Assembly (NCBI GenBank): GCA_040218415.1
Contig: JAVJRN010000065.1
Span: 1 to 64,000, forward strand
Source of the DNA: Cyclobacteriaceae bacterium
Lineage (GTDB): Bacteria > Bacteroidota > Bacteroidia > Cytophagales > Cyclobacteriaceae
DNA: 64,000 nucleotides
Direction of reading: 5' to 3'
Of the stretch, positions 1 through 64,000 are shown piece by piece; position 1 is the first letter of the stretch, and the number at the start of each line of letters is the position of its first letter. The notes beneath the pieces were generated by a model. It was not told the DNA's origin, made no database searches, and worked only from the letters and a program-made list of their open reading frames with translations. Made by a program: the position numbers and the translations under genes.

Positions 1-626
1 GACTTTATATCACAAAAATCATTGACCTGATCTCTAAAGCAATTTCCCTCTTCAAGCACCCACAATTCATTGTAGTTGATGTCTTCTAGCTTGAGAGATG
101 GTTCTTTTGATGCTTTGCTCGTGTATATATAAAACCTCTCGTAGAAAATAGGGATTGATTTAATGCCATAAACTGTCAACGGCGTGGAGACTATTCCAAG
201 ATCAAGCTCCCCATTTCTTACATTATTGACTACATTTTCTGTGATTTCTTCTTTGATAATGAGTTGTAAATCTGGATAGGCTTCCGACAGGGATTTACCA
301 AAAAGTGGGACCAAGAAGGGGGCAAGTGTAGGAATTATTCCCACGCGCAGTGTCCCATTGAAATTTGCCGTTATTTCAACAGCAAAATTTTTGAGTTGAC
401 GCATCCCACTGATTACTTCCTGTGCCTTTACTAGGAATAAATGTCCATCCTCAGTTACTTCTATCGGCGAAGTAGATCTATTGAAAAGCTTTAGATTGAC
501 CGCCTCTTCCAGTTTTTGAATCTGTAAACTCAGTGCAGGTTGACTTATGTCCAAGCTATCTGCAGCTCGGTTATAGTTACCGTATTTCCACAATGCCAAG
601 GCATATTGCAATTGATTAAAAGTCAT
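1..626 (-). CDS. oxyR: OxyR-type LysR-family transcriptional regulator (N-terminal ~208 aa; C-terminus runs off the left edge of the window)
   Basis: Not in the ORF track because it runs off the window edge. Minus-strand translation from ATG at 624-626 gives MTFNQLQYALALWKYGNYNRAADSLDISQPALSLQIQKLEE..., a LysR HTH. Further on, ...LEEGNCFRDQVNDFC reproduces the OxyR redox cysteine pair (C-x8-C; compare E. coli LEDGHCLRDQAMGFC). Confidence 0.75.
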   Translation of the reverse strand, partial: MTFNQLQYALALWKYGNYNRAADSLDISQPALSLQIQKLEEAVNLKLFNRSTSPIEVTEDGHLFLVKAQEVISGMRQLKNFAVEITANFNGTLRVGIIPTLAPFLVPLFGKSLSEAYPDLQLIIKEEITENVVNNVRNGELDLGIVSTPLTVYGIKSIPIFYERFYIYTSKASKEPSLKLEDINYNELWVLEEGNCFRDQVNDFCDIK

Positions 627-830
627 AAGTTGAAATTATAGATTCGAAAAAAGGCTAATTCAAAGTTATCGACTATAGTTTCAACCAAGCAATCAAAACT
701 GGTATTTATTACATAAAATCTAGGGGGAATTAAAGCCAACAGCTATTGCGAAAGCTATTGGTTGGATAGGGTGAATAGTCGACTTTGCTAAACTGCTCTA
801 GCCTTTGTTTGTCGAAGCTGAGTAACACTT

Positions 831-1805
831 CTACATTTTTTCAGCAATAGCCTCGCCCAGCTGATATACTGCCAATGCATAAAGCTGGCTATGATTATAT
901 CGGGTAATCACGTGAAAATTGTCAAAGCAAAACCAGAACTCATCATCAGCATTCTCAAAATCAAAGGCTATTAAAGTTGCGGATTGATCGCTAGATATAT
1001 CGTTTGAGGGTTCATAACCCTGATTGATATAATAAGCGGCTTTATATTTAGGTCTTAGTGATTGTTTTGGTAATTCAACGGTATTTCCTGAAGTTTTAGC
1101 GATAGTTGCTACTGGTTCTCCTTCCTTCCATCGGTGTTCTTTTAAGTAATTGGCTATACTCGCGATAGCATCTCCCACCTGATTGCTAAGGTCTCGGCTT
1201 CCATCATCGTCATAGCTTACGGCATAAGCTCTATAACTGCTTGGCATAAACTGGCAATAACCAATGGCACCTGCATAGGAGCCTTTTACCTCATAAATAT
1301 CAAGTTTCTCTTTGTGACATAAAACAATAAACTCTTCCAGTTCCGACCTGAAAAACTTAGATCTTTTGGGATAACCGAAACTCAGCGTATACAACGCGTC
1401 TAAGACGCGATATGAACCTTTTCTTTGTCCGAAAAATGTTTCCACACCCAATATTCCCAGAATGGTTTGTTCAGGAATTCCAGTTTGTTCGGAGACATTA
1501 TTAATGATTTCTTTATGCTCTTTCCAGAAATCTACCCCAGCATTGATCCGCTCATCTTTCATGAAAATATTTCTATAGCGCTCCCATGTCATGGTGCCTT
1601 CAGCTGGTTTGGTAATTTTCTCAATGATATCCGCTTTGTATTCTGCCTTGCTCAAAATAGTTTTAACCTCATCATCGGAGATTCCATACATTCCTGGGAA
1701 GTCAGCCACAAATTGCGTGACCAGCTGTTGGTCTATTTGTGCTTGGGTAAGGAAAGAAGATATAGATAAGAGAAGGAAAAAGAATAATGAATGAATTTTT
1801 GCCAT
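831..1805 (-). CDS. lytic murein transglycosylase (MltB / SLT_2-like), secreted
   Basis: 324-aa ORF with signal peptide MAKIHSLFFFLLLSISSFLTQAQ. The ...GYCQFMPSSYRAYAV... motif is characteristic of the MltB-type lytic transglycosylase family. Confidence 0.7.
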   Translation of the reverse strand: MAKIHSLFFFLLLSISSFLTQAQIDQQLVTQFVADFPGMYGISDDEVKTILSKAEYKADIIEKITKPAEGTMTWERYRNIFMKDERINAGVDFWKEHKEIINNVSEQTGIPEQTILGILGVETFFGQRKGSYRVLDALYTLSFGYPKRSKFFRSELEEFIVLCHKEKLDIYEVKGSYAGAIGYCQFMPSSYRAYAVSYDDDGSRDLSNQVGDAIASIANYLKEHRWKEGEPVATIAKTSGNTVELPKQSLRPKYKAAYYINQGYEPSNDISSDQSATLIAFDFENADDEFWFCFDNFHVITRYNHSQLYALAVYQLGEAIAEKM

Positions 1806-1816
1806 AATATGTCGAC

Positions 1817-2350
1817 CTATTTTAAGTCTATTTTATAGAGTGTGTGTTTTCTTAGGTCTGATGTTAAATCGACCAATGGGTGTTCGAAGTAGCTCACATG
1901 ATTCATGCCACATTTGATCATGACCTGCTCAGATCTTTTATTTGTAACGGCAGTAAATGAGTGAATGGTATGAATGCCAAATTCAGGAGCAATGCTTATC
2001 ACCTTTTTTGCTCCCTCTGTCGCATAACCTTTCCCCCAATGGTGAGCGGCTAATCTCCAACCAATTTCCACACATGGAGCAAAATCAAGGTTTAAAGTAA
2101 CCCGCTTCAACCCAATGAATCCAACAAACTGGTGATCGATAAGTCGGCAAGTAGCGTAAAACATGAAGCCATTAATATCAAAATGAGCTTTTAGTTTTTG
2201 AATGCCCTCATTACTTTGGTCGAGATTTAATGTTGACGGAAAATATTCCATCACCTTAGTATCGGCATTCATTTGGGCAAATGGCGCTAAATCTTGGTCT
2301 TGCCAATTGCGAAAGCCTAATCTTTCCGACTCAAATAAGTAAGACTCCAA
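1817..2350 (-). CDS. GNAT-family N-acetyltransferase
   Basis: 177 aa. IGWRLAAHHWGKGYATEGAKKVI resembles the acetyl-CoA binding segment of RimJ/RimL-like GNATs. Confidence 0.65.
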   Translation of the reverse strand: MESYLFESERLGFRNWQDQDLAPFAQMNADTKVMEYFPSTLNLDQSNEGIQKLKAHFDINGFMFYATCRLIDHQFVGFIGLKRVTLNLDFAPCVEIGWRLAAHHWGKGYATEGAKKVISIAPEFGIHTIHSFTAVTNKRSEQVMIKCGMNHVSYFEHPLVDLTSDLRKHTLYKIDLK

Positions 2351-2358
2351 ATGCTTCG

Positions 2359-3069
2359 CTATGCGATGTTTGTGAATACTTGCTGCACATCATCGTCATC
2401 TTCAATTTTATCGAGCATTTTTTCAATGTCTTCCATTTGCTCTTCTGTAAAATCAACAGGCGTGGTTGGAATTCTTTGTAAGTTGGATTTTTTAATCTCA
2501 ATACCCTTATCCTCGATAGCTTTCGTTAGGGAGCCAAAGTTGGTGTAGTCTCCATAGAGATAAATTAAATTTTCATTGGTTTCAATCTCCTCTAGGCCGG
2601 CATCTATAAGTTCAAATTCAAGTTCTTCTAGGTCTATGTCATCCGTTTTTTCAAGTTCGATGACTGCTTTTCGGCTAAACATAAACTCTAATGAACCATT
2701 AGGAGCCAATCCACCACCCGCTTTATTGAAATATGATTTGACATTTGCGACTGTTCGCGTCGTGTTATCTGTAGCACATTCTACGAATACCAACACGCCA
2801 TGCGGGCCTTTTCCTTCGTAGGAAGTTTCTACATAGTCAGCCGTGTCACTTCCTAGGGCTCTTTTGATTGCATTATCAATATTGTCCTTAGGCATGTTTT
2901 GTGCCTTGGCATTTTGAATGGCCGCCCGCAATTTTGCGTTCATTTCGATCTCAGGACCTGCTTCTTTTACTGCCAAAGTGATTTGCTTCGCCAGTTTTGG
3001 AAACACTTTCGACATCTTGTCCCATCTCGCTTCTTTTGCGGCGCGTCTATATTCAAATGCTCTTCCCAT
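2359..3069 (-). CDS. YebC/PmpR-family DNA-binding transcriptional regulator
   Basis: 236 aa. N-terminus [30 protein letters not shown] and overall length are typical of YebC. Confidence 0.85.
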
Positions 3070-3127
3070 GAGTTATGTAGTTTTTCGCAAAAGTAGCATT
3101 TCAATTTTACGTTAAAAACGTTATTGA

Positions 3128-3481
3128 TTACAGTTTTTCTATTACTGCTTTTAATTTTTCCAGGTCAACAGGTTTTTGTAGATATCCATCATAGTCAACA
3201 TCAGGAAAATCCGACTTCATGATTGATTCAGGATGACTTGATACAATTATGATTTTCGGGCGATGTATCAATAAGTCAACAAACTCGGGTCCATCTAATC
3301 CGGAAATATTAATATCTAGAAATATAAGATCTGGTTTCTGTCGTTCTATTTCGAGCGCTGCACTCACCGTGTCACCATATTCATTTAGTATTTCTATCCC
3401 TTCAATTTTTTTCAAATAGAATTTAAGAATATCAATGTATTCTTTTTCATCCTCTATGATAATGGATTTGAACGTTTGCAT
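3128..3481 (-). CDS. stand-alone response-regulator receiver domain protein (CheY-like)
   Basis: Track ORF is 3128..3562. The receiver domain starts at the internal Met (MQTFKSIIIEDEKEY..., ATG at 3479-3481). The 27 upstream codons are hydrophobic and probably untranslated. Asp pocket (IIIEDE ... LDINISGLDG) and ...YLQKP... are present. Confidence 0.6.
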   Translation of the reverse strand: MQTFKSIIIEDEKEYIDILKFYLKKIEGIEILNEYGDTVSAALEIERQKPDLIFLDINISGLDGPEFVDLLIHRPKIIIVSSHPESIMKSDFPDVDYDGYLQKPVDLEKLKAVIEKL

Positions 3482-3726
3482 TTTGCTGGTTGAAATATGT
3501 TTTTCTAAAAAATATGAAGTTAATATTAAAGAAATACAAAGAAAACTCTTTAGCGCTAACATCTAAGATTTAGCCAATTTAATAGTGATCATTCATCACT
3601 ATTTTAATCGCAGGGCGATAGCCCAATAGGTCTAATTCCCCGATGCTCTGCGTCGGAAGCTAGGGTTAAGGGTTCTTCCCTTGGCTTTAATACCATTTAT
3701 TAATAGTATATCCAAGAGCTTTAAGC

Positions 3727-6558
3727 TTACTCGCCAAAAAAGTCAAAGAAGTTTCTTCTTCTTTCCAACTTCAGATCTTGCAATAGCGCAGATTTAGGCC
3801 TTATGATGAGAGAAAAGGACTGAAAAGTTCCAAAAGGTACCCAACTAAAATTCATGGTCCAGCAGTGCAAATCACGGCTCACGCCTATTCTGGTTTGAGT
3901 TATTTCTTTGGCCTTGAAGTCATAGCCCGACTGGAAGGTTATTTGGGTATTATCGGTGAGTCCTAGCGAGCCACTGAACGACGTGGATTGCGTGATTTGT
4001 GCCTCTTGTAATCCATTTTTTCTGCGATTAATGGAGTAACGCAGCTGCAAAGACCAAGGCACATTGAAATCAACATATTGCTCAGGGTTTTGCCTTACAT
4101 AGGCTTTCTCGTCATCGGTACCGAACGGTGAATTTTCTAGATTAGTGGGGTCAGTGAAATCTGGCTGATTGCCAAAATTCGCATCATTTTGGTCGTTTTC
4201 ATCGTCATTTCCCCTGCCATTTTTTTTAGGTTTAAAATTAAAATTGACGGAAGAGTTCACACTCTGTAGCGTGCCTAATCCCTGACCATTGTTCCAGGCA
4301 TATTGGTTGATTCTTCGATCTCGAATGGTGACCGTACCATTCTCAGAGACTCTTCTACTGGTCTCTTTATAAATATACGGGTCAAAAGCCCCTTGAATCG
4401 TTAAGGAAATGGCATTTTTAAAGAAGCTTGTCCGGGCATTCCAGCTGATATTGTTGAGTTTAAAAGAGTCTGCAGCAAAATTGTACCCTGTGTTCATGGC
4501 CAAGTTATCAAAGACTTTAACTTTCTTGAATTCCCGCGTACTGTCTTTCAAGTCTCGAACTTTCATTTCCAAATTGTTCGTTAATGAAAAGCTCAAAGTC
4601 CGGCTTTCTCTACCTGAGGGCGATCCGTAGGCAAAACCTTCATATTTTGATAACCTCACCTTTCGCCCTGTACTGTCCACTTGCACGGAATCATATACTC
4701 CTCTATTTACCGTACCAAAGTCAGGATTGTAGCTGAAAGATAAACTAGGCGTAACTACATGTCGGATAGCTTCGATTTTTTTACCCTTAATGAAAACAGT
4801 ACCATAGTACCGCGTATTGACCGATGCTCCTGAGCTCCAGCTTCCAGCACGACTAAATCCTTCCACCGTATCTATTCTTATTCCATTTTCTTCAGGTACG
4901 TAAGTGTAATCGAGCTCCCGTGTATACCATACTTCTTGGTAATTGAAACTTGGACTTACGGTTAAAAATTTCAGCACATTAAAAGAAGTTGACAAGGGTA
5001 TTCTGTGTTGCCCACCAAACTTGGCCCGATCATAAATAACATCAAGGTTAGATATATTGAAATCTACGATGCTATCCGATAGGGCATTTTTATTTACGAT
5101 GTTCACATTGTTGAAAGCGCCACTATTAACATTTAAGCGATTGTTGGTCAGTTCATTTTTTGCCACGAAGTTGTGACTAAAGCTCAACTTGGCCAATGGC
5201 GAACTGGCGTTTTTTGCAAATCTTTTCAGTGGGAATTGTCGAGCAGTATTAAAGGTAAGATCTGGTAAGCTCATGCTTACTATACCGGTGGATAGGTTTT
5301 GGGTGTGCCTTCCGTTTAAGCCTAGATTAAAAGGTGTTCCTGAAAATTTTTGTGTGTAACTCAAATTAGATGTGAGCTGTGGGTTGATACTGCGGTTGAA
5401 GTTTTGGTTTACCAGGTTATTGTTCACATTGTAGCTTTGGGTCTGTGCCGATACAGAAGCACTGAAAGAAGAATTACCACGAGTCAATGGTCTATGATTC
5501 CATCTCACAGAGTAATCATTCGTTTCAAACTCGTTGGCATCTCCCGAATTACCAATGGACTTGTTGTAAGAAAGATTAAAAGAGCCATTGAACTTATAGC
5601 GTACTTTATAATTGGTATTGGCATTTAAGGAGTGACCACCTCTGGAATACAAGGCTCCTGTTAGCTTCAAATCGGCATAATCGCTGAATCCGAAATAATA
5701 ACCCATATCACGTAGGAAGAATCCCCTGACCCGTTCTTCTCCATAGGAAGGAAAGATGATGCCAGAAGCCTTTCTTCTAGGCTGTGGAAACATTCCAAAT
5801 GGAAACCAAAGTGGGGTAGGCACTTCTCTAAATTTCAAATTAAAAGGACCTGAGACCACCTTATTACCAGGAATTACCTTGATTTTTTGCGATTCGATGA
5901 AAAAGTGTGGATCTCCCAAGTTACAAGTGGTATAGCGTGCGCCTCGGATAAACATTTCGTCATCTTCATTCTTTTTTACGTCATCGCCATGCATAAATGC
6001 ACCATCCTGTGCAGTAACCACACCTTTAATAATGGCTCTTTTTGACTTAAAATTATAGATGATTTGATTGGTCTCATACACGTCTTGTCCTTCAGAGAAA
6101 ACTGGCTTGCCTACTTTTCGTCCAGTGGTGTCTAGGGAATAGGTTGAATTAATGGTTCTTTTTTCCCAATTAACGATTGTTCGATCGGCCTCTAGCGTAA
6201 CTTCACCATAATCCACATGGGTTTTTCCGAAGAGCAGCATTTTTTTGTTTTGCACATCGAAAACAATTGAGTCTCTGGCAGAATAATTGATAGTGGTGAG
6301 GATGTCGTTTTTAGGAGTTTTGGTTTCGGTTTTTGTGGAATCGTTGTTTAAATTATTGGTTGCTACGTTAAGTAGGCTATCGGATTCATTCAACAGCTCA
6401 GTCGAATCCTGCCCCGATATATCCAGTTCACCACTGAAAGTATTTTCAGAAAACATAACACTATCAGCAACAGGAGTCTTTGAAATAAGGCTATCTGCCT
6501 GACCAACTGCTTCAAATAAAGAAAAAATGAAAAGAATTATGATAGCCGGTCGCCTCAA
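3727..6558 (-). CDS. large outer-membrane protein, LptD/OstA-like (putative LPS-assembly protein)
   Basis: 943 aa with signal peptide MRRPAIIILFIFSLFEAVGQ. The N-terminal region looks OstA-like. The C-terminal region is long, Asn/Ser/Thr-rich and beta-strand-like, ending ...FFDFFGE. Its position next to the amidase and MlaD genes is the arrangement I recall for Bacteroidetes LptD homologues. No profile search was done. Confidence 0.4.
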   Translation of the reverse strand: MRRPAIIILFIFSLFEAVGQADSLISKTPVADSVMFSENTFSGELDISGQDSTELLNESDSLLNVATNNLNNDSTKTETKTPKNDILTTINYSARDSIVFDVQNKKMLLFGKTHVDYGEVTLEADRTIVNWEKRTINSTYSLDTTGRKVGKPVFSEGQDVYETNQIIYNFKSKRAIIKGVVTAQDGAFMHGDDVKKNEDDEMFIRGARYTTCNLGDPHFFIESQKIKVIPGNKVVSGPFNLKFREVPTPLWFPFGMFPQPRRKASGIIFPSYGEERVRGFFLRDMGYYFGFSDYADLKLTGALYSRGGHSLNANTNYKVRYKFNGSFNLSYNKSIGNSGDANEFETNDYSVRWNHRPLTRGNSSFSASVSAQTQSYNVNNNLVNQNFNRSINPQLTSNLSYTQKFSGTPFNLGLNGRHTQNLSTGIVSMSLPDLTFNTARQFPLKRFAKNASSPLAKLSFSHNFVAKNELTNNRLNVNSGAFNNVNIVNKNALSDSIVDFNISNLDVIYDRAKFGGQHRIPLSTSFNVLKFLTVSPSFNYQEVWYTRELDYTYVPEENGIRIDTVEGFSRAGSWSSGASVNTRYYGTVFIKGKKIEAIRHVVTPSLSFSYNPDFGTVNRGVYDSVQVDSTGRKVRLSKYEGFAYGSPSGRESRTLSFSLTNNLEMKVRDLKDSTREFKKVKVFDNLAMNTGYNFAADSFKLNNISWNARTSFFKNAISLTIQGAFDPYIYKETSRRVSENGTVTIRDRRINQYAWNNGQGLGTLQSVNSSVNFNFKPKKNGRGNDDENDQNDANFGNQPDFTDPTNLENSPFGTDDEKAYVRQNPEQYVDFNVPWSLQLRYSINRRKNGLQEAQITQSTSFSGSLGLTDNTQITFQSGYDFKAKEITQTRIGVSRDLHCWTMNFSWVPFGTFQSFSLIIRPKSALLQDLKLERRRNFFDFFGE

Positions 6559-6637
6559 GCCCTCGCAGATTTTAATTTCAGACCAAAAATTTACAATTTT
6601 GTAAAATTATGGGATTTAAATATATAACCGTACTGCT

Positions 6638-7420
6638 GTGAGAAATATTGCGATTCCATTTTGCATTTCGTTATTCGTTGTATTGGCCAGCTTCAATACG
6701 ACCGGTATACGTACCAACAAAATTCAACGGGTAGTTATCGATCCCGGACATGGCGGGAAAGACCCAGGAACACATGGGGAAATTTCGAAAGAAAAAGATC
6801 TTGCACTTGCTATCTCTTTGGAGCTAGGTCGTATCATCAATGAAAATCTACCCGACGTAGAAGTCTTATACACCAGAAAAGACGATAGTTTTCCTGAGCT
6901 TCATTGGCGTGCCGACTGGGCAAATCAAAAGGCCGCCGACCTATTTATATCAGTTCATGCCAACTGGGTGGCTAATCCGAAAGTATATGGAACAGAAACC
7001 TATGTGATGGGTGTCCAAAATATTGACCGTAATTTTGAAGTAGCCAAAAGGGAGAATTCCGTGATTTTATTAGAAGATAACTATGAAGCTAATTATGAAG
7101 GTTTTGATCCTGAAGCTCCAGAGTCATACATTCTTTTTTCTTTAACTCAATCTTCCTTTCATGAGCGAAGTATTTTATTAGCTGATAAAATCGAAAATCA
7201 GTTTAAAACCAAGGCAGGTCGTAGGAGCAGAGGAGTAAAACAATCAAGTTTGTATCTATTATGGAGTACCGCCATGCCCAGTGTTCTAGTAGAAGTAGGA
7301 TATCTTAGCAATGCAAAAGAGGAAAGAGAACTCAATGATAAGTTGAATCAAGTATATATCGCATCCGGGATATACCGTGCTTTTAGAGATTATAAAAAGG
7401 AGATAGAATCCTTAAATTAA
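6638..7420 (+). CDS. N-acetylmuramoyl-L-alanine amidase (Amidase_3 / AmiC family)
   Basis: 260 aa with a signal/TM start. VIDPGHGGKDPGTHG and ...FISVHANW... are Zn-amidase_3 signatures. Confidence 0.8.
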   Translation: MRNIAIPFCISLFVVLASFNTTGIRTNKIQRVVIDPGHGGKDPGTHGEISKEKDLALAISLELGRIINENLPDVEVLYTRKDDSFPELHWRADWANQKAADLFISVHANWVANPKVYGTETYVMGVQNIDRNFEVAKRENSVILLEDNYEANYEGFDPEAPESYILFSLTQSSFHERSILLADKIENQFKTKAGRRSRGVKQSSLYLLWSTAMPSVLVEVGYLSNAKEERELNDKLNQVYIASGIYRAFRDYKKEIESLN

Positions 7421-7508
7421 CTTTTTGCTAATTTCTTCGGCTTTCGAAACATTTTGAAATTCTAAGCCTTAGTTTTATAGTAATTGCCATTTAAATCCAA
7501 AATATATA

Positions 7509-8453
7509 ATGTCAAAAGAAATTAAAGTAGGAATAATTGCGCTCGTTGCTGGTGTCACGCTTTACTACGGATTCAATTTTTTAAAAGGTGTAGATTTTTT
7601 TTCATCTACGAAAAAATATTACGTGTTGTATGATAATGTGGATGGGCTGACCAAGTCAAACCCTGTAATCATTAATGGGTTAACTGTAGGTCGTGTGAGT
7701 AAAATACAGCTCAAGCAACAAGTTAAAAATCAAATTTTGGTAGAGCTTACCATAGATCAAGAAATAGATCTTGGGGATGAAACTGTGGCTAAATTGAGTA
7801 ACACTGATTTTCTGGGTAGCAAAGGGATAGTGCTGGAAGTAGGCTCACTAAAAAACAAGTTAGAACCAAAGGATACTTTGATCTCTGAAGTCGATAAAGG
7901 TATCGGACAGATTCTGGAAGATGCGACACCAGTTGCAAATAACCTCAATGTGACCATAAGCCGCATCAATGATATTTTGGTCGGCATGCAAGGTAGCGGG
8001 GAGAAAATCAATGATGCCATAGGTAATTTGAATCTTACGATGACTAAACTCAACGTCATTTTGGAAAAAAACAAAGATTTGGACGTTTCCGAAATACTTG
8101 CTTCCACCAATAAGCTTATCGAAAACGTGGATCGACGAACGTCTCAAATCGAGCCAATTATCGCAAAATCGGAGCAGTTGATGGATAGCTTAAACAATTT
8201 GCGATTAAATCAGACCCTATTTGCCATCGAAAAATTAGTGGAGAACCTGAATCAGACGGTCACGATGATGCAAAATCCAAATTCTTCTTTTGGTCGCTTG
8301 GTCAACGAAGATTCTCTTTACAACAATATCAATCAGGCTATGGTAGATTTGGACAAGCTATTGTTACATATCGATCGATATCCGAAACACTTTTTTGCAC
8401 CATTAGGAAAAAGCCATGATAAAATTATGAAAGACCTCAATCGAGAGGACTAG
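7509..8453 (+). CDS. MlaD/MCE-family protein
   Basis: 314 aa. N-terminal TM MSKEIKVGIIALVAGVTLYYGF is followed by an MCE domain (LTKSNPVIINGLTVGRVSKIQL) and a long helical tail. Confidence 0.7.
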   Translation: MSKEIKVGIIALVAGVTLYYGFNFLKGVDFFSSTKKYYVLYDNVDGLTKSNPVIINGLTVGRVSKIQLKQQVKNQILVELTIDQEIDLGDETVAKLSNTDFLGSKGIVLEVGSLKNKLEPKDTLISEVDKGIGQILEDATPVANNLNVTISRINDILVGMQGSGEKINDAIGNLNLTMTKLNVILEKNKDLDVSEILASTNKLIENVDRRTSQIEPIIAKSEQLMDSLNNLRLNQTLFAIEKLVENLNQTVTMMQNPNSSFGRLVNEDSLYNNINQAMVDLDKLLLHIDRYPKHFFAPLGKSHDKIMKDLNRED

Positions 8454-8497
8454 CTTTTCTTACTTTTGGGGTAAATAACCCTACACCCCAAAATTAG

Positions 8498-10141
8498 ATG
8501 GACTTAAAATTTAACAAGACTGAAGATGCCAATAAACTCTTATTGGCACAGCTGAAACGAAAGTTTGCTAAAGTATCACTTGGAGGAGGTGAATCCAAAA
8601 TAGAGAAACACCACCAAAAAGGTAAACTCACTGCACGAGAGAGAATCGACTATCTTTTGGATAAACCCGAGGATTTTCTTGAAATTGGCGCATTTGCCGC
8701 TGATGGCATGTATGAAGAATGGGGAGGATGTCCTTCGGCTGGAGTAGTAGCGGGCATTGGCTTTATCAGCGGTAAACAAGTGGTTGTTGTAGCCAATGAT
8801 GCGACCGTAAAAGCGGGGGCATGGTTTCCCATGACGGCCAAAAAAAACCTTCGTGCTCAGGAGGTTTCCATAGAAAATAAATTACCTATCGTCTATTTGG
8901 TTGATAGTGCTGGCGTTTTTCTGCCGATGCAAGATGAAATATTTCCTGATAAGGAGCATTTTGGAAGACAATTTCGAAATAATGCCAAGATGTCTTCGGA
9001 AGGAATAGTACAAGTGGCGGCCATCATGGGAAGTTGTGTCGCTGGAGGAGCATACCTACCAATCATGTCAGATGAAGCGCTTATTGTGGAGGGAACAGGT
9101 TCTATTTTTCTAGCTGGAAGTTATCTTGTCAAATCAGCGATAGGGGAGAACATAGACAATGAAACGCTGGGAGGTGCAGATACACATTGTGAGATATCAG
9201 GCGTAACAGATAATAAATTTCCTAATGACAAGTCATGCTTAGATGCGATCAAAAGAATTTTTGACAGGATAGGTGACAAACCCAACGCCGGTTTCAATAG
9301 AGTAGCGCCAAAAGCACCGAAATTGGACATGCAAGAGCTGTATGGGCTGTTTCCTGTAGACCGTAATGTTCCTTATGACATGACTGAGATCATTAAGCGA
9401 ATAGTGGATGATTCTGAATTTGAAGAGTATAAGGAAAGTTATGGGAAAACATTGATTTGTGGTTTTGGTCGGGTCGATGGCTGGAGTGTCGGAATTGTTG
9501 CCAATCAAAGAAAAAATGTAAAAGCAAAAAAAGGAGCGGGTCAATCAAATGAAATGCAGATGGGCGGAGTTATTTATTCAGACTCTGCGGATAAGGCGGC
9601 ACGTTTTATCATGAATTGTAATCAACGAAGTATTCCACTTGTCTTCTTGCATGATGTCAATGGCTTTATGGTGGGGAGCCGCTCGGAGCATGGCGGTATT
9701 ATCAAAGACGGGGCAAAAATGGTCAATGCCGTTTCAAACTCCGTGGTTCCTAAGTTTAGTATCGTATTGGGTGCATCTTATGGCGCAGGTAACTATGCCA
9801 TGTGTGGAAAGGCCTACGACCCTCGATTGATATATGCTTGGCCAACGGCTGAAATTGCTGTAATGAGTGGTAAATCGGCAGCTAACACCCTCCTTCAAAT
9901 CAAGGTATCTACGTTGAAAGCCCAGGGAAAAGAGATTTCCGAAGAAGACAAGCAGCGTATGCTCGATGACATTAAAAAGTCTTATGATGAAAAGCTAAGT
10001 CCTTATTACGCCGCAGGTCAGCTTTGGGTGGATGGAGTAATAGATCCTTTAGAAACAAGAAAAGTGATTTCAACAGGCATTATGGCGGCTAATCACGCAC
10101 CGATCGAAAAGCCAATGAATGTTGGGGTAATTCAAACCTGA
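8498..10141 (+). CDS. acyl-CoA carboxylase carboxyltransferase subunit (PccB/AccD5/MmdA family)
   Basis: 547 aa. The carboxyl-transferase domain is recognisable throughout (…GKLTARERIDYLLD…, …GGAYLPIMSDE…, …AWPTAEIAVMSGKSAANTL…). Confidence 0.85.
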   Translation: MDLKFNKTEDANKLLLAQLKRKFAKVSLGGGESKIEKHHQKGKLTARERIDYLLDKPEDFLEIGAFAADGMYEEWGGCPSAGVVAGIGFISGKQVVVVANDATVKAGAWFPMTAKKNLRAQEVSIENKLPIVYLVDSAGVFLPMQDEIFPDKEHFGRQFRNNAKMSSEGIVQVAAIMGSCVAGGAYLPIMSDEALIVEGTGSIFLAGSYLVKSAIGENIDNETLGGADTHCEISGVTDNKFPNDKSCLDAIKRIFDRIGDKPNAGFNRVAPKAPKLDMQELYGLFPVDRNVPYDMTEIIKRIVDDSEFEEYKESYGKTLICGFGRVDGWSVGIVANQRKNVKAKKGAGQSNEMQMGGVIYSDSADKAARFIMNCNQRSIPLVFLHDVNGFMVGSRSEHGGIIKDGAKMVNAVSNSVVPKFSIVLGASYGAGNYAMCGKAYDPRLIYAWPTAEIAVMSGKSAANTLLQIKVSTLKAQGKEISEEDKQRMLDDIKKSYDEKLSPYYAAGQLWVDGVIDPLETRKVISTGIMAANHAPIEKPMNVGVIQT

Positions 10142-10207
10142 AATTGATCAGAGAAGTAAATAAGTTCAATACCGTACCAATTTTCATTTAATGAAGCGTT
10201 ATACAAA

Positions 10208-11068
10208 TTGTCAAAAGAAGTGATCAAAGAAAGTGAAGTAAAGGCACTTGTAACATTGTTGGAAGATGATGATGATGAAGTGGTGGTTCATGTCGAAAAG
10301 CGGCTCATGGAACTGGGAACTGGCGTTATTCCTCTTTTGGAACAAGAATGGGAAACCAATTTCAATCCTATCATTCAGACGAGAATTGAAGATTTGATAC
10401 ATACGCTTCAATTTGAGTTGCTCCAAGAAAGACTGATTGACTGGAAAGAAAATAGACAAAATGACCTTCTTGAAGGCTTGTGGTTAATTGCAACTTATCA
10501 ATATCCTGATTTAAGTCTTGATGAACTAAGACAAGAAGTTCATCAATTGTATACCCACGTATGGCACGAGTTGAAGGAAGATTTGGCACCTTTTGATCAA
10601 GTTAGACTCATCAATTCTGTCATTTTCAACAAATTGAAATTTAGAGCAAATACCAAAAATTTTCACTCTCCTGCTAATAGTATGATTAATGCGGTGCTGG
10701 AGTCAAAAAAAGGAAATCCTATCTCCTTATGTAGTTTATATCTTTTGGTTACCCAAAAACTCGACTTACCTATTTATGGCGTGAATCTGCCCAATCTTTT
10801 CATTTTGGTATACAAGAGTGAAACGGTGGACTTTTATATCAATGGCTTTAACAAAGGCTTAATTTTTTCGAAGGATGATATTGATAATTATTTGCAACAT
10901 CTAAATATTCCAGGCCAAGAGATTTTTTATCAACCTTGTAGCCATTTAGATATTATACTGCGAACTATGCGCAATTTGATTGTCGCTTTTGAAAAACTTG
11001 ATGATTACCAGCGTTCTGATGAAATAAAAAGGGTTTTGCGTAGGCTCGAAGATAATTACATGAGCTAG
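10208..11068 (+). CDS. transglutaminase-like (Transglut_core2-type) family protein
   Basis: 286 aa. ...KKGNPISLCSLYLLVTQKLDLPIYGVNLPNLFIL... matches the conserved core of the transglutaminase-like superfamily proteins common in Bacteroidetes. Confidence 0.5.
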   Translation: MSKEVIKESEVKALVTLLEDDDDEVVVHVEKRLMELGTGVIPLLEQEWETNFNPIIQTRIEDLIHTLQFELLQERLIDWKENRQNDLLEGLWLIATYQYPDLSLDELRQEVHQLYTHVWHELKEDLAPFDQVRLINSVIFNKLKFRANTKNFHSPANSMINAVLESKKGNPISLCSLYLLVTQKLDLPIYGVNLPNLFILVYKSETVDFYINGFNKGLIFSKDDIDNYLQHLNIPGQEIFYQPCSHLDIILRTMRNLIVAFEKLDDYQRSDEIKRVLRRLEDNYMS

Positions 11069-11184
11069 GTACGGCTTAGTTATCATTCCAAACAATTCGG
11101 CAGTTAATATAGCTGATTCGGTTAGTCTCTCATCGCATGTATTAAGGTTTCTGGTTTCTATTGTGAATCTAAAATCTAAATATC

Positions 11185-12660
11185 ATGAAAAAGAGTAAAA
11201 CAAAATTCAATCTATTTTCAGCAACGATGCTTGGGGTTCTTGCATTGAGCTTAACTTTTTTCACAAGCTGCGACAGTGACGATGACGATGTAGTGATGGA
11301 AGATGAAACAGCCACTCAAAACATTGTGGAAATAGCCTCCGCGAATGAAGACTTATCAACACTCGTCTCTGTACTTACAGAATATCCTGATTTGGTAAGC
11401 GCATTATCAAGCGAAGGCAGCTTCACCGTTTTCGCACCAACTAATCAAGCTTTCGCAGATTTGCTGCCAGTCATAGGACAAACAAGCTATGCGGATGTGC
11501 CAAAAGACGTGATAGAAAGAATTTTAAAATATCATGTCGTAACTGCTGCTGCGGTTGAATCTTCTGCCCTATCAGATGAACAAGTGATTGCTACTTTCTT
11601 AGAAGGAGAAAGTGTAACAGTTTCATTGGATGCGGGGGTGAGTATTAATGGCGCCTCTGTAGTAGCTGCAGATATTGAAGCTTCTAACGGTATTGTTCAT
11701 GTAGTGGACGCTGTGTTAGTGCCTTCATTGGAGATGTCAATCGTCAATACGGTAGTTGAACCAGCCTATTTTAATTCTAGCTTTTCGATCCTTACTGAGG
11801 CTGTTGTGAAAGCTGGACTTCTAACTACGCTAATCGATACAGAAGCAAACTTTACCGTATTTGCTCCATCAAACGCTGCGTTTGAAGCGGCAGGTATTAC
11901 TTCACTTGATGGATTAGATGCTGATGCTTTAACTCCAATCTTGACTTATCATGTACTCGGTGCTGAGGTTAATGCTGCTGGCTTGCCAGCTACAGGATCG
12001 GCCATCGAAACGCTCAATGGTAATATTTATCTTAGCGTCAATGGTGAGGGTATTTTCTTAAATGGTACAACGGAAGTAATAGCAACAGACATAGCCGCCG
12101 ATAATGGTGTAGTGCACGTTATTGATCGCATGTTGATGCCAGCGTCAGACGATATTATTGATCTTGCCGTCGGGCTTTCTACACAGGCTGAAGGTGCAGA
12201 GTTTGGCCAACTGGTCGCTGCTTTGACTGCTGTTTCCGATAACACTGAAACTGATTTGATCACTGCACTAAAAGGTGATGGTCCTTTCACAGTATTTGCT
12301 CCTACGGATGCTGCCTTTTTAACATTGTATAATGCAGTAGGTGATGCGAATGACGATGGATCTGTAGATATAGCTGATTTAGTCGCTGCTGCTGGACTAG
12401 AAACCATCGCGACTGTTTTACAATATCACGTGTATTCTGGCGCAGTATTTTCAACGGATATTCCAAACTTACTAGGGACAAGTACATCTGTAGAGATCAC
12501 GCCACTAGCTGGAGGTTCATGGTTGCTAAATTCAGATTTGACGATAACTTCAACAGATGCAGCGCTTACCATTGGTCTTGATGATGCATCGATAGTTAAT
12601 ACAGATGTATTGGCAACAAATGGTGTTATTCATGTAATTGATCAGGTTTTATTGCCATAA
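11185..12660 (+). CDS. fasciclin (FAS1) repeat lipoprotein
   Basis: 491 aa. Lipoprotein signal (...LTFFTSCDSDDDD) plus four FAS1 repeats, each with the FTVFAPTNQAF / FTVFAPSNAAF / FTVFAPTDAAF hallmark. Confidence 0.8.
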   Translation: MKKSKTKFNLFSATMLGVLALSLTFFTSCDSDDDDVVMEDETATQNIVEIASANEDLSTLVSVLTEYPDLVSALSSEGSFTVFAPTNQAFADLLPVIGQTSYADVPKDVIERILKYHVVTAAAVESSALSDEQVIATFLEGESVTVSLDAGVSINGASVVAADIEASNGIVHVVDAVLVPSLEMSIVNTVVEPAYFNSSFSILTEAVVKAGLLTTLIDTEANFTVFAPSNAAFEAAGITSLDGLDADALTPILTYHVLGAEVNAAGLPATGSAIETLNGNIYLSVNGEGIFLNGTTEVIATDIAADNGVVHVIDRMLMPASDDIIDLAVGLSTQAEGAEFGQLVAALTAVSDNTETDLITALKGDGPFTVFAPTDAAFLTLYNAVGDANDDGSVDIADLVAAAGLETIATVLQYHVYSGAVFSTDIPNLLGTSTSVEITPLAGGSWLLNSDLTITSTDAALTIGLDDASIVNTDVLATNGVIHVIDQVLLP

Positions 12661-12681
12661 TATTAATTTTCTTTTAAACTT

Positions 12682-12717
12682 AAAGTACTCTTCCAAGGGG
12701 AGAGTACTTTGTTATTT
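12682..12717 (+). terminator. rho-independent terminator-like hairpin after the fasciclin gene
   Basis: aaagtactcttcc-aagg-ggagagtacttt forms an ~11-bp stem. It is followed by a T-rich tract gttatttatc. Confidence 0.5.
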
Positions 12718-12727
12718 ATCTTGATAT

Positions 12728-13723
12728 ATGTTTTCAGCTAAATCCAGATTCGGTTATATGGGGCTTTTGGCCATATATTCCTATCTCAACATTAAATTTA
12801 CTGAGGGAGATCAATTACTTGCCGAAAGTTGGTCAGAGTGGATATTGTTTTTAGCCATACTGCTAACGGTAGTTTTTGTGTGGGAAGGTAATCGACTGAT
12901 TTTCAAAGTGCTGGAAAAAAAGTCATTTCCCGGTTCAAGAATATTGATATTACTATTTGTATTTAGTTTCTTACTGGTATTGGCGATATCGGGGACTTCT
13001 TTTATTATTCAAAATATTTTTTTAGAAACTTACAGTTTGTTGCCTTTTAAGTTGGCCTTAGGTTTTGGTTTCAGAGTCAACTTATTTCTCAACTGTGTCA
13101 ATGCTATTGTTTTTTATCAAAAAAGATTTGCTTCCGCAGCGCTAGAAGCAGAGCAACTCAAGAAAGAAACCGCCTTTGCCCAGATGGATTCATTGAAGAG
13201 GCAGGTAAAACCGCATTTTATCTTCAATAGTCTCAACGTGCTCGACTCGTTGATCCGAAGTAATCCTGATGCAGCGAGTATTTTTCTCGAAAAGCTTTCG
13301 AGCGTATACCGGTATTTGTCCAATATAGAATCGCAGGAGCTGGTCTATGTAAAAGAGGAGCTGGCTTTTTTAAAAGATTATATTTTCCTGATGGAAACAA
13401 GATTTAAGGATAATTTGAAAGTGATACTAGACGTAGAAGAATCACATTTTGAGAAACTTCTACCACCTTCCACCCTGCAACTGTTACTTGAGAACGCCAT
13501 TAAGCACAATCAAATATCTAACAAGTATCCTCTTGATATCAAAATATATAGTAGTCAAAACACAATTATCACCTACAATTTAAAGCAACCCAAAAAAGTA
13601 GAACCAACCAGAAATGGCATTGGATTAGAAAACATAAAATCCAGATATGGGTTTTTAAAGAAGGTAATTGAGGTAGAAGAAGATGATAAATCTTTTTCAG
13701 TAAAAGTTCCTTTAATAGATTGA
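12728..13723 (+). CDS. sensor histidine kinase, LytS/YehU type (His_kinase internal region), membrane
   Basis: 331 aa with N-terminal TM helices. ...QMDSLKRQVKPHFIFNSLNVLDSLIRSNPDAASIFLEKLSSVYRY... is the LytS-type phosphoacceptor box. HATPase motifs ...LLENAIKHN... are present. Confidence 0.75.
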   Translation: MFSAKSRFGYMGLLAIYSYLNIKFTEGDQLLAESWSEWILFLAILLTVVFVWEGNRLIFKVLEKKSFPGSRILILLFVFSFLLVLAISGTSFIIQNIFLETYSLLPFKLALGFGFRVNLFLNCVNAIVFYQKRFASAALEAEQLKKETAFAQMDSLKRQVKPHFIFNSLNVLDSLIRSNPDAASIFLEKLSSVYRYLSNIESQELVYVKEELAFLKDYIFLMETRFKDNLKVILDVEESHFEKLLPPSTLQLLLENAIKHNQISNKYPLDIKIYSSQNTIITYNLKQPKKVEPTRNGIGLENIKSRYGFLKKVIEVEEDDKSFSVKVPLID

Positions 13724-13741
13724 TCATTATATTCTAACTGT

Positions 13742-14476
13742 ATGGATTTGGTGAATGCGCTTATATTTGAGGATGAACCGCTAGCTGCTGATCGTTTGAT
13801 CAACTTAATCGAAAAAGAAGATGAAAAGATCAATGTCTTAGCGGTAATCGACTCTGTGAGCGAGGGTATTCAATTTCTGGAAAACAATCCATTGCCGGAC
13901 TTGGTATTTATGGATATCGAGCTGTCAGACGGTAAATGTTTTGAGCTTTTTGAGTTTTTCAAATTAGAAGTGCCTATCATCTTTACTACTGCCTACGACG
14001 AGTATCCACTAGAAGCTTTCAAGCACAATTGCCTCGACTACCTGCTTAAACCAGTTAAGCCTAAGGAACTTGCGCGAAGTATTGATAAGTTTAAAAAGAT
14101 TTTTAAGCCCAAAAAAGCATCTAAAACATCAAATTATAAATCCCATTTTTTAGGGAAGGTTGGAACCAAGTTATTCCATAAAAAGGTAGAAGAAATCTCC
14201 CTGATTTTTTCTGAAGACAAGATTACCTACATCGTAGATCAAAGTCACAAGCGATATATTATTGACTATACACTGGAAGAGCTGGAGTCGCAATTGCTCG
14301 ATTCAAAACTTTTCTACCGAATCAGTCGAAAGCATATTGTCAATCTTAATGCCATTACTATCGTAAAAACCTACATCAATCAGCGATTGTCATTGGAGTT
14401 GGACATTAATATTGACCATCCCATTATTGTAAGCCGAGAAAAAGTTGCCGATTTTAAAAATTGGCTAGACAGATAA
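13742..14476 (+). CDS. LytTR-family response regulator
   Basis: 244 aa. Receiver domain (...LVFMDIELSDG...) plus C-terminal LytTR DNA-binding domain (...FYRISRKHIVNLNAI...). Starts 19 bp after the kinase gene. Confidence 0.85.
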   Translation: MDLVNALIFEDEPLAADRLINLIEKEDEKINVLAVIDSVSEGIQFLENNPLPDLVFMDIELSDGKCFELFEFFKLEVPIIFTTAYDEYPLEAFKHNCLDYLLKPVKPKELARSIDKFKKIFKPKKASKTSNYKSHFLGKVGTKLFHKKVEEISLIFSEDKITYIVDQSHKRYIIDYTLEELESQLLDSKLFYRISRKHIVNLNAITIVKTYINQRLSLELDINIDHPIIVSREKVADFKNWLDR

Positions 14477-14480
14477 TATT

Positions 14481-14831
14481 ATGAGATTATTCGTATCTAC
14501 AGTTTTCACATTCATTTTACTTCAACCCATAGCCGCACAAACCAAGGTTGATTCACTAAAAAATGAAATTCTACAAATGAAAATGGAGGTTCAAGAAATA
14601 CAACTGGGGTTGAAAAGTGGTCAAAAACGCTTTCAGTCTGGCGTTCTTGTGTCTGCCTTGGGTTATAGTGTAACCATTGCTGGAGGGCTGATGCTCGGTA
14701 GGGAAAACGATAAGCTAGGTCAGGGATTGTTGGTTGCAGGTGGTTTAACAGGCTTGACCGGCACATTTTTACTTGTTGATTCTTTCAATTTTTTGTCGGG
14801 TAAAAAGAAAAGAAAAAAGAAACCTCTTTAA
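14481..14831 (+). CDS. small exported/membrane hypothetical protein
   Basis: 116 aa with signal peptide MRLFVSTVFTFILLQPIAAQ, a Gly-rich hydrophobic segment and a basic tail KKKRKKKPL. Starts 5 bp after the RR gene. Confidence 0.35.
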   Translation: MRLFVSTVFTFILLQPIAAQTKVDSLKNEILQMKMEVQEIQLGLKSGQKRFQSGVLVSALGYSVTIAGGLMLGRENDKLGQGLLVAGGLTGLTGTFLLVDSFNFLSGKKKRKKKPL

Positions 14832-14886
14832 GTTTTAGCTAGAGGTGTAGCGAGCTGTGTTTTGAAATAATAATTATCTTCAAGGC

Positions 14887-17214
14887 ATGAAAAGACTACT
14901 CCAATTTTCACTTCTTTTATTGCTTATTGTAAGCTGTGCCAAAAAGAAGAATTACAGCTTTCAAAACAACATCCTTTCCATGGATTTGGGCACCAAACAA
15001 TACGAAATAAGTGCCCTAAGTCCAGATGTCATCAAAGTGGTTTACACTGATTCCATAACAAAATCCCCACAAGTGTATGCGCCAGTTCTTCAAACGCCAT
15101 TCCAGTCGCTATTTCAAGAAGCCGAAAACAAGCTCATTCTATCCACGGAAAATGTGGCTGTTCATCTCACGCTCGAACCGTTTACCATTGAGTATTACGA
15201 CCGAATGGATGGTGTTAAGGTTTTGCAAAAACAGCCAGTTTTTCGGAAAATGGACAGTCTCGTTTGTAAGTTTGAATTACAAGATGCTGAAAAAATATAT
15301 GGTACAGGAGGCAGAGCTTTGCCGCTAAATAGAAGAGGGTATCGTTTTTTACATTACAATCAACCGCAGTACGGTTACGGAAAGGGAGTCGATGCTTTGA
15401 ATTATTCAATTCCGCATATCATGTCGTCGGCCAATTATATGCTTCTTTTTGATAATCCGGCCAGGAGCGTGTTTGATATTGGCTTTTCTGACAAAAAGCA
15501 ACTCGATTTCATTTCGAAGGATGGTAATTCCACTTACTACTTCATCAATGGCGACAGTCCACAAGAACTACTCGCCAATTATACAGACTTGACAGGTCAT
15601 CAAGATTTGCCTCCAATCTGGGCATTTGGCAACTTATTGTCTCGTTTTGGATATAAATCACAACAAGAAGCCGAGGAGGTTTTGAATACAACATTGAAAG
15701 CCGGTTACCCAGTCGACGCGATTGTATTGGATATTTATTGGTTTGGTCCTGAATTAGAAGATGGAAAGATGGGGCAGTTGGACTGGGATTTTCAAAAATG
15801 GCCAGAGCCGAAGGAAATGATTGAGAGTTGGGCTAGGAAAGGAGTGAATACCATTTCGGTGACGGAACCTTTTTTCACAAAGAAATCTCAGCATTTCGAT
15901 GAGCTGGCGGAGAAAGAATTGTTGGCAAAGAATGCTTCTGGAGCATCAGCGACCATCCCTGATTTTTATTTTGGAGAGGCGGGACTCCTCGATATTTTCA
16001 AGCCGGAAGCCAAGGATTGGATATGGGACAAATACAAATATATCAAATCTTATGGAGTAGACGGTTTGTGGGTTGATCTTGGTGAGCCCGAAAAGCATCC
16101 TGATGATATGATACATGTCAATGGGAAGGCACATGAAGTTCATGGGATTTATGGACATGAATGGGCAAAAACACTTTACCAAGGCTATGAAAAAGATTTT
16201 CCCAATGATCGCTTGTTTCATATGGGAAGATCAGGCTTTGCCGGTACGCAGCGTTACGGCCTCATTCCTTGGTCGGGCGATGTAAGTCGAAGTTGGTCAG
16301 GCTTGCAAGCACAACCTGCCATCTTGATGAGCATGGCTTTGTCTGGTCTTGGGTATATGCACTCAGACGCAGGTGGCTTCTCTATGGCAGAGCGTGATGA
16401 GGAATTGTATATGCGCTGGTTACAGTTCGCCACTTTTACACCCATATTTCGACCACATGCCGATGCGATGATAGCCCCGGAACCCGTCTTTTGGAGCGCA
16501 GAGGTGCAAAAGATTGTCAAGCCATACATTGACCTTAGATACTCCTTGTTGCCTTACAATTACACATTGGCTTGGGAAAACAAAACGCAAGGACTGCCAC
16601 TGATGCGACCTATGTTTTTCTACGATTCCAAAGCGCCTGAATGGAGCACTAATCAATATTTTTGGGGCAAAGACTTGTTGGTGATGCCCGTATTGGAAGC
16701 TGCCAAGGAGTTTCAAAAGGTGCACCTGCCAGAAGGACTTTGGTATAACTTCTGGGTAGGCGAAGTAGCCACTGGAGGCAGTTATGACATGCGTGTCAGC
16801 AAAGAAAATATTCCCGTATTTGTGCGTGAAGGGGCATTTATACCTCAGGTAAAAGACTTGAAAAACACCAAAAAATACACAGGTGACGCGCTGGACATGA
16901 CCTATTACTACAGTGCGGAAGAGACCACCCGTACCTTTTACTTCGACGATGGTGCTACCAAAATGTCGTTTGATCTTGGGGCTTATGAGTTACTACACCT
17001 TCAAGCCAAGCCTATGGCCAATTCGTTGACGATAAAAAGCAAGAAAACAGGCGATGGATTTGCCGGTTCGCCCAAAACGCGGCTAATCAACATGACCATT
17101 GTAGGTCTGGAAAAAGAGCCTTCCTCTGTGGGAAATCTTTCTTTTGAATGGGAAAATAATACGCTCTTATTTGACATGAAACAAGATGAAGAAGTAGTAA
17201 TCCTGTTCGATTAA
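14887..17214 (+). CDS. glycoside hydrolase family 31 (alpha-glucosidase/alpha-xylosidase-like) lipoprotein
   Basis: 775 aa with lipoprotein signal (LLLLLIVSCAKKK). ...GVDGLWVDLGEPE... resembles the GH31 catalytic-nucleophile region (WxDMNEP-like). ...GRSGFAGTQRYG..WSGD... resembles the acid/base region. Confidence 0.7.
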   Translation: MKRLLQFSLLLLLIVSCAKKKNYSFQNNILSMDLGTKQYEISALSPDVIKVVYTDSITKSPQVYAPVLQTPFQSLFQEAENKLILSTENVAVHLTLEPFTIEYYDRMDGVKVLQKQPVFRKMDSLVCKFELQDAEKIYGTGGRALPLNRRGYRFLHYNQPQYGYGKGVDALNYSIPHIMSSANYMLLFDNPARSVFDIGFSDKKQLDFISKDGNSTYYFINGDSPQELLANYTDLTGHQDLPPIWAFGNLLSRFGYKSQQEAEEVLNTTLKAGYPVDAIVLDIYWFGPELEDGKMGQLDWDFQKWPEPKEMIESWARKGVNTISVTEPFFTKKSQHFDELAEKELLAKNASGASATIPDFYFGEAGLLDIFKPEAKDWIWDKYKYIKSYGVDGLWVDLGEPEKHPDDMIHVNGKAHEVHGIYGHEWAKTLYQGYEKDFPNDRLFHMGRSGFAGTQRYGLIPWSGDVSRSWSGLQAQPAILMSMALSGLGYMHSDAGGFSMAERDEELYMRWLQFATFTPIFRPHADAMIAPEPVFWSAEVQKIVKPYIDLRYSLLPYNYTLAWENKTQGLPLMRPMFFYDSKAPEWSTNQYFWGKDLLVMPVLEAAKEFQKVHLPEGLWYNFWVGEVATGGSYDMRVSKENIPVFVREGAFIPQVKDLKNTKKYTGDALDMTYYYSAEETTRTFYFDDGATKMSFDLGAYELLHLQAKPMANSLTIKSKKTGDGFAGSPKTRLINMTIVGLEKEPSSVGNLSFEWENNTLLFDMKQDEEVVILFD

Positions 17215-17354
17215 GACTTTCATAGTTTAGGGTGTTTTTTTCTGAAATAGCTGAAAATATTACCCTTTGATCACGGCTTGCGATCCAAAATATCGTCGGA
17301 TAGTTTCTTTTATAGCAACAATAGTATCATTTATAGCAGTGATTTCACCTTTCA

Positions 17355-17389
17355 GAGACCTTGGAGGTTTTTAAAACCTCCAAGGTCTC
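17355..17389. terminator. near-perfect 17-bp-arm palindrome between convergent genes (bidirectional terminator candidate)
   Basis: gagaccttggaggtttt/aaaacctccaaggtctc. Sits between the GH31 stop (17214) and the TonB receptor stop (17512). Confidence 0.35.
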
Positions 17390-17511
17390 ATTTCCGAAAG
17401 TGCGAAGGAGTGATTCAAAACATAAAAGCCCCACATTCATGAGGCTTTGAGGGTGTTCACCGCTGGTAACGCGACCCTTTTTTATGATTTGATTCCTTTT
17501 TTTCCAATGAT

Positions 17512-19941
17512 TTAAAACTGTATGCGATACATTACATCGGGGAAAAAGCCAATTTGATCCACCCTATTTATATCGTCAGTTACCTCATTGTAGCGCTGCA
17601 CAAATTCATTTTTTCGATTGGTGACATTCTGCAAATCGACGAAAAACTGGTGTGAAATATTTCGTTTGTTACTATTGATCCTTACGCCAAACTTCACATC
17701 CCACCTAAAATAATCTTCATACCGCTGATCAAAAGCCAGAGATTCCACCCGTACTTCCCTGCCACCATTGGCGCGAGTACTGTTTAAGTCGACAGGTGTA
17801 TAAGGCTGACCGCCTGCTGTAGTAAGTTTCGTGTCAAAGGTCCAGGCATTCTTTTGGGCTTTCCCAAATTTCCATTCCTTTCCGAAAAGTAAATTGAAAA
17901 CATAGTTGTTATTAAAGGCAGTATTTCGCTCAATTCCATCGCTACCCTCATATTTGGAATCGTAAATGGAGGTGGTCATCAGTAGGTAGTAGTTATTGCT
18001 GAAGAATTTTTCCAGTGTCAATTCTATTCCAATGTTGCTTCCTGTCCCCTCATTTACTAAAAAGCTCTTTTCATTGAAGACAAAATCGGCACCCTCATTG
18101 ATGACAGAGTAGCTGCTTGGTGTTTCTTCAACAGGAATATTAAATAGGCTTTGATAATAAACTTCCGACTTCAACCTCCATGATGTCCCAAGGTTCCTAT
18201 CATATCCTAAGACAAAATGATGACTTTGAAGAAAACCCAATTGATCGTTTGTTCTCTTATATTCACCAGGAGCTACTTCTTGCTCTAAGAAAAGTATTGG
18301 AGTAGGAGCAGTTTGTGCATGTAATCCATAGGCGAAGCTAATCCGCTGCACAGGTGTAAACTGATAACTAATAGCCGCTCGTGGTTCAAGTGTGGCCTTA
18401 TTGGTAAAGTCAAAGTATTGACTATGGAGGCCAAAAGTAGTACTCAAATCATCGGATATTTTATATTCCGCTTGGGCGAAAAACTGAGAAAGGGTATAGT
18501 TTTCATCAACATCAGTAACCGTAATAAAATAATCAGGGATACCATCATTGTTGTCATCCGGAATTTCGATTCTGTTATCTCTATCCCGTGCACTAAATTT
18601 TGCATTAAATAGTTCACCTAAGTATCCTGCCCGCAAACTCCAGCGCGCATTAAATTTTTTGTTAAAGGTAGACGTAACAGAATATCTAAATTCCTTGTTC
18701 TCCACTTCCGTAGCGCTATATTTTTTTATCGTAACTTGATTTTCGTCTTTTATCAAGTTGTCTTGGTAGTAGTCATTTTGATTGGTTGAAATGCCTAAGG
18801 TGGTTTTTAAATAGGTGGTTTTATTTATTCTAAAAAGATTGTTTAAACCAACCACACCAAGTCGGTTGTCAACATAGGCGTCCTGTTTTGGATTGGCAAA
18901 TAGATCGGTTTCGTCCGTTTCATCGCCTTTGAAGTCTATACTGCTCAAGCCTCCAAGTCCGAAAAGTTCAAACTTACCCAGCTTAGTTTCTCCAAGGTTG
19001 AGTTTAAAAGAAAAGTCTTGATAATAGGGAATAGCATTCGTGCCTGTTGCTGCCAAAGAGGCGATTCCATATCTGTAGGAGGCAACAAAAGAGGTGTTTT
19101 TTTTCTTGCTTAGTGGCCCTTCAGCCATGAACTCCAACCCAGTAAAGGCACCTAACTGGCCAGTAAATTCATGTTTATCGGGGTTACCATTTCTGAAATT
19201 AATGTCGAAAACGGCTGCATTCGCATTTCCATATTCCGCTGGGAATGCGCCAGTTAAAAAATCGGATGTACGTAGCATGTTGGTATTCAAAGCATTGACA
19301 GGTCCGCCGGTAACACCCAGTGTAGCAAAGTGATTGGTTGTTGCCACGGGCAATCCTTCTATCCTCCATAAGAGTCCGGTGGGTGAGTTTCCTCTGACTA
19401 CAATGTCATTTCTAGAATCATTGGGTGCTGATACTCCTGCAAAGCTAGAAGCTAACCTAGCAACATCATTTCGTCCTCCTGAAAAGCGTGTGGTTTCTTC
19501 TAAGCTGAAGGTTCGGGCGCTAACTTTAGCCAGTTCATTAATGGGCATGTCTTTGTCACTATTGGCTGTAATAACGACTGCATCAAGGTTCTCAACGGAC
19601 TCTTCCAGCTTTATATTCAGAATAATTTCTTTGCCAGCAGTTACTAGCACATTTGAGACATTCGAGGATTTATATCCAACATATTGTACCAAAAAATCCT
19701 GCCTTCCTATGGGTACTTCATCAAGCCTGAACGCTCCGTTGATGTCCGTTATCGTTCCGATAGCGGGATCACTTCCTGCCAATATGATGGTGGCGCCTAT
19801 AAGCTCAAAATCAGCTTGCGCATCAAGTATTTTGCCTTTTACAACTTGTGTTTGCGCAAGAGGTTGGAAAATAATGAATACTGCTAGAATGATTCCGAGT
19901 AGTATTTTAAATAATTCGTTTCGGATAGAGAGAGAATTCAT
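17512..19941 (-). CDS. TonB-dependent outer-membrane receptor (with N-terminal carboxypeptidase-regulatory-like domain)
   Basis: Track ORF extends to 19995. The signal peptide begins at the internal Met (MNSLSIRNELFKILLGIILAVFIIFQPLAQ; ATG 19939-19941). A CarbopepD-like domain (VVKGKILDAQADFELIGATII...) and a plug/barrel follow. The C-terminus ends ...VMYRIQF, with the terminal aromatic typical of TBDRs. Confidence 0.8.
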   Translation of the reverse strand: MNSLSIRNELFKILLGIILAVFIIFQPLAQTQVVKGKILDAQADFELIGATIILAGSDPAIGTITDINGAFRLDEVPIGRQDFLVQYVGYKSSNVSNVLVTAGKEIILNIKLEESVENLDAVVITANSDKDMPINELAKVSARTFSLEETTRFSGGRNDVARLASSFAGVSAPNDSRNDIVVRGNSPTGLLWRIEGLPVATTNHFATLGVTGGPVNALNTNMLRTSDFLTGAFPAEYGNANAAVFDINFRNGNPDKHEFTGQLGAFTGLEFMAEGPLSKKKNTSFVASYRYGIASLAATGTNAIPYYQDFSFKLNLGETKLGKFELFGLGGLSSIDFKGDETDETDLFANPKQDAYVDNRLGVVGLNNLFRINKTTYLKTTLGISTNQNDYYQDNLIKDENQVTIKKYSATEVENKEFRYSVTSTFNKKFNARWSLRAGYLGELFNAKFSARDRDNRIEIPDDNNDGIPDYFITVTDVDENYTLSQFFAQAEYKISDDLSTTFGLHSQYFDFTNKATLEPRAAISYQFTPVQRISFAYGLHAQTAPTPILFLEQEVAPGEYKRTNDQLGFLQSHHFVLGYDRNLGTSWRLKSEVYYQSLFNIPVEETPSSYSVINEGADFVFNEKSFLVNEGTGSNIGIELTLEKFFSNNYYLLMTTSIYDSKYEGSDGIERNTAFNNNYVFNLLFGKEWKFGKAQKNAWTFDTKLTTAGGQPYTPVDLNSTRANGGREVRVESLAFDQRYEDYFRWDVKFGVRINSNKRNISHQFFVDLQNVTNRKNEFVQRYNEVTDDINRVDQIGFFPDVMYRIQF

Positions 19942-20050
19942 AATCGTGATTTGATGTCTATAATTTTTTGATCTATCCAAAACTACGGTGAGCAATGAGC
20001 GCAGGAAATAATATTCTTTTTGAACCGAGAAATGACCAACCTGAAGCAGT

Positions 20051-20075
20051 TAAAAACCGCTTTAAACCGCTCAAA
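20051..20075. promoter_or_regulatory. tandem direct repeat AAACCGCT-tt-AAACCGCT in the divergent promoter region between the TonB receptor and the second kinase gene
   Basis: taaaaACCGCTttaaACCGCTcaaa. Repeat units have 10-bp periodicity. Candidate regulator binding site, unverified. Confidence 0.25.
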
Positions 20076-20205
20076 TAAGTGTGATAAAGCCATTAATCAA
20101 TTTGAGTCGGTGTTTTGCATGTTTGACATGAGCAAATTCTGGTTTCACATGTTTTTCGCTAATTATCACCAACAAAATCCCTTATTTTTAGAAGACTTTT
20201 AGCGT

Positions 20206-21246
20206 ATGAAAAATATTAAAATAAAGGAGGTTTATGTCAGATGGTTTGGTATTCCGCTGGTTGCCCTGTTATCTGTCTTTTCAATAGAACATGCCAGGCA
20301 GGGTGTTTTTTGGCGTGAGTATTTGATAGGCTTATCCTTTACGACGCTTTATTGGAATGGCGCCTTCCTTATTTTCATGATGTATCGAAGGCTATATCCA
20401 AATATTTCTGAGACCACTAAGCGGTTGACAATAACCATTATTTCACTTGTAATTTGGTTGACTTTTGGTGGCCTGCCATTGAAGCTTGTGTTCGGATATA
20501 TGGAGCTTAGGCACATATTTAACATGGAAAGTTATTTGGAAACTCTTCCGTTTAATATGATGATTGGTTTTTTTGTGGGTTCCTTATATGAAGGTGCCTT
20601 CTTTTTTGAAAAGTATAAGGAAACCTTCAGGATCAATGAGCAACTTAAAAATCAGCAAATAAGGACACAATTAGAAGTACTTCAAAATCAGATGAGTCCA
20701 CATTTCCTCTTTAATAGTTTAAACACTTTGACAACCCTTATCGCGGAGAGCCAAGAAGTTGCTATTGATTTTACTCAGAACCTATCGGAAGTATATAGGT
20801 ATATTTTGAAAAATAAGGATCGAGAATTGGTGCGCTTGGAAGAGGAAATTGATTTTGCAAAATCCTATGTTTTTCTTCTCAAAATGAGATATCCTGATAA
20901 CCTGACAGTAGATTTTAATGTGCCAGATGTGTTTTTATCAACAAATATTGCTCCACTTACTATTCAAATGCTTCTAGAAAATGCGATTAAGCACAACATT
21001 GTGTCCAAGTCAAAGCCTTTGCATATTGATGTATATATAGAAAACGGACGGTCAATTGTTGTGAAAAACAATCTTCAATTAAAATCAGCATTAGAAAAAT
21101 CAACAAAAACAGGCTTAACGAATATTAAAAACAGATATGCTTATTTTGGAAATAAACAAATAGATATCATTTCCACTACGCGAAACTTCATGGTGGCTGT
21201 CCCACTTATAGATCTCATTGAAGACAATCAATTAAGTATAACGTGA
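20206..21246 (+). CDS. sensor histidine kinase, LytS/YehU type (second copy)
   Basis: 346 aa with N-terminal TM helices. ...NQMSPHFLFNSLNTLTTLIAESQEVAIDFTQNLSEVYRY... is the H-box. ...LLENAIKHN... is present. Confidence 0.75.
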   Translation: MKNIKIKEVYVRWFGIPLVALLSVFSIEHARQGVFWREYLIGLSFTTLYWNGAFLIFMMYRRLYPNISETTKRLTITIISLVIWLTFGGLPLKLVFGYMELRHIFNMESYLETLPFNMMIGFFVGSLYEGAFFFEKYKETFRINEQLKNQQIRTQLEVLQNQMSPHFLFNSLNTLTTLIAESQEVAIDFTQNLSEVYRYILKNKDRELVRLEEEIDFAKSYVFLLKMRYPDNLTVDFNVPDVFLSTNIAPLTIQMLLENAIKHNIVSKSKPLHIDVYIENGRSIVVKNNLQLKSALEKSTKTGLTNIKNRYAYFGNKQIDIISTTRNFMVAVPLIDLIEDNQLSIT

Positions 21247-22013
21247 TAAAGGTTTTAATTATAGAAGACGAGGCGCCAGCTTTCAGGCGATTACAAAAGA
21301 TCATAGATGATCTAAACCTGGATATTGAAATAATTGATGTTATCGACAGTGTTGAGGACAGTGTGAAGTGGCTGAATAATCACGAAAGGCCAGACTTAAT
21401 TTTTATGGATATACAATTGAGTGATGGCTTGAGTTTCGAAATATTCGATCGTGTGAAAATCACAAAACCTGTTATTTTCACCACCGCTTTTGATGATTAT
21501 ATGCTCAAGGCTTTTAAGGTCAATAGTATTGACTATCTATTAAAGCCAATCAAAATAGAAGATTTGAGGCAAAGTATCAATAAGTACTACGAGTTGCATA
21601 CAGCAAGAAACAATGCTAGCCATACAGTAGATATTTCTGATTTAGTAAAACAGATAAGGCTAGGAGAGGGGAATTATAAGTCTCGGTTTTTGGTGAAACT
21701 GCGAGATAAACTGGTGTCTGTAGAAGTTGATAACATTGCTTGCTTCAGGACACATCTTGGCGTGGTGCAAATGGTGACCAAGCAAAATAAAAAGTACATC
21801 ATGGACTCACCGCTCGACGAAATCATGTTGCAGCTTGATCCTTCTAAGTTTTTTCGAGCCAATAGGCAGTATATCGTTAATTTTCACGCCATAGAGGCGA
21901 CTCATAAATATCATAAAGGGAAACTTTTGGTTGAGCTGAAGCCTAGAGCAGAGGAGGCCATTGTAATTAGCGCAGAGAAATCCTCAGAATTTAAACGGTG
22001 GCTGGGTGATTAA
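21243..22013 (+). CDS. LytTR-family response regulator (second copy)
   Basis: 256 aa. Receiver (...LIFMDIQLSDG...) plus LytTR domain (...FFRANRQYIVNFHAI...). Overlaps the kinase stop by 4 bp. Confidence 0.85.
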   Translation: MIKVLIIEDEAPAFRRLQKIIDDLNLDIEIIDVIDSVEDSVKWLNNHERPDLIFMDIQLSDGLSFEIFDRVKITKPVIFTTAFDDYMLKAFKVNSIDYLLKPIKIEDLRQSINKYYELHTARNNASHTVDISDLVKQIRLGEGNYKSRFLVKLRDKLVSVEVDNIACFRTHLGVVQMVTKQNKKYIMDSPLDEIMLQLDPSKFFRANRQYIVNFHAIEATHKYHKGKLLVELKPRAEEAIVISAEKSSEFKRWLGD

Positions 22014-22370
22014 TCTTGTCTCCTAATCCTGTAAAATGATCCTTTACGAGACTTTTCTTGATTGTCAAAGTTGGCCTTTTTAAGTGAGATAACGCTTGTG
22101 CTAAAGTTGCTTTTAATTCCCAAATTGTTTTGCTAAAACTTGTTTCATTATTAGAGCAAGGAAGAAATTTTGCAATAGTCGATATCCATGTTTCTACTTG
22201 ATACTTCTCGCTTCTACAGTTTTGGAACTCCAAATGAAGCATTTGTGAATTGCCTATCTGAATGGAACTTTCAAAAAGTCATACAGGGGTTTGGAATCAT
22301 CTGTATTCTTGATCTCCTCATCGCCTGAAATCAACTTTATCTGAGAATAGGAAGTTTGGAAAGTGGGAGT

Positions 22371-23120
22371 CTATAATTGCGGCCATGAAAATGGCTGCCA
22401 TGCCGCAGGGTTATTTCCATTCCCGTTTTTTCCGGCTAATGTGTTCACCGTGGTAAAGTCCATTTCCTCCGTTGGGTAGGAGAGCATGAGTGATTGTAAC
22501 TCCTGTTCATCTGCCTTTCCCGAAACCTCCATATTCAACCATTTTTCTGTCAATGCCAATGGTAAAATGAGTGGCATTCTCGGGCCTCCACGTTTGAGTA
22601 CATCAGGATTGTTGTGGATTTCCTTCATCTTTTCATTGGCTTCTGTGGTTATGATGGTAACAGTCGTTCTTTTAAGTTGATTTTCCGGATCAAGCCATTG
22701 GTCCCATAATCCTGCTAAAATCATTGGCTCATCGCTTTTAAGTGTAACCAAATAAGGTATTTTGGTTTTTTTATCAACATGATGATACTCATAAAATCCA
22801 TGAAGTCCGACAATACATCTTCGAGATTTTATAGGCTCACGCCAAACACCTGATGAAAATAAGTTGTCATTACGCGCATTCAAATGCTTTCTTTGGAATA
22901 GCGCCGCATCTTTGGCGTTTTTAGTCCAAAATGGGATGAGCCCCCAAGGGATCAATTGCACTTTATTTTGACTCAAATTGGTGATGATGGGTAATGGAGT
23001 ATCTCCAAAACCATTGGCCCAATAAGCTTCCGGGAAAGAGGGGATTTCACTCTTTGGTATCCCTTTGTGGGCAGCAAGCTTCTCTATTTTTCTCTTGGTA
23101 TAAGTGACGTTGTAACACAC
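22371..23120 (-). CDS. SOS-response-associated peptidase (SRAP; YedK/HMCES family, abasic-site DNA-protein crosslink enzyme)
   Basis: 249 aa. Starts with GTG, then Cys2 (MCYNVTYTK...). ...QLIPWGLIPFWTKNAKDAALFQRKHLNARNDN... matches the SRAP core (WGLIPxW). Confidence 0.7.
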   Translation of the reverse strand: MCYNVTYTKRKIEKLAAHKGIPKSEIPSFPEAYWANGFGDTPLPIITNLSQNKVQLIPWGLIPFWTKNAKDAALFQRKHLNARNDNLFSSGVWREPIKSRRCIVGLHGFYEYHHVDKKTKIPYLVTLKSDEPMILAGLWDQWLDPENQLKRTTVTIITTEANEKMKEIHNNPDVLKRGGPRMPLILPLALTEKWLNMEVSGKADEQELQSLMLSYPTEEMDFTTVNTLAGKNGNGNNPAAWQPFSWPQL

Positions 23121-23165
23121 GAATGAAAGTTACAGAAAGAAAATAAACTCACTCAATATTGTTAC

Positions 23166-23894
23166 TTATAAAAAAGTCAATTGCTGACTTCTTACCCAAG
23201 CTTCCTGATTATCCCATTTTATTTTTACCCAGAGTTGGTTTTTTTCCACGACCTCCACCTTATGTCCTTTTTTGAGCACTAGCAATGGCTCAGAGCCAGC
23301 AGAAGGCCCAGACATGACAATAGTTTGTTCTTTAAGTATGATGGCTTCCTCATTTAAGAGCCAATCAGTGGTCAGAAAAATGAGGCAAATAGTTAGTACG
23401 ACTTGGACAATTATAGCACCCACAGACTTTTCGCCCTTTCTTTTTTTGTAAATAATGGTAACCGTGCAGAGCGTAATTAGTAATAATAAGAATAAAATAA
23501 TGCCTTCTTTATAATTCCGAAAGAATGAAATAAAAAGTTTGTTGTCCGAATATTCATAACCTGACAAATCATTTTCTTGTGCTAGTTCGGTCATTTTATC
23601 AAACGCCTTTCTGTTGGTGGTGAGTTCGTAGTATTTGTTGAGATATATCAACGAATTTGTATAATCACCCAGCCCTTCTTTGATATATGCCATCTTCAAA
23701 AGGATGGATTTGCTAGTTTCCCCTGATTGATATAGCGAGTCATAAAGCTCAAAAGCTTCAGTAAACTTTTGGTTTTCAAATAAACTATCAGCAGTAATCT
23801 TCGTTTCCTGCCCGTAAAGGCCAGTAATTGATAGCGTAAAAATAATAGTTGAAATAATTATTCTAAAAAGCATCATAAGGGTTGTATTTTGCAA
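23166..23894 (-). CDS. membrane protein with TPR-like N-terminal region and C-terminal bacterial SH3-like domain (BatE-like architecture)
   Basis: 242 aa. Signal/TM at the N-terminus, central TM (GIILFLLLLITLCTVTIIY) and a C-terminal ...KGHKVEVVEKNQLWVKIKWDNQEAWVRSQQL, which is SH3b-like. Confidence 0.45.
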   Translation of the reverse strand: MQNTTLMMLFRIIISTIIFTLSITGLYGQETKITADSLFENQKFTEAFELYDSLYQSGETSKSILLKMAYIKEGLGDYTNSLIYLNKYYELTTNRKAFDKMTELAQENDLSGYEYSDNKLFISFFRNYKEGIILFLLLLITLCTVTIIYKKRKGEKSVGAIIVQVVLTICLIFLTTDWLLNEEAIILKEQTIVMSGPSAGSEPLLVLKKGHKVEVVEKNQLWVKIKWDNQEAWVRSQQLTFL

Positions 23895-23971
23895 ATGGTA
23901 ATTCTATTTTTGCAACCGCAATTTTAAGCAAGGCACTTCTAAAAGCCTAGTTAAAAAACGCAAAAACGGAT

Positions 23972-24044
23972 GATCTGGTAGCTCAGCTGGTAGAGCATCT
24001 CCCTTTTAAGGAGAGGGTCCTGGGTTCGAGCCCCAGCCAGATCA
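23972..24044 (+). tRNA. tRNA-Lys (anticodon TTT)
   Basis: Manual cloverleaf: acceptor GATCTGG/CCAGATC, D-arm GCTC-AGCTGGTAGA-GAGC, anticodon arm TCTCC-CTTTTAA-GGAGA, T-arm CTGGG-TTCGAGC-CCCAG, discriminator A. CCA is not encoded. Confidence 0.85.
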
Positions 24045-24051
24045 CAAAATT

Positions 24052-24084
24052 AACCTGATTCAATTTAGAGTCAGGTTTTTTTTG
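24052..24084 (+). terminator. rho-independent terminator after tRNA-Lys
   Basis: aacctga-ttcaatttagag-tcaggtt followed by ttttttt. Confidence 0.55.
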
Positions 24085-24086
24085 TT

Positions 24087-24899
24087 TTAAAGCATTGATA
24101 TTTTCTGTAATGCTTCCTCCATTTTTTTTTCTAATTTCAGCACTCTTTCCTCCACGATTGAAGGTGGATTAAGGTATTTAGAATAAACCGATTCAATAGA
24201 CCAAATCTCAATTAAGTCGTTATTTTGGATAATTAGTTCAGGGTAGTTTGGGTCATCTGCACTGAGTTTGAGTAATTCTTCTTGGTGCGAGACCATTCTT
24301 CGGGTTGTAATATTCTCACGATTTACCACAGTAATAATTTTTTTCTCATATTGGTGGAGAGAATCAAGTTCTATCCTTTTTCCCACCAGTATGTCGCCAT
24401 GGTGCAATCCTTGTTGATGGTATTCCATTTCGCTACCGTTCATCTCGAATGCTCGATACAAGCTTGGGTCTTTTACGGGTAAATTGATCTGAGTGAGTGT
24501 ATTGATGAAATCTTTCGTATTGTGGCTTACAATGTAGTCAAGGTATTGATGGACTTGCACCAAGCTAATTCCATTGTTTTTTGGCTCGGAGATGTTATTT
24601 TTTTTCGGTTCGAGCTTATGAGCTTTGTTTAGTTTTTGATTCAATAAGTCGATGCTGTAAATCTCGCTTACCGTCAGCTTTCTTGTGAGGAGCACGTCAA
24701 TAGAAATGTTAAAATAACCAGCTATCTGAATCAGCGTGTCGATTTTGGGTTCAGATCGGCCTTCTTCGTAAGCACCAATACTTGGTCGAGCCAGATTGAA
24801 TAAACTCGCGAACTCTGCCTGGCTGATTCTTTTGGTTTGCCTGATCTTTTTGATGTTTTCGCCAATAAAAGATAATTTTTTGCTAATATTTTGAGCCAT
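24087..24899 (-). CDS. XRE-family HTH + S24 (LexA/CI-like) peptidase-domain repressor
   Basis: Track ORF is 24087..24941. The likely start is MAQNISKKLSFIGENIKKIRQTKRISQAEFASLFNLARPSIGAYEEG (an XRE HTH). The C-terminal ...AFEMNGSEMEYHQQGLHHGDILVGKRIEL... matches the S24 Ser-region (GDSM...GD.v.v pattern with Ser retained), with downstream Lys candidates. Confidence 0.6.
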   Translation of the reverse strand: MAQNISKKLSFIGENIKKIRQTKRISQAEFASLFNLARPSIGAYEEGRSEPKIDTLIQIAGYFNISIDVLLTRKLTVSEIYSIDLLNQKLNKAHKLEPKKNNISEPKNNGISLVQVHQYLDYIVSHNTKDFINTLTQINLPVKDPSLYRAFEMNGSEMEYHQQGLHHGDILVGKRIELDSLHQYEKKIITVVNRENITTRRMVSHQEELLKLSADDPNYPELIIQNNDLIEIWSIESVYSKYLNPPSIVEERVLKLEKKMEEALQKISML

Positions 24900-24978
24900 G
24901 CTATAACTTTTATCATTTTGTGTCGTAAACTTACCCAACAATTTAGATTTATTTCGATCAACCGAGAGGGAATTTTTA

Positions 24979-25003
24979 GATCAATAGTTCTTATCATTTG
25001 ATC
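24979..25003. promoter_or_regulatory. imperfect inverted repeat GATCAAT-N11-tTTGATC in the divergent promoter region between the XRE/S24 repressor gene and the ybjN-like/pspA genes
   Basis: gatcaatagttcttatcatttgatc. Candidate operator, speculative. Confidence 0.2.
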
Positions 25004-25051
25004 AGCGCTATATTTAGACTTTCTTTTTTAAACTATATCAAGAATTAAAAT

Positions 25052-25447
25052 ATGAACACACATTTCGCAACTGTTAAGGATTATTTGTTAGAACTCGATT
25101 ACACCATCGTTCAAGAGGATGAAAATGATGGGGTTTTGGTAGTAGAAAATGAGGAGGAAGGGATTAAAAATGTAGTACTTATAATCTCTGACCCAATTCT
25201 AATTGTTGAGCAATATCTTTTTGACCTGCCTAAAAACTCCTCGGATATTTACAAAAAACTGTTGGCAAAAAACAGAGATATTATTCATGGGGCATTTGCC
25301 CTTGACGAAACGGGAAATCGAGTGCTTTTCAGAAATACGCACGAATGTGAAAACCTCGACTTGAACGAGATTGAGGCAACCTTGAATTCTTTATCTCTTT
25401 TGCTCAGTGAGTATGCAGATGAACTAATAGGATTCAGCAAGCAATAA
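25052..25447 (+). CDS. YbjN-like (DUF2170/YjfI-like, T3SS-chaperone-like fold) protein
   Basis: 131 aa and acidic. Size and position immediately upstream of a PspA-family gene mirror E. coli yjfI-yjfJ. The assignment is by context and composition, not a confident motif match. Confidence 0.4.
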   Translation: MNTHFATVKDYLLELDYTIVQEDENDGVLVVENEEEGIKNVVLIISDPILIVEQYLFDLPKNSSDIYKKLLAKNRDIIHGAFALDETGNRVLFRNTHECENLDLNEIEATLNSLSLLLSEYADELIGFSKQ

Positions 25448-25473
25448 ATTTTACACAAAAAAATAAAGAAAAA

Positions 25474-26178
25474 ATGAACGTTTTTAGAAGATTATTCAGA
25501 GTAGGGGCGGCAGAAACACATGCTGCGATAGATAAGTTGGAAAATCCAATCAAAATGACCGAACAAGGTATTCGAGACCTTAAAAAAGATCTTGATAACA
25601 GCTTAAGGGCGCTTGCCGAGGTAAAGGCCATGGCCATAAGGGCTAGAAATGATGTGCAAACTAACAAATCAAAGGCGCAAGATTACGAAAGCAAAGCCAT
25701 ACAACTTTTGAAGAAAGCGCAAAGTGGAGAATTATCGGCAGAAGATGCAGATAGACTGGCCACAGAAGCGCTAGCGAGAAAGGAAGAGTTTACACAGGCC
25801 ATGAATGTGAGTAGCGCTGAGCGAGAAAGATTTGATAAGAACGTGGCTCAATTAGATGCAACAGTTAAGAAATTGAAATCAAATATCAGTGGCTATGAAA
25901 ATGAGCTAAGAACATTAAAAGCGCGCGTGAAAGTAAGTGAAGCATCAGCAAAGGTGAACAAGCAAATGGCTCAGATAGATGCTTCCAGCACAGTTTCCAT
26001 GCTTGAGCGAATGAAAGAAAAGGTAACTCAGCAGGAAGCCTTGGCGGAAGCTTACGGCGATATCGCTGGTGAATCAAAGACGTTGGATGATGAAATCGAC
26101 TCGGCTCTTGATGGTAAAAGTGCCAAGGCTTCAGATGATCTAGCCGCAATGAAAGCAAAGCTTGGCTTAGACAAATAG
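25474..26178 (+). CDS. PspA/IM30 (phage-shock protein A / Vipp1 / YjfJ) family coiled-coil protein
   Basis: 234 aa. MNVFRRLFRVGAAETHAAIDKLENPIKMTEQGIRDLKKDLDNSLRALAEVKAMAIRARNDV... is a typical PspA N-terminus and heptad-rich body. Confidence 0.85.
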   Translation: MNVFRRLFRVGAAETHAAIDKLENPIKMTEQGIRDLKKDLDNSLRALAEVKAMAIRARNDVQTNKSKAQDYESKAIQLLKKAQSGELSAEDADRLATEALARKEEFTQAMNVSSAERERFDKNVAQLDATVKKLKSNISGYENELRTLKARVKVSEASAKVNKQMAQIDASSTVSMLERMKEKVTQQEALAEAYGDIAGESKTLDDEIDSALDGKSAKASDDLAAMKAKLGLDK

Positions 26179-26183
26179 TGATT

Positions 26184-26215
26184 ATCATTGGCGATGCATG
26201 TGCATCGCCAATGAT
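26184..26215 (+). terminator. strong palindromic stem-loop 6 bp after the pspA stop (attenuator/terminator candidate, no U-tract)
   Basis: atcattggcgatgca-tg-tgcatcgccaatgat gives a near-perfect 15-bp inverted repeat. Confidence 0.45.
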
Positions 26216-26255
26216 TAAATTCCAAAGACTAAATATTTTTTAATCACAAAAGACC

Positions 26256-26864
26256 ATGACAGAATTGTTAGCATTCGCCATTTCTGGCGTCAACGTTATA
26301 CCTACGATTTTACTAATTTTTACCGTTTTATATTGGTTAATCGTTGTAGTTGGTGTGATCGATATTGATGCTTTGGATTTGGATTTTGATATGGATGGAG
26401 ATTTAAACGGATTAACAAGCGTTTTGTCTTTTTTCAATATCGGGCACATGCCTTTAATGATATTTGTTACGTTTTTTACAATTCCATTGTGGGCGATTAC
26501 ATTGATTTCCAACGATCTTTTGGGTATATCAAGTTTTATAGCCGGATCGTTAATCTTCATTCTGGCAGCAGTGCTTTCTCTTTTTATAGCGAAGTTCTTT
26601 ACCATTCCGATAGCAAAATTTTATCGTAAAATCAGTAAAGAAACCGAAGCAATCAAAAATCTTATCGGACGAGTATGCACTGCTAAGCTGCCTATTTCGC
26701 ATGATAGAAAGGGGCAGGCTGAAATCAAAATCAATGGAACTTCTATACTGATAACCGCGAAGACAAGAGAGGGGTATTTGGTACAGAAAAATGCAACTGC
26801 ACTCATTATTGAATTTCAAAAAGATCAAAATTTTTATTTCGTAGAACCATATCAATTAAACTAA
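26256..26864 (+). CDS. NfeD-like / YqiJ-like (DUF1449) membrane protein
   Basis: 202 aa. N-terminal multi-TM region plus a C-terminal soluble beta-rich tail (...GRVCTAKLPISHDRKGQAEIKINGTSILITAKT...), as in NfeD OB-fold partners of SPFH proteins. Sits immediately upstream of a flotillin gene, like E. coli yqiJ-yqiK. Confidence 0.5.
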   Translation: MTELLAFAISGVNVIPTILLIFTVLYWLIVVVGVIDIDALDLDFDMDGDLNGLTSVLSFFNIGHMPLMIFVTFFTIPLWAITLISNDLLGISSFIAGSLIFILAAVLSLFIAKFFTIPIAKFYRKISKETEAIKNLIGRVCTAKLPISHDRKGQAEIKINGTSILITAKTREGYLVQKNATALIIEFQKDQNFYFVEPYQLN

Positions 26865-26870
26865 CACTCA

Positions 26871-29036
26871 ATGACCGGACCAATTTTTTATGTAGTTATT
26901 GTCATCTCCGCTTTTGTCTTTATCGGACTTATAACGGCTGTTATCAAAATGTACCGCAAGGCTTTACAAGGCCAAGCTATGGTGCGAACAGGAATGGGGG
27001 GCACCATCGTATCTTTTTCAGGAATTTTTGTTGTGCCTATTATTCATAAGCTGGAGGTAATGGATATTACCCTCAAAACAATCATGATTGCCAGAACTGG
27101 CCGAGAGGGATTGATCTGTAAGGACAACATGCGTGCAGATATTAAAGTGACCTTTTTTGTGAGAGTGAATCAAACCGAACAAGATGTAAAGCAAGTTGCT
27201 CAATCCATTGGGAGTCATAGGGCTTCCAGTCAGGAGTCTTTAGAATTGCTTTTTGATGCCAAGTTTTCTGAGGCTTTAAAAACGGTAGGAAAAAACTTCG
27301 ACTTTGTAGAGTTGTATAGCGGAAGAGACAACTTTAAACAAGACATCCTAAATATCATTGGGACGGATCTTAATGGATATATCCTTGATGACTGTGCTAT
27401 CGACTTCTTAGAGCAGACCCCAATGCGGGAGTTGGATGAGAATAATATTCTCGATGCTGAGGGTATCAAAAAGATTATCGAATTAACATCGGCACAAAAG
27501 ATGTTATCCAATCAAATTCTAAGAGAAAAAGAGAAAACATTAACCAAACAAGATGTTGAAGCAAGAGAAACCATTCTTGAGTTAGAAAGGCAACAAGCAG
27601 AGGCAGAGGCCAAGCAAAAACGAGAAATTGAATCTGCACAGGCCAGAGAAGAGTCAGAAACAGCCAAGGTAAAACAAGAGGAGCGACTTAAATCTGAGCG
27701 GGCACGAATAAGTACGGAAGAAAATCTTCATGTCGCAGAGGAGAATAAGCTCCGGGAAGTGATCGTAGCGCAAAAAAATAAGGAACGTACAGAGGCGATA
27801 GAAACAGAGAAGGTTGATAGAGCTAGACTTCTAGAGCAAACAGATAAGCAACGTTTTGTTGAGATAGCGAACATTGAAAAGGAGAAAGCAGTAGAAGAGG
27901 AACGTAAAAATATTCAAGATGTCATTCGAGAGCGCGTCACAATTGAGAAAACGGTTGTGGAGGAGAAAGAACGAATGAAAGATATTCAAGCCTTTGCTGA
28001 AGCTGATAGAACAAAGAAAGTTGCCATTACTTTAGCGGAGCGCGATGCGGAAGAAGCACTCGTCAAAATGATTAAGGATGCAGAAGCAAGGAAACAAGCT
28101 TCAGAGCATACTGCCAAAAAACAATTGATCGATGCGCAAGCAGCAGAAAATGCCGCAATACATCATGCTCAAGCGAAGAAAACCCTTGCCGAAGCGCAAG
28201 CATCAGAAGCTGCCGCTATAGGCTTGTCAGAAGCACAGGTAATGGAGGCTAAAGCAGCTGCCAAGCAGAAAGAAGGGGACTCAGCTGCTTCCGTGATAGA
28301 ATCGCAAGCAGATGCAGAAGCAAAAGGCATACAGCTGAGAGGCTCGGCTCAGGCAAGAGCTGATCAGGAAATAGGTTCTGTGGCGGCTAAAGTTAATTTT
28401 GAGAAAGGAGAGGCCGAGGCAAATATTATCTCATTGAAAGCCGATGCGGAGCAAAAGAGAGGTTTGGCAGAAGCCAAAGTGATGAAAGAGAAGTTTAGTG
28501 CTGAGGCGGAAGGCATCAAAGAAAAAGCCCAAGCAATGAAAGCTCTTGATGACTCAGGTCGATCTCACGAAGAGTTTAAGCTTCAATTACAAATGAACAA
28601 AGAAGTAGAACTCTCTAGAATCTCTATTCAGAAGGAAATTGCCATGTCACAGGCTTCTGTGATTTCTGAAGCTTTGAAAGCTGCGAAAATTGACATTGTA
28701 GGTGGGGAAACCATGTTCTTCGAGCAGATCGTTGGTGCGATAACCAAAGGTAAAACGATTGATCGAATGCTGACTAATAGCGACGTGTTGACCCAAGTTA
28801 AGGACACCTTCTTTTCAACCGCAAATGGTGATAATTTCAAAGAGAGGTTACGTGACTTTGTAGATCAGTTTGGCTTAAATATTCAGGAAGTAAAAGATCT
28901 AAGCGTTTCTGCTTTGCTATTGAATTTGACAGGTAGAGCTTCAAGTGATGGAGAAAAGAACATGATTTCTCAGTTGGGAAAAGTATCCGAGGCACTTGGT
29001 ATCTCTAATCAGAAAATTGCCGATTTAGGATTGTAA
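26871..29036 (+). CDS. flotillin-family SPFH/Band-7 protein (YqiK-like) with long E/A/K-rich coiled coil
   Basis: 721 aa. N-terminal TM, then an SPFH domain (...MVRTGMGGTIVSFSGIFVVPIIHKLEVMDITLKTIMIAR...), then ~400 aa of EA/K-rich repeats typical of flotillin tails. Confidence 0.85.
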   Translation: MTGPIFYVVIVISAFVFIGLITAVIKMYRKALQGQAMVRTGMGGTIVSFSGIFVVPIIHKLEVMDITLKTIMIARTGREGLICKDNMRADIKVTFFVRVNQTEQDVKQVAQSIGSHRASSQESLELLFDAKFSEALKTVGKNFDFVELYSGRDNFKQDILNIIGTDLNGYILDDCAIDFLEQTPMRELDENNILDAEGIKKIIELTSAQKMLSNQILREKEKTLTKQDVEARETILELERQQAEAEAKQKREIESAQAREESETAKVKQEERLKSERARISTEENLHVAEENKLREVIVAQKNKERTEAIETEKVDRARLLEQTDKQRFVEIANIEKEKAVEEERKNIQDVIRERVTIEKTVVEEKERMKDIQAFAEADRTKKVAITLAERDAEEALVKMIKDAEARKQASEHTAKKQLIDAQAAENAAIHHAQAKKTLAEAQASEAAAIGLSEAQVMEAKAAAKQKEGDSAASVIESQADAEAKGIQLRGSAQARADQEIGSVAAKVNFEKGEAEANIISLKADAEQKRGLAEAKVMKEKFSAEAEGIKEKAQAMKALDDSGRSHEEFKLQLQMNKEVELSRISIQKEIAMSQASVISEALKAAKIDIVGGETMFFEQIVGAITKGKTIDRMLTNSDVLTQVKDTFFSTANGDNFKERLRDFVDQFGLNIQEVKDLSVSALLLNLTGRASSDGEKNMISQLGKVSEALGISNQKIADLGL

Positions 29037-29046
29037 TTATTGCTCA

Positions 29047-29080
29047 AAAGTCAGAGATCGCAAGACTCTGACTTTATTTT
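29047..29080 (+). terminator. hairpin plus T-rich tract between the flotillin gene and the giant ATPase gene
   Basis: aaagtcagag-atcgcaaga-ctctgacttt followed by atttt. Confidence 0.35.
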
Positions 29081-29094
29081 CCATCAAAAATTTT

Positions 29095-32000
29095 ATGGCA
29101 CAAGAATCAAGCAACACTTTGGAGGCAGGAACCTACGAGTTATTACGTAGTAGAATTGTGTCTACTGCCAATCAGCTCAAATCGCAGATACAAAAACTTA
29201 ACGAGGAACGGAAAAATGTTTTCGGTACCATCGAAACAAAAGTTCTGGCCTCCGAGCGTATAACTACGAATAACAATTGCATTCCGTGGGATATGTTTTC
29301 TTTCGGATCAAAGTTTCTCTTCGGATACAATGTGCATGTGGGGCTAAGAAGTGAGGTGAAGATTGATGATGTCTTTAGTTTTTATGAATACCAATCGGAC
29401 CATACATTTCATGAGCTCAACCTTAATTCGATTATAACCGATAGTGTTTTTCTTGACGATTTCCATAAACTATACAAATACTACAAAAACACCCAATTCT
29501 TACGGTTTGCCTCTGTTGGGCCATTTTTTCACATGGTTTTTCGAACTGGAAAGGACGTTAATGACGTCAAGACTTTCAAGTGGCAGATCAAAGAAGAAAA
29601 GCTGATTTATATTGATAATCGCAGTGATCATGAATATAAATTTCCAGCACAATACGAGTTTGAGTGGAAAAGAACCCGACGGCAAGATTATCGTGATGGG
29701 CTACATCCGCATGTGTCGATAGAGGACCGAGTTTTTGTCGAATGTGTTGGAGGAGATTTAACCATTAAGGTAGAAGACAATACTGATGATGGTCAAGGTA
29801 TTTATAGGGAAGATGTAGTTAATTCACTGCAGACACTTGATGATGCCGAATTTAGCTATTCTGTAGTTGGAAATTTGATATTGATAAAGGCTAAACCATA
29901 CCAAGAAGGTGAGCGGTATTTTGTCTTTAACGAAAAATTGAAGGAAGTAAAACGGATAGACACCCTGTCCGAATCGGGCATATTATTGCCTGATAATCAA
30001 GGATTGATATTTAGTAACGGCTATTATTTACAGTCTGGAGAGTTCAAGTTGTTTGATTTAAGTCTTCGTCACATGCTCTTCGAAAGGCGCATCACTTCCC
30101 TGAATGGAGAGGATTTTATTTATGTCTTTTACAATAGAGAAAAGGGTATTTATCTGCTGCTGAACTATAATATTATATCTCAAAAAGTAGAAAATCCGAT
30201 TGTTTGCCATGGTTTTACCACTTTTGAAAATGGCGAAATGTGCGTTTTTAAAGCAGATGATGAACCTAAAAAACACCATGCTATTCAAATATGGCAAACG
30301 CCTTTTACAGGCGTAAACTTTCAGGCCGAAGAAAAATATGATTCTTTTTTGCAGAAAATCGGCAATAAGGAAGTCGTACGTGCCATGGCGGAATGTCAAG
30401 AAATCATCAATCTCATTCATCGAGAGGAGATTTATTCAGATTTATACATCGATATCATTAAGAAAGCTACCGATACGATTGATACCTATCATTGGCTCAA
30501 CACCGAGGGGTATGACTTGGATGCACCGCTCAAAGAAATTCGTGGTGTGGCAGAATCTGCGGTAGATGAATACGAAAAAGTACGGAAAATTCGAGAGACC
30601 TCTGAGCATCGATTAGCAGAATTGGCCGAGTTACACAGCCAGATACTAAAAAAATCGAAAGCTTCTTTTGGGAAAATCACAGCTTATGTAAGTCTTCTTG
30701 GCGAGATAAGGTCGGTAAGAGGAGAGGTCATAAGTGCCAAGGATCTAAGATATATTGATCAGAAAAAACTTGCGTCATTTGATGCTGACTTATCTGAAGC
30801 AGCTGATAATGTATCAGAATCATGTGTGAGATTTCTTGCACAGGATCATGCTTTGAAACCTTTTCATGATAAAATAGTCGAGTTTAAAACGAAAATAGAT
30901 CAAATAAAAAAGGTAGTTGAAGCCAATGAACTACTCCAATCAGGAGAGCAAATTGCGCAGGAGTTAGACCTTTTAATTGAAACTGTAAGCAATTTAAAAA
31001 TTACAGATGCCACACAAACAACAGCCATCATTGAAGGTATTTCGGATATTTATGGAAGCTATAATCAGGTAAAAAATAAACTTTCGAATATTAGAAAAGG
31101 TCTGCTTGAATCGGAAGGTAAAGCGGAGTTTAATGCAACAATCAAGCTCTTGGAGCAAAGCGTATCCAATTATTTGGATATCTGTGACACCCCAGCCCAA
31201 TGTGACGAATACTTGACGAAGTTGATTGTGCAGGTGGAGGAATTGGAAGGAAAATTTTCTGAATTCGACGAGTTCATTGACTTGATTTCTCAAAAGCGTG
31301 AAGAGGTATACAATGCCTTCGAATCAAAAAAACTCTACCTAACCGAGCAAAGAAACAAAAAGGCAAATCAGCTATTTCAAGCCGCTGAAAGAGTTCTGAG
31401 CGCCATTCGCAATAAGTCCGGTACGCTCAAATCCAAGCAAGACATCAATGGTTACTTTGCTTCAGATTTAATGGTGGAGAAAATCAGATCGATTTCCGAT
31501 CAACTACTTTCGATAGGAGAGACTGTAAAGTCGGACGACTTAACCAGTCAGTTGAAAACGATCAAGGAGGATGTGCTGCGTCAATTAAAAGACAAACATG
31601 AACTTTTTGCTGCTGGAGACAATATTATGCAGATGGGAAACCATCAGTTTTTCACGAATAACCTCACGCTTGATTTAAGCATGGTAGTGAAAAATAAAGT
31701 ACCACATTATCACCTTGCAGGAACAGATTTTTACGAGGTGATAAAAAACGACCAACTCGCCGCACTTTCTCATCTCTGGGATCAATCGTTGATTTCCGAA
31801 AACAGTGGTGTATACCGTGCTGAGTATTTGTCTATTTCGCTTTTTGAGTCAATGAGATTGTCAAAACTAGTCCATGAAGAAAAGACGATCAGTTTAGAAA
31901 CTTACCAATTGATGAGTGAAGCGGAAAAAGTGTTTTTTGTGCAAAGGCAAATGGCTACTCGTTATGGCGAGGGCTACATCAAGGGTGTTCATGAATTTGA

Positions 32001-33981
32001 TACCCTCTTGATTCTAAATGAAATCATTTCTCTCAGCCAGTTTGCTGGTCTATTAAAATATGATCCTGACGTAAGAGCTCTGGCAAAATTTTTCTGGAAT
32101 TCTTGCATAGCTGACGAGACTAAAAAGCTCTATGAACGTCAGATAAAAGCTGCGGCACTCATTTTATCCGTCTTTCCTTATTCGAGGGAATTCGAAGGGA
32201 TTGTCAATGACTTGAAAAACGAGGTTCAATCTCAGGAACCAAAGTTTTATGATGTCAAAACAGACTACTTAGCGGTTGCGCAGTATATTTTCGATCAGTT
32301 TTCCGAAGGAGATTATTTTATTGTCAGTCAAGTAGCGTCCGAGTGCCACCAACTCTTTTTGAATCATTTAAAGCAAAGCAAAGCCGATACCCAATTTACA
32401 GCTTCTTTGAAAGGCCTTAGCGATACGCCTGCCTTGTCTATGAGGATGATCCGACAGTGGCTTTCCGCGTTCATTAAGGAAATTGACCAACCTCATTTTT
32501 TGGATTATGCTGATGAAGTCGCTGCGCTGTTATTTTATGAAGATTACAGTGAAATTTATGTCAAAAAAGTAAGTCTATACAAGACAATCGAAGGCTTAAA
32601 AGGCTCACACAAATTAATAGAAGATGGGAAATACACTTTTCATCTAAATAATTTTTTCAAAAGATTATCAGCGTTTATCAGGGTAGATGTTCCTGCTTTT
32701 AAGCAGTTAGCGGCCCTTAAAAAGAGCTTATCTGAAGACTATCGTACTGAACTAAGACTTCATGAGTTTAAACCGCGTGTACTCTCTTCTTTTGTTAGAA
32801 ATCAGCTGATCGATAGTGTTTATTTCCCGCTAATTGGAGCTAACCTAGCCAAGCAAATAGGAACAGCCGGAGAGAATAAGAGAACCGATTTAATGGGTTT
32901 GCTTTTGCTAGTTTCTCCGCCCGGCTATGGTAAAACAACGCTTATGGAGTATATCGCCAGCAGGCTTGGGGTTATTTTTATGAAGATCAATGGACCAGCC
33001 ATTGGTCACGAAGTGACTTCATTAGATCCTGCTGATGCGCCGAACGCTGCTTCTGCTGAGGAATTACAAAAGCTGAATTTGTCTTTTGAAATGGGCAATA
33101 ATGTGATGATTTATCTGGATGATATCCAGCATTGTAATCCCGAATTTCTTCAAAAGTTTATCTCCATGTGTGATGCGCAGCGCAAAATCGAAGGAGTATA
33201 CAAAGGCAAGACCAAAACATATGATTTTCGTGGAAAAAAGGTTTGTGTAGTCATGGCAGGCAATCCTTATACCGAGTCTGGAGATAAGTTTCAAATTCCA
33301 GATATGCTTTCCAATCGAGCAGATATTTATAATCTTGGTGATGTCATAGGAGACTCTGAAGAGGCTTTTAAAATGAGCTACATTGAGAATTGCCTTACTT
33401 CTAATCAAATTTTAAGTCGTTTGGTGTCGAAAAGCCTTTCCGATGTTCGAACTGTTATTAAGTTAGCAGAGCAAGGTTCTGGTGAAGGACTAAAATTTGA
33501 AGTCAACCACACAGCTGAAGAACTTCAGGAATATGTTTCAGTTATTAAGCATTTGATGAGGGCTAGAGATGTTGTACTCGCCGTGAACAGCCAGTACATC
33601 GCATCAGCGGCGATGGCTGAGGAGTATAGAGTAGAGCCTGCTTTTAAACTCCAAGGGTCATATCGAGACATGAATAAGCTTGCTGAAAAAATACTCCCTA
33701 TGATGAATGAAGCTGAGGTGGAGACAATCATACAATCGCACTACGAAAATGAGTCACAGACCTTGACATCAAATGCGGAGGCGAATTTGCTGAGATTTAA
33801 ACAACTAACTGGAGTGCTGAGCCCAGAGCAATCTGATCGTTGGCGGTATATTATTGGCGTTTTCGCTGAAAAGCAAAAGCAATTAGGCTATGGCCAAAAC
33901 GCAAAACTTGTCGAGGGTATTGATGCTATTGCCAACAATCTCAAAGGAATATTGGATAAAATACAACAGAATAAACCTTAA
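29095..33981 (+). CDS. giant (1628 aa) protein with a single C-terminal-third MoxR/AAA_5-type AAA+ ATPase module; N-terminal ~1250 aa of unknown function
   Basis: Uninterrupted 4.9-kb ORF. Walker A ...LLLLVSPPGYGKTTLMEYIA... (nt ~32.92 kb). Walker B ...NVMIYLDDIQHCNPEFLQKF.... Sensor-1/Arg region ...KVCVVMAGNPYTESGDKFQIPDMLSNRADI.... This order and spacing is typical of AAA_5/MoxR/dynein-type modules. I recognise no motif in the rest. Confidence 0.7.
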   Translation: MAQESSNTLEAGTYELLRSRIVSTANQLKSQIQKLNEERKNVFGTIETKVLASERITTNNNCIPWDMFSFGSKFLFGYNVHVGLRSEVKIDDVFSFYEYQSDHTFHELNLNSIITDSVFLDDFHKLYKYYKNTQFLRFASVGPFFHMVFRTGKDVNDVKTFKWQIKEEKLIYIDNRSDHEYKFPAQYEFEWKRTRRQDYRDGLHPHVSIEDRVFVECVGGDLTIKVEDNTDDGQGIYREDVVNSLQTLDDAEFSYSVVGNLILIKAKPYQEGERYFVFNEKLKEVKRIDTLSESGILLPDNQGLIFSNGYYLQSGEFKLFDLSLRHMLFERRITSLNGEDFIYVFYNREKGIYLLLNYNIISQKVENPIVCHGFTTFENGEMCVFKADDEPKKHHAIQIWQTPFTGVNFQAEEKYDSFLQKIGNKEVVRAMAECQEIINLIHREEIYSDLYIDIIKKATDTIDTYHWLNTEGYDLDAPLKEIRGVAESAVDEYEKVRKIRETSEHRLAELAELHSQILKKSKASFGKITAYVSLLGEIRSVRGEVISAKDLRYIDQKKLASFDADLSEAADNVSESCVRFLAQDHALKPFHDKIVEFKTKIDQIKKVVEANELLQSGEQIAQELDLLIETVSNLKITDATQTTAIIEGISDIYGSYNQVKNKLSNIRKGLLESEGKAEFNATIKLLEQSVSNYLDICDTPAQCDEYLTKLIVQVEELEGKFSEFDEFIDLISQKREEVYNAFESKKLYLTEQRNKKANQLFQAAERVLSAIRNKSGTLKSKQDINGYFASDLMVEKIRSISDQLLSIGETVKSDDLTSQLKTIKEDVLRQLKDKHELFAAGDNIMQMGNHQFFTNNLTLDLSMVVKNKVPHYHLAGTDFYEVIKNDQLAALSHLWDQSLISENSGVYRAEYLSISLFESMRLSKLVHEEKTISLETYQLMSEAEKVFFVQRQMATRYGEGYIKGVHEFDTLLILNEIISLSQFAGLLKYDPDVRALAKFFWNSCIADETKKLYERQIKAAALILSVFPYSREFEGIVNDLKNEVQSQEPKFYDVKTDYLAVAQYIFDQFSEGDYFIVSQVASECHQLFLNHLKQSKADTQFTASLKGLSDTPALSMRMIRQWLSAFIKEIDQPHFLDYADEVAALLFYEDYSEIYVKKVSLYKTIEGLKGSHKLIEDGKYTFHLNNFFKRLSAFIRVDVPAFKQLAALKKSLSEDYRTELRLHEFKPRVLSSFVRNQLIDSVYFPLIGANLAKQIGTAGENKRTDLMGLLLLVSPPGYGKTTLMEYIASRLGVIFMKINGPAIGHEVTSLDPADAPNAASAEELQKLNLSFEMGNNVMIYLDDIQHCNPEFLQKFISMCDAQRKIEGVYKGKTKTYDFRGKKVCVVMAGNPYTESGDKFQIPDMLSNRADIYNLGDVIGDSEEAFKMSYIENCLTSNQILSRLVSKSLSDVRTVIKLAEQGSGEGLKFEVNHTAEELQEYVSVIKHLMRARDVVLAVNSQYIASAAMAEEYRVEPAFKLQGSYRDMNKLAEKILPMMNEAEVETIIQSHYENESQTLTSNAEANLLRFKQLTGVLSPEQSDRWRYIIGVFAEKQKQLGYGQNAKLVEGIDAIANNLKGILDKIQQNKP

Positions 33982-33985
33982 AAAA

Positions 33986-34135
33986 ATGACCATTGAATTA
34001 TTAAAGTCTATTTTAATCATCATCGTCGTTATTTTCCTTTTTGGACTCCTATTTAATGTTTTATTTCGAGTTGGATTGATTTTAATGATTTTGCTGGGCA
34101 TACTTTATTTGTTCAAAAAGGTATTTGTTGAGTAG
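33986..34135 (+). CDS. 49-aa hydrophobic two-TM peptide
   Basis: Track ORF 33890..34135 overlaps the end of the giant gene. I trimmed it to the ATG 5 bp after the giant gene's stop: MTIELLKSILIIIVVIFLFGLLFNVLFRVGLILMILLGILYLFKKVFVE. Confidence 0.3.
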   Translation: MTIELLKSILIIIVVIFLFGLLFNVLFRVGLILMILLGILYLFKKVFVE

Positions 34136-34157
34136 TACTTAAGAAAATAAGAAAAAC

Positions 34158-34703
34158 ATGTTTAATCTATTTAAGAAGAAAAAAGAGGAGCCATTGTACG
34201 ATGTTACAAACCTCAGCGTGAAGGATCTCGATGTGGGATTTGTGTTTGATTATGACATGAAATCTTGGATAGTCAAAGAAGTTCTAGAGTACGATTGGGG
34301 CAACAATAATTTTACGCGAGAGTATAAAGTAGATAGTGGTGATGAGGTTCGGTTTCTCGAAGTGGAGGATGATGACGAGTTGTTCATTGTTTTGTCCAAT
34401 TCCATTAGCCTTAGGAAAATAGAAGAAGACGTGGCGGAAAAAATCCGGAAAAAAGGCAAATCACATAAGAAAATTCAGTTTGAAGAGGAAACTTATTTCT
34501 TGGAGGAAGAATCAGCTGGATATTTTAAAAGTGCTGCCAAAAAAGGAGATGATTGGGAGGAGTTTATAACCTGGCAATATTTGAATGAAGAAGAAACCCG
34601 TGTCGTATCTTTGACACAGTGGGATGAGCAAAACATTGAAGCTTCGGCAGGGATAGTGGTAAAACCTTATCAGATATCTAACATAACACCAAGCGGAAAT
34701 TAA
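34158..34703 (+). CDS. DUF4178-like protein
   Basis: 181 aa. Two beta-rich half-repeats with W/Y-rich cores (...KSWIVKEVLEYDWGNNNFTREYKVDSGDEVRFLEVEDDD... and ...WEEFITWQYLNEEETRVVSLTQWDE...) resemble the DUF4178 pattern as I remember it. The PspA / DUF350 context supports this. Not profile-verified. Confidence 0.4.
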   Translation: MFNLFKKKKEEPLYDVTNLSVKDLDVGFVFDYDMKSWIVKEVLEYDWGNNNFTREYKVDSGDEVRFLEVEDDDELFIVLSNSISLRKIEEDVAEKIRKKGKSHKKIQFEEETYFLEEESAGYFKSAAKKGDDWEEFITWQYLNEEETRVVSLTQWDEQNIEASAGIVVKPYQISNITPSGN

Positions 34704-34740
34704 TATGCTTCGATTGAACTAAAAACACAGTAATATTCAT

Positions 34741-35469
34741 ATGAAATACCAAATTCTAAAATATTTATGCTTGTTTACTTTGGCGTTTTTCGTCTCTTCA
34801 TGTGGAGGTCCAAAGTATCAAAAAAATCCTTTAGATGTAATTGCTCGCGACTTGCCTAGTGATAAGCCTTTCACAGCGATACTCTATGACATGGATGTAA
34901 AAGGTAATTTTATAGAGACGTATTATCATCAATATAAAATTGTGCAAGACGATGGTAATGGAAACTTAGACGAGTTCACCACAGGAATGCTCGAAGTGAG
35001 TAAGGAAACATTCAACAAGCATATCAATGACATGGGAATGGAGCTCATGGCGCGAGATAGCACGGGTCAGTTGAGTAAAGGGGCTGCACCTCCGGGTTAC
35101 AACAATTATGTAGGGAATGAAAAATATGGCCAGTGGAAAACCGACAATAGCGGCAATAGTTTTTGGGCTTTTTACGGTCAATATGCTATGATGTCAACCA
35201 TGTTTAATATGATGGCTTACCCTGCTCGTAGAAGTTACTACAACGATTGGCGAGGAGGCTATGCGGGAACTGGTCGAGGTTATTATGGGCCGTCAAATGG
35301 TGGAAGCAGCTACTATGGCACTAATAGCGCTCATGGCCGTAGTACAAAACCTAGTTCAAGTTGGAGCAAAAAGAGATCTTCATTTAGACAAAATGTAGCT
35401 TCTAGAACCTCGAGATCATCTTCGAGTTCAAGTGGATATCGTTCCCGAAGCGGATCCTACGGAAAATAA
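34741..35469 (+). CDS. lipoprotein with Gly/Tyr-rich region and Ser/Arg-rich C-terminal tail
   Basis: 242 aa with lipobox (...FFVSSCGGPK). C-terminus is ...SRTSRSSSSSSGYRSRSGSYGK. Possibly the YdjH/DUF4247-type lipoprotein partner of PspA loci (inference). Confidence 0.5.
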   Translation: MKYQILKYLCLFTLAFFVSSCGGPKYQKNPLDVIARDLPSDKPFTAILYDMDVKGNFIETYYHQYKIVQDDGNGNLDEFTTGMLEVSKETFNKHINDMGMELMARDSTGQLSKGAAPPGYNNYVGNEKYGQWKTDNSGNSFWAFYGQYAMMSTMFNMMAYPARRSYYNDWRGGYAGTGRGYYGPSNGGSSYYGTNSAHGRSTKPSSSWSKKRSSFRQNVASRTSRSSSSSSGYRSRSGSYGK

Positions 35470-35499
35470 ACCTTACCATCCAACCTCACTTATCATCCA

Positions 35500-36360
35500 A
35501 TGCAAATACTCGATAACGTACTTACTAGTCTCACCTACATTGTTGCCAGTTTTATTCTTTTTTTTGTTGGGAAGTTGGTTTATCAACTTTTTCATCCAAA
35601 AATTAAAGTGGCTCATGAGCTGGTTGAAAAGGACAACCTAGCATTTTCCGTTGCGCATGTTGGCTATTTTGTAGGGCTCCTATTGGCTATAGGCAGTGCA
35701 GTGATGGGCGAGTCGTATGGTTTGGTCAATGACTTGATCAATATTGGTATTTACGGTGCGCTATCTATCGTGCTACTCAACCTATCGTTGATCATCAATG
35801 ATAAGTTGATTTTATCAAAATTTGACTTAAAGAAGGAAATCATAGATGATCAGAACTTGGGTTCTGGTATTGTAGAAGGTGCCAATGGGATCGCTACAGG
35901 ATTGGTGGTATTGGGCGCCATACATGGTGAAGGATTTGGGGTTGGCGGACCGATAGTCACTGCTGTCTGTTACTGGATACTTGGTCAGTTGATTTTATTC
36001 ATTACCACTTTCGTGTATAATGCCATCACTCCATACGATATTCATGAGCATATCGAAAAGAAAAATACCGCAGTGGCCATCGGCTATGCAGGCGCTATTA
36101 TTGCCATTGCGAACCTGATCCGTTTTGCATTGATGCATGATTTTGAAAGCTGGGTGATTACTCTACAGGACGTAGCAATAGATGTGACGATCGGGTTGAT
36201 ATTTTTGCCAATCGCACGTTTTGTTACCGATAAAATATTGCTTCCAGGACAAAATATTACTGATGAGATTGTGAATCAAGAGCATCCTAACTGTGGAGCT
36301 GCGCTGGTGGAGGCATTCGCATATATTGGTGGTTCAGTATTGATTTGTTGGGCGTTATAG
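35500..36360 (+). CDS. membrane protein with two DUF350-type repeats (YjfL-like)
   Basis: 286 aa polytopic. Each repeat carries the DUF350 signature: ...LFHPKIKVAHELVEKDNLAFSVAHVGYFVGLLLAI... and ...AITPYDIHEHIEKKNTAVAIGYAGAIIAIANLI... (compare the E. coli YjfL pattern TPY-x-EEI-xxGN-AvA). Confidence 0.55.
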   Translation: MQILDNVLTSLTYIVASFILFFVGKLVYQLFHPKIKVAHELVEKDNLAFSVAHVGYFVGLLLAIGSAVMGESYGLVNDLINIGIYGALSIVLLNLSLIINDKLILSKFDLKKEIIDDQNLGSGIVEGANGIATGLVVLGAIHGEGFGVGGPIVTAVCYWILGQLILFITTFVYNAITPYDIHEHIEKKNTAVAIGYAGAIIAIANLIRFALMHDFESWVITLQDVAIDVTIGLIFLPIARFVTDKILLPGQNITDEIVNQEHPNCGAALVEAFAYIGGSVLICWAL

Positions 36361-36364
36361 ACTT

Positions 36365-37900
36365 TTGAAATACACCAGCACTTTACTTAAGGTTGCCTTA
36401 TTTGCTACTGGTTTATCCGGTATTGTTTCCGAATACACTTTATCCACTCTTGCCACATATTTCTTAGGAGACTCTGTTTTCCAGTGGACAATGATTGTTT
36501 CGGTCATGCTTTTCTCCATGGGCCTGGGGAGTCGATTGAGTAAAAAATTTGAAACGAACCTTATGGAGCGTTTCGTTCTCATCGAATTCGGATTATCGTG
36601 TATCGCATCTAATGTTACCTTGATTGTATACTCAGTATTTGCTGTCTACGGACAAACTGCCATTGTTATCTACGGGCTTTGCATCACTATTGGTCTATTT
36701 ATCGGGATGGAAATTCCCATCGTTATCCGACTCAACGAACAATTCCAAAGTCTTAAAGTCAATATATCTTCCGCACTGGAAAATGATTATTATGGGAGTT
36801 TAGCAGGAGGTGTTTTTTTTGCATTCATCGGCTTGCCATATTTAGGCTTGACGTATACGCCTCCAATTTTAGGAGCCGTCAATTTCTTTGTGGCTTTGGT
36901 ACTCATCTATGCTGTATGGGAGGAAGTTAAAGCCCAGAAGAAACGATTCATTCTATATTCTGGCATTGTTTTGCTCATTCTACTTTTGAATCTCATTTTC
37001 TCACAGCGAATCGTTGAGTGGGGAGATAAAATCAGGTACCAGGATAGAGTCGTTTACAGTGAGCAGAGTCGATATCAGAAAATAATTTTGACTTATGACA
37101 GAGGTGATTTTTGGCTTTTTCTCAACGGACATCAACAACTGAGTTCCTTTGATGAGGCCATGTATCACGAACCACTCGTGCACCCTGCCATGTTACTTCA
37201 GGGAGACACACGTCGAGTTTTGGTTTTGGGTGGGGGAGATGGTGCAGCAGTCCGAGAAGTATTGAAATACGAACAAGTCGAAGAAATTACCTTGGTCGAT
37301 CTTGATCCGGCGGTTACTTCGCTCGCGTCTAATCACTCCGCCTTGGTTCAAATCAATAAAAATTCGCTAGCAGACCCAAAAGTGCGAATAATCAACCAAG
37401 ACGGGTTCACTTTTTTGGCAGATATAACAAAAAAGTACGATGTAATTATCGCAGATTTTCCTGATCCTAGAACTGTAGATTTGGGTCGGTTATATTCTTT
37501 GGAGTTTTATCAATTATGCTACGCTGCATTGACCCAACATGGTGTGTTTGTTACTCAGGCCGGAAGTCCATATTATGCAACACAGGCTTTTCATTGTATT
37601 GAAAAAACCATAAAAGCAGCCGGTTTCAATCCATTGCCCTTGCACAATCAAGTAGTGACCTTGGGCGAATGGGGCTGGATCATAGGCGTTAAAAACTCTC
37701 GTAAAAACCTTCAGCACGCTGTGCAAAATTTATCATTGGATCATGTGCAGACGGCTTGGCTTACGGAAGATGCACTCACACTGATCAGCTCGTTTGGTGG
37801 GAAGATATTTGATCAGCCAACTGAGTTGATTGAAATCAACAGATTGCATGATCCGGTACTTTTCAAATACTACATGAATGGACGTTGGGATGTTTATTGA
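36365..37900 (+). CDS. membrane-anchored polyamine aminopropyltransferase (spermidine/spermine synthase, N-terminal polytopic domain + C-terminal SpeE domain)
   Basis: 511 aa. ~200 aa of TM helices, then ...RVLVLGGGDGAAVREVLKYEQVEEITLVDLDPAV... (GGGDG dcSAM motif) and ...YDVIIADFPDP..., the SpeE hallmarks. Starts 5 bp after the DUF350 gene. Confidence 0.75.
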   Translation: MKYTSTLLKVALFATGLSGIVSEYTLSTLATYFLGDSVFQWTMIVSVMLFSMGLGSRLSKKFETNLMERFVLIEFGLSCIASNVTLIVYSVFAVYGQTAIVIYGLCITIGLFIGMEIPIVIRLNEQFQSLKVNISSALENDYYGSLAGGVFFAFIGLPYLGLTYTPPILGAVNFFVALVLIYAVWEEVKAQKKRFILYSGIVLLILLLNLIFSQRIVEWGDKIRYQDRVVYSEQSRYQKIILTYDRGDFWLFLNGHQQLSSFDEAMYHEPLVHPAMLLQGDTRRVLVLGGGDGAAVREVLKYEQVEEITLVDLDPAVTSLASNHSALVQINKNSLADPKVRIINQDGFTFLADITKKYDVIIADFPDPRTVDLGRLYSLEFYQLCYAALTQHGVFVTQAGSPYYATQAFHCIEKTIKAAGFNPLPLHNQVVTLGEWGWIIGVKNSRKNLQHAVQNLSLDHVQTAWLTEDALTLISSFGGKIFDQPTELIEINRLHDPVLFKYYMNGRWDVY

Positions 37901-37953
37901 CTGCAATGAGCTTTTACCCAGAATAATTCAAACCCCTCGTCTTCCTATGTGTT

Positions 37954-38634
37954 ATGAAAAAAAGCGAGATGGATTTTCAAAAATTATATGACTTTTTACG
38001 AGAATTAAATACGAGTGACAACAACGATAAAAGCTGGATGGACGATCATCGTGATGGATACGAAGAAGTCCGAGACAGTTACATTTCGTTTCTTGATGAC
38101 CTAAACTCATATTTTAAACAAACAGATCCTAACTACCAGGACACCACTGGGCGAAGAGCGATCAATCGGATCAATAACAATAAAATGTTTCATCCTGAAA
38201 AACCCACTTATAAAGATCATTTTGGGGCTTCATTGGATAAGGCTGAAAATAAGGCTGAATTTTATATTCATCTAGGGATAAATACCTCATTTGTAGCGTG
38301 TGGATTTTATCATGTGCCGAACGACAAACTGAAATTAATCCGTCAAGAAATTGATTATAATGGAAGCGAGCTAGAAAAAATTCTTAATCATCAGGATTTC
38401 AAAAAAACCTTTGGAGGTCTTTGGACAGGCGATTCTTTAAAAACTTCCCCTAAGGGCTATTCAAGCGATCATCCAAGAATAGAGTGGATCAGATTAAAAA
38501 GTTTTGTGGTGCAAAAAGACTTCACCGAGCACGAAGTGGTCAATGGAGGATTTAAAGAACAATTGATTCAACTTTATGAACTCATGCTTCCTTTCAGAAG
38601 GTTTTTGGATATGGCTGTAGATGAACCAGCATAA
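37954..38634 (+). CDS. DUF2461 (TIGR02453-like) family hypothetical protein
   Basis: 226 aa. ...FQKLYDFLRELNTSDNNDKSWMDDHRDGYEEVRDSYISFLDDL... and ...FYIHLG...FVACGFYH... resemble the TIGR02453 family. Not profile-verified. Confidence 0.5.
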   Translation: MKKSEMDFQKLYDFLRELNTSDNNDKSWMDDHRDGYEEVRDSYISFLDDLNSYFKQTDPNYQDTTGRRAINRINNNKMFHPEKPTYKDHFGASLDKAENKAEFYIHLGINTSFVACGFYHVPNDKLKLIRQEIDYNGSELEKILNHQDFKKTFGGLWTGDSLKTSPKGYSSDHPRIEWIRLKSFVVQKDFTEHEVVNGGFKEQLIQLYELMLPFRRFLDMAVDEPA

Positions 38635-38638
38635 TTAA

Positions 38639-39784
38639 TCAATCTCTGATGAAATAGTCCGTTTTCCCAAAAGCAAGCATCATTTTCATGGCTTGCTGAT
38701 TCCACCAAATACCCTGAATATTTTCTGGCAGATCAAGTAGTTTTTTTCTCATCTCCCCCTGAGTCATTGATTTGCTTGCCAGCATCCATGACACTTGTCC
38801 CATAGTTGGAACTTGGGTATGATAAGGCAATACTTCGTAGGAAAGTGTTTTTATTAAATTTTGACGTTCCTTAAACAGTTTCGCTTGTAGATATGGATTT
38901 CCCGATTGGAAAACAATAATTCCTTCAGGCAGCAACATCGGTTCTATTTTTTGTATAAAAGCAATCAGCCCATCATTAGGAACCTCTTGGTCGATATAAA
39001 TGATATCAAAAGTGGAAGAGTCAGCGAGATACTGGTTCAACTTTGCCTCAACGATTTTCGAACCAGTAGTAATCTCCAAAATGCCTTCATTTTTAGTCAC
39101 AAAATCAAAGTACTTATTGTCGAAAGGAGCAATCGAGATATGACTGACTTTTTTCGACTGATTCAGTTGGTCGATGATGAGATGATTGTCGCCTCCGATG
39201 ATCAAAACGTTGGCTGGTTCTGTTTTTAAATAAAGTGCTGGAAGCGCATATGCTTCAGCCAATAAGTGTTTGTCTAAAGTAGAAAACTGCAATTTTCCCC
39301 CATAATGTAGCCAGAAATCATCTTTCCATTCCACTATTTGCGCATCTGCGAATGTGGTTTTTTTTGAGTCTATGACTTTGTCAGTAAAATATTTTTGAGA
39401 GGGAGGCATGGAGTATGGGATAAACCAAACGCCAACGAGCATACCGATACCCAGAAAGTGATTCCTGATTTTTTGTGTTTGACCTATGGCATAGCTACAG
39501 GCGATGGCAACTATAAAAATACTCATCCAACTCTGATTGTAACGCGTGATAAGTTCTGCAACAATAGGCTGAAGCAGTAAAGGAAAAATAAGCGGGATCA
39601 GTAAAAACACTACTTTAAAAAGGTCATTAACTTGATACCGACTTCCTAACCACCAACTAGCCACCACAGTAAAAAATAGTGCGATTTGGTTAGCTAATTC
39701 AAATGGAAAATAAAATTGGTAGATATGAAAGCACCATGTAAAAAGTAGGGCTAAATAAACAAGTTGAGGAAGCTTTTCTTTCAC
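38639..39784 (-). CDS. second membrane-anchored aminopropyltransferase-like protein (divergent; degenerate dcSAM motif)
   Basis: 381 aa. N-terminal TM helices, then ...NVLIIGGDNHLIIDQL..., ...ISIAPFDNKYF... and ...FDIIYIDQEVPNDG.... The architecture is SpeE-like, but the GGGDG box is replaced by GGDNH. Confidence 0.5.
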   Translation of the reverse strand: MKEKLPQLVYLALLFTWCFHIYQFYFPFELANQIALFFTVVASWWLGSRYQVNDLFKVVFLLIPLIFPLLLQPIVAELITRYNQSWMSIFIVAIACSYAIGQTQKIRNHFLGIGMLVGVWFIPYSMPPSQKYFTDKVIDSKKTTFADAQIVEWKDDFWLHYGGKLQFSTLDKHLLAEAYALPALYLKTEPANVLIIGGDNHLIIDQLNQSKKVSHISIAPFDNKYFDFVTKNEGILEITTGSKIVEAKLNQYLADSSTFDIIYIDQEVPNDGLIAFIQKIEPMLLPEGIIVFQSGNPYLQAKLFKERQNLIKTLSYEVLPYHTQVPTMGQVSWMLASKSMTQGEMRKKLLDLPENIQGIWWNQQAMKMMLAFGKTDYFIRD

Positions 39785-39787
39785 GCC

Positions 39788-40090
39788 TTAAACAGATGAA
39801 ATGGCGAGATCAAAATAGGAACCAATGTTTCTTTTGAAATCCAAATACATGGTTTCATTGCAACTACTCAACTCAAGGTAGGATTTATTTTCCTCAGGAA
39901 ATGTGTGCAAGGCACAATGGCTTTCCGCCAATAACCATAAGCCTGTATAGCCTTGTGGTTCGAAATGATGGTCAATGTAGTTGAGTATCGTAAAACCAGA
40001 CTGCTCCAGAAGTTCAACAATTCTAGACTTAATGGTGTCTTCGTTACATCCTTTTATCCAAGTATTATAGTTATCTATTTTCGCTTCCAA
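39788..40090 (-). CDS. speH: S-adenosylmethionine decarboxylase proenzyme (small Bacillus-type, pyruvoyl-dependent)
   Basis: 100 aa. ...FEPQGYTGLWLLAESHCALHTFPEEN... carries the self-processing Glu-Ser site (ESHxxxHTFPE). Its stop is 4 bp upstream of the 38639..39784 gene's start, consistent with operon/translational coupling. Confidence 0.8.
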   Translation of the reverse strand: MEAKIDNYNTWIKGCNEDTIKSRIVELLEQSGFTILNYIDHHFEPQGYTGLWLLAESHCALHTFPEENKSYLELSSCNETMYLDFKRNIGSYFDLAISSV

Positions 40091-40392
40091 GGGATTTTAT
40101 AATTGCCTGATTATTGACTCTAGCATTTGTTCCTATTGCGTACGCTATCTGCGAGCGCAAGGATGCACATAATCAAACTAAATATGAATGGCTTGTTAGA
40201 ATATTTATAAGATTCTACAGAACTCAACGAAATTGCTCATTTTCTTTTAATAGCCATCTTCTTTGATTGAGTTAAAAAAATATTTAGAACATCAGAAAGC
40301 TCAACCCACCTTGTTTTCGAATTGAATAATCGTCCTCAAAGTTGACTTGTTTGTTTTAAGGTGTACCAAACGCCCAAATTGAAAAGGAAAAC

Positions 40393-40836
40393 TTACGAAT
40401 CAATCAATGCAATTTTACGATCGTTAAAAATAGATTTTAATGCTTTCAGGTCTATATCGCGTGTCACTTCAACCCAGCAGACTTTCATCTCTTTGACATA
40501 GCTCTGACCTGCCAACCAAGTCCTATACCCAAAATGATTTGCCACGTTTTTTAGCTGATCACGATCAGTCTTGCGTTTACCTCTTATTAGATTTTGAATT
40601 TCCTGAAGTACTTTCGAGGATGATCCAACAATTACTGGATTATTCCGATAGGAATAGATAACGAATAGCCCTTTAAAATCTTGAAGGTGACCGGTTTCAA
40701 ACTTTAATGTTTCGATTCCATTACCATGCTTGAAAAACAAGTTCATTGGAAATCCATTGAATTTGAACTGTTTGATAAAATCTATTTTACCCTTAAGTCT
40801 TTTCGATATTGTCTTATTGATCGTCAATTGTTCCAT
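40393..40836 (-). CDS. hypothetical protein with GIY-YIG-like nuclease motif
   Basis: 147 aa. ...FKGLFVIYSYRNNPVIVGSSSKVLQEIQNLIRGKR... resembles the GIY...YIG...R core. A downstream Glu candidate is present (...WVEVTRD...). Weak call. Confidence 0.35.
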   Translation of the reverse strand: MEQLTINKTISKRLKGKIDFIKQFKFNGFPMNLFFKHGNGIETLKFETGHLQDFKGLFVIYSYRNNPVIVGSSSKVLQEIQNLIRGKRKTDRDQLKNVANHFGYRTWLAGQSYVKEMKVCWVEVTRDIDLKALKSIFNDRKIALIDS

Positions 40837-40851
40837 GATTTCTATAAGGTT

Positions 40852-41010
40852 TTATACCATAGAAGTACCACAATAATGCCAACCCAAAAAGAGGCCTTTT
40901 TTATCGGGGAGCAGCAATAGTCTTTTGAGTATGTGGATAAAAAGCCCCATCATGATCAAAATTCCCCAGAATAGATTGACAACAATGGCTTTTGAGAGGT
41001 TATTTGACAT
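40852..41010 (-). CDS. possible 52-aa hydrophobic peptide upstream of the GIY-YIG-like gene
   Basis: Below the track cutoff. MSNNLSKAIVVNLFWGILIMMGLFIHILKRLLLLPDKKGLFLGWHYCGTSMV ends 15 bp before the GIY-YIG-like start. May be spurious. Confidence 0.15.
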   Translation of the reverse strand: MSNNLSKAIVVNLFWGILIMMGLFIHILKRLLLLPDKKGLFLGWHYCGTSMV

Positions 41011-41044
41011 GGTATAATCTTTGACTTTTTAATTCAAAAAAAAT

Positions 41045-41440
41045 ATGAGGACTATGAAAAATGAAATATTGTTGATTTATGATTCCAATGACTTTCAAAA
41101 CAGGGAAACCAAAGGTTATGCGAAAGCCTTGAGCGATCATAAGATCAAAGAAATAGATCTGTCAAAAGACTCACTTACTGAAAAGCAGATAGGTCAATTG
41201 GCAGAGAGGCTTGGCGGGATCAATGCGATAATCAATAAAAATAAGGCAAAATTTCAAGATCAATTCGCAAATAGCGGAATGGAAGAAGGAGATTGGTTAA
41301 AGGTACTCTCCCAAAACCAAGATTTGATTAAGAGTCCAGTTGCACTGTATCCAAACACAGCAGAGTTTATTAATTCACCTTATGAATTTTTGAGAAAGGA
41401 TATGAACGACAATAAGCACAGTTTTTCCTACCAGAAATAA
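41045..41440 (+). CDS. ArsC/Spx/YffB-family-like thioredoxin-fold protein lacking the catalytic cysteine
   Basis: 131 aa. The ILLIYDSNDFQNRETKGYAK...IKEIDL...LTEKQIGQLAERLG...LIKSPVAL pattern parallels YffB/ArsC (ITLYGIKNCDT...), but the Cys positions are Ser/Asn. Confidence 0.4.
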   Translation: MRTMKNEILLIYDSNDFQNRETKGYAKALSDHKIKEIDLSKDSLTEKQIGQLAERLGGINAIINKNKAKFQDQFANSGMEEGDWLKVLSQNQDLIKSPVALYPNTAEFINSPYEFLRKDMNDNKHSFSYQK

Positions 41441-41494
41441 TTGACGAAGTACAACTAAGTTTCGAGAATAAGATACTTTTGAAGAAAAAAAGCC

Positions 41495-42520
41495 ATGAGT
41501 AAAATTCTCGTCACAGGAGGCGCTGGTTATATTGGGTCGCATACAGTAGTTGAACTTATTGAAGCTGGATTTGAAGTTGTAATCGTTGATGATTTATCCA
41601 ATTCTCAAGCAAAGGTCATTGACCAAATCAAAGAAATAACTGGAGTAGAAGTACCACTTCACGTTTTCGACTTATGTGATAACCAAAAGCTTACTGAGTT
41701 CTTTGACGAGGAATCTGGGTTTGATGGAATTATTCATTTTGCTGCTAAAAAAGCCGTGGGGGAATCGGTACTAAAGCCACTTTACTACTATCAAAGTAAT
41801 TTGATTTCCTTGATGAATTTGTTGGAAGCAATGAATAAGTACAGTATCAAGAACTTGGTATTTTCTTCCAGCTGTACCGTTTATGGGCAGCCAGATAAGT
41901 TGCCTGTATCTGAGCTTACACCGAGAAAAGATGCAGAGTCACCTTATGGCAATACCAAAAGAATAAGTGAAGATATCATTAGAGATTATGCAGGAGTCAG
42001 TCCGGATAAATCTACCATTGCTCTAAGATATTTTAATCCTGTGGGAGCGCATGAGTCAGGATTGATCGGCGAGTTGCCAAGCGGAGTTCCAAACAATCTC
42101 ATGCCTTTTATATCTCAAACGGCGATCGGTTTGCGGGAAGAATTAAAGGTTTTTGGCGGAGATTACCCAACCAAAGATGGTTCTGCTGTCCGTGATTATA
42201 TTCATGTCGTGGATTTGGCAAAAGCACACGTGATCAGCTTAACCCGACTTTTGAACGATAAGCAAAAGAAGAACTATGAGTTTTTCAACCTTGGAACTGG
42301 GAGCGGCTATTCTGTTTTGGAAGTAATTCACGCTTTTGAAAAGATCAATGGGGTCAAAGTAAATCATAAAATTGTAGATAGAAGAGCAGGAGACGTGGTA
42401 CAAATTTATGCTGATACCACATTTGCTAATGACGAATTGGGTTGGAAAACAGCGCTTGACTTGGACGCTATGGTAAAGTCTACTTGGGTTTGGGAACAGA
42501 ATTTGGCAAAAGCTAAATAG
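41495..42520 (+). CDS. galE: UDP-glucose 4-epimerase
   Basis: 341 aa. MSKILVTGGAGYIGSHTVVELIEAGFEVVIVDDLSNS..., with the YxxxK and ...NPVGAHESG... motifs of GalE. Confidence 0.85.
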   Translation: MSKILVTGGAGYIGSHTVVELIEAGFEVVIVDDLSNSQAKVIDQIKEITGVEVPLHVFDLCDNQKLTEFFDEESGFDGIIHFAAKKAVGESVLKPLYYYQSNLISLMNLLEAMNKYSIKNLVFSSSCTVYGQPDKLPVSELTPRKDAESPYGNTKRISEDIIRDYAGVSPDKSTIALRYFNPVGAHESGLIGELPSGVPNNLMPFISQTAIGLREELKVFGGDYPTKDGSAVRDYIHVVDLAKAHVISLTRLLNDKQKKNYEFFNLGTGSGYSVLEVIHAFEKINGVKVNHKIVDRRAGDVVQIYADTTFANDELGWKTALDLDAMVKSTWVWEQNLAKAK

Positions 42521-42532
42521 TCAGGTCTTGAG

Positions 42533-43717
42533 TTGAAAATTTTCATCATACCGTCATGGCAGCCATCTGATCGCTTCCCCACAACAGGGATTTTTTTTTA
42601 TGATCAAGCACGAGTATTGGCTCAGCAGAAGCCAGATTGGCAGATCGCCATCAGTTCGTGGGGTAGTCATGATTCGAGGCTTTGGTTGACTCCTTTGCGA
42701 CCGTTGGACTTTTTTCTAAAGCAGCTTTCTAAGCTGCCAATTTCGAGAAAAGAAGTTTTGATCACTCCTAATTTGGTCGAGTTTTTTAACCCTTGTCATA
42801 CTTGGTCGCGACGATTATTCTCAGGGAATCTTCCTAAGATTATTCAGAAGAACGAGGAAAATTTACTAAAATTCATGGCTTATTATGGTAAGCCGGATGT
42901 AATCCACGCACAGGTTTCTTTTCCTGCTGGATATATTGCAATGGAGCTTGCCAGCAAATTTGATATTCCTTTTGTTATCACGGAGCATATGTCTCCATTT
43001 CCAATGCCTGGTGTAAAGGATGTGCTAAAGAAAAAAATACTTCCCGCTTTGCGCGTTGCAAATAAGGTGATGGTGGTGAGTCAACATTTGAAGGAAAAGC
43101 TGAAAACTTATCAAATTAAATCAGAGTTAGCAGCCAATTTTATTGATGAAATTTTTTTCAATGTTGGTGAAGCATCCAATCTAGGTAATCAATTTACGCT
43201 TGTAGCTGTTGGTCGGTTGGAAAAGCAAAAAAATTATCCACTTTTAATTAAAGCTGTAGATGAACTCAGACAGCAAGGCCTTGACTTACAACTGAAAATT
43301 GCGGGTGAGGGTACTGAGCGCAAAAAAATCAGCGAATTGATTCAACGTTTAGGACTGCAATCTCAGATTGAATTATTGGGCGATATAGAAAAAGATTCAT
43401 TGAAGTTATTGCTTCACTCAGCTCATCGGTTTGTGAGTTCAAGCCTACACGAAAACATGCCTGTAGCTATTTTAGAAGCCCTTGCCTGTGGTTTGCCTGT
43501 CATTTCTACACCTTGGCAGGGTGCCGATAAAATGATGGATTTTGAAATATCAGAAATTGCGCCAAGCTTTGACCTGAATGATTTCTCTAAGGCTATTTCA
43601 CAGTCAGTAGGCAAGGCGTATAATAAGGAACAAATTCGACAATTTTACATCAATCGATATGGTAATAAGGTGGTCATCAATGAACTAGAAAGCACCTATC
43701 AATCGGCCATTCTGTAA
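42533..43717 (+). CDS. glycosyltransferase family 4 (GT-B, retaining)
   Basis: 394 aa. ...FVSSSLHENMPVAILEALACGLPVISTPWQGADKMM... has the EX7E-type C-terminal motif. Starts 13 bp after galE. Confidence 0.7.
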   Translation: MKIFIIPSWQPSDRFPTTGIFFYDQARVLAQQKPDWQIAISSWGSHDSRLWLTPLRPLDFFLKQLSKLPISRKEVLITPNLVEFFNPCHTWSRRLFSGNLPKIIQKNEENLLKFMAYYGKPDVIHAQVSFPAGYIAMELASKFDIPFVITEHMSPFPMPGVKDVLKKKILPALRVANKVMVVSQHLKEKLKTYQIKSELAANFIDEIFFNVGEASNLGNQFTLVAVGRLEKQKNYPLLIKAVDELRQQGLDLQLKIAGEGTERKKISELIQRLGLQSQIELLGDIEKDSLKLLLHSAHRFVSSSLHENMPVAILEALACGLPVISTPWQGADKMMDFEISEIAPSFDLNDFSKAISQSVGKAYNKEQIRQFYINRYGNKVVINELESTYQSAIL

Positions 43718-43848
43718 TAACATCCTCTCATATTAACTTCTGTTCTATTCATTGTCAATCTGCAAACCAAATTGACTAAAGTTTAATGCAGATGAAGTGG
43801 GCAATTCGATTGAAACAAAATTTGAGTCAAGTCTCTTAGTTCATGGGA

Positions 43849-44673
43849 CTATTGTATTTCAGCTCTTAACTCTGTGACGGTGCTATCTGCGGCACCCATC
43901 CTTTTTTTGAAAGTATGTAAGCCTGCTTGTATTTCGCCTTTTATGGAGGATTTTCCGAGATCTAAGTATTTTAAACCGTCGTTCTGCGCATCATAATATA
44001 TTTTATCCAAAAGGTAAACCATGGGATGCATCTTCTTCATCGATTGACTTGTAGCAGGCAGATAATAATATCGTATATCCTCGGTGGCATCTACGGTTAT
44101 CACTGCAGCTGCCCATTTGCGGTCATAAGTGGCAGTGTATAGTTTATATTTTCCGTGAGTACTTTTAACCAGATTTAGTAATTTTTCTTCAGAAATATTG
44201 ATCGTTAGACCTTGCTCTCGTCGACATTTAGCAATAAAATAATGCGCCGTTTCGAAATCCTCCCTTACTTCTATATGCAGTGATGTTTCTTTTGCAAGAA
44301 TGCGCTTTTCCATCACATGAATTTCGCGGTGATTTAGATTTACATATTGATTCACCTCTTCCATAGAGCTCTCGAAATTATGGTTGAGCATTTGCTTTAA
44401 GGGTACAAACTGATCATAGTAAGCAGGTGGTTGAATTATTGAAATACTGTTGACTCCATTTGCTCTTAATTTCGCCTTCATGTTTTCAATAAATTTGCTT
44501 AAATCCTCATTCGAATACTCTGCTTTTGTCATAATACCACCAAAAGGCGCTTGAGAAATACTAACAGCCTGATTTTTGAGAATGTTAAAACAGATAAAGA
44601 ATTGATGCGTCTCTATTTTTAGTAAATTCGAGTAATTTTGATTTATCAAATAATGGTCTGAATAGTAAATCAT
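43849..44673 (-). CDS. hypothetical protein (possibly GNAT/FemAB-like acyltransferase fold)
   Basis: 274 aa with no confident motif. Adjacent to glycosyltransferase/GalE genes. Confidence 0.3.
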   Translation of the reverse strand: MIYYSDHYLINQNYSNLLKIETHQFFICFNILKNQAVSISQAPFGGIMTKAEYSNEDLSKFIENMKAKLRANGVNSISIIQPPAYYDQFVPLKQMLNHNFESSMEEVNQYVNLNHREIHVMEKRILAKETSLHIEVREDFETAHYFIAKCRREQGLTINISEEKLLNLVKSTHGKYKLYTATYDRKWAAAVITVDATEDIRYYYLPATSQSMKKMHPMVYLLDKIYYDAQNDGLKYLDLGKSSIKGEIQAGLHTFKKRMGAADSTVTELRAEIQ

Positions 44674-44787
44674 TGCATCCTTATTCTTTAATTAAGTGTC
44701 ACCAAAGTTACGGAATGCATGGTTTGGATTGTTCATTTTTTAATTAACCGATTTTAAACCGACGACAAGTTTTACTTATTCAAGCAA

Positions 44788-45957
44788 ATGGGCATACAAA
44801 AAGTGGCACAAAACAGAAAGTTTATCGCACGACATACAGTTCTACTTATTATAGCCATATTTTTTTCTCAGTCTGTACACGGACAACTCTTCAAAAATGC
44901 AGAAAATGTAAGATTGGTGACTCGCTCTGTCAATTTCATATATAGCATGCAGTCTGATTCTGCACTCTATTACGCTGAGCGTGTTGAGGAAAAAATTCCT
45001 CAGCATCCGGTAGTGCCCATGTTGCGGGCGGTCAATTTGATGTGGCAGACTTTGCCCTATGTTACCGTTGATACAACTTTTGAAAAATTCAAGAAACATC
45101 TTTATGAGGTGGTAGAAAAAGCGATTGCCATTGATGGAGGTAAACAGAAAAACACGGAAGCTATATTTTTTGAAATGGCAGCCAGAGGATTATTGTCCGA
45201 ATATTACGCAGATACTGATAATTACATGAAAGCTGTAAATGAGGCAAGCAAAGCTTATGGATTATTAAAAAAGGCGTTTGATATGACGGAGGAGATCTCT
45301 GATTTTCTATTTGCCGTTGGTATTTACAATTATTTTCGTGAGGCATACCCTGAAAAGTATCCTGTATATAAATCATTTGTGTGGGTATTTAGAAATGGCG
45401 ACAAGTCAAAAGGTATACAGCAATTGAAACTCGCTTCCGAGAAGGCTTTGATTGTAAATATTGAAGCTACTATGTATTTAGCCTACTTATACTTGAGGTA
45501 TGAATACAAGCCAGCGTTGGCTCAAGATTATTTACGAAAACTGGTGATTCAATTTCCTAAAAATTCATACATACGCACGAAATATTTAGAATCTGTCGCA
45601 ATTGACCCGCGTGCTTTTAGTCAAGCAAAACCGCACGATTTTCAAATGATTGCCTCAGATGGAAGACTATATTATTCAGTGGCAGCTTTTGCTTTTGAAG
45701 GGCTCTATCATGAATGGACTCAGGAGGATTATCAAAAGGCTGAGGAATTATACAAACGTGCGCTAAGTATTGGTTCTAGTCTAAAGGATCGAGGCGAATA
45801 TTTGAAAAGTCTTTGCTACCTTGGACTCGGGAGAATTCATCAAAGCAAAGGTGACCTAGCTATGGCCAAGTATTATTTAGGCCAAGCCAAAGCCACTGCT
45901 GAAACTGCCGATATCAAAACTGAAGCCCAAGAAAGGTTAGATAATTTAGGTGACTGA
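44788..45957 (+). CDS. secreted tetratricopeptide-repeat protein
   Basis: 389 aa. Signal peptide (...IIAIFFSQSVHGQ) and TPR-like helical repeats (...AEELYKRALSIG..., ...GLGRIHQSKGDLAMAKYYLGQA...). Confidence 0.5.
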   Translation: MGIQKVAQNRKFIARHTVLLIIAIFFSQSVHGQLFKNAENVRLVTRSVNFIYSMQSDSALYYAERVEEKIPQHPVVPMLRAVNLMWQTLPYVTVDTTFEKFKKHLYEVVEKAIAIDGGKQKNTEAIFFEMAARGLLSEYYADTDNYMKAVNEASKAYGLLKKAFDMTEEISDFLFAVGIYNYFREAYPEKYPVYKSFVWVFRNGDKSKGIQQLKLASEKALIVNIEATMYLAYLYLRYEYKPALAQDYLRKLVIQFPKNSYIRTKYLESVAIDPRAFSQAKPHDFQMIASDGRLYYSVAAFAFEGLYHEWTQEDYQKAEELYKRALSIGSSLKDRGEYLKSLCYLGLGRIHQSKGDLAMAKYYLGQAKATAETADIKTEAQERLDNLGD

Positions 45958-46558
45958 AGAAGCGTATAAAACCATCATGAGACCCACAGAAGGTCTTTAC
46001 AAAGAAAAGGGGAGTAAATTCATAGCGCATGCTTTTCCCATAGGTCAGGATGCTGATATCTCTGATCATCTGTCAGAACTTCGTAAAAAATATCATGACG
46101 CAAGGCACCATTGTTATGCCTATATTCTTGGAATGGAAAACCCCATAGCCAGAGCCAACGATGATGGAGAGCCGAGCCACTCCGCAGGAGACCCTATTCT
46201 TGGTCAAATTAGATCTCATGGACTGGTGAACGTGCTAGTAGTGGTAGTGAGATATTTTGGAGGAACCAAACTTGGCGTTGGTGGCCTCATCAGTGCCTAC
46301 AAAACTGCCGCACATGAAGCTTTGCTGCTAGCAAAGACTATGGAAATCTTTCCAGAAAAAAACTTTGTCATTACTTTCTCCTACGACGATACTTCGCAAG
46401 TGGAGCGCGTACTCAACCAATTCGAAATCAACTGGAAGGATCGATCTTATCTCGATCAATGTGAGTTTAGGGGTATTATGCGCAAGTCAGACTTTAAATT
46501 ATTTGCTGAAAAAATTGAGGAATTGAGAATTTCAACTGTTGCGCTATTGAATCAATAA
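45950..46558 (+). CDS. YigZ/IMPACT-family (UPF0029) protein
   Basis: 202 aa. ...KGSKFIAHAFPI..., ...ARHHCYAYILG... and ...DDGEPSHSAGDPIL... are IMPACT N-domain signatures. Confidence 0.8.
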   Translation: MTEEAYKTIMRPTEGLYKEKGSKFIAHAFPIGQDADISDHLSELRKKYHDARHHCYAYILGMENPIARANDDGEPSHSAGDPILGQIRSHGLVNVLVVVVRYFGGTKLGVGGLISAYKTAAHEALLLAKTMEIFPEKNFVITFSYDDTSQVERVLNQFEINWKDRSYLDQCEFRGIMRKSDFKLFAEKIEELRISTVALLNQ

Positions 46559-47142
46559 ACAAATCCTTTCGCATCAAGCAGGTTGAATATTTTGATACAA
46601 ATCCAAGCATCAGTAGCCGCATATCGCTGTTGTGCTTCCGATAAAGTACCATTTTCCCAATTTGAAGTTTGCTGACTTTTAGAGACACGATGTTCAAGAA
46701 AAATGCCAGATAAACTACGCATGCCTATCTGTTTAATACCTAGCTCTTTAGAAATATCATTCAAATCATCAAAGCCTGCAGGTTTAAAACTAGGCTCCAT
46801 TTTCATAAGGTCTTTTAAATCATCTTTGATACTGATGCCAATTTTTTGAATGTCTTTGTTTGACAATAACTCAATTAATGGAGCAGTAAAACCTATTTCA
46901 TTGATCTTGAATAAGAATGCTTCATCTTCTGTAGCGAGTTGTATCAAGGCGGTTTTATTATACTCGCCTTTATTGAACGTTGGTTTTGTTTCCGTATCAA
47001 AACCTAATACCGACTGTTCGTTTAGTACTTTGAGGGCTTCTTTTTGTTTGTCAAAAGTATTAACAATATGTATTTTGTCTTCAAATTTTATGAGCGGTAA
47101 TTGTTGGACTTCTTCTTTTGTTATTGATTCTCTAAAGGTCAT
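46552..47142 (-). CDS. 3'-5' exonuclease domain protein (DEDDy, RNase D/WRN-exo-like)
   Basis: 196 aa. ...VLGFDTETKPTF... (Exo I) and ...YAATDAWICIKIF... (Exo III with Tyr). Confidence 0.7.
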   Translation of the reverse strand: MTFRESITKEEVQQLPLIKFEDKIHIVNTFDKQKEALKVLNEQSVLGFDTETKPTFNKGEYNKTALIQLATEDEAFLFKINEIGFTAPLIELLSNKDIQKIGISIKDDLKDLMKMEPSFKPAGFDDLNDISKELGIKQIGMRSLSGIFLEHRVSKSQQTSNWENGTLSEAQQRYAATDAWICIKIFNLLDAKGFVY

Positions 47143-48584
47143 GCGGGGTGAGGTTCGGTTTTGATTCTTTTTATTTTAAAGTTGACATAAGCCACTAAGA
47201 TGGTCATAAAAGGACTTATGATATTGAAAAAACAATAAGGCGCATATAAAAGCGTGGAAACCCCGAGGACGTTGGCGTGATAAGCTCCGCAAGTATTCCA
47301 AGGGATAAGCACTGATGTTACGGTACCCGAGTCCTCCAAAGATCGACTCAAATTTTCGGGAGCCAATCCTTTTTTCTTGTAAATATCAGCGTACATTCTT
47401 CCTGGAACTACAATTGCGAGATATTGGTCAGAAGCGGTGAGATTGAAAAATAAACAAGTACCTACCGTGGAGCTTACTAAAGAGCCTGTAGAGTTTACTC
47501 TGCTGATAATCGCTTTGGCTATTCTCTTAAGCATTCCTGAGCTTTCCATGACACCACCAAATATCATTGCTGATAAGATAAGCCAGATGGTACCAAGCAT
47601 ACCCGCCATACCACCAGATGTTAACAGCTCATTGACCATCGCATTGTCTGTATTGATGGCAATATCGCCATATAGACTGGTCATGATCCCTACAAACATT
47701 CCTGAAGCGCCACCATTTCCGCCAATTTCGGCAACTAGATCCGGTTGGAAAACCAAGGCGAACAGTCCGCCAAGTAGGGTTCCTGCAAGTAATGCAGGGA
47801 TTGCTGGGACTTTTTTTACAATCATGATAACCACCACCACGGGAACAATAAACAGTAGCCCTGAGATATAAAACTTATCATTGATGGCCGCCAAAATGGA
47901 GGAGGTTTCTGTAACGCTACCTTCTTGAGTTCCAAAAAAACCTATAAACAGAAAAATAATTAACGTCACAATAATGGACGGTACGGTAGTTAAAGTCATG
48001 TACTTGATATGTGTAAACAAATCAGTACCAGCCATCGCGGGGGCAAGGTTGGTTGTATCAGACAGAGGAGACATTTTATCTCCAAAATAGGCGCCTGACA
48101 GAATTGCTCCGGCAACAAGCCCTTCAGATAATCCTAAAGCTTTTCCAATTCCTATTAAGGCAATTCCCACAGTTGCAGCGGTGGTCCAAGAACTTCCTGT
48201 TGCAATTGATACAATGCTGCATACCACACATGCTGCCACCAAGAATATGGTGGGATTGAGGATTTGTAATCCGTAATAAATCATTGCAGGAACGATACCA
48301 CTTAAAAGCCAAGTCCCCGCCAAAGAACCAATTAACAGCAGAATAAGCAATGAGGTCATCGCTGAGCTTATACTCTTGACGATTCCGTCTTGGATTTGTG
48401 CCCATTTAAAACCAAGCCTGTATGCCACGATGGTAGCAACAGCCGCGGATAGAATTAACACTATTTGATTTGAGCCGTCTAATGCCGCATCTTTAAAAAT
48501 GCTTACATTGATGGATAATAATACAATTAGAAATATTATAGGGATGAAGGCCTCTAATAGAGTTGGTTCACGTTTAATCGCCAT
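47139..48584 (-). CDS. Na+/H+ antiporter NhaC family
   Basis: 481 aa polytopic membrane protein with the NhaC-like pattern throughout. Confidence 0.8.
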   Translation of the reverse strand: MAIKREPTLLEAFIPIIFLIVLLSINVSIFKDAALDGSNQIVLILSAAVATIVAYRLGFKWAQIQDGIVKSISSAMTSLLILLLIGSLAGTWLLSGIVPAMIYYGLQILNPTIFLVAACVVCSIVSIATGSSWTTAATVGIALIGIGKALGLSEGLVAGAILSGAYFGDKMSPLSDTTNLAPAMAGTDLFTHIKYMTLTTVPSIIVTLIIFLFIGFFGTQEGSVTETSSILAAINDKFYISGLLFIVPVVVVIMIVKKVPAIPALLAGTLLGGLFALVFQPDLVAEIGGNGGASGMFVGIMTSLYGDIAINTDNAMVNELLTSGGMAGMLGTIWLILSAMIFGGVMESSGMLKRIAKAIISRVNSTGSLVSSTVGTCLFFNLTASDQYLAIVVPGRMYADIYKKKGLAPENLSRSLEDSGTVTSVLIPWNTCGAYHANVLGVSTLLYAPYCFFNIISPFMTILVAYVNFKIKRIKTEPHPA

Positions 48585-48626
48585 TAATTACAGTTTTCCA
48601 AAAAAAGGGAAAAGATAACTAAAAAA

Positions 48627-49745
48627 TCAAAAAAACTTAGCGATCATTTGTGAAGCAAGCGCTTCTCCTACTTGGCTGCCTATAGCTACGCCCATACCGC
48701 CAAGTCTTACTCCGATGTGAATTTTATCCGATACTTGCGTGATTATTGGAGACTTATTTGGTCCAAAAGCCATGATTCCAGTCCATATATCGGTAATTTC
48801 AAATTTTTGATCTGGTATGATGATGTTTTGCAGGTCTTGGAGGAGTTTGTCTTTGATATGATTATTAATATCAAAACTTGTAGTATTCTCAGTCGCTCTA
48901 TCAATATTTCGCCCACCGCCAAAAATTATTTTATTTCCATAATTTCTGAAATAAAAATATCCTTCATCATAATGGAAGGTTCCTTCAAATTTCAGTGGGA
49001 TGGAAGGGGTTATCGCCAATACCAAACCTCTGCCAGGTTGAATGTCTTTTGGCTCTTTTAAGATGGCATTAGAAAAGGCATTGGTACATACCGCAACGCG
49101 CTTTGCTTGCCACGACATGCCAGATGCTTTGACTTGCACAAAATTTTCCTCTTCGTTTATTTTCTGCACATCAGCTCCTGTGATAACCTGGACGCCCAAT
49201 TCGCTACAGTATTGCCAAAGTGATTTGATTAATTTACCAGTATGGAGCTGTCCTTCATACTGGTTGAAGATAAGGTGCTTGGTGCCACCGAAACCGAATT
49301 TTTCTATTTGATCATTTTCCAAGCGATATACAGGCCTGTCAAATTTGGATTTCAACAGATCATTGAGTTTGTCAAGTTGGTTTAGCCTATGATCGTTTTG
49401 AAAGAAAAGCTCATAACCACCTTTATTTTGATAATCTATGGTATTGTCACCGAGCCTTTTTCTGGTTTTGGCCAATCCTTGCCATCTCATTTCCACCAGT
49501 GCTAGCATCTCCGCTTCGGTCATGGTTTCAAGGTCGGCCAATAATTCAGTCAAACTACCAAAACACGCAAATCCAGCGTTTTTTGTGCTGGCTCCCGTAG
49601 GCAAAAGTCCTCTTTCGAGAACAAGAACGGATAGTTCTGGAGACTTTTCTTTGAGCGAGGCGGCTGTACTTAAACCCGTAATGCCAGCGCCAATAACGAT
49701 GACATCATAATTAATAAAACTATCTTTTTCCCAAAAACTAAGCAT
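48627..49745 (-). CDS. FAD-dependent oxidoreductase (DAO family)
   Basis: 372 aa. N-terminal Rossmann YDVIVIGAGITGLSTAASL. Confidence 0.7.
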   Translation of the reverse strand: MLSFWEKDSFINYDVIVIGAGITGLSTAASLKEKSPELSVLVLERGLLPTGASTKNAGFACFGSLTELLADLETMTEAEMLALVEMRWQGLAKTRKRLGDNTIDYQNKGGYELFFQNDHRLNQLDKLNDLLKSKFDRPVYRLENDQIEKFGFGGTKHLIFNQYEGQLHTGKLIKSLWQYCSELGVQVITGADVQKINEEENFVQVKASGMSWQAKRVAVCTNAFSNAILKEPKDIQPGRGLVLAITPSIPLKFEGTFHYDEGYFYFRNYGNKIIFGGGRNIDRATENTTSFDINNHIKDKLLQDLQNIIIPDQKFEITDIWTGIMAFGPNKSPIITQVSDKIHIGVRLGGMGVAIGSQVGEALASQMIAKFF

Positions 49746-49781
49746 CAGATTTGATTGATATAATTACACCTGCGTGGGTCA

Positions 49782-50801
49782 CTAACTCTTTTCTTCCAAG
49801 CTGCCATCAACATATTTAGCAAACCTTCCTTTTGACTTGTCATGAACTTGATCTGATTTTGGCCAAGGCCATCCGCCAAATTGTGTCCTTTGGTATTCGC
49901 TGATGACTTGCTGCACTTCTGCGTTACTATTCGTTACAAATGGGCCATATTGTACCACAGGCTCAGCGATTGGTTTTCCTTGCAAAAAAAGGAAATGCGT
50001 TTCTTTGTTGTCATTGACTATTGTGGTTGGTGAGTCCGGATGCAAGTCGATGATGTTTTGTTGTACGATGGTGCGATCTCCAATCGTTACTGAATTTCCT
50101 TTGAAAAAGTATAAAGATCTATTGATTCCGGCACTGGCTGCTGGCAGTGTCCATGTGGCGCCAGCTTCCATTTTTATCGTGTAAATGTGAACTTCATTAG
50201 CTGGATTAGCTGCCCATGAGTTGGGTGCTGGTTTTGGTGCAGTTTGACCATCGAGTTGACCGGCAATGAGCGAAATAGTAGTTTCTTTTTTATTGGGGTC
50301 GATATGCTTTACCAAAGGGATATTTTCTGCCCATAGCATCGCAAAGTGCGGGTCTACCTTTTTGCTGGCTTTGGGTAGGTTGAGCCATAGCTGAAAAAGC
50401 AAAAATGGATTTGGGTTATTTTCATCAAGTAAAGGAAACATTTCTGAATGCTGAACCCCTTTTCCTGCAGTCATCCACTGTACATCACCATTGCCGAAAC
50501 GACCAGCAGCTCCAAGCGAATCTGCGTGATCCACCAAGCCTTTTTGCGCGATGGTGACTGTTTCAAAACCACAATGTGGATGACTTGGAAATCCTGGAAC
50601 CGTAGAGCCATGGTACATATTCCAGCCATCTTTCCCTTGAAAGTCTTGTCCTATACTTCTGCCAGCCAACGAAGCATCTGGACTCATGTCAGGCTTACCT
50701 TTTGGAAAAAGATCCTCATGATAAGCACAAAAAATAAATGGATCTTGTGTTTGCCATGGAAAGCCTAATGGCCGAATGGCCTTAATCGTTGGGTTGCTCA
50801 T
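49782..50801 (-). CDS. pirin-family cupin protein
   Basis: 339 aa. ...[24 protein letters not shown]... and ...VQHSEMFP... are the pirin metal-binding HxH...H...E arrangement. Confidence 0.8.
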
Positions 50802-50866
50802 TTCTTATAATTATGATTTTTGATATGAAGGTAAAAAACGACTCGCTCTGCGAATTGTTTGGAAAG

Positions 50867-52138
50867 TTAATGGTTCAAAAAAGAAGTATAACTCGATATT
50901 ATCTCTTCAGCGCTTCTTTTCCATGATAATTGGCTAGCCTCCGAAAGGCAATTGTCAATGACCGTTTGGCGATAGTCCTGATTGGTCATGAGTCGCTCGA
51001 TAAGTTGCACGTATTCAAAGTGATTCCATTTGTCCACTTGCGGAAGGCTAGGGATAAACTCGGCAACACCCGAACCTTGTGCGGCAGCCACTGGGATTTT
51101 TTTCATGATGGCCTCAAGTGTAACGAGCCCAAAAGGCTCAGCGTTTGATGGTACCACGAGTAAATCTAGTGTGTTGAGCTGTTTGAGTAGTTTCTGTCTT
51201 GTCAGAAAACCGGTAAATTTTATTTTAAGATTTAGACTATCGGCTTTATGTTTTAATTCATCAGCTAGGTATCCATCACCCATCATCGTATAGTCAAAGT
51301 CCAATCCTTTTGACTCCAGTGAGCGAGCCAAGTCCAAAAAAGTGGAAGGACTTTTTTGATGGGTAAAACGCCCTATAAAACCTATTTTCTTTGGTTTTCT
51401 GAGCGGAGTAAGTGAAGGTCTTAGGTTGACTGCATTTGGTATGACCTTGATTTTTGATGCTTCAATTCCGTATCTTGAAGTCATCAAGTCTTTTGTTCGC
51501 TGACTCACAGTGAAAATAATATCTGCAGCATCAATGCCTTCTTTTTCTAATGCGATGGTCGTGTTTTGTGCAAATATTCCATTGCGTTCAAATTCGGTAC
51601 TATGAATATGGATGGCCAATGGAATTTTCAGGGCTTTTTTTACGGCTATAGCAGCCTTAAATGTGGGCCAGTCGTGTGCGTGGATGAAATCATACTTTTT
51701 TTTCTTAGCGAAATGTGTTGCCAAAAAAGCATATTTTGAAACCTGACCAAGTAAGTCTTCTTCATAGCTTCCTGTCAACTTGATCTTACCAAGAAGCGCA
51801 GTTTCTTGCTTAGGGGTAAGTTCTATGGTGATGATTGATTTACTCTTGGTTTTTGTAAAAAGTATTGGAGGCAGATAAGGAACCAGCGTTTGTCCGATGG
51901 ACGTTTCTTCAATGATCTCCGTCCTTTTGATTTTCTTATTCCAGACACTTGGCTTTTTTGACAGCTCCGCCAAGTCTATCAGTTTCACTTTTTGGCTGAC
52001 TTGTTCTTTGTGTTTTTTTGGTAATAGAAAGGTGACTTCTGCTTGTTTGGCCAAGGCTTCCGCAATTCCTTGTGAGGCTACTCCTAAGCCACCCGTTATT
52101 TTAGGAGGATATTCCCATCCAAGCATCAAAATGTTCAT
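50867..52138 (-). CDS. GT-B glycosyltransferase, glycogen-synthase-like (GT4/GT5)
   Basis: 423 aa. MNILMLGWEYPPKITGGLGVASQGIAEALAK resembles the N-termini of archaeal/Bacteroidetes-type glycogen synthases. The C-terminal ...EPFGLVTLEAI... donor-binding motif is present. Confidence 0.6.
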   Translation of the reverse strand: MNILMLGWEYPPKITGGLGVASQGIAEALAKQAEVTFLLPKKHKEQVSQKVKLIDLAELSKKPSVWNKKIKRTEIIEETSIGQTLVPYLPPILFTKTKSKSIITIELTPKQETALLGKIKLTGSYEEDLLGQVSKYAFLATHFAKKKKYDFIHAHDWPTFKAAIAVKKALKIPLAIHIHSTEFERNGIFAQNTTIALEKEGIDAADIIFTVSQRTKDLMTSRYGIEASKIKVIPNAVNLRPSLTPLRKPKKIGFIGRFTHQKSPSTFLDLARSLESKGLDFDYTMMGDGYLADELKHKADSLNLKIKFTGFLTRQKLLKQLNTLDLLVVPSNAEPFGLVTLEAIMKKIPVAAAQGSGVAEFIPSLPQVDKWNHFEYVQLIERLMTNQDYRQTVIDNCLSEASQLSWKRSAEEIISSYTSFLNH

Positions 52139-52681
52139 GTCTCTTTTTTTGCTTTAAGATAAGTATAAATTGTCGCTATGCGAATGTTCATCAGTATCTG
52201 TTGGCCAATAATTTGTTCAATATTGGATAATCCTTACCATAAAATTGTATGCCACAATCTTGGACGGCAACACAAGTTTTGATCTAAACAGAACCAGCTG
52301 ATGGTTATGTCAAATATTGCTTTTGGCTTTATGAGCCGTTTATTTTCGGTTGTGCGTCTCTTTTTTTATTGAATATGGCTCTCGCAAACTTCGTAAAAGA
52401 AGTAAGTCTAACAATTCACATTTTTACTCTTCAAACGGCACTTTATTTATAAATTAAATGTAAAAATATAGTGACCAGCCACAAAAAGCGATTGGATCAC
52501 TTTTCCTGAAATGATGGAGTCCTTTAATTGGAATAGGATAAATGTCACGATTGGCTATCCTGATAATCACTACTGGAATAATGGCTACTAGATGATGTGA
52601 CAGTACTATTTATAATATTCTTAGGATATAATTTTCAGTTAACTTGGGGTCGTTTTTAACGCCCTATTAGAGTTCAAGCAT

Positions 52682-54520
52682 ATGTTTAAAGCCATTTGTA
52701 TTTTTTCTTTCTTTCTTTCTTTCCACGTTGTATCAGCACAGAATATTATCTCAAAATTGGATTCGACTCAGGTTAAAAGTCAGATCGAAAAGGATAGCGT
52801 ACTGAGCACGCAATTAGCGGTATCAAAGAGAATCAGCTTTGCCATAGACTCGACACGTAGAGCGGATAGTTTGAGGATATTGGAGTTGAATAATCGCCTG
52901 GCCAATATCCGGTCGACTGATGCGGCAGAAAGAGCAAGACTTAATGCGCAAATCGATTCTATCAGTGAGGCAAAAAAGCGCAGAGATATTCGTATCAAAA
53001 GGCAAGTAGATAGTTTACGAACAGCTACAGTAGGTGTGCCCGTGATAATATACGAGGATACGGCATTTTTTATTTACAATCGACTGGGGCCATTCAGTCC
53101 TTCGGAGCGTGCAGCGCGCATTTCTCAGAAAATACAGAACCTGGTAGAGGAGGGTGCTTTTAAAGAGACGGAGCTTATTGTGTACTCAGGAGAAGAAACG
53201 GATGACATTCTATACGGTGAAACCATATTGATGAGCGTCACAGACAGAGATGCTTTTTGGTTAGATAAGACCCGCAATGAAGTCGCAAACTATTATGTGC
53301 AACAAATCAAATCCAAAGTTAAAAACTACTATCAGCACTATGGTTTTATCAGAACTCTTCTCAGAGTTGGGCTTTTAATTATACTCTTGCTGGCCTTTGG
53401 TTTTGGGATCAAATATCTCAATCAGCTGTTGACATTTATGAATCAAAAGATACTTACGGGAAGCGAGAAGCTACTTCATGGGGTGAGCTATAAAAACTAT
53501 GAGTTTTTGTCCGCAGACAGGGAAAAGCAATTAATAAGTTGGATTCTCAATATCATCAAATGGGTGCTCATTGTTTTAGTTTTCTACCTTTCACTACCTG
53601 TAATATTTAGTATTTTTCCTGCAACCAAAGGTATCGCCAATACGCTAATCGGCTATTTGCTCGATCCTTTCAAAATGTTTGCGCTTGCGCTGATCGGCTA
53701 TATTCCTGAACTTTTTGCCATTGTCGTGATATTGATTGTCACCAGCTATTTTGTCTCTTTTCTGAGATTTTTAAGTAAAGAGATAGAAACAGGTAAGCTG
53801 CACATCAAAGGTTTTTATCCTGATTGGGCGAGCCCAACGTTTTCATTGGTACGAGTGATCGTCTACGCTTTTTCTTTTATCATTATTTTTCCCTACTTGC
53901 CGGGCAGTAATTCTCCAGTTTTTCAAGGAGTAAGTGTCTTTTTTGGGTTGCTTATTTCTTTAGGCTCTTCCTCTGCTATTGGAAATATCATCGCTGGTTT
54001 GGTGATTACTTACATGCGTCCTTTTAAAATTGGTGATCGCGTGAAAATAGGTGATAAGGTAGGTGATGTTATCGAAAAAACACTTTTGGTCACTCGCTTG
54101 CGAACGATCAAGAATGAGGAGGTGACTATTCCAAATGCGTCTATTTTGACTGGAAGTACGGTTAATTATAGTTCGAGCTCGGAGCACCAAGGCTTGATCT
54201 TACACACCAGTATAACTATTGGTTATGATGTGCCATGGCGGCAAGTTCATCAACTAATGATCGATGCTGCCTTGAAGACAGAGGGTGTTAAAGCGGATCC
54301 CCAGCCATTTATTTTGCAGACAAGTTTGGATGATTTTTATGTAAGTTATCAATTGAACGCCTACACGGATGAGGCTTCAAAAGCTGCCAAAATATATTCC
54401 GGTTTACATGCCAATATTCAAGACTGCTTTAATGATGCGGGCGTTGAAATCATGTCTCCACATTATAGAGCCAACCGCGATGGAAGCACCATTACGATTC
54501 CTCCGAATCAAGGTAAATAA
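52682..54520 (+). CDS. mechanosensitive ion channel (MscS family, extended N-terminal domain)
   Basis: 612 aa. Signal peptide and coiled-coil N-domain, TM helices, then ...GSSSAIGNIIAGLVITYMRPFKIGDRVKIGDKVGDVIEKTLLVTRLRTIKNEEVTIPN..., the MscS pore/beta domain. Confidence 0.8.
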   Translation: MFKAICIFSFFLSFHVVSAQNIISKLDSTQVKSQIEKDSVLSTQLAVSKRISFAIDSTRRADSLRILELNNRLANIRSTDAAERARLNAQIDSISEAKKRRDIRIKRQVDSLRTATVGVPVIIYEDTAFFIYNRLGPFSPSERAARISQKIQNLVEEGAFKETELIVYSGEETDDILYGETILMSVTDRDAFWLDKTRNEVANYYVQQIKSKVKNYYQHYGFIRTLLRVGLLIILLLAFGFGIKYLNQLLTFMNQKILTGSEKLLHGVSYKNYEFLSADREKQLISWILNIIKWVLIVLVFYLSLPVIFSIFPATKGIANTLIGYLLDPFKMFALALIGYIPELFAIVVILIVTSYFVSFLRFLSKEIETGKLHIKGFYPDWASPTFSLVRVIVYAFSFIIIFPYLPGSNSPVFQGVSVFFGLLISLGSSSAIGNIIAGLVITYMRPFKIGDRVKIGDKVGDVIEKTLLVTRLRTIKNEEVTIPNASILTGSTVNYSSSSEHQGLILHTSITIGYDVPWRQVHQLMIDAALKTEGVKADPQPFILQTSLDDFYVSYQLNAYTDEASKAAKIYSGLHANIQDCFNDAGVEIMSPHYRANRDGSTITIPPNQGK

Positions 54521-56141
54521 GCCGTAATATTTGTGCGTTTACTTTTTGCTTTTCCAAAAAGTTAATCCAGAAAAGTTGCTGCGCGGATAAGTGGTCGTTG
54601 GGTGATTTGATTTCATAAAAAAAGTATTCGGTTTCATTCCAAATAAACAAATCGGGAAAACCGGTACTATTGTCTTTGACGTTTTTGGCTATTTCAAGCA
54701 TTATTTTTTTCAATCCGGCAAAAGGCAACCGCTCGACAATCAGCCCGATGTAATCCATCATTTGTTCATGCCAGTAAATAAATGGATTAGTGATTCCAGA
54801 TTTCTCTTTGATGATTTTTTCAATATGCTTCAAATATTGCTTTCTAGTTCGGAAAGTACTGATTCTTTGCTCTAGCTGTATTTTTCTTTCCAGATAAAAA
54901 GCCTCTGAATATAAATCGGAAGGCATGCGCTGAAGAGGGTGATGAAAGGTGCCATTGATATTGTCAAAAAGCTCATGCCAAAAAGTGAGGCCAAAGAGAT
55001 TGCGCCAGATGAAATTTTCCGAATGGATGCCATCAAAACCTTTTTTTGCAAAATAAGCCAATGCTTGAGCCTCCACTTTTTGTGTAGGATTAGGAACGAG
55101 GCTTATGGATGGGCTGGACTTTATTTTGGTCGTAGTACTTTTTAAGATTCTATCGCCTTTTTTGGCAATATAGTCACAGGCGAAAGTCAGTTCTTTGGCA
55201 TTGTAAGGCTGTTCGGTGACAAAAGCTGCAAGATCCAAGGCATCTTCTTTTCTGCCGATCTTATCCATTATTCTTATTCTACGCTCTCTGGCCGGGTGTT
55301 TTTTGGCCCACTCAAAAAAGGAAATGGCGCTCTCAAGAAATCCCATCTTTTCGTAATATTCTCCGATTCGCATCATGAGTTTATTCCCAATTTTTTGCGC
55401 TGCTGGATATTGTAGCAATGAAGACCAGTTCACTGGCGCGAGAAATTGCAAGATTTCTTCTGGTAAGTAATTATCGAAAGCCAGCTTAATGGCCGTGTTC
55501 CATTTCGACAATTCAAAAACGGCCAATGCCTCGCTTCTGGAACTAAACCAAGAGGAAAATTGGTGGTTTTCCAGGTTTTCTAATTGAATGTTGCCAACAT
55601 CGCGAATGACAAACTCCGTCATCATGGAGTCGGTATTTCCAAAGTATAAAAGTTTTAAAAATTCAATATGATCTTGGATAAGAATTTTTACAAGCTGATA
55701 TTTTGACAGTAAGTGGTGATAGTCTTCTGATGTCGACGTTTCCACCAAGGTCAGCACCACTTCTTCTTTGTATTTATGCCTAAAGTCTTTGTCAGGAAAG
55801 GCCTTGTCTAGCTCTGCTTTGGTAAACTGATTGAAAATAATGGGGTCATTGTTGATGTCCATGGTAATGAAACCCGCTTCTGCCAGCTCATCAAATGCCT
55901 CGGCTTGATGACTTATTTCTGGATATTCGAACTTATCCATTCGGAAGTATTCACCTTTTCTGTTGGCCATTCTGATAATGGTACATTGGGCATCTTCGCT
56001 CAGGGAATGAAAAATTTCATAGAATTGATGGTCATCAATATCGAGAAGATGACCAGAATGTTTTTCTATAAAGGCCAATACTTCTTTGAAATAGTCCAGA
56101 TAGTATTTTGGAGGCAATATGATTTTCTCTTTGTCGCTCAA
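54492..56141 (-). CDS. FAN1-like nuclease with C-terminal VRR-NUC domain
   Basis: 549 aa. The C-terminal ...GFPDLFIWNETEYFFYEIKSPNDHLSAQQLFWINFLEK... is a VRR-NUC PD-(D/E)xK motif. Size and architecture resemble bacterial FAN1 homologues. The 3' end overlaps the MscS gene by 29 bp (convergent). Confidence 0.6.
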   Translation of the reverse strand: MSDKEKIILPPKYYLDYFKEVLAFIEKHSGHLLDIDDHQFYEIFHSLSEDAQCTIIRMANRKGEYFRMDKFEYPEISHQAEAFDELAEAGFITMDINNDPIIFNQFTKAELDKAFPDKDFRHKYKEEVVLTLVETSTSEDYHHLLSKYQLVKILIQDHIEFLKLLYFGNTDSMMTEFVIRDVGNIQLENLENHQFSSWFSSRSEALAVFELSKWNTAIKLAFDNYLPEEILQFLAPVNWSSLLQYPAAQKIGNKLMMRIGEYYEKMGFLESAISFFEWAKKHPARERRIRIMDKIGRKEDALDLAAFVTEQPYNAKELTFACDYIAKKGDRILKSTTTKIKSSPSISLVPNPTQKVEAQALAYFAKKGFDGIHSENFIWRNLFGLTFWHELFDNINGTFHHPLQRMPSDLYSEAFYLERKIQLEQRISTFRTRKQYLKHIEKIIKEKSGITNPFIYWHEQMMDYIGLIVERLPFAGLKKIMLEIAKNVKDNSTGFPDLFIWNETEYFFYEIKSPNDHLSAQQLFWINFLEKQKVNAQILRLIYLDSEES

Positions 56142-56521
56142 TTTAACTTTTGTCCGTTCGCTTTTTGATTGTATTCAACTACGCTATTCAAAGATTTATT
56201 CAACATTGGCATTTACGCTTTTGTTGTCCTCTCAACGATTATGAATGCTTTTGATTTTGTGCCATGAGTTGGCAAAAATACATGTCTGTGATGATAAAAG
56301 CTTTTACAGGCGGTCATTTTGCGTGGACTATTTTGACTGTAGATCAGGCATTTTTCAGCCTTTTTTCAAGTATGCGCTTTGTTGATAAAGAATAAATTTC
56401 TGATTGAAAGGCTTTAAATGAAGTGGGAGTCTTTTTTATGAGGCAGGCAACATAGTTATTTTGTGCAGAGCAATTCTTTTCTACGCGGAGTTGTAGTTAA
56501 AAGCGTTAATTGCAGCCAGTT

Positions 56522-57130
56522 TTAGATTTCAAAATGCCTTCTGAGCACACCTTTCCAGATTTTGTAGCCTTTTTCGTTGAGGTGTAGTTGATCTTCTTGA
56601 TATAATTCGGGTCTGGCTACTCCGCGCGCATCAAGCATAGAATCAAACACGTTGATCATGGAAGCACGATCGGTTTTTAAAATTTCTTTTCTGATTAATC
56701 GGTTGGTTTCAAAAGTTTCATTGATCAGATAGGTGCGTTCTGGGCTTGGTTTTATGGTAATAAAATGAATTTTTATTTTTGGAAAATGGAGCCTCACCAT
56801 ATTCGTCAGATTACTGAATTTCTTCAGCACTTTCTGTGGAGGAATTCCTTTTCCTAAGTCATTGTCACCCACATAAATGACTATTTCTGAGGGTTTTAAA
56901 TTTCTGAATACTCTTGTGAAATAATAAATACACCAAGCAAAAGAAGATCCACCAAAGCCAAGATTGATCACGTTGAGCGGGACGAGATCTTTTTCCAAAG
57001 TATCCCAAAGCCGAATAGATGAGCTGCCATAAAATGCGATGATATGGTCGGGATTGCTATGATCTAACACCCGTTTTTCCAAGATTTTTATTTCGTCTTC
57101 AAACATGTTCAAGTCTATTAACTCCTCCAT
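56522..57130 (-). CDS. SGNH/GDSL-family hydrolase
   Basis: 202 aa. ...IIAFYGSSSIRLWDTL... (block I Ser) and ...VIYVGDNDL... (block III), with DxxH near the C-terminus (...EDQLHLNEKG...). Confidence 0.6.
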   Translation of the reverse strand: MEELIDLNMFEDEIKILEKRVLDHSNPDHIIAFYGSSSIRLWDTLEKDLVPLNVINLGFGGSSFAWCIYYFTRVFRNLKPSEIVIYVGDNDLGKGIPPQKVLKKFSNLTNMVRLHFPKIKIHFITIKPSPERTYLINETFETNRLIRKEILKTDRASMINVFDSMLDARGVARPELYQEDQLHLNEKGYKIWKGVLRRHFEI

Positions 57131-57133
57131 TGT

Positions 57134-59095
57134 CTAGTGTGTTGCTCTGGGTATTCCTGCAAGTTTAGTGGCTTCATCTACATATATTTTGAATTCGTGC
57201 TGATATCTGCTTAGAAAAGCACTCATCTGTGTTTTATCGCTAGGATCAGAGATGAATTCACTCACTTTGAAAGGCTCATGTATAACACAAGAAACAACAT
57301 TTCGCCGTATTCTTCGGTCGAAATGTGCAATGGATATTGGAATAATGTAGGGCTCAGGGTCGCAACCTAAGGCCAGTCTGAAGGCGCCTGACTTGAAAGG
57401 GCCAGGCGATTCTTCCGTGCTGAAACTTGTGCCTTCAGGGCTCATGAGCAGGTTTAAGCCTTTGGATAAGTGATCGCCAGCTTCATTGTAAAAAGCCTGT
57501 CTCTTGGCTTCTAGGTCTTTTTTATGATTATTTTTCACATCCGATTCCGAAGTATACACATCAATATGACCTTGGTTTCCATAATAATCTTGATGACCAT
57601 ATTCGGCACCACGTCCTATTCTGACTATGCGTATTCCTGGGTCTCCATATTTTTTATGCAAAATCATAGAGGAAATAAAATGAGAATCTAACGTTATTTG
57701 AAAATTATTAGGAAGTGTATTGTAAGGATGATTTCGCAAATGGTTGTAGATGAAAATATTACCACCACTTTCAGGCAGTAATTCCATGCCTTTAATGACA
57801 TGGGGGATAGGCTCAAAAAGCTCAATTGATTTTCGGGCAGTGATTTTTCTCACTTTGACAAAAGGTAAATCGCCAGAGTCAACGACCTTTTCATATAAAT
57901 CGACCAAACCTTTATAAAAGCGGGCCTCTTTTTTTACTTCACTTAATTCACTAATCGCATTATCAGCAATATTTTTTTCAACCGAATTTCCATTCTTTTT
58001 AAGGTTATCGAGAAGCTGTAAGCCACTCTGGATGGTGAGTTTGTCTTTGAGTAGATGTGGAAGCTGATGTACTGGTGAATGCAGTGCAAGCTTGGTCGTG
58101 TTTTGATCGATCAAATTGCGAATGGCGATGATTTCCTTGTCAAACTTCAAGGAAATAAGTCGCGCTCTAATGGCTTGGAGCTGATTTCCGATCAGCCACA
58201 TCAGTCGAAAGTAAAATGTTTTGGTGAATGATTGATCTTCTTTAATATACGAGGCTATGCATTCGTTTGGGATGAAGTATAAGACAGTGTCTTGGATCGC
58301 AAATGCATTGACCAGGCTTTTAGCGCCTAAAATACTCGACCAACCAACCACAAAACCGGTACTGGATAACTCACGAAAATTGATGTGTTCACTTTGACTG
58401 TCCTCATAAGTAAAAGCCACCTTTCCGGAGACAAGAATAAACATGCCTTCTGATGTTTTCCCCTGTTCATAGATAGTATCACCATTAAGATACTGGCGCC
58501 TTTCGATACAATTAGCGATGGCCTCTAGTGCTGGCTCATCGAAAATTTCGAAAAAAGGCGATCGCCGAAGAAACAGTTGAATGTCTTCATCTTCTGGTTT
58601 AGAGGTGTGTTGAAATTCCTCAGGGCCATTATTGAAACTAGTATCTGCGAGATTAGGAGAATATTTGCTTAGCAATAAAATGGCTTCTCTTATAAGGAAA
58701 GACGCCCTATCGCAAGTCATTTTTAAAAACTCGATGAAGAGATGCTCATCGGCATTGAGGATGGATAACAAATCATCATAATCCCAACGCATAAAGCTCG
58801 CTCTGGCAGAAGACACTTTTACGGTGGTTGCATAGCGCTTTGGGCTATTCAGTCCGCTCCACCCGATCGGCGTACGGTCTGTATTGCTGTACCCAACCAG
58901 GATTTGTTGCTCTTCGTCCGTCACTGTCAGATGGAAGCTGACCTGGCCATCGATCAGTAAATAAAAGTAATCAGCACGTGCAAACTGCTCGGTTAAAACG
59001 GCTCCAAAATGAAGGGATACTTTCTCCCCCGCACTGAACAGCGAGTCTAAGTCTGAGATGCGAGTCGGTTTTTTAATATTTTTCAAAATTATCAA
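57134..59095 (-). CDS. fusion protein: two cyclic-nucleotide-binding (cNMP) domains + C-terminal lysophospholipid acyltransferase (PlsC/LPLAT-like) domain
   Basis: 653 aa. cNMP-like beta-barrels are at aa ~10-120 and ~170-290 (...GDTIYEQGKTSEGMFILVSGKV...). The C-terminal region has ...MSPEGTSF... and ...KSGAFRLAL... (LPLAT motifs III/IV). Motif I is atypical (...IYNHLRNH...). Confidence 0.55.
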   Translation of the reverse strand: MIILKNIKKPTRISDLDSLFSAGEKVSLHFGAVLTEQFARADYFYLLIDGQVSFHLTVTDEEQQILVGYSNTDRTPIGWSGLNSPKRYATTVKVSSARASFMRWDYDDLLSILNADEHLFIEFLKMTCDRASFLIREAILLLSKYSPNLADTSFNNGPEEFQHTSKPEDEDIQLFLRRSPFFEIFDEPALEAIANCIERRQYLNGDTIYEQGKTSEGMFILVSGKVAFTYEDSQSEHINFRELSSTGFVVGWSSILGAKSLVNAFAIQDTVLYFIPNECIASYIKEDQSFTKTFYFRLMWLIGNQLQAIRARLISLKFDKEIIAIRNLIDQNTTKLALHSPVHQLPHLLKDKLTIQSGLQLLDNLKKNGNSVEKNIADNAISELSEVKKEARFYKGLVDLYEKVVDSGDLPFVKVRKITARKSIELFEPIPHVIKGMELLPESGGNIFIYNHLRNHPYNTLPNNFQITLDSHFISSMILHKKYGDPGIRIVRIGRGAEYGHQDYYGNQGHIDVYTSESDVKNNHKKDLEAKRQAFYNEAGDHLSKGLNLLMSPEGTSFSTEESPGPFKSGAFRLALGCDPEPYIIPISIAHFDRRIRRNVVSCVIHEPFKVSEFISDPSDKTQMSAFLSRYQHEFKIYVDEATKLAGIPRATH

Positions 59096-59352
59096 TCAAT
59101 AATTATGATGAGAAGTGAGATGAGGCCTTTATTTTGAAAATAATCTCAATGATAGTCGAAAATACTGAAAATGTCTACTTTTAGTTTTGAACTTCTAATG
59201 ATTCCTGCTTTCTGTATCAAAGTGTACGATTGTGTACGTTTATGAACATCATCGATATAAGCGCAACGCGATATTTGGCCTGTAGAGGCCGTTTTTTTAA
59301 TCGGCATCATGTTTGGTAAGTTGATTTGCAGAAAAGTTACTACTTATTAAAA

Positions 59353-61068
59353 ATGAAACGAATACTCATAATTATACTCGGGATTTTCATTGCCGCATCA
59401 ACTTTTGCCCAGTCGGTATCCTTGTCGGACGTAAGACCTGAGGAGGTGAAAGGCGTTGGATTTAACTTGTCGAAAGAAACGGAAATTGACATTAATGGGG
59501 CAGGAGCCGTGTTTACGGAAGAGTGGCAAACGCTCGTTTTTTATGCCTGGATCATTGATTCCGATAGTCGCAAAGTGGCTTGGCATCTTTTTGATTTCAT
59601 GAGCGATCGGGACAAAAAGTCAACAGGGATATTTGATTTTCAAACGAAAGTAACCTTAGAGCCGGGAAATTATGAGTTGTACTATGCTGGTATGATCAAT
59701 AATGAAACCTGGAGCAATGACAGCTGGGCGCTAGAGGACTTCAATCGTGTGATTGATCATATTTTTAGCAGCCGTGATTATTCAAAGTACAGATCGTCGC
59801 AGCGCGAAGACTTGTTTGTAACCGTGAAAGCCGACGGTTTAAAAAGTGTCGATATCGCTTCTATTGTTACAGATAAAATTGAAAGTGCCGTCGTATCCTT
59901 CCACAATGTGGGGGATGATGAGGGATTATCGCGAGGTTTTAGCTTAAAGGCAGCAACTGACTTGCGCGTTTATGCGGTAGGTGAAGGCCGTAAGAGTGCC
60001 ATGTTCGATTACTTCTGGATTATGAATGCCGAAAATCGGGAAACAGTCTATAAGATGAATTATCAAAACACAGATTTTGCAGGTGGCGCAAAAAAGAACT
60101 TGAAGTATGATGAGGTCGTCAGACTTCCAGCAGGAAGTTATATTTTAAATTATACCTCGGATGGTTCTCACAGCGCGCGAAGGTGGAATGCCATGCCACC
60201 AGATGATATTCAGTTTTGGGGAGTGACGCTGTGGCCTTCAAGTGAACGAGATGCAGCGAATGTCATCCCATACAAAGCGCCGAAAACGCTCACACCGCTG
60301 GTAGATCTTACCAGAGTGAGAGATGATGAATTGGTTAAAAAAGGCTTAAAACTGGATAAGCCGATGGAAGTAAGGGTATTGTGTCTTGGGGAGGAATCTT
60401 CGTACGAAGAGTTGGCGGATTATGGTTGGATCATAGATGCTGTAAGCCGTGAGAAAGTATGGGAAATGAAACAGTATAGAAGCGAAAGCGCTGGAGGTGC
60501 TGATAAAAATAGAAGGGTTAATGAAGTGATTGCTCTGCCTAAAGGGGAATACATCGTTTACTATGTCACAGACGGATCTCATTCGTATAGAGACTGGAAT
60601 GCCTCCAAGCCTTCCGAGGAAGAAATGTGGGGAATAAGCCTTTGGGCAACCAATGAATCGGATATTCAATCAGTCTCGACTTTCGATCCTGCTGATTATA
60701 AACCAGCCAATGTTTTGTCAAGTATTACCATGATAGGCGACCGTGAGTATGCCAAAAATGATTTTACGCTAAGTGAAACCACCACGCTCCGAATTGTGGG
60801 AATAGGGGAAGGTTCTGATGGAGATATGTATGATTTTGGCTACATCAAAAGTCTCGAATCTGGTAGAATTGTTTGGGACATGGATTACCGCAACTCCGAA
60901 CATGCAGGAGGGGCGAGGAAAAATAGAGCTTTCAATGAAAAAGTGACTTTACCAAAAGGAGAATATCGGGTGTACTTTGAATCAGACGGCTCTCATTCTT
61001 ATCGCAGATGGAATAGCTCGCCACCTACAGACCAAGAAATGTGGGGAATCACCCTATTTAAGGAATAA
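59353..61068 (+). CDS. secreted protein built from four ~140-aa tandem repeats (unknown beta-rich module)
   Basis: Signal peptide starts at the internal Met (MKRILIIILGIFIAASTFAQS). Repeats share D[YF][GF]WI[IM][DN]..., ...AGGA.KN...[EN]..LP.G.Y.....DGSHS.R.WN..PP...[MF]WG[IV][TS]L[WF]. The first repeat is degenerate. Confidence 0.5.
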   Translation: MKRILIIILGIFIAASTFAQSVSLSDVRPEEVKGVGFNLSKETEIDINGAGAVFTEEWQTLVFYAWIIDSDSRKVAWHLFDFMSDRDKKSTGIFDFQTKVTLEPGNYELYYAGMINNETWSNDSWALEDFNRVIDHIFSSRDYSKYRSSQREDLFVTVKADGLKSVDIASIVTDKIESAVVSFHNVGDDEGLSRGFSLKAATDLRVYAVGEGRKSAMFDYFWIMNAENRETVYKMNYQNTDFAGGAKKNLKYDEVVRLPAGSYILNYTSDGSHSARRWNAMPPDDIQFWGVTLWPSSERDAANVIPYKAPKTLTPLVDLTRVRDDELVKKGLKLDKPMEVRVLCLGEESSYEELADYGWIIDAVSREKVWEMKQYRSESAGGADKNRRVNEVIALPKGEYIVYYVTDGSHSYRDWNASKPSEEEMWGISLWATNESDIQSVSTFDPADYKPANVLSSITMIGDREYAKNDFTLSETTTLRIVGIGEGSDGDMYDFGYIKSLESGRIVWDMDYRNSEHAGGARKNRAFNEKVTLPKGEYRVYFESDGSHSYRRWNSSPPTDQEMWGITLFKE

Positions 61069-61126
61069 GGAAATTATACTCCAAATAACAGACTAAAAAT
61101 CCTCGTCATATGCATGCAAATGCAAT

Positions 61127-61159
61127 GCGCCGATCCTGACTAGATCGGCGCTTTTTTTT
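61127..61159 (+). terminator. rho-independent terminator
   Basis: gcgccgatc-ctgacta-gatcggcgc followed by tttttttt. Confidence 0.6.
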
Positions 61160-61178
61160 GATGCTGTTGCCAACTTTG

Positions 61179-61213
61179 GTTCGGCTTTGAAAAAGAGCTT
61201 GTTTATTGGATTC
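61179..61213. repeat. 35-bp direct repeat, copy 1 (GTTCGGCTTTGAAAAAGAGCTTGTTtATTGGATTC)
   Basis: Identical to the 62977..63011 copy except for one base (t/g at position 26). Confidence 0.55.
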
Positions 61214-61444
61214 TTGGGGTTGGTATTTCAATACTGGCTTTTTAGGGAAAAATGAATAAACATGGAAGCCCTAGTAGTATCACAAAGGTTTCTGTACATA
61301 TAGCTCTCAATGGTTTGTTCTGCAATTAAAATCTATTAGATTTAATTTAAATATAAGTCGGATGTCAAGCATTAGTGGTTTTTGTGAGGCATGCATGCTA
61401 TTGAAAAATATTGATTTCAAAACTAATATTTCTACCTTACCAGG

Positions 61445-62362
61445 GTGAATTACGAATTTAAAATATCGGACGCAGTTGAAGAAAATGGCAAGATTGACCT
61501 TGTTAGATTAGCTTCCATTGCGGAAGGAATAAGTAAAATTGCAGAAGGGGCTCTTCAAATCAGACTAAAAGGCGTGAGCCTCACTAAAGGCCGAAAGAAA
61601 GACGCTTTAAAAAAGTCACTAAAAATCACTTTAAGTGGACTGAAAAAAGGAAGTACGATATTGTGTTTGGAATCAGAAAAATTTAAAGATACTTTAGACA
61701 GTGTTCAGCTAGACATATTTCGCGGTGAATCTCAAATTGATTTACCTGAACAAACTCCAATCTCACTATTCGTTTCATCATTTGGTGAAATTTCAAAGAA
61801 TAATGGTGAATCTGAATTGCTAGACAAATATTTATTACGAGAGTTGAAAAATTTCAGAAAATCTTTCATTGGAGAGAACGAAACCTTTACAATCTCTAAT
61901 GAAGGATCATTTGATGGACTTGAATTAAAGAAATCAGATTTTGATAAAATACAGATTTTAGAGGAGGAAACTCCGAAATCACAGCCTGTAATTTTAAACG
62001 GAATCGTTGAAGAACTTAAGTACAGTAAGCTTAAAGTTAAGATACTTACTAATGAAGGGGTCATTAATGGATTCCTGTCTGACGAGTTAAAAGCAAGCGA
62101 TATTTCTCCTTTTTGGGGTAAGGAAATAACAATTACTGGCATGAATCATTTCAAATCCAATATAACTTCAATCGTAGAGATAAAGAAGGTACATCAACCG
62201 ATTGAGTCTGATAATTATTTTTCTAGAAAGTCAAAGAAATCTTCTTCCATTGAAGATCAACTTAAAGAACAGTTAGATAAAAAATCCGGGAATAGACTCT
62301 CAGAAATAGTTGGCAAATGGCCTGATGAGGATAGCTTTGAAGATCTCATTAAAATGCTATAA
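61445..62362 (+). CDS. hypothetical 305-aa K/E/S-rich protein, translationally coupled to the downstream PIN gene
   Basis: Its stop TAA (62360-62362) directly abuts the PIN ATG (taaATG). No recognisable motif. Too large for a typical VapB antitoxin. Confidence 0.4.
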   Translation: MNYEFKISDAVEENGKIDLVRLASIAEGISKIAEGALQIRLKGVSLTKGRKKDALKKSLKITLSGLKKGSTILCLESEKFKDTLDSVQLDIFRGESQIDLPEQTPISLFVSSFGEISKNNGESELLDKYLLRELKNFRKSFIGENETFTISNEGSFDGLELKKSDFDKIQILEEETPKSQPVILNGIVEELKYSKLKVKILTNEGVINGFLSDELKASDISPFWGKEITITGMNHFKSNITSIVEIKKVHQPIESDNYFSRKSKKSSSIEDQLKEQLDKKSGNRLSEIVGKWPDEDSFEDLIKML

Positions 62363-62809
62363 ATGAGAAGGTTTATCCTCGACACTAACATTTGTCTCGC
62401 CTTTGTAAAAGGCCATGAAAGCTATAACTCGATTGAAAAGGATCTAGGATTAGATTCTGAAGATTGTATTAACATAATATTGGTGGTTACGAAAGCCGAA
62501 CTTTTATCATTAGGTAAGAAAAGAGGCTGGGGATCATCTAAGCTAGATAAACTCAATCGGCTACTCGATAGGTTATACGTTATTGATATTAATAACTCCG
62601 ACCATCAATTAATTAAGGCTTACTACACTATTGATTCATTTAGCTAAGGGAAATTAGAAGAAAAGCCATTAAATAGTTCTGCCAAAAACATGGGTAAAAA
62701 TGACCTTTGGATTGCTGCTACTGCTCATGTTGCAAATGCCGAACTTGTAACAATGGATGGAGATTTTGATCATTTGAACTCCCATTTCATAACCGTACAT
62801 AAATATTAA
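62363..62809 (+). pseudogene. PIN-domain (VapC-like) toxin gene interrupted by a single in-frame TAA at 62645-62647
   Basis: The N-terminal fragment (track ORF 62363..62647) is MRRFILDTNICLAFVKG.... The same frame continues after the stop as GKLEEKPLNSSAKNMGKNDLWIAATAHVANAELVTMDGDFDHLNSHFITVHKY*. The NDLWIAATA...TxDxDF C-terminus is classic PIN. Reconstructed length is 148 codons. Confidence 0.55.
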
Positions 62810-62976
62810 CGCATCACAACTGGCGCTAAATATCATTGCTCATAACCGAAGTTTATTTATATTTAAGCCAAGGGAAGCTTCGGTAGGGACTTGCATAGCG
62901 GGGAGCAACGAAGTTTACCTTGACATTACCAGTAACTTTTAATGTCAAATAAAGAAATTTAAACGAGTAAACCCGA

Positions 62977-63011
62977 GTTCGGCTTTGAAAAAGAGCTTGT
63001 TGATTGGATTC
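62977..63011. repeat. 35-bp direct repeat, copy 2 (GTTCGGCTTTGAAAAAGAGCTTGTTgATTGGATTC)
   Basis: See copy 1. The two copies lie 1.8 kb apart and bracket the 305-aa ORF + PIN pseudogene. Confidence 0.55.
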
Positions 63012-63367
63012 ATGGACTAGCTATCCCCAAACTAGCACAACGTATTGACCATAGTAAAACGTTCTGAACGAATCGTGGAATGCATCAGGCAAAGTATTGG
63101 GTATGCTAAACTATACTGTTACTTTTCGTAATGGATCGCAATAAAAATGAACCCTTAACAATAGTTTTATTTGCAGTTACTTCATGGACGCACTACATTG
63201 TACATTAGTGTTAGTGATGAATTATCCGGTATTAGTCGTTTATAAACGTTTGTACTTGGGTTTATCTCTGGTATACAAGCATTTAAAATAATAAAATTAA
63301 AAAAACTATAAGGTAAGTAAACACCATTGTGTGTACTGAAATGTTGTAGTGCATTTAAAAGAACGAC

Positions 63368-63901
63368 ATGGACACAGATATTTTCTTTGAAAAACTCTTC
63401 ATTAATTGTGAATTAGCGGATAACATTTGTCTTGACCTCAATATTACGAGAGAGGAATACAGTGAATTTGCAAAGAAATTGGATAATGAACGAAAGAATG
63501 AAATCCAAATCATAAGACGTATTCGCTCACTTTATCACAACAAGAAGAATCTAGAAGGATTTAGTTTCGAAAGTTTTAACCATTTTTACAGGTGGCACAG
63601 AATTCAACATCAAAGCCAAGAAGGCAAATGCTACTACTGTAAGACAGACGAGAAGGTAATTGCCAATCTTTTTGAGAAAAAATTCCAAAACCGCAAGCGA
63701 ACGACAAGGGGAAAACATTTAGAAATTGAAAGAAGAGATACAACAGACAATCTTTACAATGAAGAAAATTGTGTTTTAGCTTGCTATTTCTGTAACAATG
63801 ACAAAAGTGACATTTTCGAAGAAAACGAATATCTCGAATACTTGAGAGACAGAAAAGGGTTTTTAACCACACAATTTGAAATATTAAATGGTAATAGGTA
63901 A
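63368..63901 (+). CDS. HNH endonuclease-domain protein
   Basis: 177 aa. ...EGKCYYCKTDEK...GKHLEIERRDTTDNLYNEENCVLACYFCNNDKSD... gives CxxC ... H ... N ... N ... CxxC, the HNH zinc-finger nuclease layout. Confidence 0.55.
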   Translation: MDTDIFFEKLFINCELADNICLDLNITREEYSEFAKKLDNERKNEIQIIRRIRSLYHNKKNLEGFSFESFNHFYRWHRIQHQSQEGKCYYCKTDEKVIANLFEKKFQNRKRTTRGKHLEIERRDTTDNLYNEENCVLACYFCNNDKSDIFEENEYLEYLRDRKGFLTTQFEILNGNR

Positions 63902-64000
63902 GGAAGCCAATACAGTTTATTTTTCTGAAAAACTACGGTCTGATGAGCGTTTTACAAAGACTTGTAATTCTCTGACTGATATTCTTGACAGGCATTCCAT

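Follow-up and report, generated by a model that had tools for sequence, protein, structure and literature searches.

The array at 25052-37900 of the window (the whole 64,000-nucleotide stretch analysed, from contig JAVJRN010000065.1 of the Cyclobacteriaceae-like (Cytophagales) genome assembly GCA_040218415.1) brings together, under one shared head, two PspA-based operon types that are already in the literature. Both were described by Ravi et al. 2024 (PMC11237479, mSystems) as separate operons, each with a CesT/Tir-PspA dyad at its core. Type A, as in Dokdonia donghaensis ANH61663.1, adds YqiJ/YuaF, a Band-7/flotillin protein and a beta-propeller/coiled-coil AAA+ protein, and type B, as in Shewanella oneidensis SO_3765, adds DUF4178, the Ctha_1186 lipoprotein, YjfL/DUF350 and a 7TM spermine synthase. 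In the window, the head consists of a divergent HTH/S24-like regulator and a CesT-like/PspA dyad. Next comes tail A, with a YqiJ-type NfeD protein, a flotillin of the YqiK type and a giant ATPase of the beta-propeller/coiled-coil AAA+ kind, and then tail B, with a 49-aa two-TM peptide, a DUF4178 protein, a Ser/Arg-tailed lipoprotein, an 8-TM DUF350 protein and a 7TM aminopropyltransferase. A second SpeE-like gene and an AdoMet decarboxylase gene lie just downstream, convergent to tail B. ORF calls place ten tightly spaced genes within this interval, all on the plus strand, separated by nine gaps of 26, 77, 6, 58, 4, 22, 37, 30 and 4 nt in gene order. The initial annotation had counted eleven, a total reached only by including the co-directional DUF2461 gene (37954-38634), outside the interval. 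Its view of the locus as a composite was upheld, and its gene identities proved essentially right, except for the DUF2170 label of the first gene. A role in membrane or envelope stress is inferred, and the best explanation, to which we assign a probability of about 0.7, is that the two operon types are united behind one head and would serve a membrane-stress mechanism.

The presumed local repressor of the array is an XRE-type HTH regulator (24087..24941, minus strand; Pfam HTH_3, 3.5e-12) with a weak S24 (LexA-like) C-terminal domain, whose Peptidase_S24 match of 1e-3 falls under the Pfam cutoff and in which the usual S24 catalytic Lys is not obvious. The dyad has this divergent regulator upstream of it in 25 AAA loci from Bacteroidota and, among the 16 stand-alone tail-B loci whose upstream DNA is long enough, in 7; the Dokdonia context likewise includes a ‘cHTH+Protease’ gene (PMC11237479). 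Positioned between the regulator and the CesT-like gene is a 110-nt candidate divergent control region (24942..25051), which contains the direct repeat TTT(C/A)GATCAA with 23 nt spacing and of which only TTATCATTTGA(T/C)CA is kept in L081, a 90%-identity relative. The first half of the dyad (25052..25447, plus strand) is a small cytosolic, chaperone-like protein of the CesT/Tir type (YbjN superfamily) that matches PF22550 CesT_Tir_1 over its full length at 3.7e-53 and YbjN at 1.5e-7 (Pfam). The YbjN part of its former label holds, whereas a DUF2170 identity is not supported, similarity to E. coli YjfI being absent. The second half (25474..26178, plus strand) is a PspA/IM30 family protein of the ESCRT-III superfamily, an assignment upheld by the PF04012 PspA_IM30 profile (5e-42, residues 2-229 covered); it shares 25% identity with E. 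coli YjfJ (E 2e-7).

Tail A opens with a YqiJ/YuaF-type NfeD membrane protein (NfeD2; 26256..26864, plus strand), the flotillin partner. Its sole direct Pfam match, to YqiJ_N, has an E of 0.16 and does not pass, but the proposed YqiJ-like identity is borne out by an orthologue profile that aligns with E. coli YqiJ (hhalign probability 96.3%, E 1.6e-9; E 0.053 against YuaF 2K14) and by YqiJ_N matches in 14 of 24 orthologues. The YqiK-type flotillin (SPFH2; 26871..29036, plus strand) displays an N-terminal TM segment, an SPFH domain, a long Ala/Glu-rich coiled coil and a C-terminal domain. The profile search gave no direct Pfam match for this gene, and NCBIfam FloT scored 1.6e-4; its orthologue profile, on which the assignment stands, aligns with E. 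coli YqiK at an hhalign probability of 100% over 397 columns (E 7.3e-40) and with QmcA at 3.6e-3, and Band_7 is matched by 2 of 24 orthologues (best 3.3e-13).

The third member of the triad is a cytosolic AAA+ ATPase of 1628 aa (29095..33981, plus strand; Pfam DUF3686 3.8e-181, DUF7902 9.7e-25, AAA 7.4e-7). An N-terminal helix leads into a beta-rich, propeller-like DUF3686 region, a long coiled-coil/helical middle (DUF7902) and a single AAA+ module at the C terminus, with Walker A GPPGYGKTT and Walker B LDDIQH. Structural models reached a pLDDT of 59-64 and a Foldseek TM of ~0.2; the N-terminal model is beta-rich, and propellers were its sole matches, at low confidence. The AAA module appears, weakly, closest to the p97/Cdc48 type, and a canonical aromatic pore loop was not evident in it by eye. 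Across the 141 related loci, conservation of the NfeD-flotillin-AAA+ triad extends to seven or more phyla. The triad is present in essentially all 80 genome loci with visible upstream DNA, which span Bacteroidota, Planctomycetota, Verrucomicrobiota, Desulfobacterota, Clostridia, Kiritimatiellota, Omnitrophota and Fibrobacterota (Chitinispirillaceae). The >4900 homologues of the ATPase are named ‘DNA repair ATPase’ for the most part, a name for which we know of no experimental basis. That the protein is a DNA-repair enzyme unrelated to the membrane genes is very improbable: the database names, the Pfam description of DUF3686, a weak RuvB_N match (3.2e-5) and an SRAP (SOS-response-associated peptidase) gene 2 kb upstream point that way, but the linkage to NfeD-flotillin is near-invariant across those phyla, the RuvB similarity is confined to the P-loop region, and the profile search detected no nuclease, helicase or DNA-binding domain. 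By its gene neighbourhood, the ATPase is tied to flotillin, not to PspA.

Tail B begins 4 nt past the AAA+ stop with the ATG of the conserved 49-aa peptide (33986..34135, plus strand), which in L081 overlaps that stop as ATGA. The peptide matched no Pfam family in the profile search; homologues with the motif FxxLFKxG...YLFxKxF recur in >25 loci, union and stand-alone tail-B alike, always immediately upstream of DUF4178. The DUF4178 protein (34158..34703, plus strand) is soluble and beta-rich, matches PF13785 at 6.5e-19, in line with its earlier assignment, and has 56 metagenome relatives. The lipoprotein (34741..35469, plus strand) is without a Pfam match in the profile search, but the lipobox FVSSC and the Ser/Arg-rich low-complexity tail first proposed can be read in the translation; its orthologue comes after DUF4178 in all tail-B loci, and by position it corresponds to the lipoprotein given as ‘Ctha_1186 + low-complexity’ in the type-B operon of Ravi et al. 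The tandem DUF350 (YjfL family) 8-TM protein (35500..36360, plus strand) is confirmed by two stretches of PF03994 (9.4e-55). The last gene (36365..37900, plus strand) encodes an aminopropyltransferase-like enzyme anchored by an N-terminal multi-TM region. Spermine_synth (2.9e-42) and NCBIfam PRK03612 (6.6e-164; 546 bits, exceeding the cutoff of 472) uphold its reading as a membrane-anchored spermidine-synthase-like enzyme, and it carries the motifs GGGDG and DFPDP. Li and co-workers, in 2019, reportedly obtained no spermidine from such membrane SpeE-like enzymes in heterologous expression, and are said to have noted the AdoMetDC linkage of the type-B operon.

Convergent to the array lies a second, shorter membrane SpeE-like protein (38639..39784, minus strand; Spermine_synth 3.5e-12), with the degenerate nucleotide motif IIGGDNH, which is a probable associate of the polyamine module. 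Co-oriented with it is an S-adenosylmethionine decarboxylase (39788..40090, minus strand; AdoMet_dc 4.8e-16) with the self-processing motif LLAESHCALHTFPE; this enzyme supplies the aminopropyl donor dcSAM. The convergent pair is likewise found in L081, L088 and the stand-alone type-B locus L090, and in 9 other tail-B loci the decarboxylase gene follows SpeE on the same strand, in most cases immediately.

Among relatives, the modules occur as head plus A, head plus B, A alone, or head plus both. Of 33 Bacteroidota loci, 25 have the dyad 5' of the triad, an arrangement seen in no locus of the other phyla. In 30 metagenome loci, PspA stands directly 5' of the DUF4178-lipoprotein-DUF350-SpeE genes, with or without the 49-aa peptide; in 7 of 37 tail-B metagenome loci, the AAA+ gene takes that place. 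The union of head, A and B is present in ~10 distinct loci (the window, L081/L088, L085, L096, L076, L002, L016=L097, L102, L132, L035 and L121), so the array is not unique to the window, but only a minority of loci have it (4 of 37 Bacteroidota genome loci). Each tail clearly functions in the absence of the other. The rarity of the union would fit a fortuitous adjacency in which a type-A operon lies beside a type-B remnant with no functional coupling, as would the lack of the union in the close relatives L082, L083 and L084 (67%, 68% and 63% AAA+ identity) and a plastic junction, where an additional 501-aa gene separates the 49-aa peptide from DUF4178 in relatives with 86-98% DUF4178 identity to the window. 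We consider such an accident quite unlikely, since the triad is conserved and the union recurs in one order: head-A-B is kept in every union locus, these loci form three clusters, with non-union loci in between, whether the tree is built from AAA+ or from DUF4178 plus lipoprotein, and one union clade is maintained down to ~55% AAA+ identity. Moreover, stand-alone tail B always has its dyad directly upstream, whereas no union locus carries a separate dyad for tail B. Together with the 4-nt or overlapping spacing between AAA+ and the 49-aa peptide, this favours a joint transcript and one PspA for both tails. That the array is an anti-phage defence or mobile island, inserted beside tRNA-Lys, is highly improbable; the tRNA lies 40 nt from the regulator gene, the distribution is patchy and such HTH regulators are common in defence islands, but PADLOC returned coiled-coil or methyltransferase-fold noise only, neither integrase nor transposase was found in the flanks, the GC content equals that of the surroundings, and the flanks are syntenic with L081.

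Two stem-loops interrupt the array, and folding confirms that both are real. Right after the pspA stop is a 13-bp perfect stem without a U-tract (26185..26214, plus strand; -27.2 kcal/mol, z -6.9), which occurs once in the window and is a candidate attenuator or mRNA-stabilising 3' structure. In L081/L088 its stem is preserved and its loop differs, and a hairpin of <= -15 kcal/mol follows pspA in 35% of related loci versus 0-7% at control junctions. The element after the flotillin gene (29047..29082, plus strand) has a stem at 29047-29075 (-15.2 kcal/mol, z -4.0) and the U-rich tail UUUAUUUU, lies 20 nt upstream of the AAA+ start codon and resembles an intrinsic terminator or attenuator; among 78 related loci, 60% show a post-flotillin hairpin of <= -15 kcal/mol. 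The recurrence of both positions across loci fits graded expression and agrees with the internal attenuation proposed earlier, but the pspA hairpin, lacking a U-tract, may fail to terminate transcription. If instead both were full terminators, yqiJ-flotillin and AAA+-to-speE would be separate transcription units with their own promoters and signals. This division into three is unlikely. Both hairpins are strong, the second bears a U-tract, they recur at both junctions across phyla, and the triad lies without pspA in most phyla, where it needs its own promoter. On the other hand, only ~40 nt after the pspA hairpin and ~20 nt after the flotillin hairpin separate them from the next start, leaving little room for a promoter plus leader; the first lacks a U-tract, and a sigma-70-type promoter scan, which does not cover Bacteroidota promoters, gave chance-level results.

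In the favoured mechanism, envelope or membrane stress would relieve the local repressor, the CesT-like protein would hold PspA assembly-competent, and PspA, as an ESCRT-III-type polymer, would seal or remodel damaged inner membrane. The NfeD-flotillin (SPFH) scaffold may organise the repair site, a possible parallel being the B. subtilis SPFH protein that brings PspA to the membrane, and the AAA+ ATPase may drive ATP-dependent remodelling or disassembly of scaffold or polymer. Vps4-like action on PspA is not required, given that the triad lies without an adjacent PspA in most phyla. Tail B, supplied with dcSAM, would aminopropylate a polyamine or another membrane-proximal acceptor and change membrane or envelope charge and stability, and the hairpins after pspA and the flotillin gene could keep both polymer-forming proteins in excess over the downstream enzymes.

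Functionally, the pairing of a membrane polymer or cage with an AAA+ machine recalls ESCRT-III/Vps4 and HflK/C-FtsH by analogy only: homology of the window AAA+ module to Vps4 or FtsH is limited to the generic P-loop region, and in place of an MIT or protease domain the ATPase has a propeller and a helical spacer of ~700 residues. In B. subtilis, PspA is co-operonic with an SPFH protein that is required to link it to the membrane (PMC8581546); this pspA-ydjGHI operon differs in having a soluble Band-7 protein and in lacking AAA+, NfeD and a polyamine enzyme, and its ydjGH products are ZnR/NTF2-like and TPM-domain proteins (PMC11237479), versus the ‘DUF4178, lipoprotein’ of the initial annotation. 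The analogies drawn there with E. coli yqiJK and yjfIJKLMC agree with the annotated K-12 record. The homologous yqiJ-yqiK pair (NfeD2-flotillin/SPFH2) shares its order with the window, but E. coli has no neighbouring AAA+ gene or PspA, and the window flotillin is longer (721 versus 553 aa), its coiled coil and C-terminal region being extended. The yjfIJKLMC operon, the ‘third group’ of Ravi et al., also sets a PspA paralogue beside a small chaperone-like protein, DUF350 and a polyamine-related enzyme; however, YjfI is a DUF2170 protein without detectable similarity to the window CesT_Tir_1, the enzyme is an ATP-grasp spermidine ligase rather than aminopropyltransferase-like, and the window lacks DUF2491 and DUF1190. 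Shewanella type B has its four tail genes in common with the window and likewise depends on a CesT/PspA dyad, but there the dyad is mid-operon and of the DUF2170 type; the window lacks the RHH gene, carries the conserved 49-aa two-TM peptide, which is not in the published list (PMC11237479), and has the triad intercalated between pspA and the tail. Dokdonia type A has the same five genes in identical order and a divergent HTH+protease-like regulator, but the window operon runs unbroken past the AAA+ gene into type-B genes. The combination with a giant ATPase, taken at first to be undescribed, was already published (PMC11237479, section 19, Table S3), although the union of types A and B behind one dyad is not spelled out in those two places. 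The array is a recurring variant of known PspA systems, its novelty was overstated, and what the window adds is the union itself, in which a single regulator and a single dyad are followed by tail A and, after it, tail B.

The forward-strand array at 25052–37900 is a composite locus, as the initial annotation had proposed, and profile searches and neighbourhood comparison both upheld it. It comprises ten ORFs spaced by 4–77 nt, in a window of ~39% GC and with no compositional anomaly at the locus. The families and coordinates first listed were accurate, but the genes number ten, not eleven, and the DUF2170 label of the first is not supported: its product has no similarity to E. coli YjfI. This first gene (25052–25447) matches CesT_Tir_1 (E = 3.7e-53) and also YbjN, and lies 26 nt from pspA (25474–26178), whose product is a family match to PspA/IM30 by profile search (PF04012, 144.4 bits against a cutoff of 33.9, residues 2–229, E = 5e-42). 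Together with a divergent regulator gene, this CesT-PspA dyad forms the head of the locus. The next three genes, for an NfeD protein (26256–26864), a flotillin (26871–29036) and a giant AAA+ ATPase (29095–33981), form tail A, or the triad, and the last five form tail B; a locus carrying head, tail A and tail B is called a union. The tails are named after operon types A and B of Ravi et al. 2024 (PMC11237479).

In tail B, the DUF4178 protein (34158–34703) scores 68.9 bits against a cutoff of 25 (E = 6.5e-19), the 8-TM DUF350 protein of the YjfL family (35500–36360) matches in two stretches (E = 9.4e-55), and the 7TM SpeE-like enzyme (36365–37900) reaches 546 bits against the NCBIfam PRK03612 cutoff of 472, with Spermine_synth at 2.9e-42. 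The lipoprotein (34741–35469) has the lipobox FVSSC, a Ser/Arg low-complexity tail and a conserved position. Profile searches assigned no family to it or to the 49-aa two-TM peptide (sTM), and found no ATP-grasp, DUF2491 or DUF1190 protein in the array. The peptide (33986–34135; motif FxxLFKxG...YLFxKxF) is kept directly 5′ of DUF4178 in one large type-B branch, in stand-alone and union loci alike; it has no Pfam family and is absent from the published operon component lists. The initial annotation's assignments to PspA, DUF4178, DUF350 and Spermine_synth were thus matched directly, whereas NfeD and flotillin needed orthologue profiles. Direct Pfam and PDB sequence searches with these two proteins gave no match above threshold, the best for NfeD being YqiJ_N at E = 0.16. 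Profiles were therefore built from 24 orthologues of each and compared by hhalign: the flotillin profile matched E. coli YqiK with 100% probability (E = 7e-40), and the NfeD profile matched E. coli YqiJ with 96.3% (E = 1.6e-9). Pfam YqiJ_N is matched by 14 of the 24 NfeD orthologues.

The 1628-aa AAA+ protein carries one AAA module, at its C-terminus, besides DUF3686 (E = 3.8e-181) and DUF7902. Its Walker A and Walker B (DD) motifs, sensor-1 Asn and candidate Arg finger do not vary across 13 homologues. In sequence and profile searches, similarity to p97/Cdc48-type and RuvB proteins was confined to the P-loop region, with the PDB profile match covering ~39 residues of p97/Cdc48. AF2 models, built on shallow alignments of 11–13 sequences, gave a pLDDT of 63.7 for the C-terminal 434 residues, where Foldseek found generic AAA+ folds (TM ~0.2), and of 58.6 for residues 1–480, which were modelled as helix plus ~28 strands and for which Foldseek matched only propellers (TM ~0.2). 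This predicted β-rich N-terminus appears consistent with the published β-propeller description. The window protein matches, at 100% identity, a partial entry of a Cyclobacteriaceae MAG that is annotated as ‘DNA repair ATPase’. Of its more than 4900 homologues in databases, most bear that name or ‘MoxR-like ATPase’. Because the NfeD-flotillin neighbourhood is invariant, the analysis suggests that these names are misleading; ‘DNA repair ATPase’ has no backing from gene context. A gene for an SOS-response-associated peptidase (SRAP) lies 2 kb upstream (22371–23120, reverse strand) and is kept there in the related locus L081; it is probably unrelated, but could help to explain the ‘DNA repair’ names in this neighbourhood. 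That the AAA+ protein is a partner of flotillin rather than of PspA is a prediction for a family of thousands.

Two stem-loops lie within the array, after pspA (26185–26214) and after the flotillin gene (29047–29082). Both had been noticed in the initial annotation, and their predicted folds are indeed far more stable than those of shuffled controls. A hairpin of ≤ −15 kcal/mol occurs within 80 nt downstream of the flotillin stop in 60% of loci; for the pspA stop the figure is 35%, and for the CesT, NfeD, DUF4178, lipoprotein and SpeE junctions it is 0–7%. The position is conserved, but distant loci share no homology in the hairpin sequence itself. The flotillin hairpin has a U-rich tail and the pspA hairpin has none. 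Neither was reported by a consensus terminator scan limited to loops of 8 nt, which the flotillin loop exceeds at 9 nt. The pspA hairpin does not recur elsewhere in the window, and Rfam found only tRNA in 24000–41000. The arrangement fits a model in which the two polymer-forming proteins are made in larger amounts than the enzymes encoded downstream, with attenuation as the proposed means.

Upstream, the divergent regulator gene (24087–24941, reverse strand) encodes an HTH_3 protein (E = 3.5e-12) with a weak S24-like C-terminal domain (1e-3, below cutoff). A plausible Ser is present (NGSEM), and Arg-Arg stands at the position of the LexA/CI catalytic Lys; judged by sequence, the S24-like domain may be a non-cleaving sensor. 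A search for operators in the divergent region turned up nothing but a short direct repeat that is little conserved in the nearest relative, and a sigma-70 promoter scan, a tool not designed for Bacteroidota, performed at chance level. Between the regulator gene and an SH3-domain gene lie a tRNA-Lys(UUU) (23972–24045) and a canonical terminator (24052–24077). Farther upstream (17512–22013) is a set of genes for a LytTR response regulator, a His_kinase and a TonB-dependent receptor (CarboxypepD_reg+Plug). In Reichenbachiella versicolor (L082:15383–20454), the same set is inverted and lies on the downstream side of the AAA+ gene, a case of local synteny with rearrangement.

Downstream, the polyamine-type theme extends to ~40090, past the range first reported, because a second SpeE-like membrane protein and an AdoMet decarboxylase (AdoMetDC) are encoded there. 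At the sequence level, the tail-B SpeE-like enzyme itself has an equivalog-strength match and the GGGDG motif, and it may make spermidine or another polyamine from dcSAM. Li et al., in 2019, reportedly obtained no polyamine product from related membrane SpeE-like forms. The second SpeE-like gene is convergent (38639–39784, reverse strand) and has the degenerate motif IIGGDNH in place of GGGDG; its product may be non-catalytic or of different specificity. Its partner is the AdoMet decarboxylase gene, which also lies convergently on the reverse strand and encodes an intact ESH self-processing motif; the pair is likewise convergent in the related loci L081, L088 and L090. A DUF2461 gene (37954–38634, forward strand; PF09365, E = 2.2e-55) starts 53 nt after speE, and no terminator was detected between the two. 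Among the other union loci, only the close relatives L081 and L088 have this gene, and it is probably not part of the system.

The distribution of the two tails was compared from both sides. On the AAA+ side, species-representative genomes scanned with an AAA+ alignment gave 80 loci, which were parsed with phmmer. NfeD-flotillin-AAA+ was present wherever upstream DNA was visible, across Bacteroidota, Planctomycetota, Verrucomicrobiota, Desulfobacterota, Clostridia, Kiritimatiellota, Omnitrophota and Fibrobacterota (Chitinispirillaceae). The head, regulator and CesT-PspA dyad together, lies 5′ of the triad only in Bacteroidota, where 25 of 33 loci have it; of 37 Bacteroidota loci, four (L002, L016, L035, L076) have tail B 3′ of the AAA+ gene. 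L081, at 90% identity, shares the full array and its flanks with the window; relatives at 67%, 68% and 63% have the head with tail A alone or the bare triad, and L085, at 55%, has the full union again. For tail B, metagenomes were scanned with a DUF4178 alignment, which gave 56 loci. PspA stands directly 5′ of (sTM-)DUF4178-lipoprotein-DUF350-SpeE in 30 of them, often with AdoMetDC next, and an AAA+ gene takes PspA's place upstream in seven. Union loci form three clusters among non-union loci on neighbour-joining trees of AAA+ and of DUF4178 plus lipoprotein, both trees being without bootstrap support.

The neighbourhood check suggested in the initial annotation found the order conserved, always head-A-B, in ~10 union loci. 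Since tail B in these loci never keeps a second dyad and the sTM start adjoins or overlaps the AAA+ stop, the window is best described as a triad placed between pspA and sTM/DUF4178 of a type-B operon or, equally, as two tails on one head. Either repeated fusion or repeated loss from an ancestral union may have produced this arrangement. Going further, we give roughly one chance in five to a reading in which the triad would be a plug-in cassette, repeatedly gained or lost at this fixed site, and the union would have one PspA pool serving one integrated repair machine. The machine would combine an ESCRT-III-like polymer, an SPFH cage, a giant ATP-driven remodeller and a membrane aminopropyltransferase acting on a non-polyamine acceptor, for example the head group of a lipid or the lipoprotein with the Ser/Arg tail; this mechanism we infer from gene context and family knowledge. 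If the union were one functional unit, it would be genetic evidence that one membrane-repair event involves both PspA modules, flotillin/AAA+ scaffolding and membrane-local aminopropyl transfer, which have so far been discussed apart. PADLOC gave no defence-system match, only JetC coiled-coil, mad2 generic methyltransferase and HTH matches. The practical value is modest: the parts are already published, and the carrier appears to be a metagenome-assembled genome.

Other genes accompany some of these loci. In relatives with 86–98% DUF4178 identity, a gene for a 501-aa membrane protein lies between the 49-aa peptide gene and DUF4178 (L081:15035–16540; also L086, L088 and L129). The protein has a signal peptide, several TM segments and an N-terminal stretch that resembles TPM on visual inspection; it gave no match in Pfam. 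The window lacks this gene and has a gap of just 22 nt there (34136–34157); presence or absence at the A/B junction is therefore very recent. In L085, a Bacteroidota-like union locus, an HKD phospholipase D gene (PLDc_2; 3544–4230, reverse strand) adjoins the regulator, an association reported for Proteobacteria (PMC11237479). The same locus has convergent genes downstream for an amine oxidase, a second Spermine_synth protein and an ion channel (19158–24598, reverse strand), resembling published ‘third group’ variants.

The CesT/Tir-PspA dyad is the core of several published operon classes (Ravi et al. 2024, PMC11237479). The type-A exemplar is Dokdonia, whose context lists a divergent cHTH+protease gene; a second class joins the dyad to DUF4178, a Ctha_1186 lipoprotein, 8-TM YjfL/DUF350 and a 7TM spermine-synthase-like protein, with Shewanella as exemplar; a third is the E. 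coli yjfIJKLMC type (all PMC11237479). The window has the type-A CesT/Tir-like gene, YqiJ/YuaF-type NfeD and YqiK-like flotillin, as well as the divergent cHTH+protease gene, its S24 part being weak and below cutoff. Of the type-A ATPase, AAA and DUF3686 are matched, and the N-terminal propeller is indicated only by the low-confidence model (pLDDT 58.6, TM ~0.2). The giant-ATPase combination, which the initial annotation had taken to be undescribed, is already in print as type A. The type-B 7TM SpeE-like, 8-TM DUF350 and DUF4178 proteins are all present, and the lipoprotein, with its lipobox, tail and conserved position, is a candidate counterpart of the Ctha_1186 lipoprotein. The window departs from type B in adjacency: 7.7 kb with the NfeD, flotillin and AAA+ genes separate pspA from the tail, whereas pspA is directly upstream in the 30 stand-alone loci. 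It also differs from the E. coli yjfIJKLMC type, having neither a YjfI-like DUF2170 partner nor an ATP-grasp spermidine ligase. No entry combining types A and B was found in PMC11237479 and its supplement, where the two stand apart, and no other paper of the literature searched mentions DUF4178 or DUF3686. The parts and both operon types are already published; the novelty lies in the joining of the two types on one dyad, its recurrence in ~10 loci, the conservation of a 49-aa peptide and the recurring placement of the hairpins.

Follow-up and report, generated by a model that had tools for sequence, protein, structure and literature searches.

Proteins in which an MFS-type membrane domain is fused to a spermidine synthase-like domain (MFS-SpdSyn) were reportedly described by Li, Kurihara, Kim, Liang & Michael (Li et al. 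2019, Biochem J 476:2579), together with a class 1b S-adenosylmethionine decarboxylase (AdoMetDC) and DUF350; species with such a fusion are said to have had no spermidine, and an E. coli speE mutant was reportedly not complemented. In keeping with this, Ravi et al. 2024 (mSystems, PMC11237479) write of 'aminopropylation of other substrates'; they treat the architecture as a PspA operon group and propose that aminopropylation is tied to membrane dynamics. In their 'second major group' (e.g. Shewanella oneidensis AAN56744-AAN56747), a CesT/Tir-PspA dyad occurs with DUF4178, a lipoprotein and a DUF350 protein with 8TM, together with a fusion of a 7TM-transporter-like domain and a spermine/spermidine synthase domain, and the regulator is an RHH; YqiJ-like, flotillin-like and beta-propeller AAA+ ATPase genes belong to their 'first group'. 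The E. coli yjfIJKLMC operon (YjfJ PspA-like, YjfL DUF350, YjfC ATP-grasp) has PspA-family, CesT-like, DUF350, lipoprotein and polyamine-related enzyme genes in common with the locus studied here, but the enzyme there, an ATP-grasp ligase, is a relative of glutathionylspermidine synthetase and is accompanied by DUF1190 and DUF2491, all absent here; the comparison with YjfL and ATP-grasp drawn in a preliminary description of this DNA agrees with that account (PMC11237479). In actinobacterial clusters, DUF4247 and DUF2617 take the place of CesT/PspA and the lipoprotein (PMC11237479); the M. tuberculosis Rv2597-Rv2601 cluster lists Rv2599, Rv2600 and Rv2601 in order.

The locus lies in a 64,000-nucleotide stretch of Cyclobacteriaceae DNA (the window; table 1). 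Positions 33986-37900 hold five closely spaced, adjacent plus-strand genes, for a 49-aa membrane peptide, a DUF4178 protein, a lipoprotein, a tandem-DUF350 protein and a 511-aa membrane aminopropyltransferase (mSpeE1), all at the places given in the preliminary description. The genes were there called fused; they are separate operon neighbours, and the only fusion is that of the membrane domain with the SpeE domain. The DUF350 gene and that of the enzyme lie 4 nt apart, where 5 bp had been stated, and the start of mSpeE1 at TTG 36365 is supported by the conservation of residues 8-51 in homologues. The proposed link to envelope stress proves stronger than claimed, since CesT/Tir-PspA, YqiJ-like, flotillin-like and DUF3686 AAA+ ATPase genes precede the five in the same direction with small gaps. 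The region 33986-37900 is thereby the downstream half, or tail, of a predicted 11-gene PspA envelope-stress operon (25052-37900), co-directional and with intergenic gaps of 4-77 nt; promoter and terminator scans of the cluster gave scores no better than shuffles. Compared with the second group of Ravi et al. 2024 (PMC11237479), the first-group genes here separate the dyad from the module, giving one 11-gene unit; the 49-aa peptide is additional, a divergent XRE/S24-like gene takes the place of the RHH regulator, and AdoMetDC lies outside the operon, next to a degenerate paralogue.

Table 1. Features of the locus, with positions in the window.
Feature	Position	Strand	Evidence
XRE-type HTH_3 regulator, weak Peptidase_S24-like C-domain	24087..24941	-	Pfam HTH_3, E 3.5e-12
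CesT/Tir-like chaperone, first operon gene	25052..25447	+	PF22550 CesT_Tir_1, E 3.7e-53, full length
PspA/IM30 family protein	25474..26178	+	PF04012, E 5e-42
202-aa membrane protein, tentatively YqiJ/NfeD-like	26256..26864	+	3-4 hydrophobic helices
721-aa N-terminally anchored coiled-coil protein, tentatively flotillin-like	26871..29036	+	sub-threshold NCBIfam FloT, E 1.6e-4
1628-aa DUF3686 + DUF7902 + AAA+ ATPase	29095..33981	+	PF12458, E 3.8e-181; PF25472, E 9.7e-25; PF00004, E 7.4e-7
49-aa two-helix membrane micro-protein	33986..34135	+	conserved translation in relatives
DUF4178 protein	34158..34703	+	PF13785, E 6.5e-19
Lipoprotein	34741..35469	+	signal peptide and lipobox V-S-S-C21
Tandem-DUF350 (YjfL-family) polytopic membrane protein	35500..36360	+	PF03994, two stretches, E 9.4e-55
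Aminopropyltransferase mSpeE1, 511 aa, last operon gene	36365-37900	+	PF01564, E 2.9e-42
mSpeE1 N-terminal membrane domain, residues 1-225: predicted half-MFS fold and helix linking to catalytic domain	36365..37039	+	
mSpeE1 SpeE-fold catalytic domain and C-terminal extension	37040..37900	+	PF01564
mSpeE2, degenerate membrane SpeE paralogue	38639..39784	-	PF01564, only E 3.5e-12
Class-1b-like AdoMetDC homologue	39788..40090	-	PF02675, E 4.8e-16

The operon front consists of the CesT/Tir-like chaperone gene and then pspA. The membrane protein that follows has a sub-threshold YqiJ_N match (E 0.16), and its gene position agrees with group 1 of Ravi et al. 2024 (PMC11237479). The putative flotillin-like protein gave no match in Pfam or PDB searches; its gene and the AAA+ gene are kept together in 11 loci. 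Upstream, the divergent XRE-type regulator is a candidate repressor of the operon; its Peptidase_S24 match is below cutoff (E 1e-3), and this divergent gene stands ahead of CesT in 20 related loci too.

Among the smaller genes of the module, the ATG of the strongly hydrophobic micro-protein lies 4 nt past the stop of the AAA+ gene. The peptide is conserved at the protein level in 15 relatives (phmmer) and 2 more found by eye, with the motif F.LF(K/R)(V/I)G(I/L)I...LY..KK.F; it occurs in short as well as long operon forms and is already annotated as a gene in one locus (L001). The DUF4178 and DUF350 assignments of the preliminary description were both confirmed by profile. The DUF4178 protein has no signal peptide, membrane helix or hydrophobic segment and is therefore predicted to be cytoplasmic. 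In the lipoprotein, a globular domain is followed by a conserved Tyr/Gly/Ser/Arg-rich tail, and Cys21 does not vary among 34 homologues; Pfam, NCBIfam and PDB searches returned no relative, and none of its 453 homologues has a name.

The module, in the order DUF4178, lipoprotein, DUF350 and membrane-SpeE, is found in about 50-57 of 81 Bacteroidota loci. The lipoprotein is present in 66 of these loci, DUF4178 in 60, DUF350 in 57 (immediately upstream of the enzyme), AdoMetDC in 49 and PspA in 35, the last count being restricted by the 10-kb flank. DUF350 also adjoins distant relatives, in the arrangements AdoMetDC-DUF350-...-SpeE, DUF4247-DUF350-SpeE (the actinobacterial pattern, seen in locus L085) and DUF350-SpeE-DUF4178 adjoining Band_7/SHOCT. 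Gene order thus recurs throughout Bacteroidota and partly in distant relatives, an arrangement far beyond chance.

The enzyme matches the polyamine aminopropyltransferase model NCBIfam NF002956 (PRK03612) over its full length and above cutoff (546 bits, cutoff 472). It shares its fold and cofactor/catalytic residues with soluble SpeE proteins at 25-33% identity (T. maritima 1INL/1JQ3, P. horikoshii 2E5W, T. thermophilus 1UIR/3ANX), from which it differs by a 225-residue membrane domain and a C-terminal extension of ~65 residues. Both motifs previously described as intact, GGGDG (residues 289-293) and DVIIADFPDP (359-368), are present, and alignment to 1INL shows that the dcSAM-binding residues, whose loss had been named as telling against the assignment, are retained along with the catalytic ones: Q46, Y76, H77, D101, D170 and D173 are kept, and E121 is replaced by Asp. 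Across 64 diverse homologues, with identity as low as 31%, none of the cofactor and catalytic residues varies. That the locus is an anti-phage defence module, or the enzyme a methyltransferase of the MADS mad2 or fungal NHMT kind, is scarcely credible: PADLOC matches mad2 at residues 280-445 (E 4.2e-18), but the match is confined to the Rossmann core, the other mad genes are absent apart from a weak AAA match (E 9.5e-4), and the neighbourhood is a housekeeping one with phylum-wide conservation. NHMT (AN4663; bioRxiv 10.1101/2022.10.03.510680) resembles mSpeE1 in architecture: within its first 215 residues it is reported to have 7 TM helices, and it combines these with a SpeE-like domain plus a C-terminal extension. 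It is a methyl-transferring enzyme that carries Ile in GxG(D/E)G, whereas mSpeE1 is linked to AdoMetDC and keeps the Asp that marks aminopropyl- as against methyl-transferases.

The preliminary description envisaged a membrane-tethered synthase of polyamines; read in this way, the enzyme would be otherwise ordinary, making spermidine or a longer standard polyamine at the membrane. GGGDG and the catalytic Asp are intact, as is D367, the anchor of the distal amine of putrescine, so that an ordinary diamine could still be accepted; AdoMetDC is linked, the NCBI family is named 'polyamine aminopropyltransferase', and surface-localised spermidine protects the P. aeruginosa outer membrane, to go by a title cited in PMC11107197. 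Against this, mSpeE1 misses the curated equivalog cutoffs for SpeE (TIGR00417 for spermidine synthase, 166 against 249.55; PRK00811, 188 against 260), and the acceptor-site Tyr of canonical enzymes is Thr here and Phe in the family consensus, which makes such a product unlikely. Bacteroidota, moreover, usually obtain spermidine or homospermidine via other routes, and the reported lack of spermidine and of complementation in Li et al. 2019 points the same way. Ravi et al. 2024 echo that conclusion (PMC11237479). The best PDB relatives of the catalytic domain are aminopropyltransferases of P. horikoshii, P. calidifontis, P. furiosus and T. thermophilus, and the closest solved relatives are broad-specificity agmatine/triamine aminopropyltransferases.

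The AdoMetDC gene lies 1.9 kb downstream of mSpeE1 and 3 nt upstream of mSpeE2; in many relatives it is within the operon. Like T. maritima AdoMetDC, its product has the Glu-Ser cleavage site, the His and the Cys; it scores 50.6 against TIGR03330, below the cutoff of 75.65. Homologues of AdoMetDC may be arginine or ornithine decarboxylases (PMC10407285); the protein here is the presumed supplier of decarboxylated AdoMet (dcAdoMet). In mSpeE2, which has only 6 database relatives, GGGDG has become GGDNH, YHE has become LAE, the ribose-binding acid is Pro and DxxDP reads DQEVPN; judged by these changes, it is probably non-catalytic. Its proximity, and the suggestion by Ravi et al. (PMC11237479) that the system may 'monitor polyamine concentration', would suit a non-catalytic sensor or scaffold, whose SpeE domain, on binding a polyamine or dcAdoMet, signals to the PspA machinery. 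For mSpeE1 this is very improbable, given its invariant catalytic residues; relaxed selection looks like mSpeE2, unlike mSpeE1.

The system reportedly described by Li et al. 2019 joins an MFS-type membrane domain to a SpdSyn-like domain and clusters with AdoMetDC and DUF350, as here, but the MFS part here is merely a half-transporter of ambiguous topology. The N-terminal domain is polytopic, as the preliminary description had it, and measures about 215 aa, not ~200 aa. It is predicted to fold as half an MFS transporter, its structure model superposing on six-helix MFS halves, and each of four helices carries one buried conserved acidic residue. The topology prediction that had been proposed gives six helices by AlphaFold, two runs of which show a single unbroken helix at 134-183, and seven by the positive-inside rule. 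The catalytic domain is taken to face the cytoplasm since that is where the cofactor is made, and since the models show six helices. Contrary to this placement, Lys+Arg per protein in 64 diverse homologues amount to 11.1 in the N-terminus and loops 2-3, 4-5 and 6-7 versus 0.9 in loops 1-2, 3-4 and 5-6. With seven helices and the N-terminus inside, the SpeE domain would lie outside the cytoplasm; the half-MFS domain would then carry dcAdoMet, a dication, across for aminopropylation of an envelope-side amine (lipid head group, peptidoglycan or lipoprotein). Such a periplasm-facing enzyme is possible, if somewhat doubtful. It would account for the failed cytoplasmic complementation reportedly seen by Li et al. 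2019, and is favoured by a Lys/Arg-rich loop of variable length (185-194; 3-55 aa) and a 41-residue hydrophobic stretch (144-184) with conserved Pro and Gly mid-way. Ravi et al. 2024 name the membrane domain 7TM (PMC11237479), and NHMT, tied to secreted or envelope substrates, works on secreted proteins in the ER (bioRxiv 10.1101/2022.10.03.510680). Covariation is divided: pairs 76-196, 117-177, 78-174 and 16-174 and the cluster 186-197/58-69 agree with seven helices, but pairs 7-213, 130-227, 120-224 and 100-197 are opposed, and the covariation search found no signal for a TM5-TM6 hairpin. Also against it, dcAdoMet is not known to occur beyond the cytoplasm, and M. tuberculosis Rv2601, represented in the EXIT library by 35 in-frame fusions to BlaTEM, was not scored exported, a weak result because the vector is promoterless.

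We tentatively prefer to read the region as the effector end of a PspA (IM30/ESCRT-III-like) envelope-stress operon, and its last gene as coding for a PRK03612-type polyamine aminopropyltransferase in which a SpeE domain is joined to a half-MFS membrane domain, with a non-putrescine acceptor and cytoplasmic catalysis. The enzyme would most likely aminopropylate a non-putrescine amine with dcAdoMet, at or through the membrane. AdoMetDC would generate dcAdoMet, and the enzyme would probably act as a dimer, whose two half-MFS domains might pair into a transporter-like cavity. The aminopropyl group would pass to an amine other than simply putrescine. Through the DUF350 protein, the acidic cavity in the membrane, or both, the cationic product or substrate may then reach the inner membrane's outer face; there it could, together with the lipoprotein, change envelope charge or stability. 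Membrane repair or remodelling would meanwhile fall to PspA, the AAA+ ATPase and the flotillin-like protein.

The gene set is genuine and shows wide conservation; descriptions of it had appeared in 2019 and 2024, and the architecture set out in the preliminary description is in print (Ravi et al. 2024, PMC11237479; Li et al. 2019). NCBIfam has a curated model for the enzyme family, which mSpeE1 passes. What is new is the predicted half MFS transporter fold of the N-terminal domain, with its conserved buried acidic residues, the joining of two published operon groups in one window, and the placement of AdoMetDC beside a degenerate SpeE paralogue.

The 511-aa membrane-anchored aminopropyltransferase homologue in this window (here called mSpeE1) is encoded by the last of eleven genes that lie on one strand with gaps of merely 4–77 nt and form a predicted PspA operon. 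The preliminary description covered the five genes at 33986–37900, which it left unconnected to 25052–33981, the upstream part of the same operon with its CesT/Tir, PspA and AAA+ ATPase genes. Profile searches bear out all of its domain calls for this region. The genes it called fused are in fact adjacent and separate, and the last gap, given as 5 bp, measures 4 nt, with mSpeE1 starting at a TTG codon. Among the upstream genes, the names YqiJ-like and flotillin-like derive from sub-threshold matches together with gene position. A lipobox whose Cys21 is invariant marks the lipoprotein, which matches nothing in Pfam or NCBIfam; it may correspond to the 'Ctha_1186 domain' lipoprotein of the second operon group of Ravi et al. 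2024, which its lipobox and gene position would suit. Its tail (residues ~155–242) is of low complexity, rich in Tyr, Gly, Ser and Arg, yet highly conserved, with numerous invariant Tyr, Gly and Arg residues, which is unusual in a region that looks disordered. In front of the DUF4178 gene lies a gene for a 49-aa two-helix micro-protein, conserved at the protein level in 15–17 relatives. Searches of solved structures with the DUF4178 protein, the lipoprotein and the flotillin-like protein gave no useful match.

Features of the window, with coordinates, strand and profile evidence
Feature	Position	Strand	Evidence or remark
SRAP (SOS-response-associated peptidase) gene	22371–23120	−	
tRNA-Lys (anticodon UUU), then strong terminator-like hairpin	23972–24077		only RNA family match in 64 kb
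HTH_3 regulator	24087–24941	−	weak LexA/S24-like C-domain
PspA operon	25052–37900	+	eleven genes
CesT/Tir-like chaperone	first in operon	+	PF22550, E 3.7e-53
PspA/IM30	second in operon	+	PF04012, E 5e-42
202-aa membrane protein, YqiJ-like	third in operon	+	sub-threshold YqiJ_N match
721-aa anchored coiled-coil protein, flotillin-like	fourth in operon	+	sub-threshold FloT match
1628-aa DUF3686/DUF7902/AAA+ ATPase	fifth in operon, ahead of 33986–37900	+	
DUF4178 gene	within 33986–37900	+	E 6.5e-19
Lipoprotein tail	35200–35469		
DUF350 gene	within 33986–37900	+	two stretches, E 9.4e-55
mSpeE1	36365–37900	+	Spermine_synth, E 2.9e-42
mad2-like part of mSpeE1	37204–37699		E 4.2e-18
DUF2461 gene	37954–38634		
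mSpeE2, degenerate paralogue	38639–39784	−	
AdoMetDC homologue	39788–40090	−	PF02675, E 4.8e-16
AdoMetDC–mSpeE2 pair	38639–40090	−	convergent on PspA operon
147-aa ORF flanking the pair	40393–40836	−	no family match
131-aa ORF flanking the pair	41045–41440	+	sub-threshold ArsC match only, E 0.019
FAN1-HTH/VRR-NUC nuclease gene	54492–56141	−	

The HTH_3 regulator gene lies upstream of the operon and divergent from it, and may encode the operon's repressor. Its placement is conserved in 20 related loci; for the S24 Ser/Lys dyad, inspection by eye finds the Ser present and the Lys position apparently occupied by Arg. The tRNA-Lys and its hairpin adjoin the regulator gene. Promoter and terminator scans were no better than shuffles, and an Rfam scan of the window returned no riboswitch. 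The SRAP and FAN1-HTH/VRR-NUC genes lie elsewhere in the window; the remainder is housekeeping in nature (LptD, amidase, MlaD, carboxyltransferase and an MscS-like channel), and no further polyamine gene was seen there.

Aminopropyl transfer by mSpeE1 is predicted from a full-length family match and intact residues. The protein scores 546.2 bits against NF002956/PRK03612 'polyamine aminopropyltransferase', passing the NCBI curated cutoff of 472, and residues 4–509 correspond to profile positions 18–519 of 522. It falls below the cutoffs for ordinary spermidine synthases (TIGR00417 speE, 166.3 against 249.55; PRK00811, 188 against 260). The family is large, with 17,444 clusters at E < 1e-3 and 802 at 1e-30, and its members are usually 500–600 aa long. 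Comparison with Thermotoga maritima SpeE upholds the earlier claim of intact catalytic motifs, in that the residues for catalysis and for recognition of decarboxylated AdoMet (dcAdoMet) are kept: Q46, Y76, H77, D101, D170 and D173 are all retained, the three aspartates aligning with D292, D364 and D367 of mSpeE1, while E121 is conservatively replaced by Asp. T. maritima D101 is the aspartate of the GGGDG motif that recognises dcAdoMet, D170 the catalytic Asp and D173 the distal-amine Asp. The catalytic and cofactor positions are invariant across 64 homologues with identity down to 31%.

The acceptor side differs. The canonical acceptor-pocket Tyr of the P-x-Y-P-x-G motif, equivalent to human Y241, is not retained, aligning instead to Thr in the VTLGEWGW stretch of mSpeE1; the family consensus at this site is VPSFGxWGF, with Phe in place of Tyr. 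Among solved structures the closest come from Pyrococcus, Pyrobaculum and Thermus aminopropyltransferases, which are broad in specificity. Two other assignments were discarded. The PADLOC profile for mad2 of the MADS defence system matches residues 280–445, which covers only profile positions 290–447 of 492 and was judged to reflect a shared Rossmann fold; the sole further mad match is a weak mad8-like AAA (E 9.5e-4), and the full mad gene set is absent. A methyltransferase of the type of NHMT, the fungal N-terminal histidine methyltransferase, would have a non-acidic residue in GxGxG, where mSpeE1 has Asp292.

The N-terminal domain of mSpeE1 is polytopic, with six or seven helices within residues 1–226. 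AlphaFold modelled the whole protein with a pLDDT of 85 and a pTM of 0.74, and residues 1–228 with values of 82 and 0.80; the helices of the membrane domain span residues 5–34, 37–59, 66–95, 99–126, 134–183 and 192–226. This six-helix model is what matches halves of MFS transporters, and the domain is accordingly predicted to be of the MFS type found in the cluster of Li et al. 2019. Conserved acidic residues occur at approximately one each in TM1, TM3, TM4 and TM5 (E23, E74, E116 and D141), an arrangement that would suit a cationic ligand. Because the domain resembles half a transporter and SpeE enzymes oligomerise, a dimer of the enzyme could bring two half-MFS domains together to form a transporter-like cavity.

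The number of helices bears on the side of the membrane at which the catalytic domain lies, and here the evidence conflicts. On balance we favour a cytoplasmic catalytic domain following six helices. Both AlphaFold runs render 134–183 as a single unbroken helix, and the cofactor dcAdoMet is cytoplasmic. In addition, the EXIT screen contained 35 in-frame reporter fusions to Rv2601, a family member from Mycobacterium tuberculosis, yet did not score this protein as exported; this is weak evidence because the vector was promoterless and Rv2600 was likewise unscored. Should residues 144–184 form a helical hairpin instead, there are seven helices and, given a cytoplasmic N-terminus, the SpeE domain lies in the periplasm. 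In that case the acidic half-MFS domain would carry dcAdoMet over the inner membrane. We regard this periplasmic arrangement as possible, though less likely. The positive-inside rule speaks emphatically for it, since the N-terminus together with loops 2–3, 4–5 and 6–7 carries 11.1 Lys+Arg per protein against 0.9 in the others, and the loop at 185–194 is a genuine one, basic and variable in length. Ravi et al. also term the domain 7TM (PMC11237479), and NHMT, which acts on secreted proteins in the ER, has a similar layout of seven TM helices to residue 215 and a SpeE-like domain (bioRxiv 10.1101/2022.10.03.510680). Mean-field DCA of 343 homologues (~241 effective sequences), aimed at six versus seven helices and at domain–domain contacts, gave pairs for both helix models and was contradictory and noisy, with no decisive signal; a loop-insertion test for the TM5–TM6 turn was uninformative, since the region is fixed in length. 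Were the catalytic domain periplasmic, the enzyme would perform extracytoplasmic transfer of an AdoMet-derived group, aminopropylating an envelope component under membrane stress, and would parallel in bacteria what the fungal 7TM methyltransferase NHMT does in the ER; the probably catalytically dead paralogue mSpeE2, encoded beside the AdoMetDC homologue, might then be its partner.

The source of dcAdoMet would be a putative AdoMetDC, whose gene is not part of the operon but precedes mSpeE2 by 3 nt on the other strand. It keeps the Glu-Ser cleavage site, the catalytic Ser included, as well as the His and Cys, and resembles the class 1b type reported for the Li 2019 cluster; its score lies under the curated TIGR03330 cutoff, and homologues of AdoMetDC can be arginine or ornithine decarboxylases (PMC10407285). 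mSpeE2 is probably a pseudo-enzyme, judging from its residues, and looks like a pseudo-enzyme partner. The degeneracy of its cofactor and catalytic sites is conserved in its clade, where GGGDG has become GGD(N/S/T)G and the ribose-binding acid Pro, and where Q238, D346 and the acidic residues of the membrane part have gone as well. The clade is tiny and fast-evolving, with ~6 database relatives. The DUF2461 gene was dropped as a member of the system, as it is common to only one relative.

Conservation was followed by scanning the ORFs of 81 loci with the window's proteins: 80 loci, one genome per species, and the closest relative, L001. The loci were found with a 13-sequence alignment, which returns almost only Bacteroidota, and nearly all belong to that phylum; the window itself comes from a Cyclobacteriaceae MAG. 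The usual order is DUF4178, lipoprotein, DUF350 and then the enzyme, with the lipoprotein gene in 66, the DUF4178 gene in 60 and the DUF350 gene in 57 of the 81; 8 of the 71 loci with enough upstream DNA have none of the three. Upstream, the short form has an XRE regulator on the opposite strand, then CesT and PspA genes leading into this module, and the long form, with YqiJ-like, flotillin-like and AAA+ genes inserted, is seen in 11 loci and the window. An AdoMetDC homologue occurs in 49 loci, mostly either as the next gene after that of the enzyme or in the interval from PspA to DUF4178. Among six distant relatives sampled, DUF350 lies directly upstream of the enzyme in three, accompanied in one by AdoMetDC, in another by DUF4247 (the mycobacterial pattern) and in the third by DUF4178 and a Band_7/SHOCT gene. 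L001, whose enzyme is 83% identical, has an additional 501-aa gene (6278–7783) between the micro-peptide and DUF4178 that has no Pfam match and no equivalent in the window. In eight loci of Flavobacteriales and Aquimarina (L064, L066, L067, L069–L071, L074 and L077), two membrane SpeE paralogues, both full-length and apparently intact, stand back to back, and only one copy belongs to the PspA–AdoMetDC–DUF4178–lipoprotein–DUF350 operon.

In Li et al. 2019, an MFS-SpdSyn fusion is reported to occur in thousands of genomes together with DUF350 and a class 1b AdoMetDC that is functional; spermidine was reportedly absent, and the fusion reportedly failed to complement an E. coli speE mutant. Ravi et al. 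2024 divide CesT/Tir–PspA operons into a first group with the flotillin/AAA+/YqiJ set, a second with precisely the gene set of the present module and a third with the E. coli-type ATP-grasp set and YjfL (PMC11237479). The E. coli yjf-type third group has a glutathionylspermidine-synthetase-like ATP-grasp ligase, DUF1190 and DUF2491, none of which is among the operon genes of the window. Citing Li et al. [quoted passage not shown] The gene set is thus already known and the functional idea is not new: the link between polyamines and membrane stress drawn in the preliminary description is reasonable in outline but already published, and ordinary 'polyamine synthesis' is doubtful. Our literature search found no later paper settling the substrate. 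What the window adds is the joining of groups 1 and 2, described as separate, so that the CesT/Tir–PspA dyad, DUF4178, 8TM DUF350 and transporter-like-TM/spermine synthase genes all stand in one operon with the flotillin/AAA+/YqiJ set, together with the two-helix micro-protein, the AdoMetDC homologue beside a degenerate paralogue, and the half-MFS assignment with its topology conflict.

That assignment and conflict yield testable predictions, and the window offers experimental handles in the half-MFS fold, the four buried acidic residues as targets for mutation, the explicit topology conflict and the pseudo-enzyme paralogue. Operons with this enzyme are widespread, including in pathogens such as M. 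tuberculosis (Rv2597–Rv2601), and tie membrane repair by PspA to AdoMet-derived aminopropylation. The acceptor, once identified, would explain why AdoMetDC is kept without spermidine synthesis in thousands of bacteria, and could bring to light a novel modification of the envelope that matters for resistance to cationic antimicrobials.
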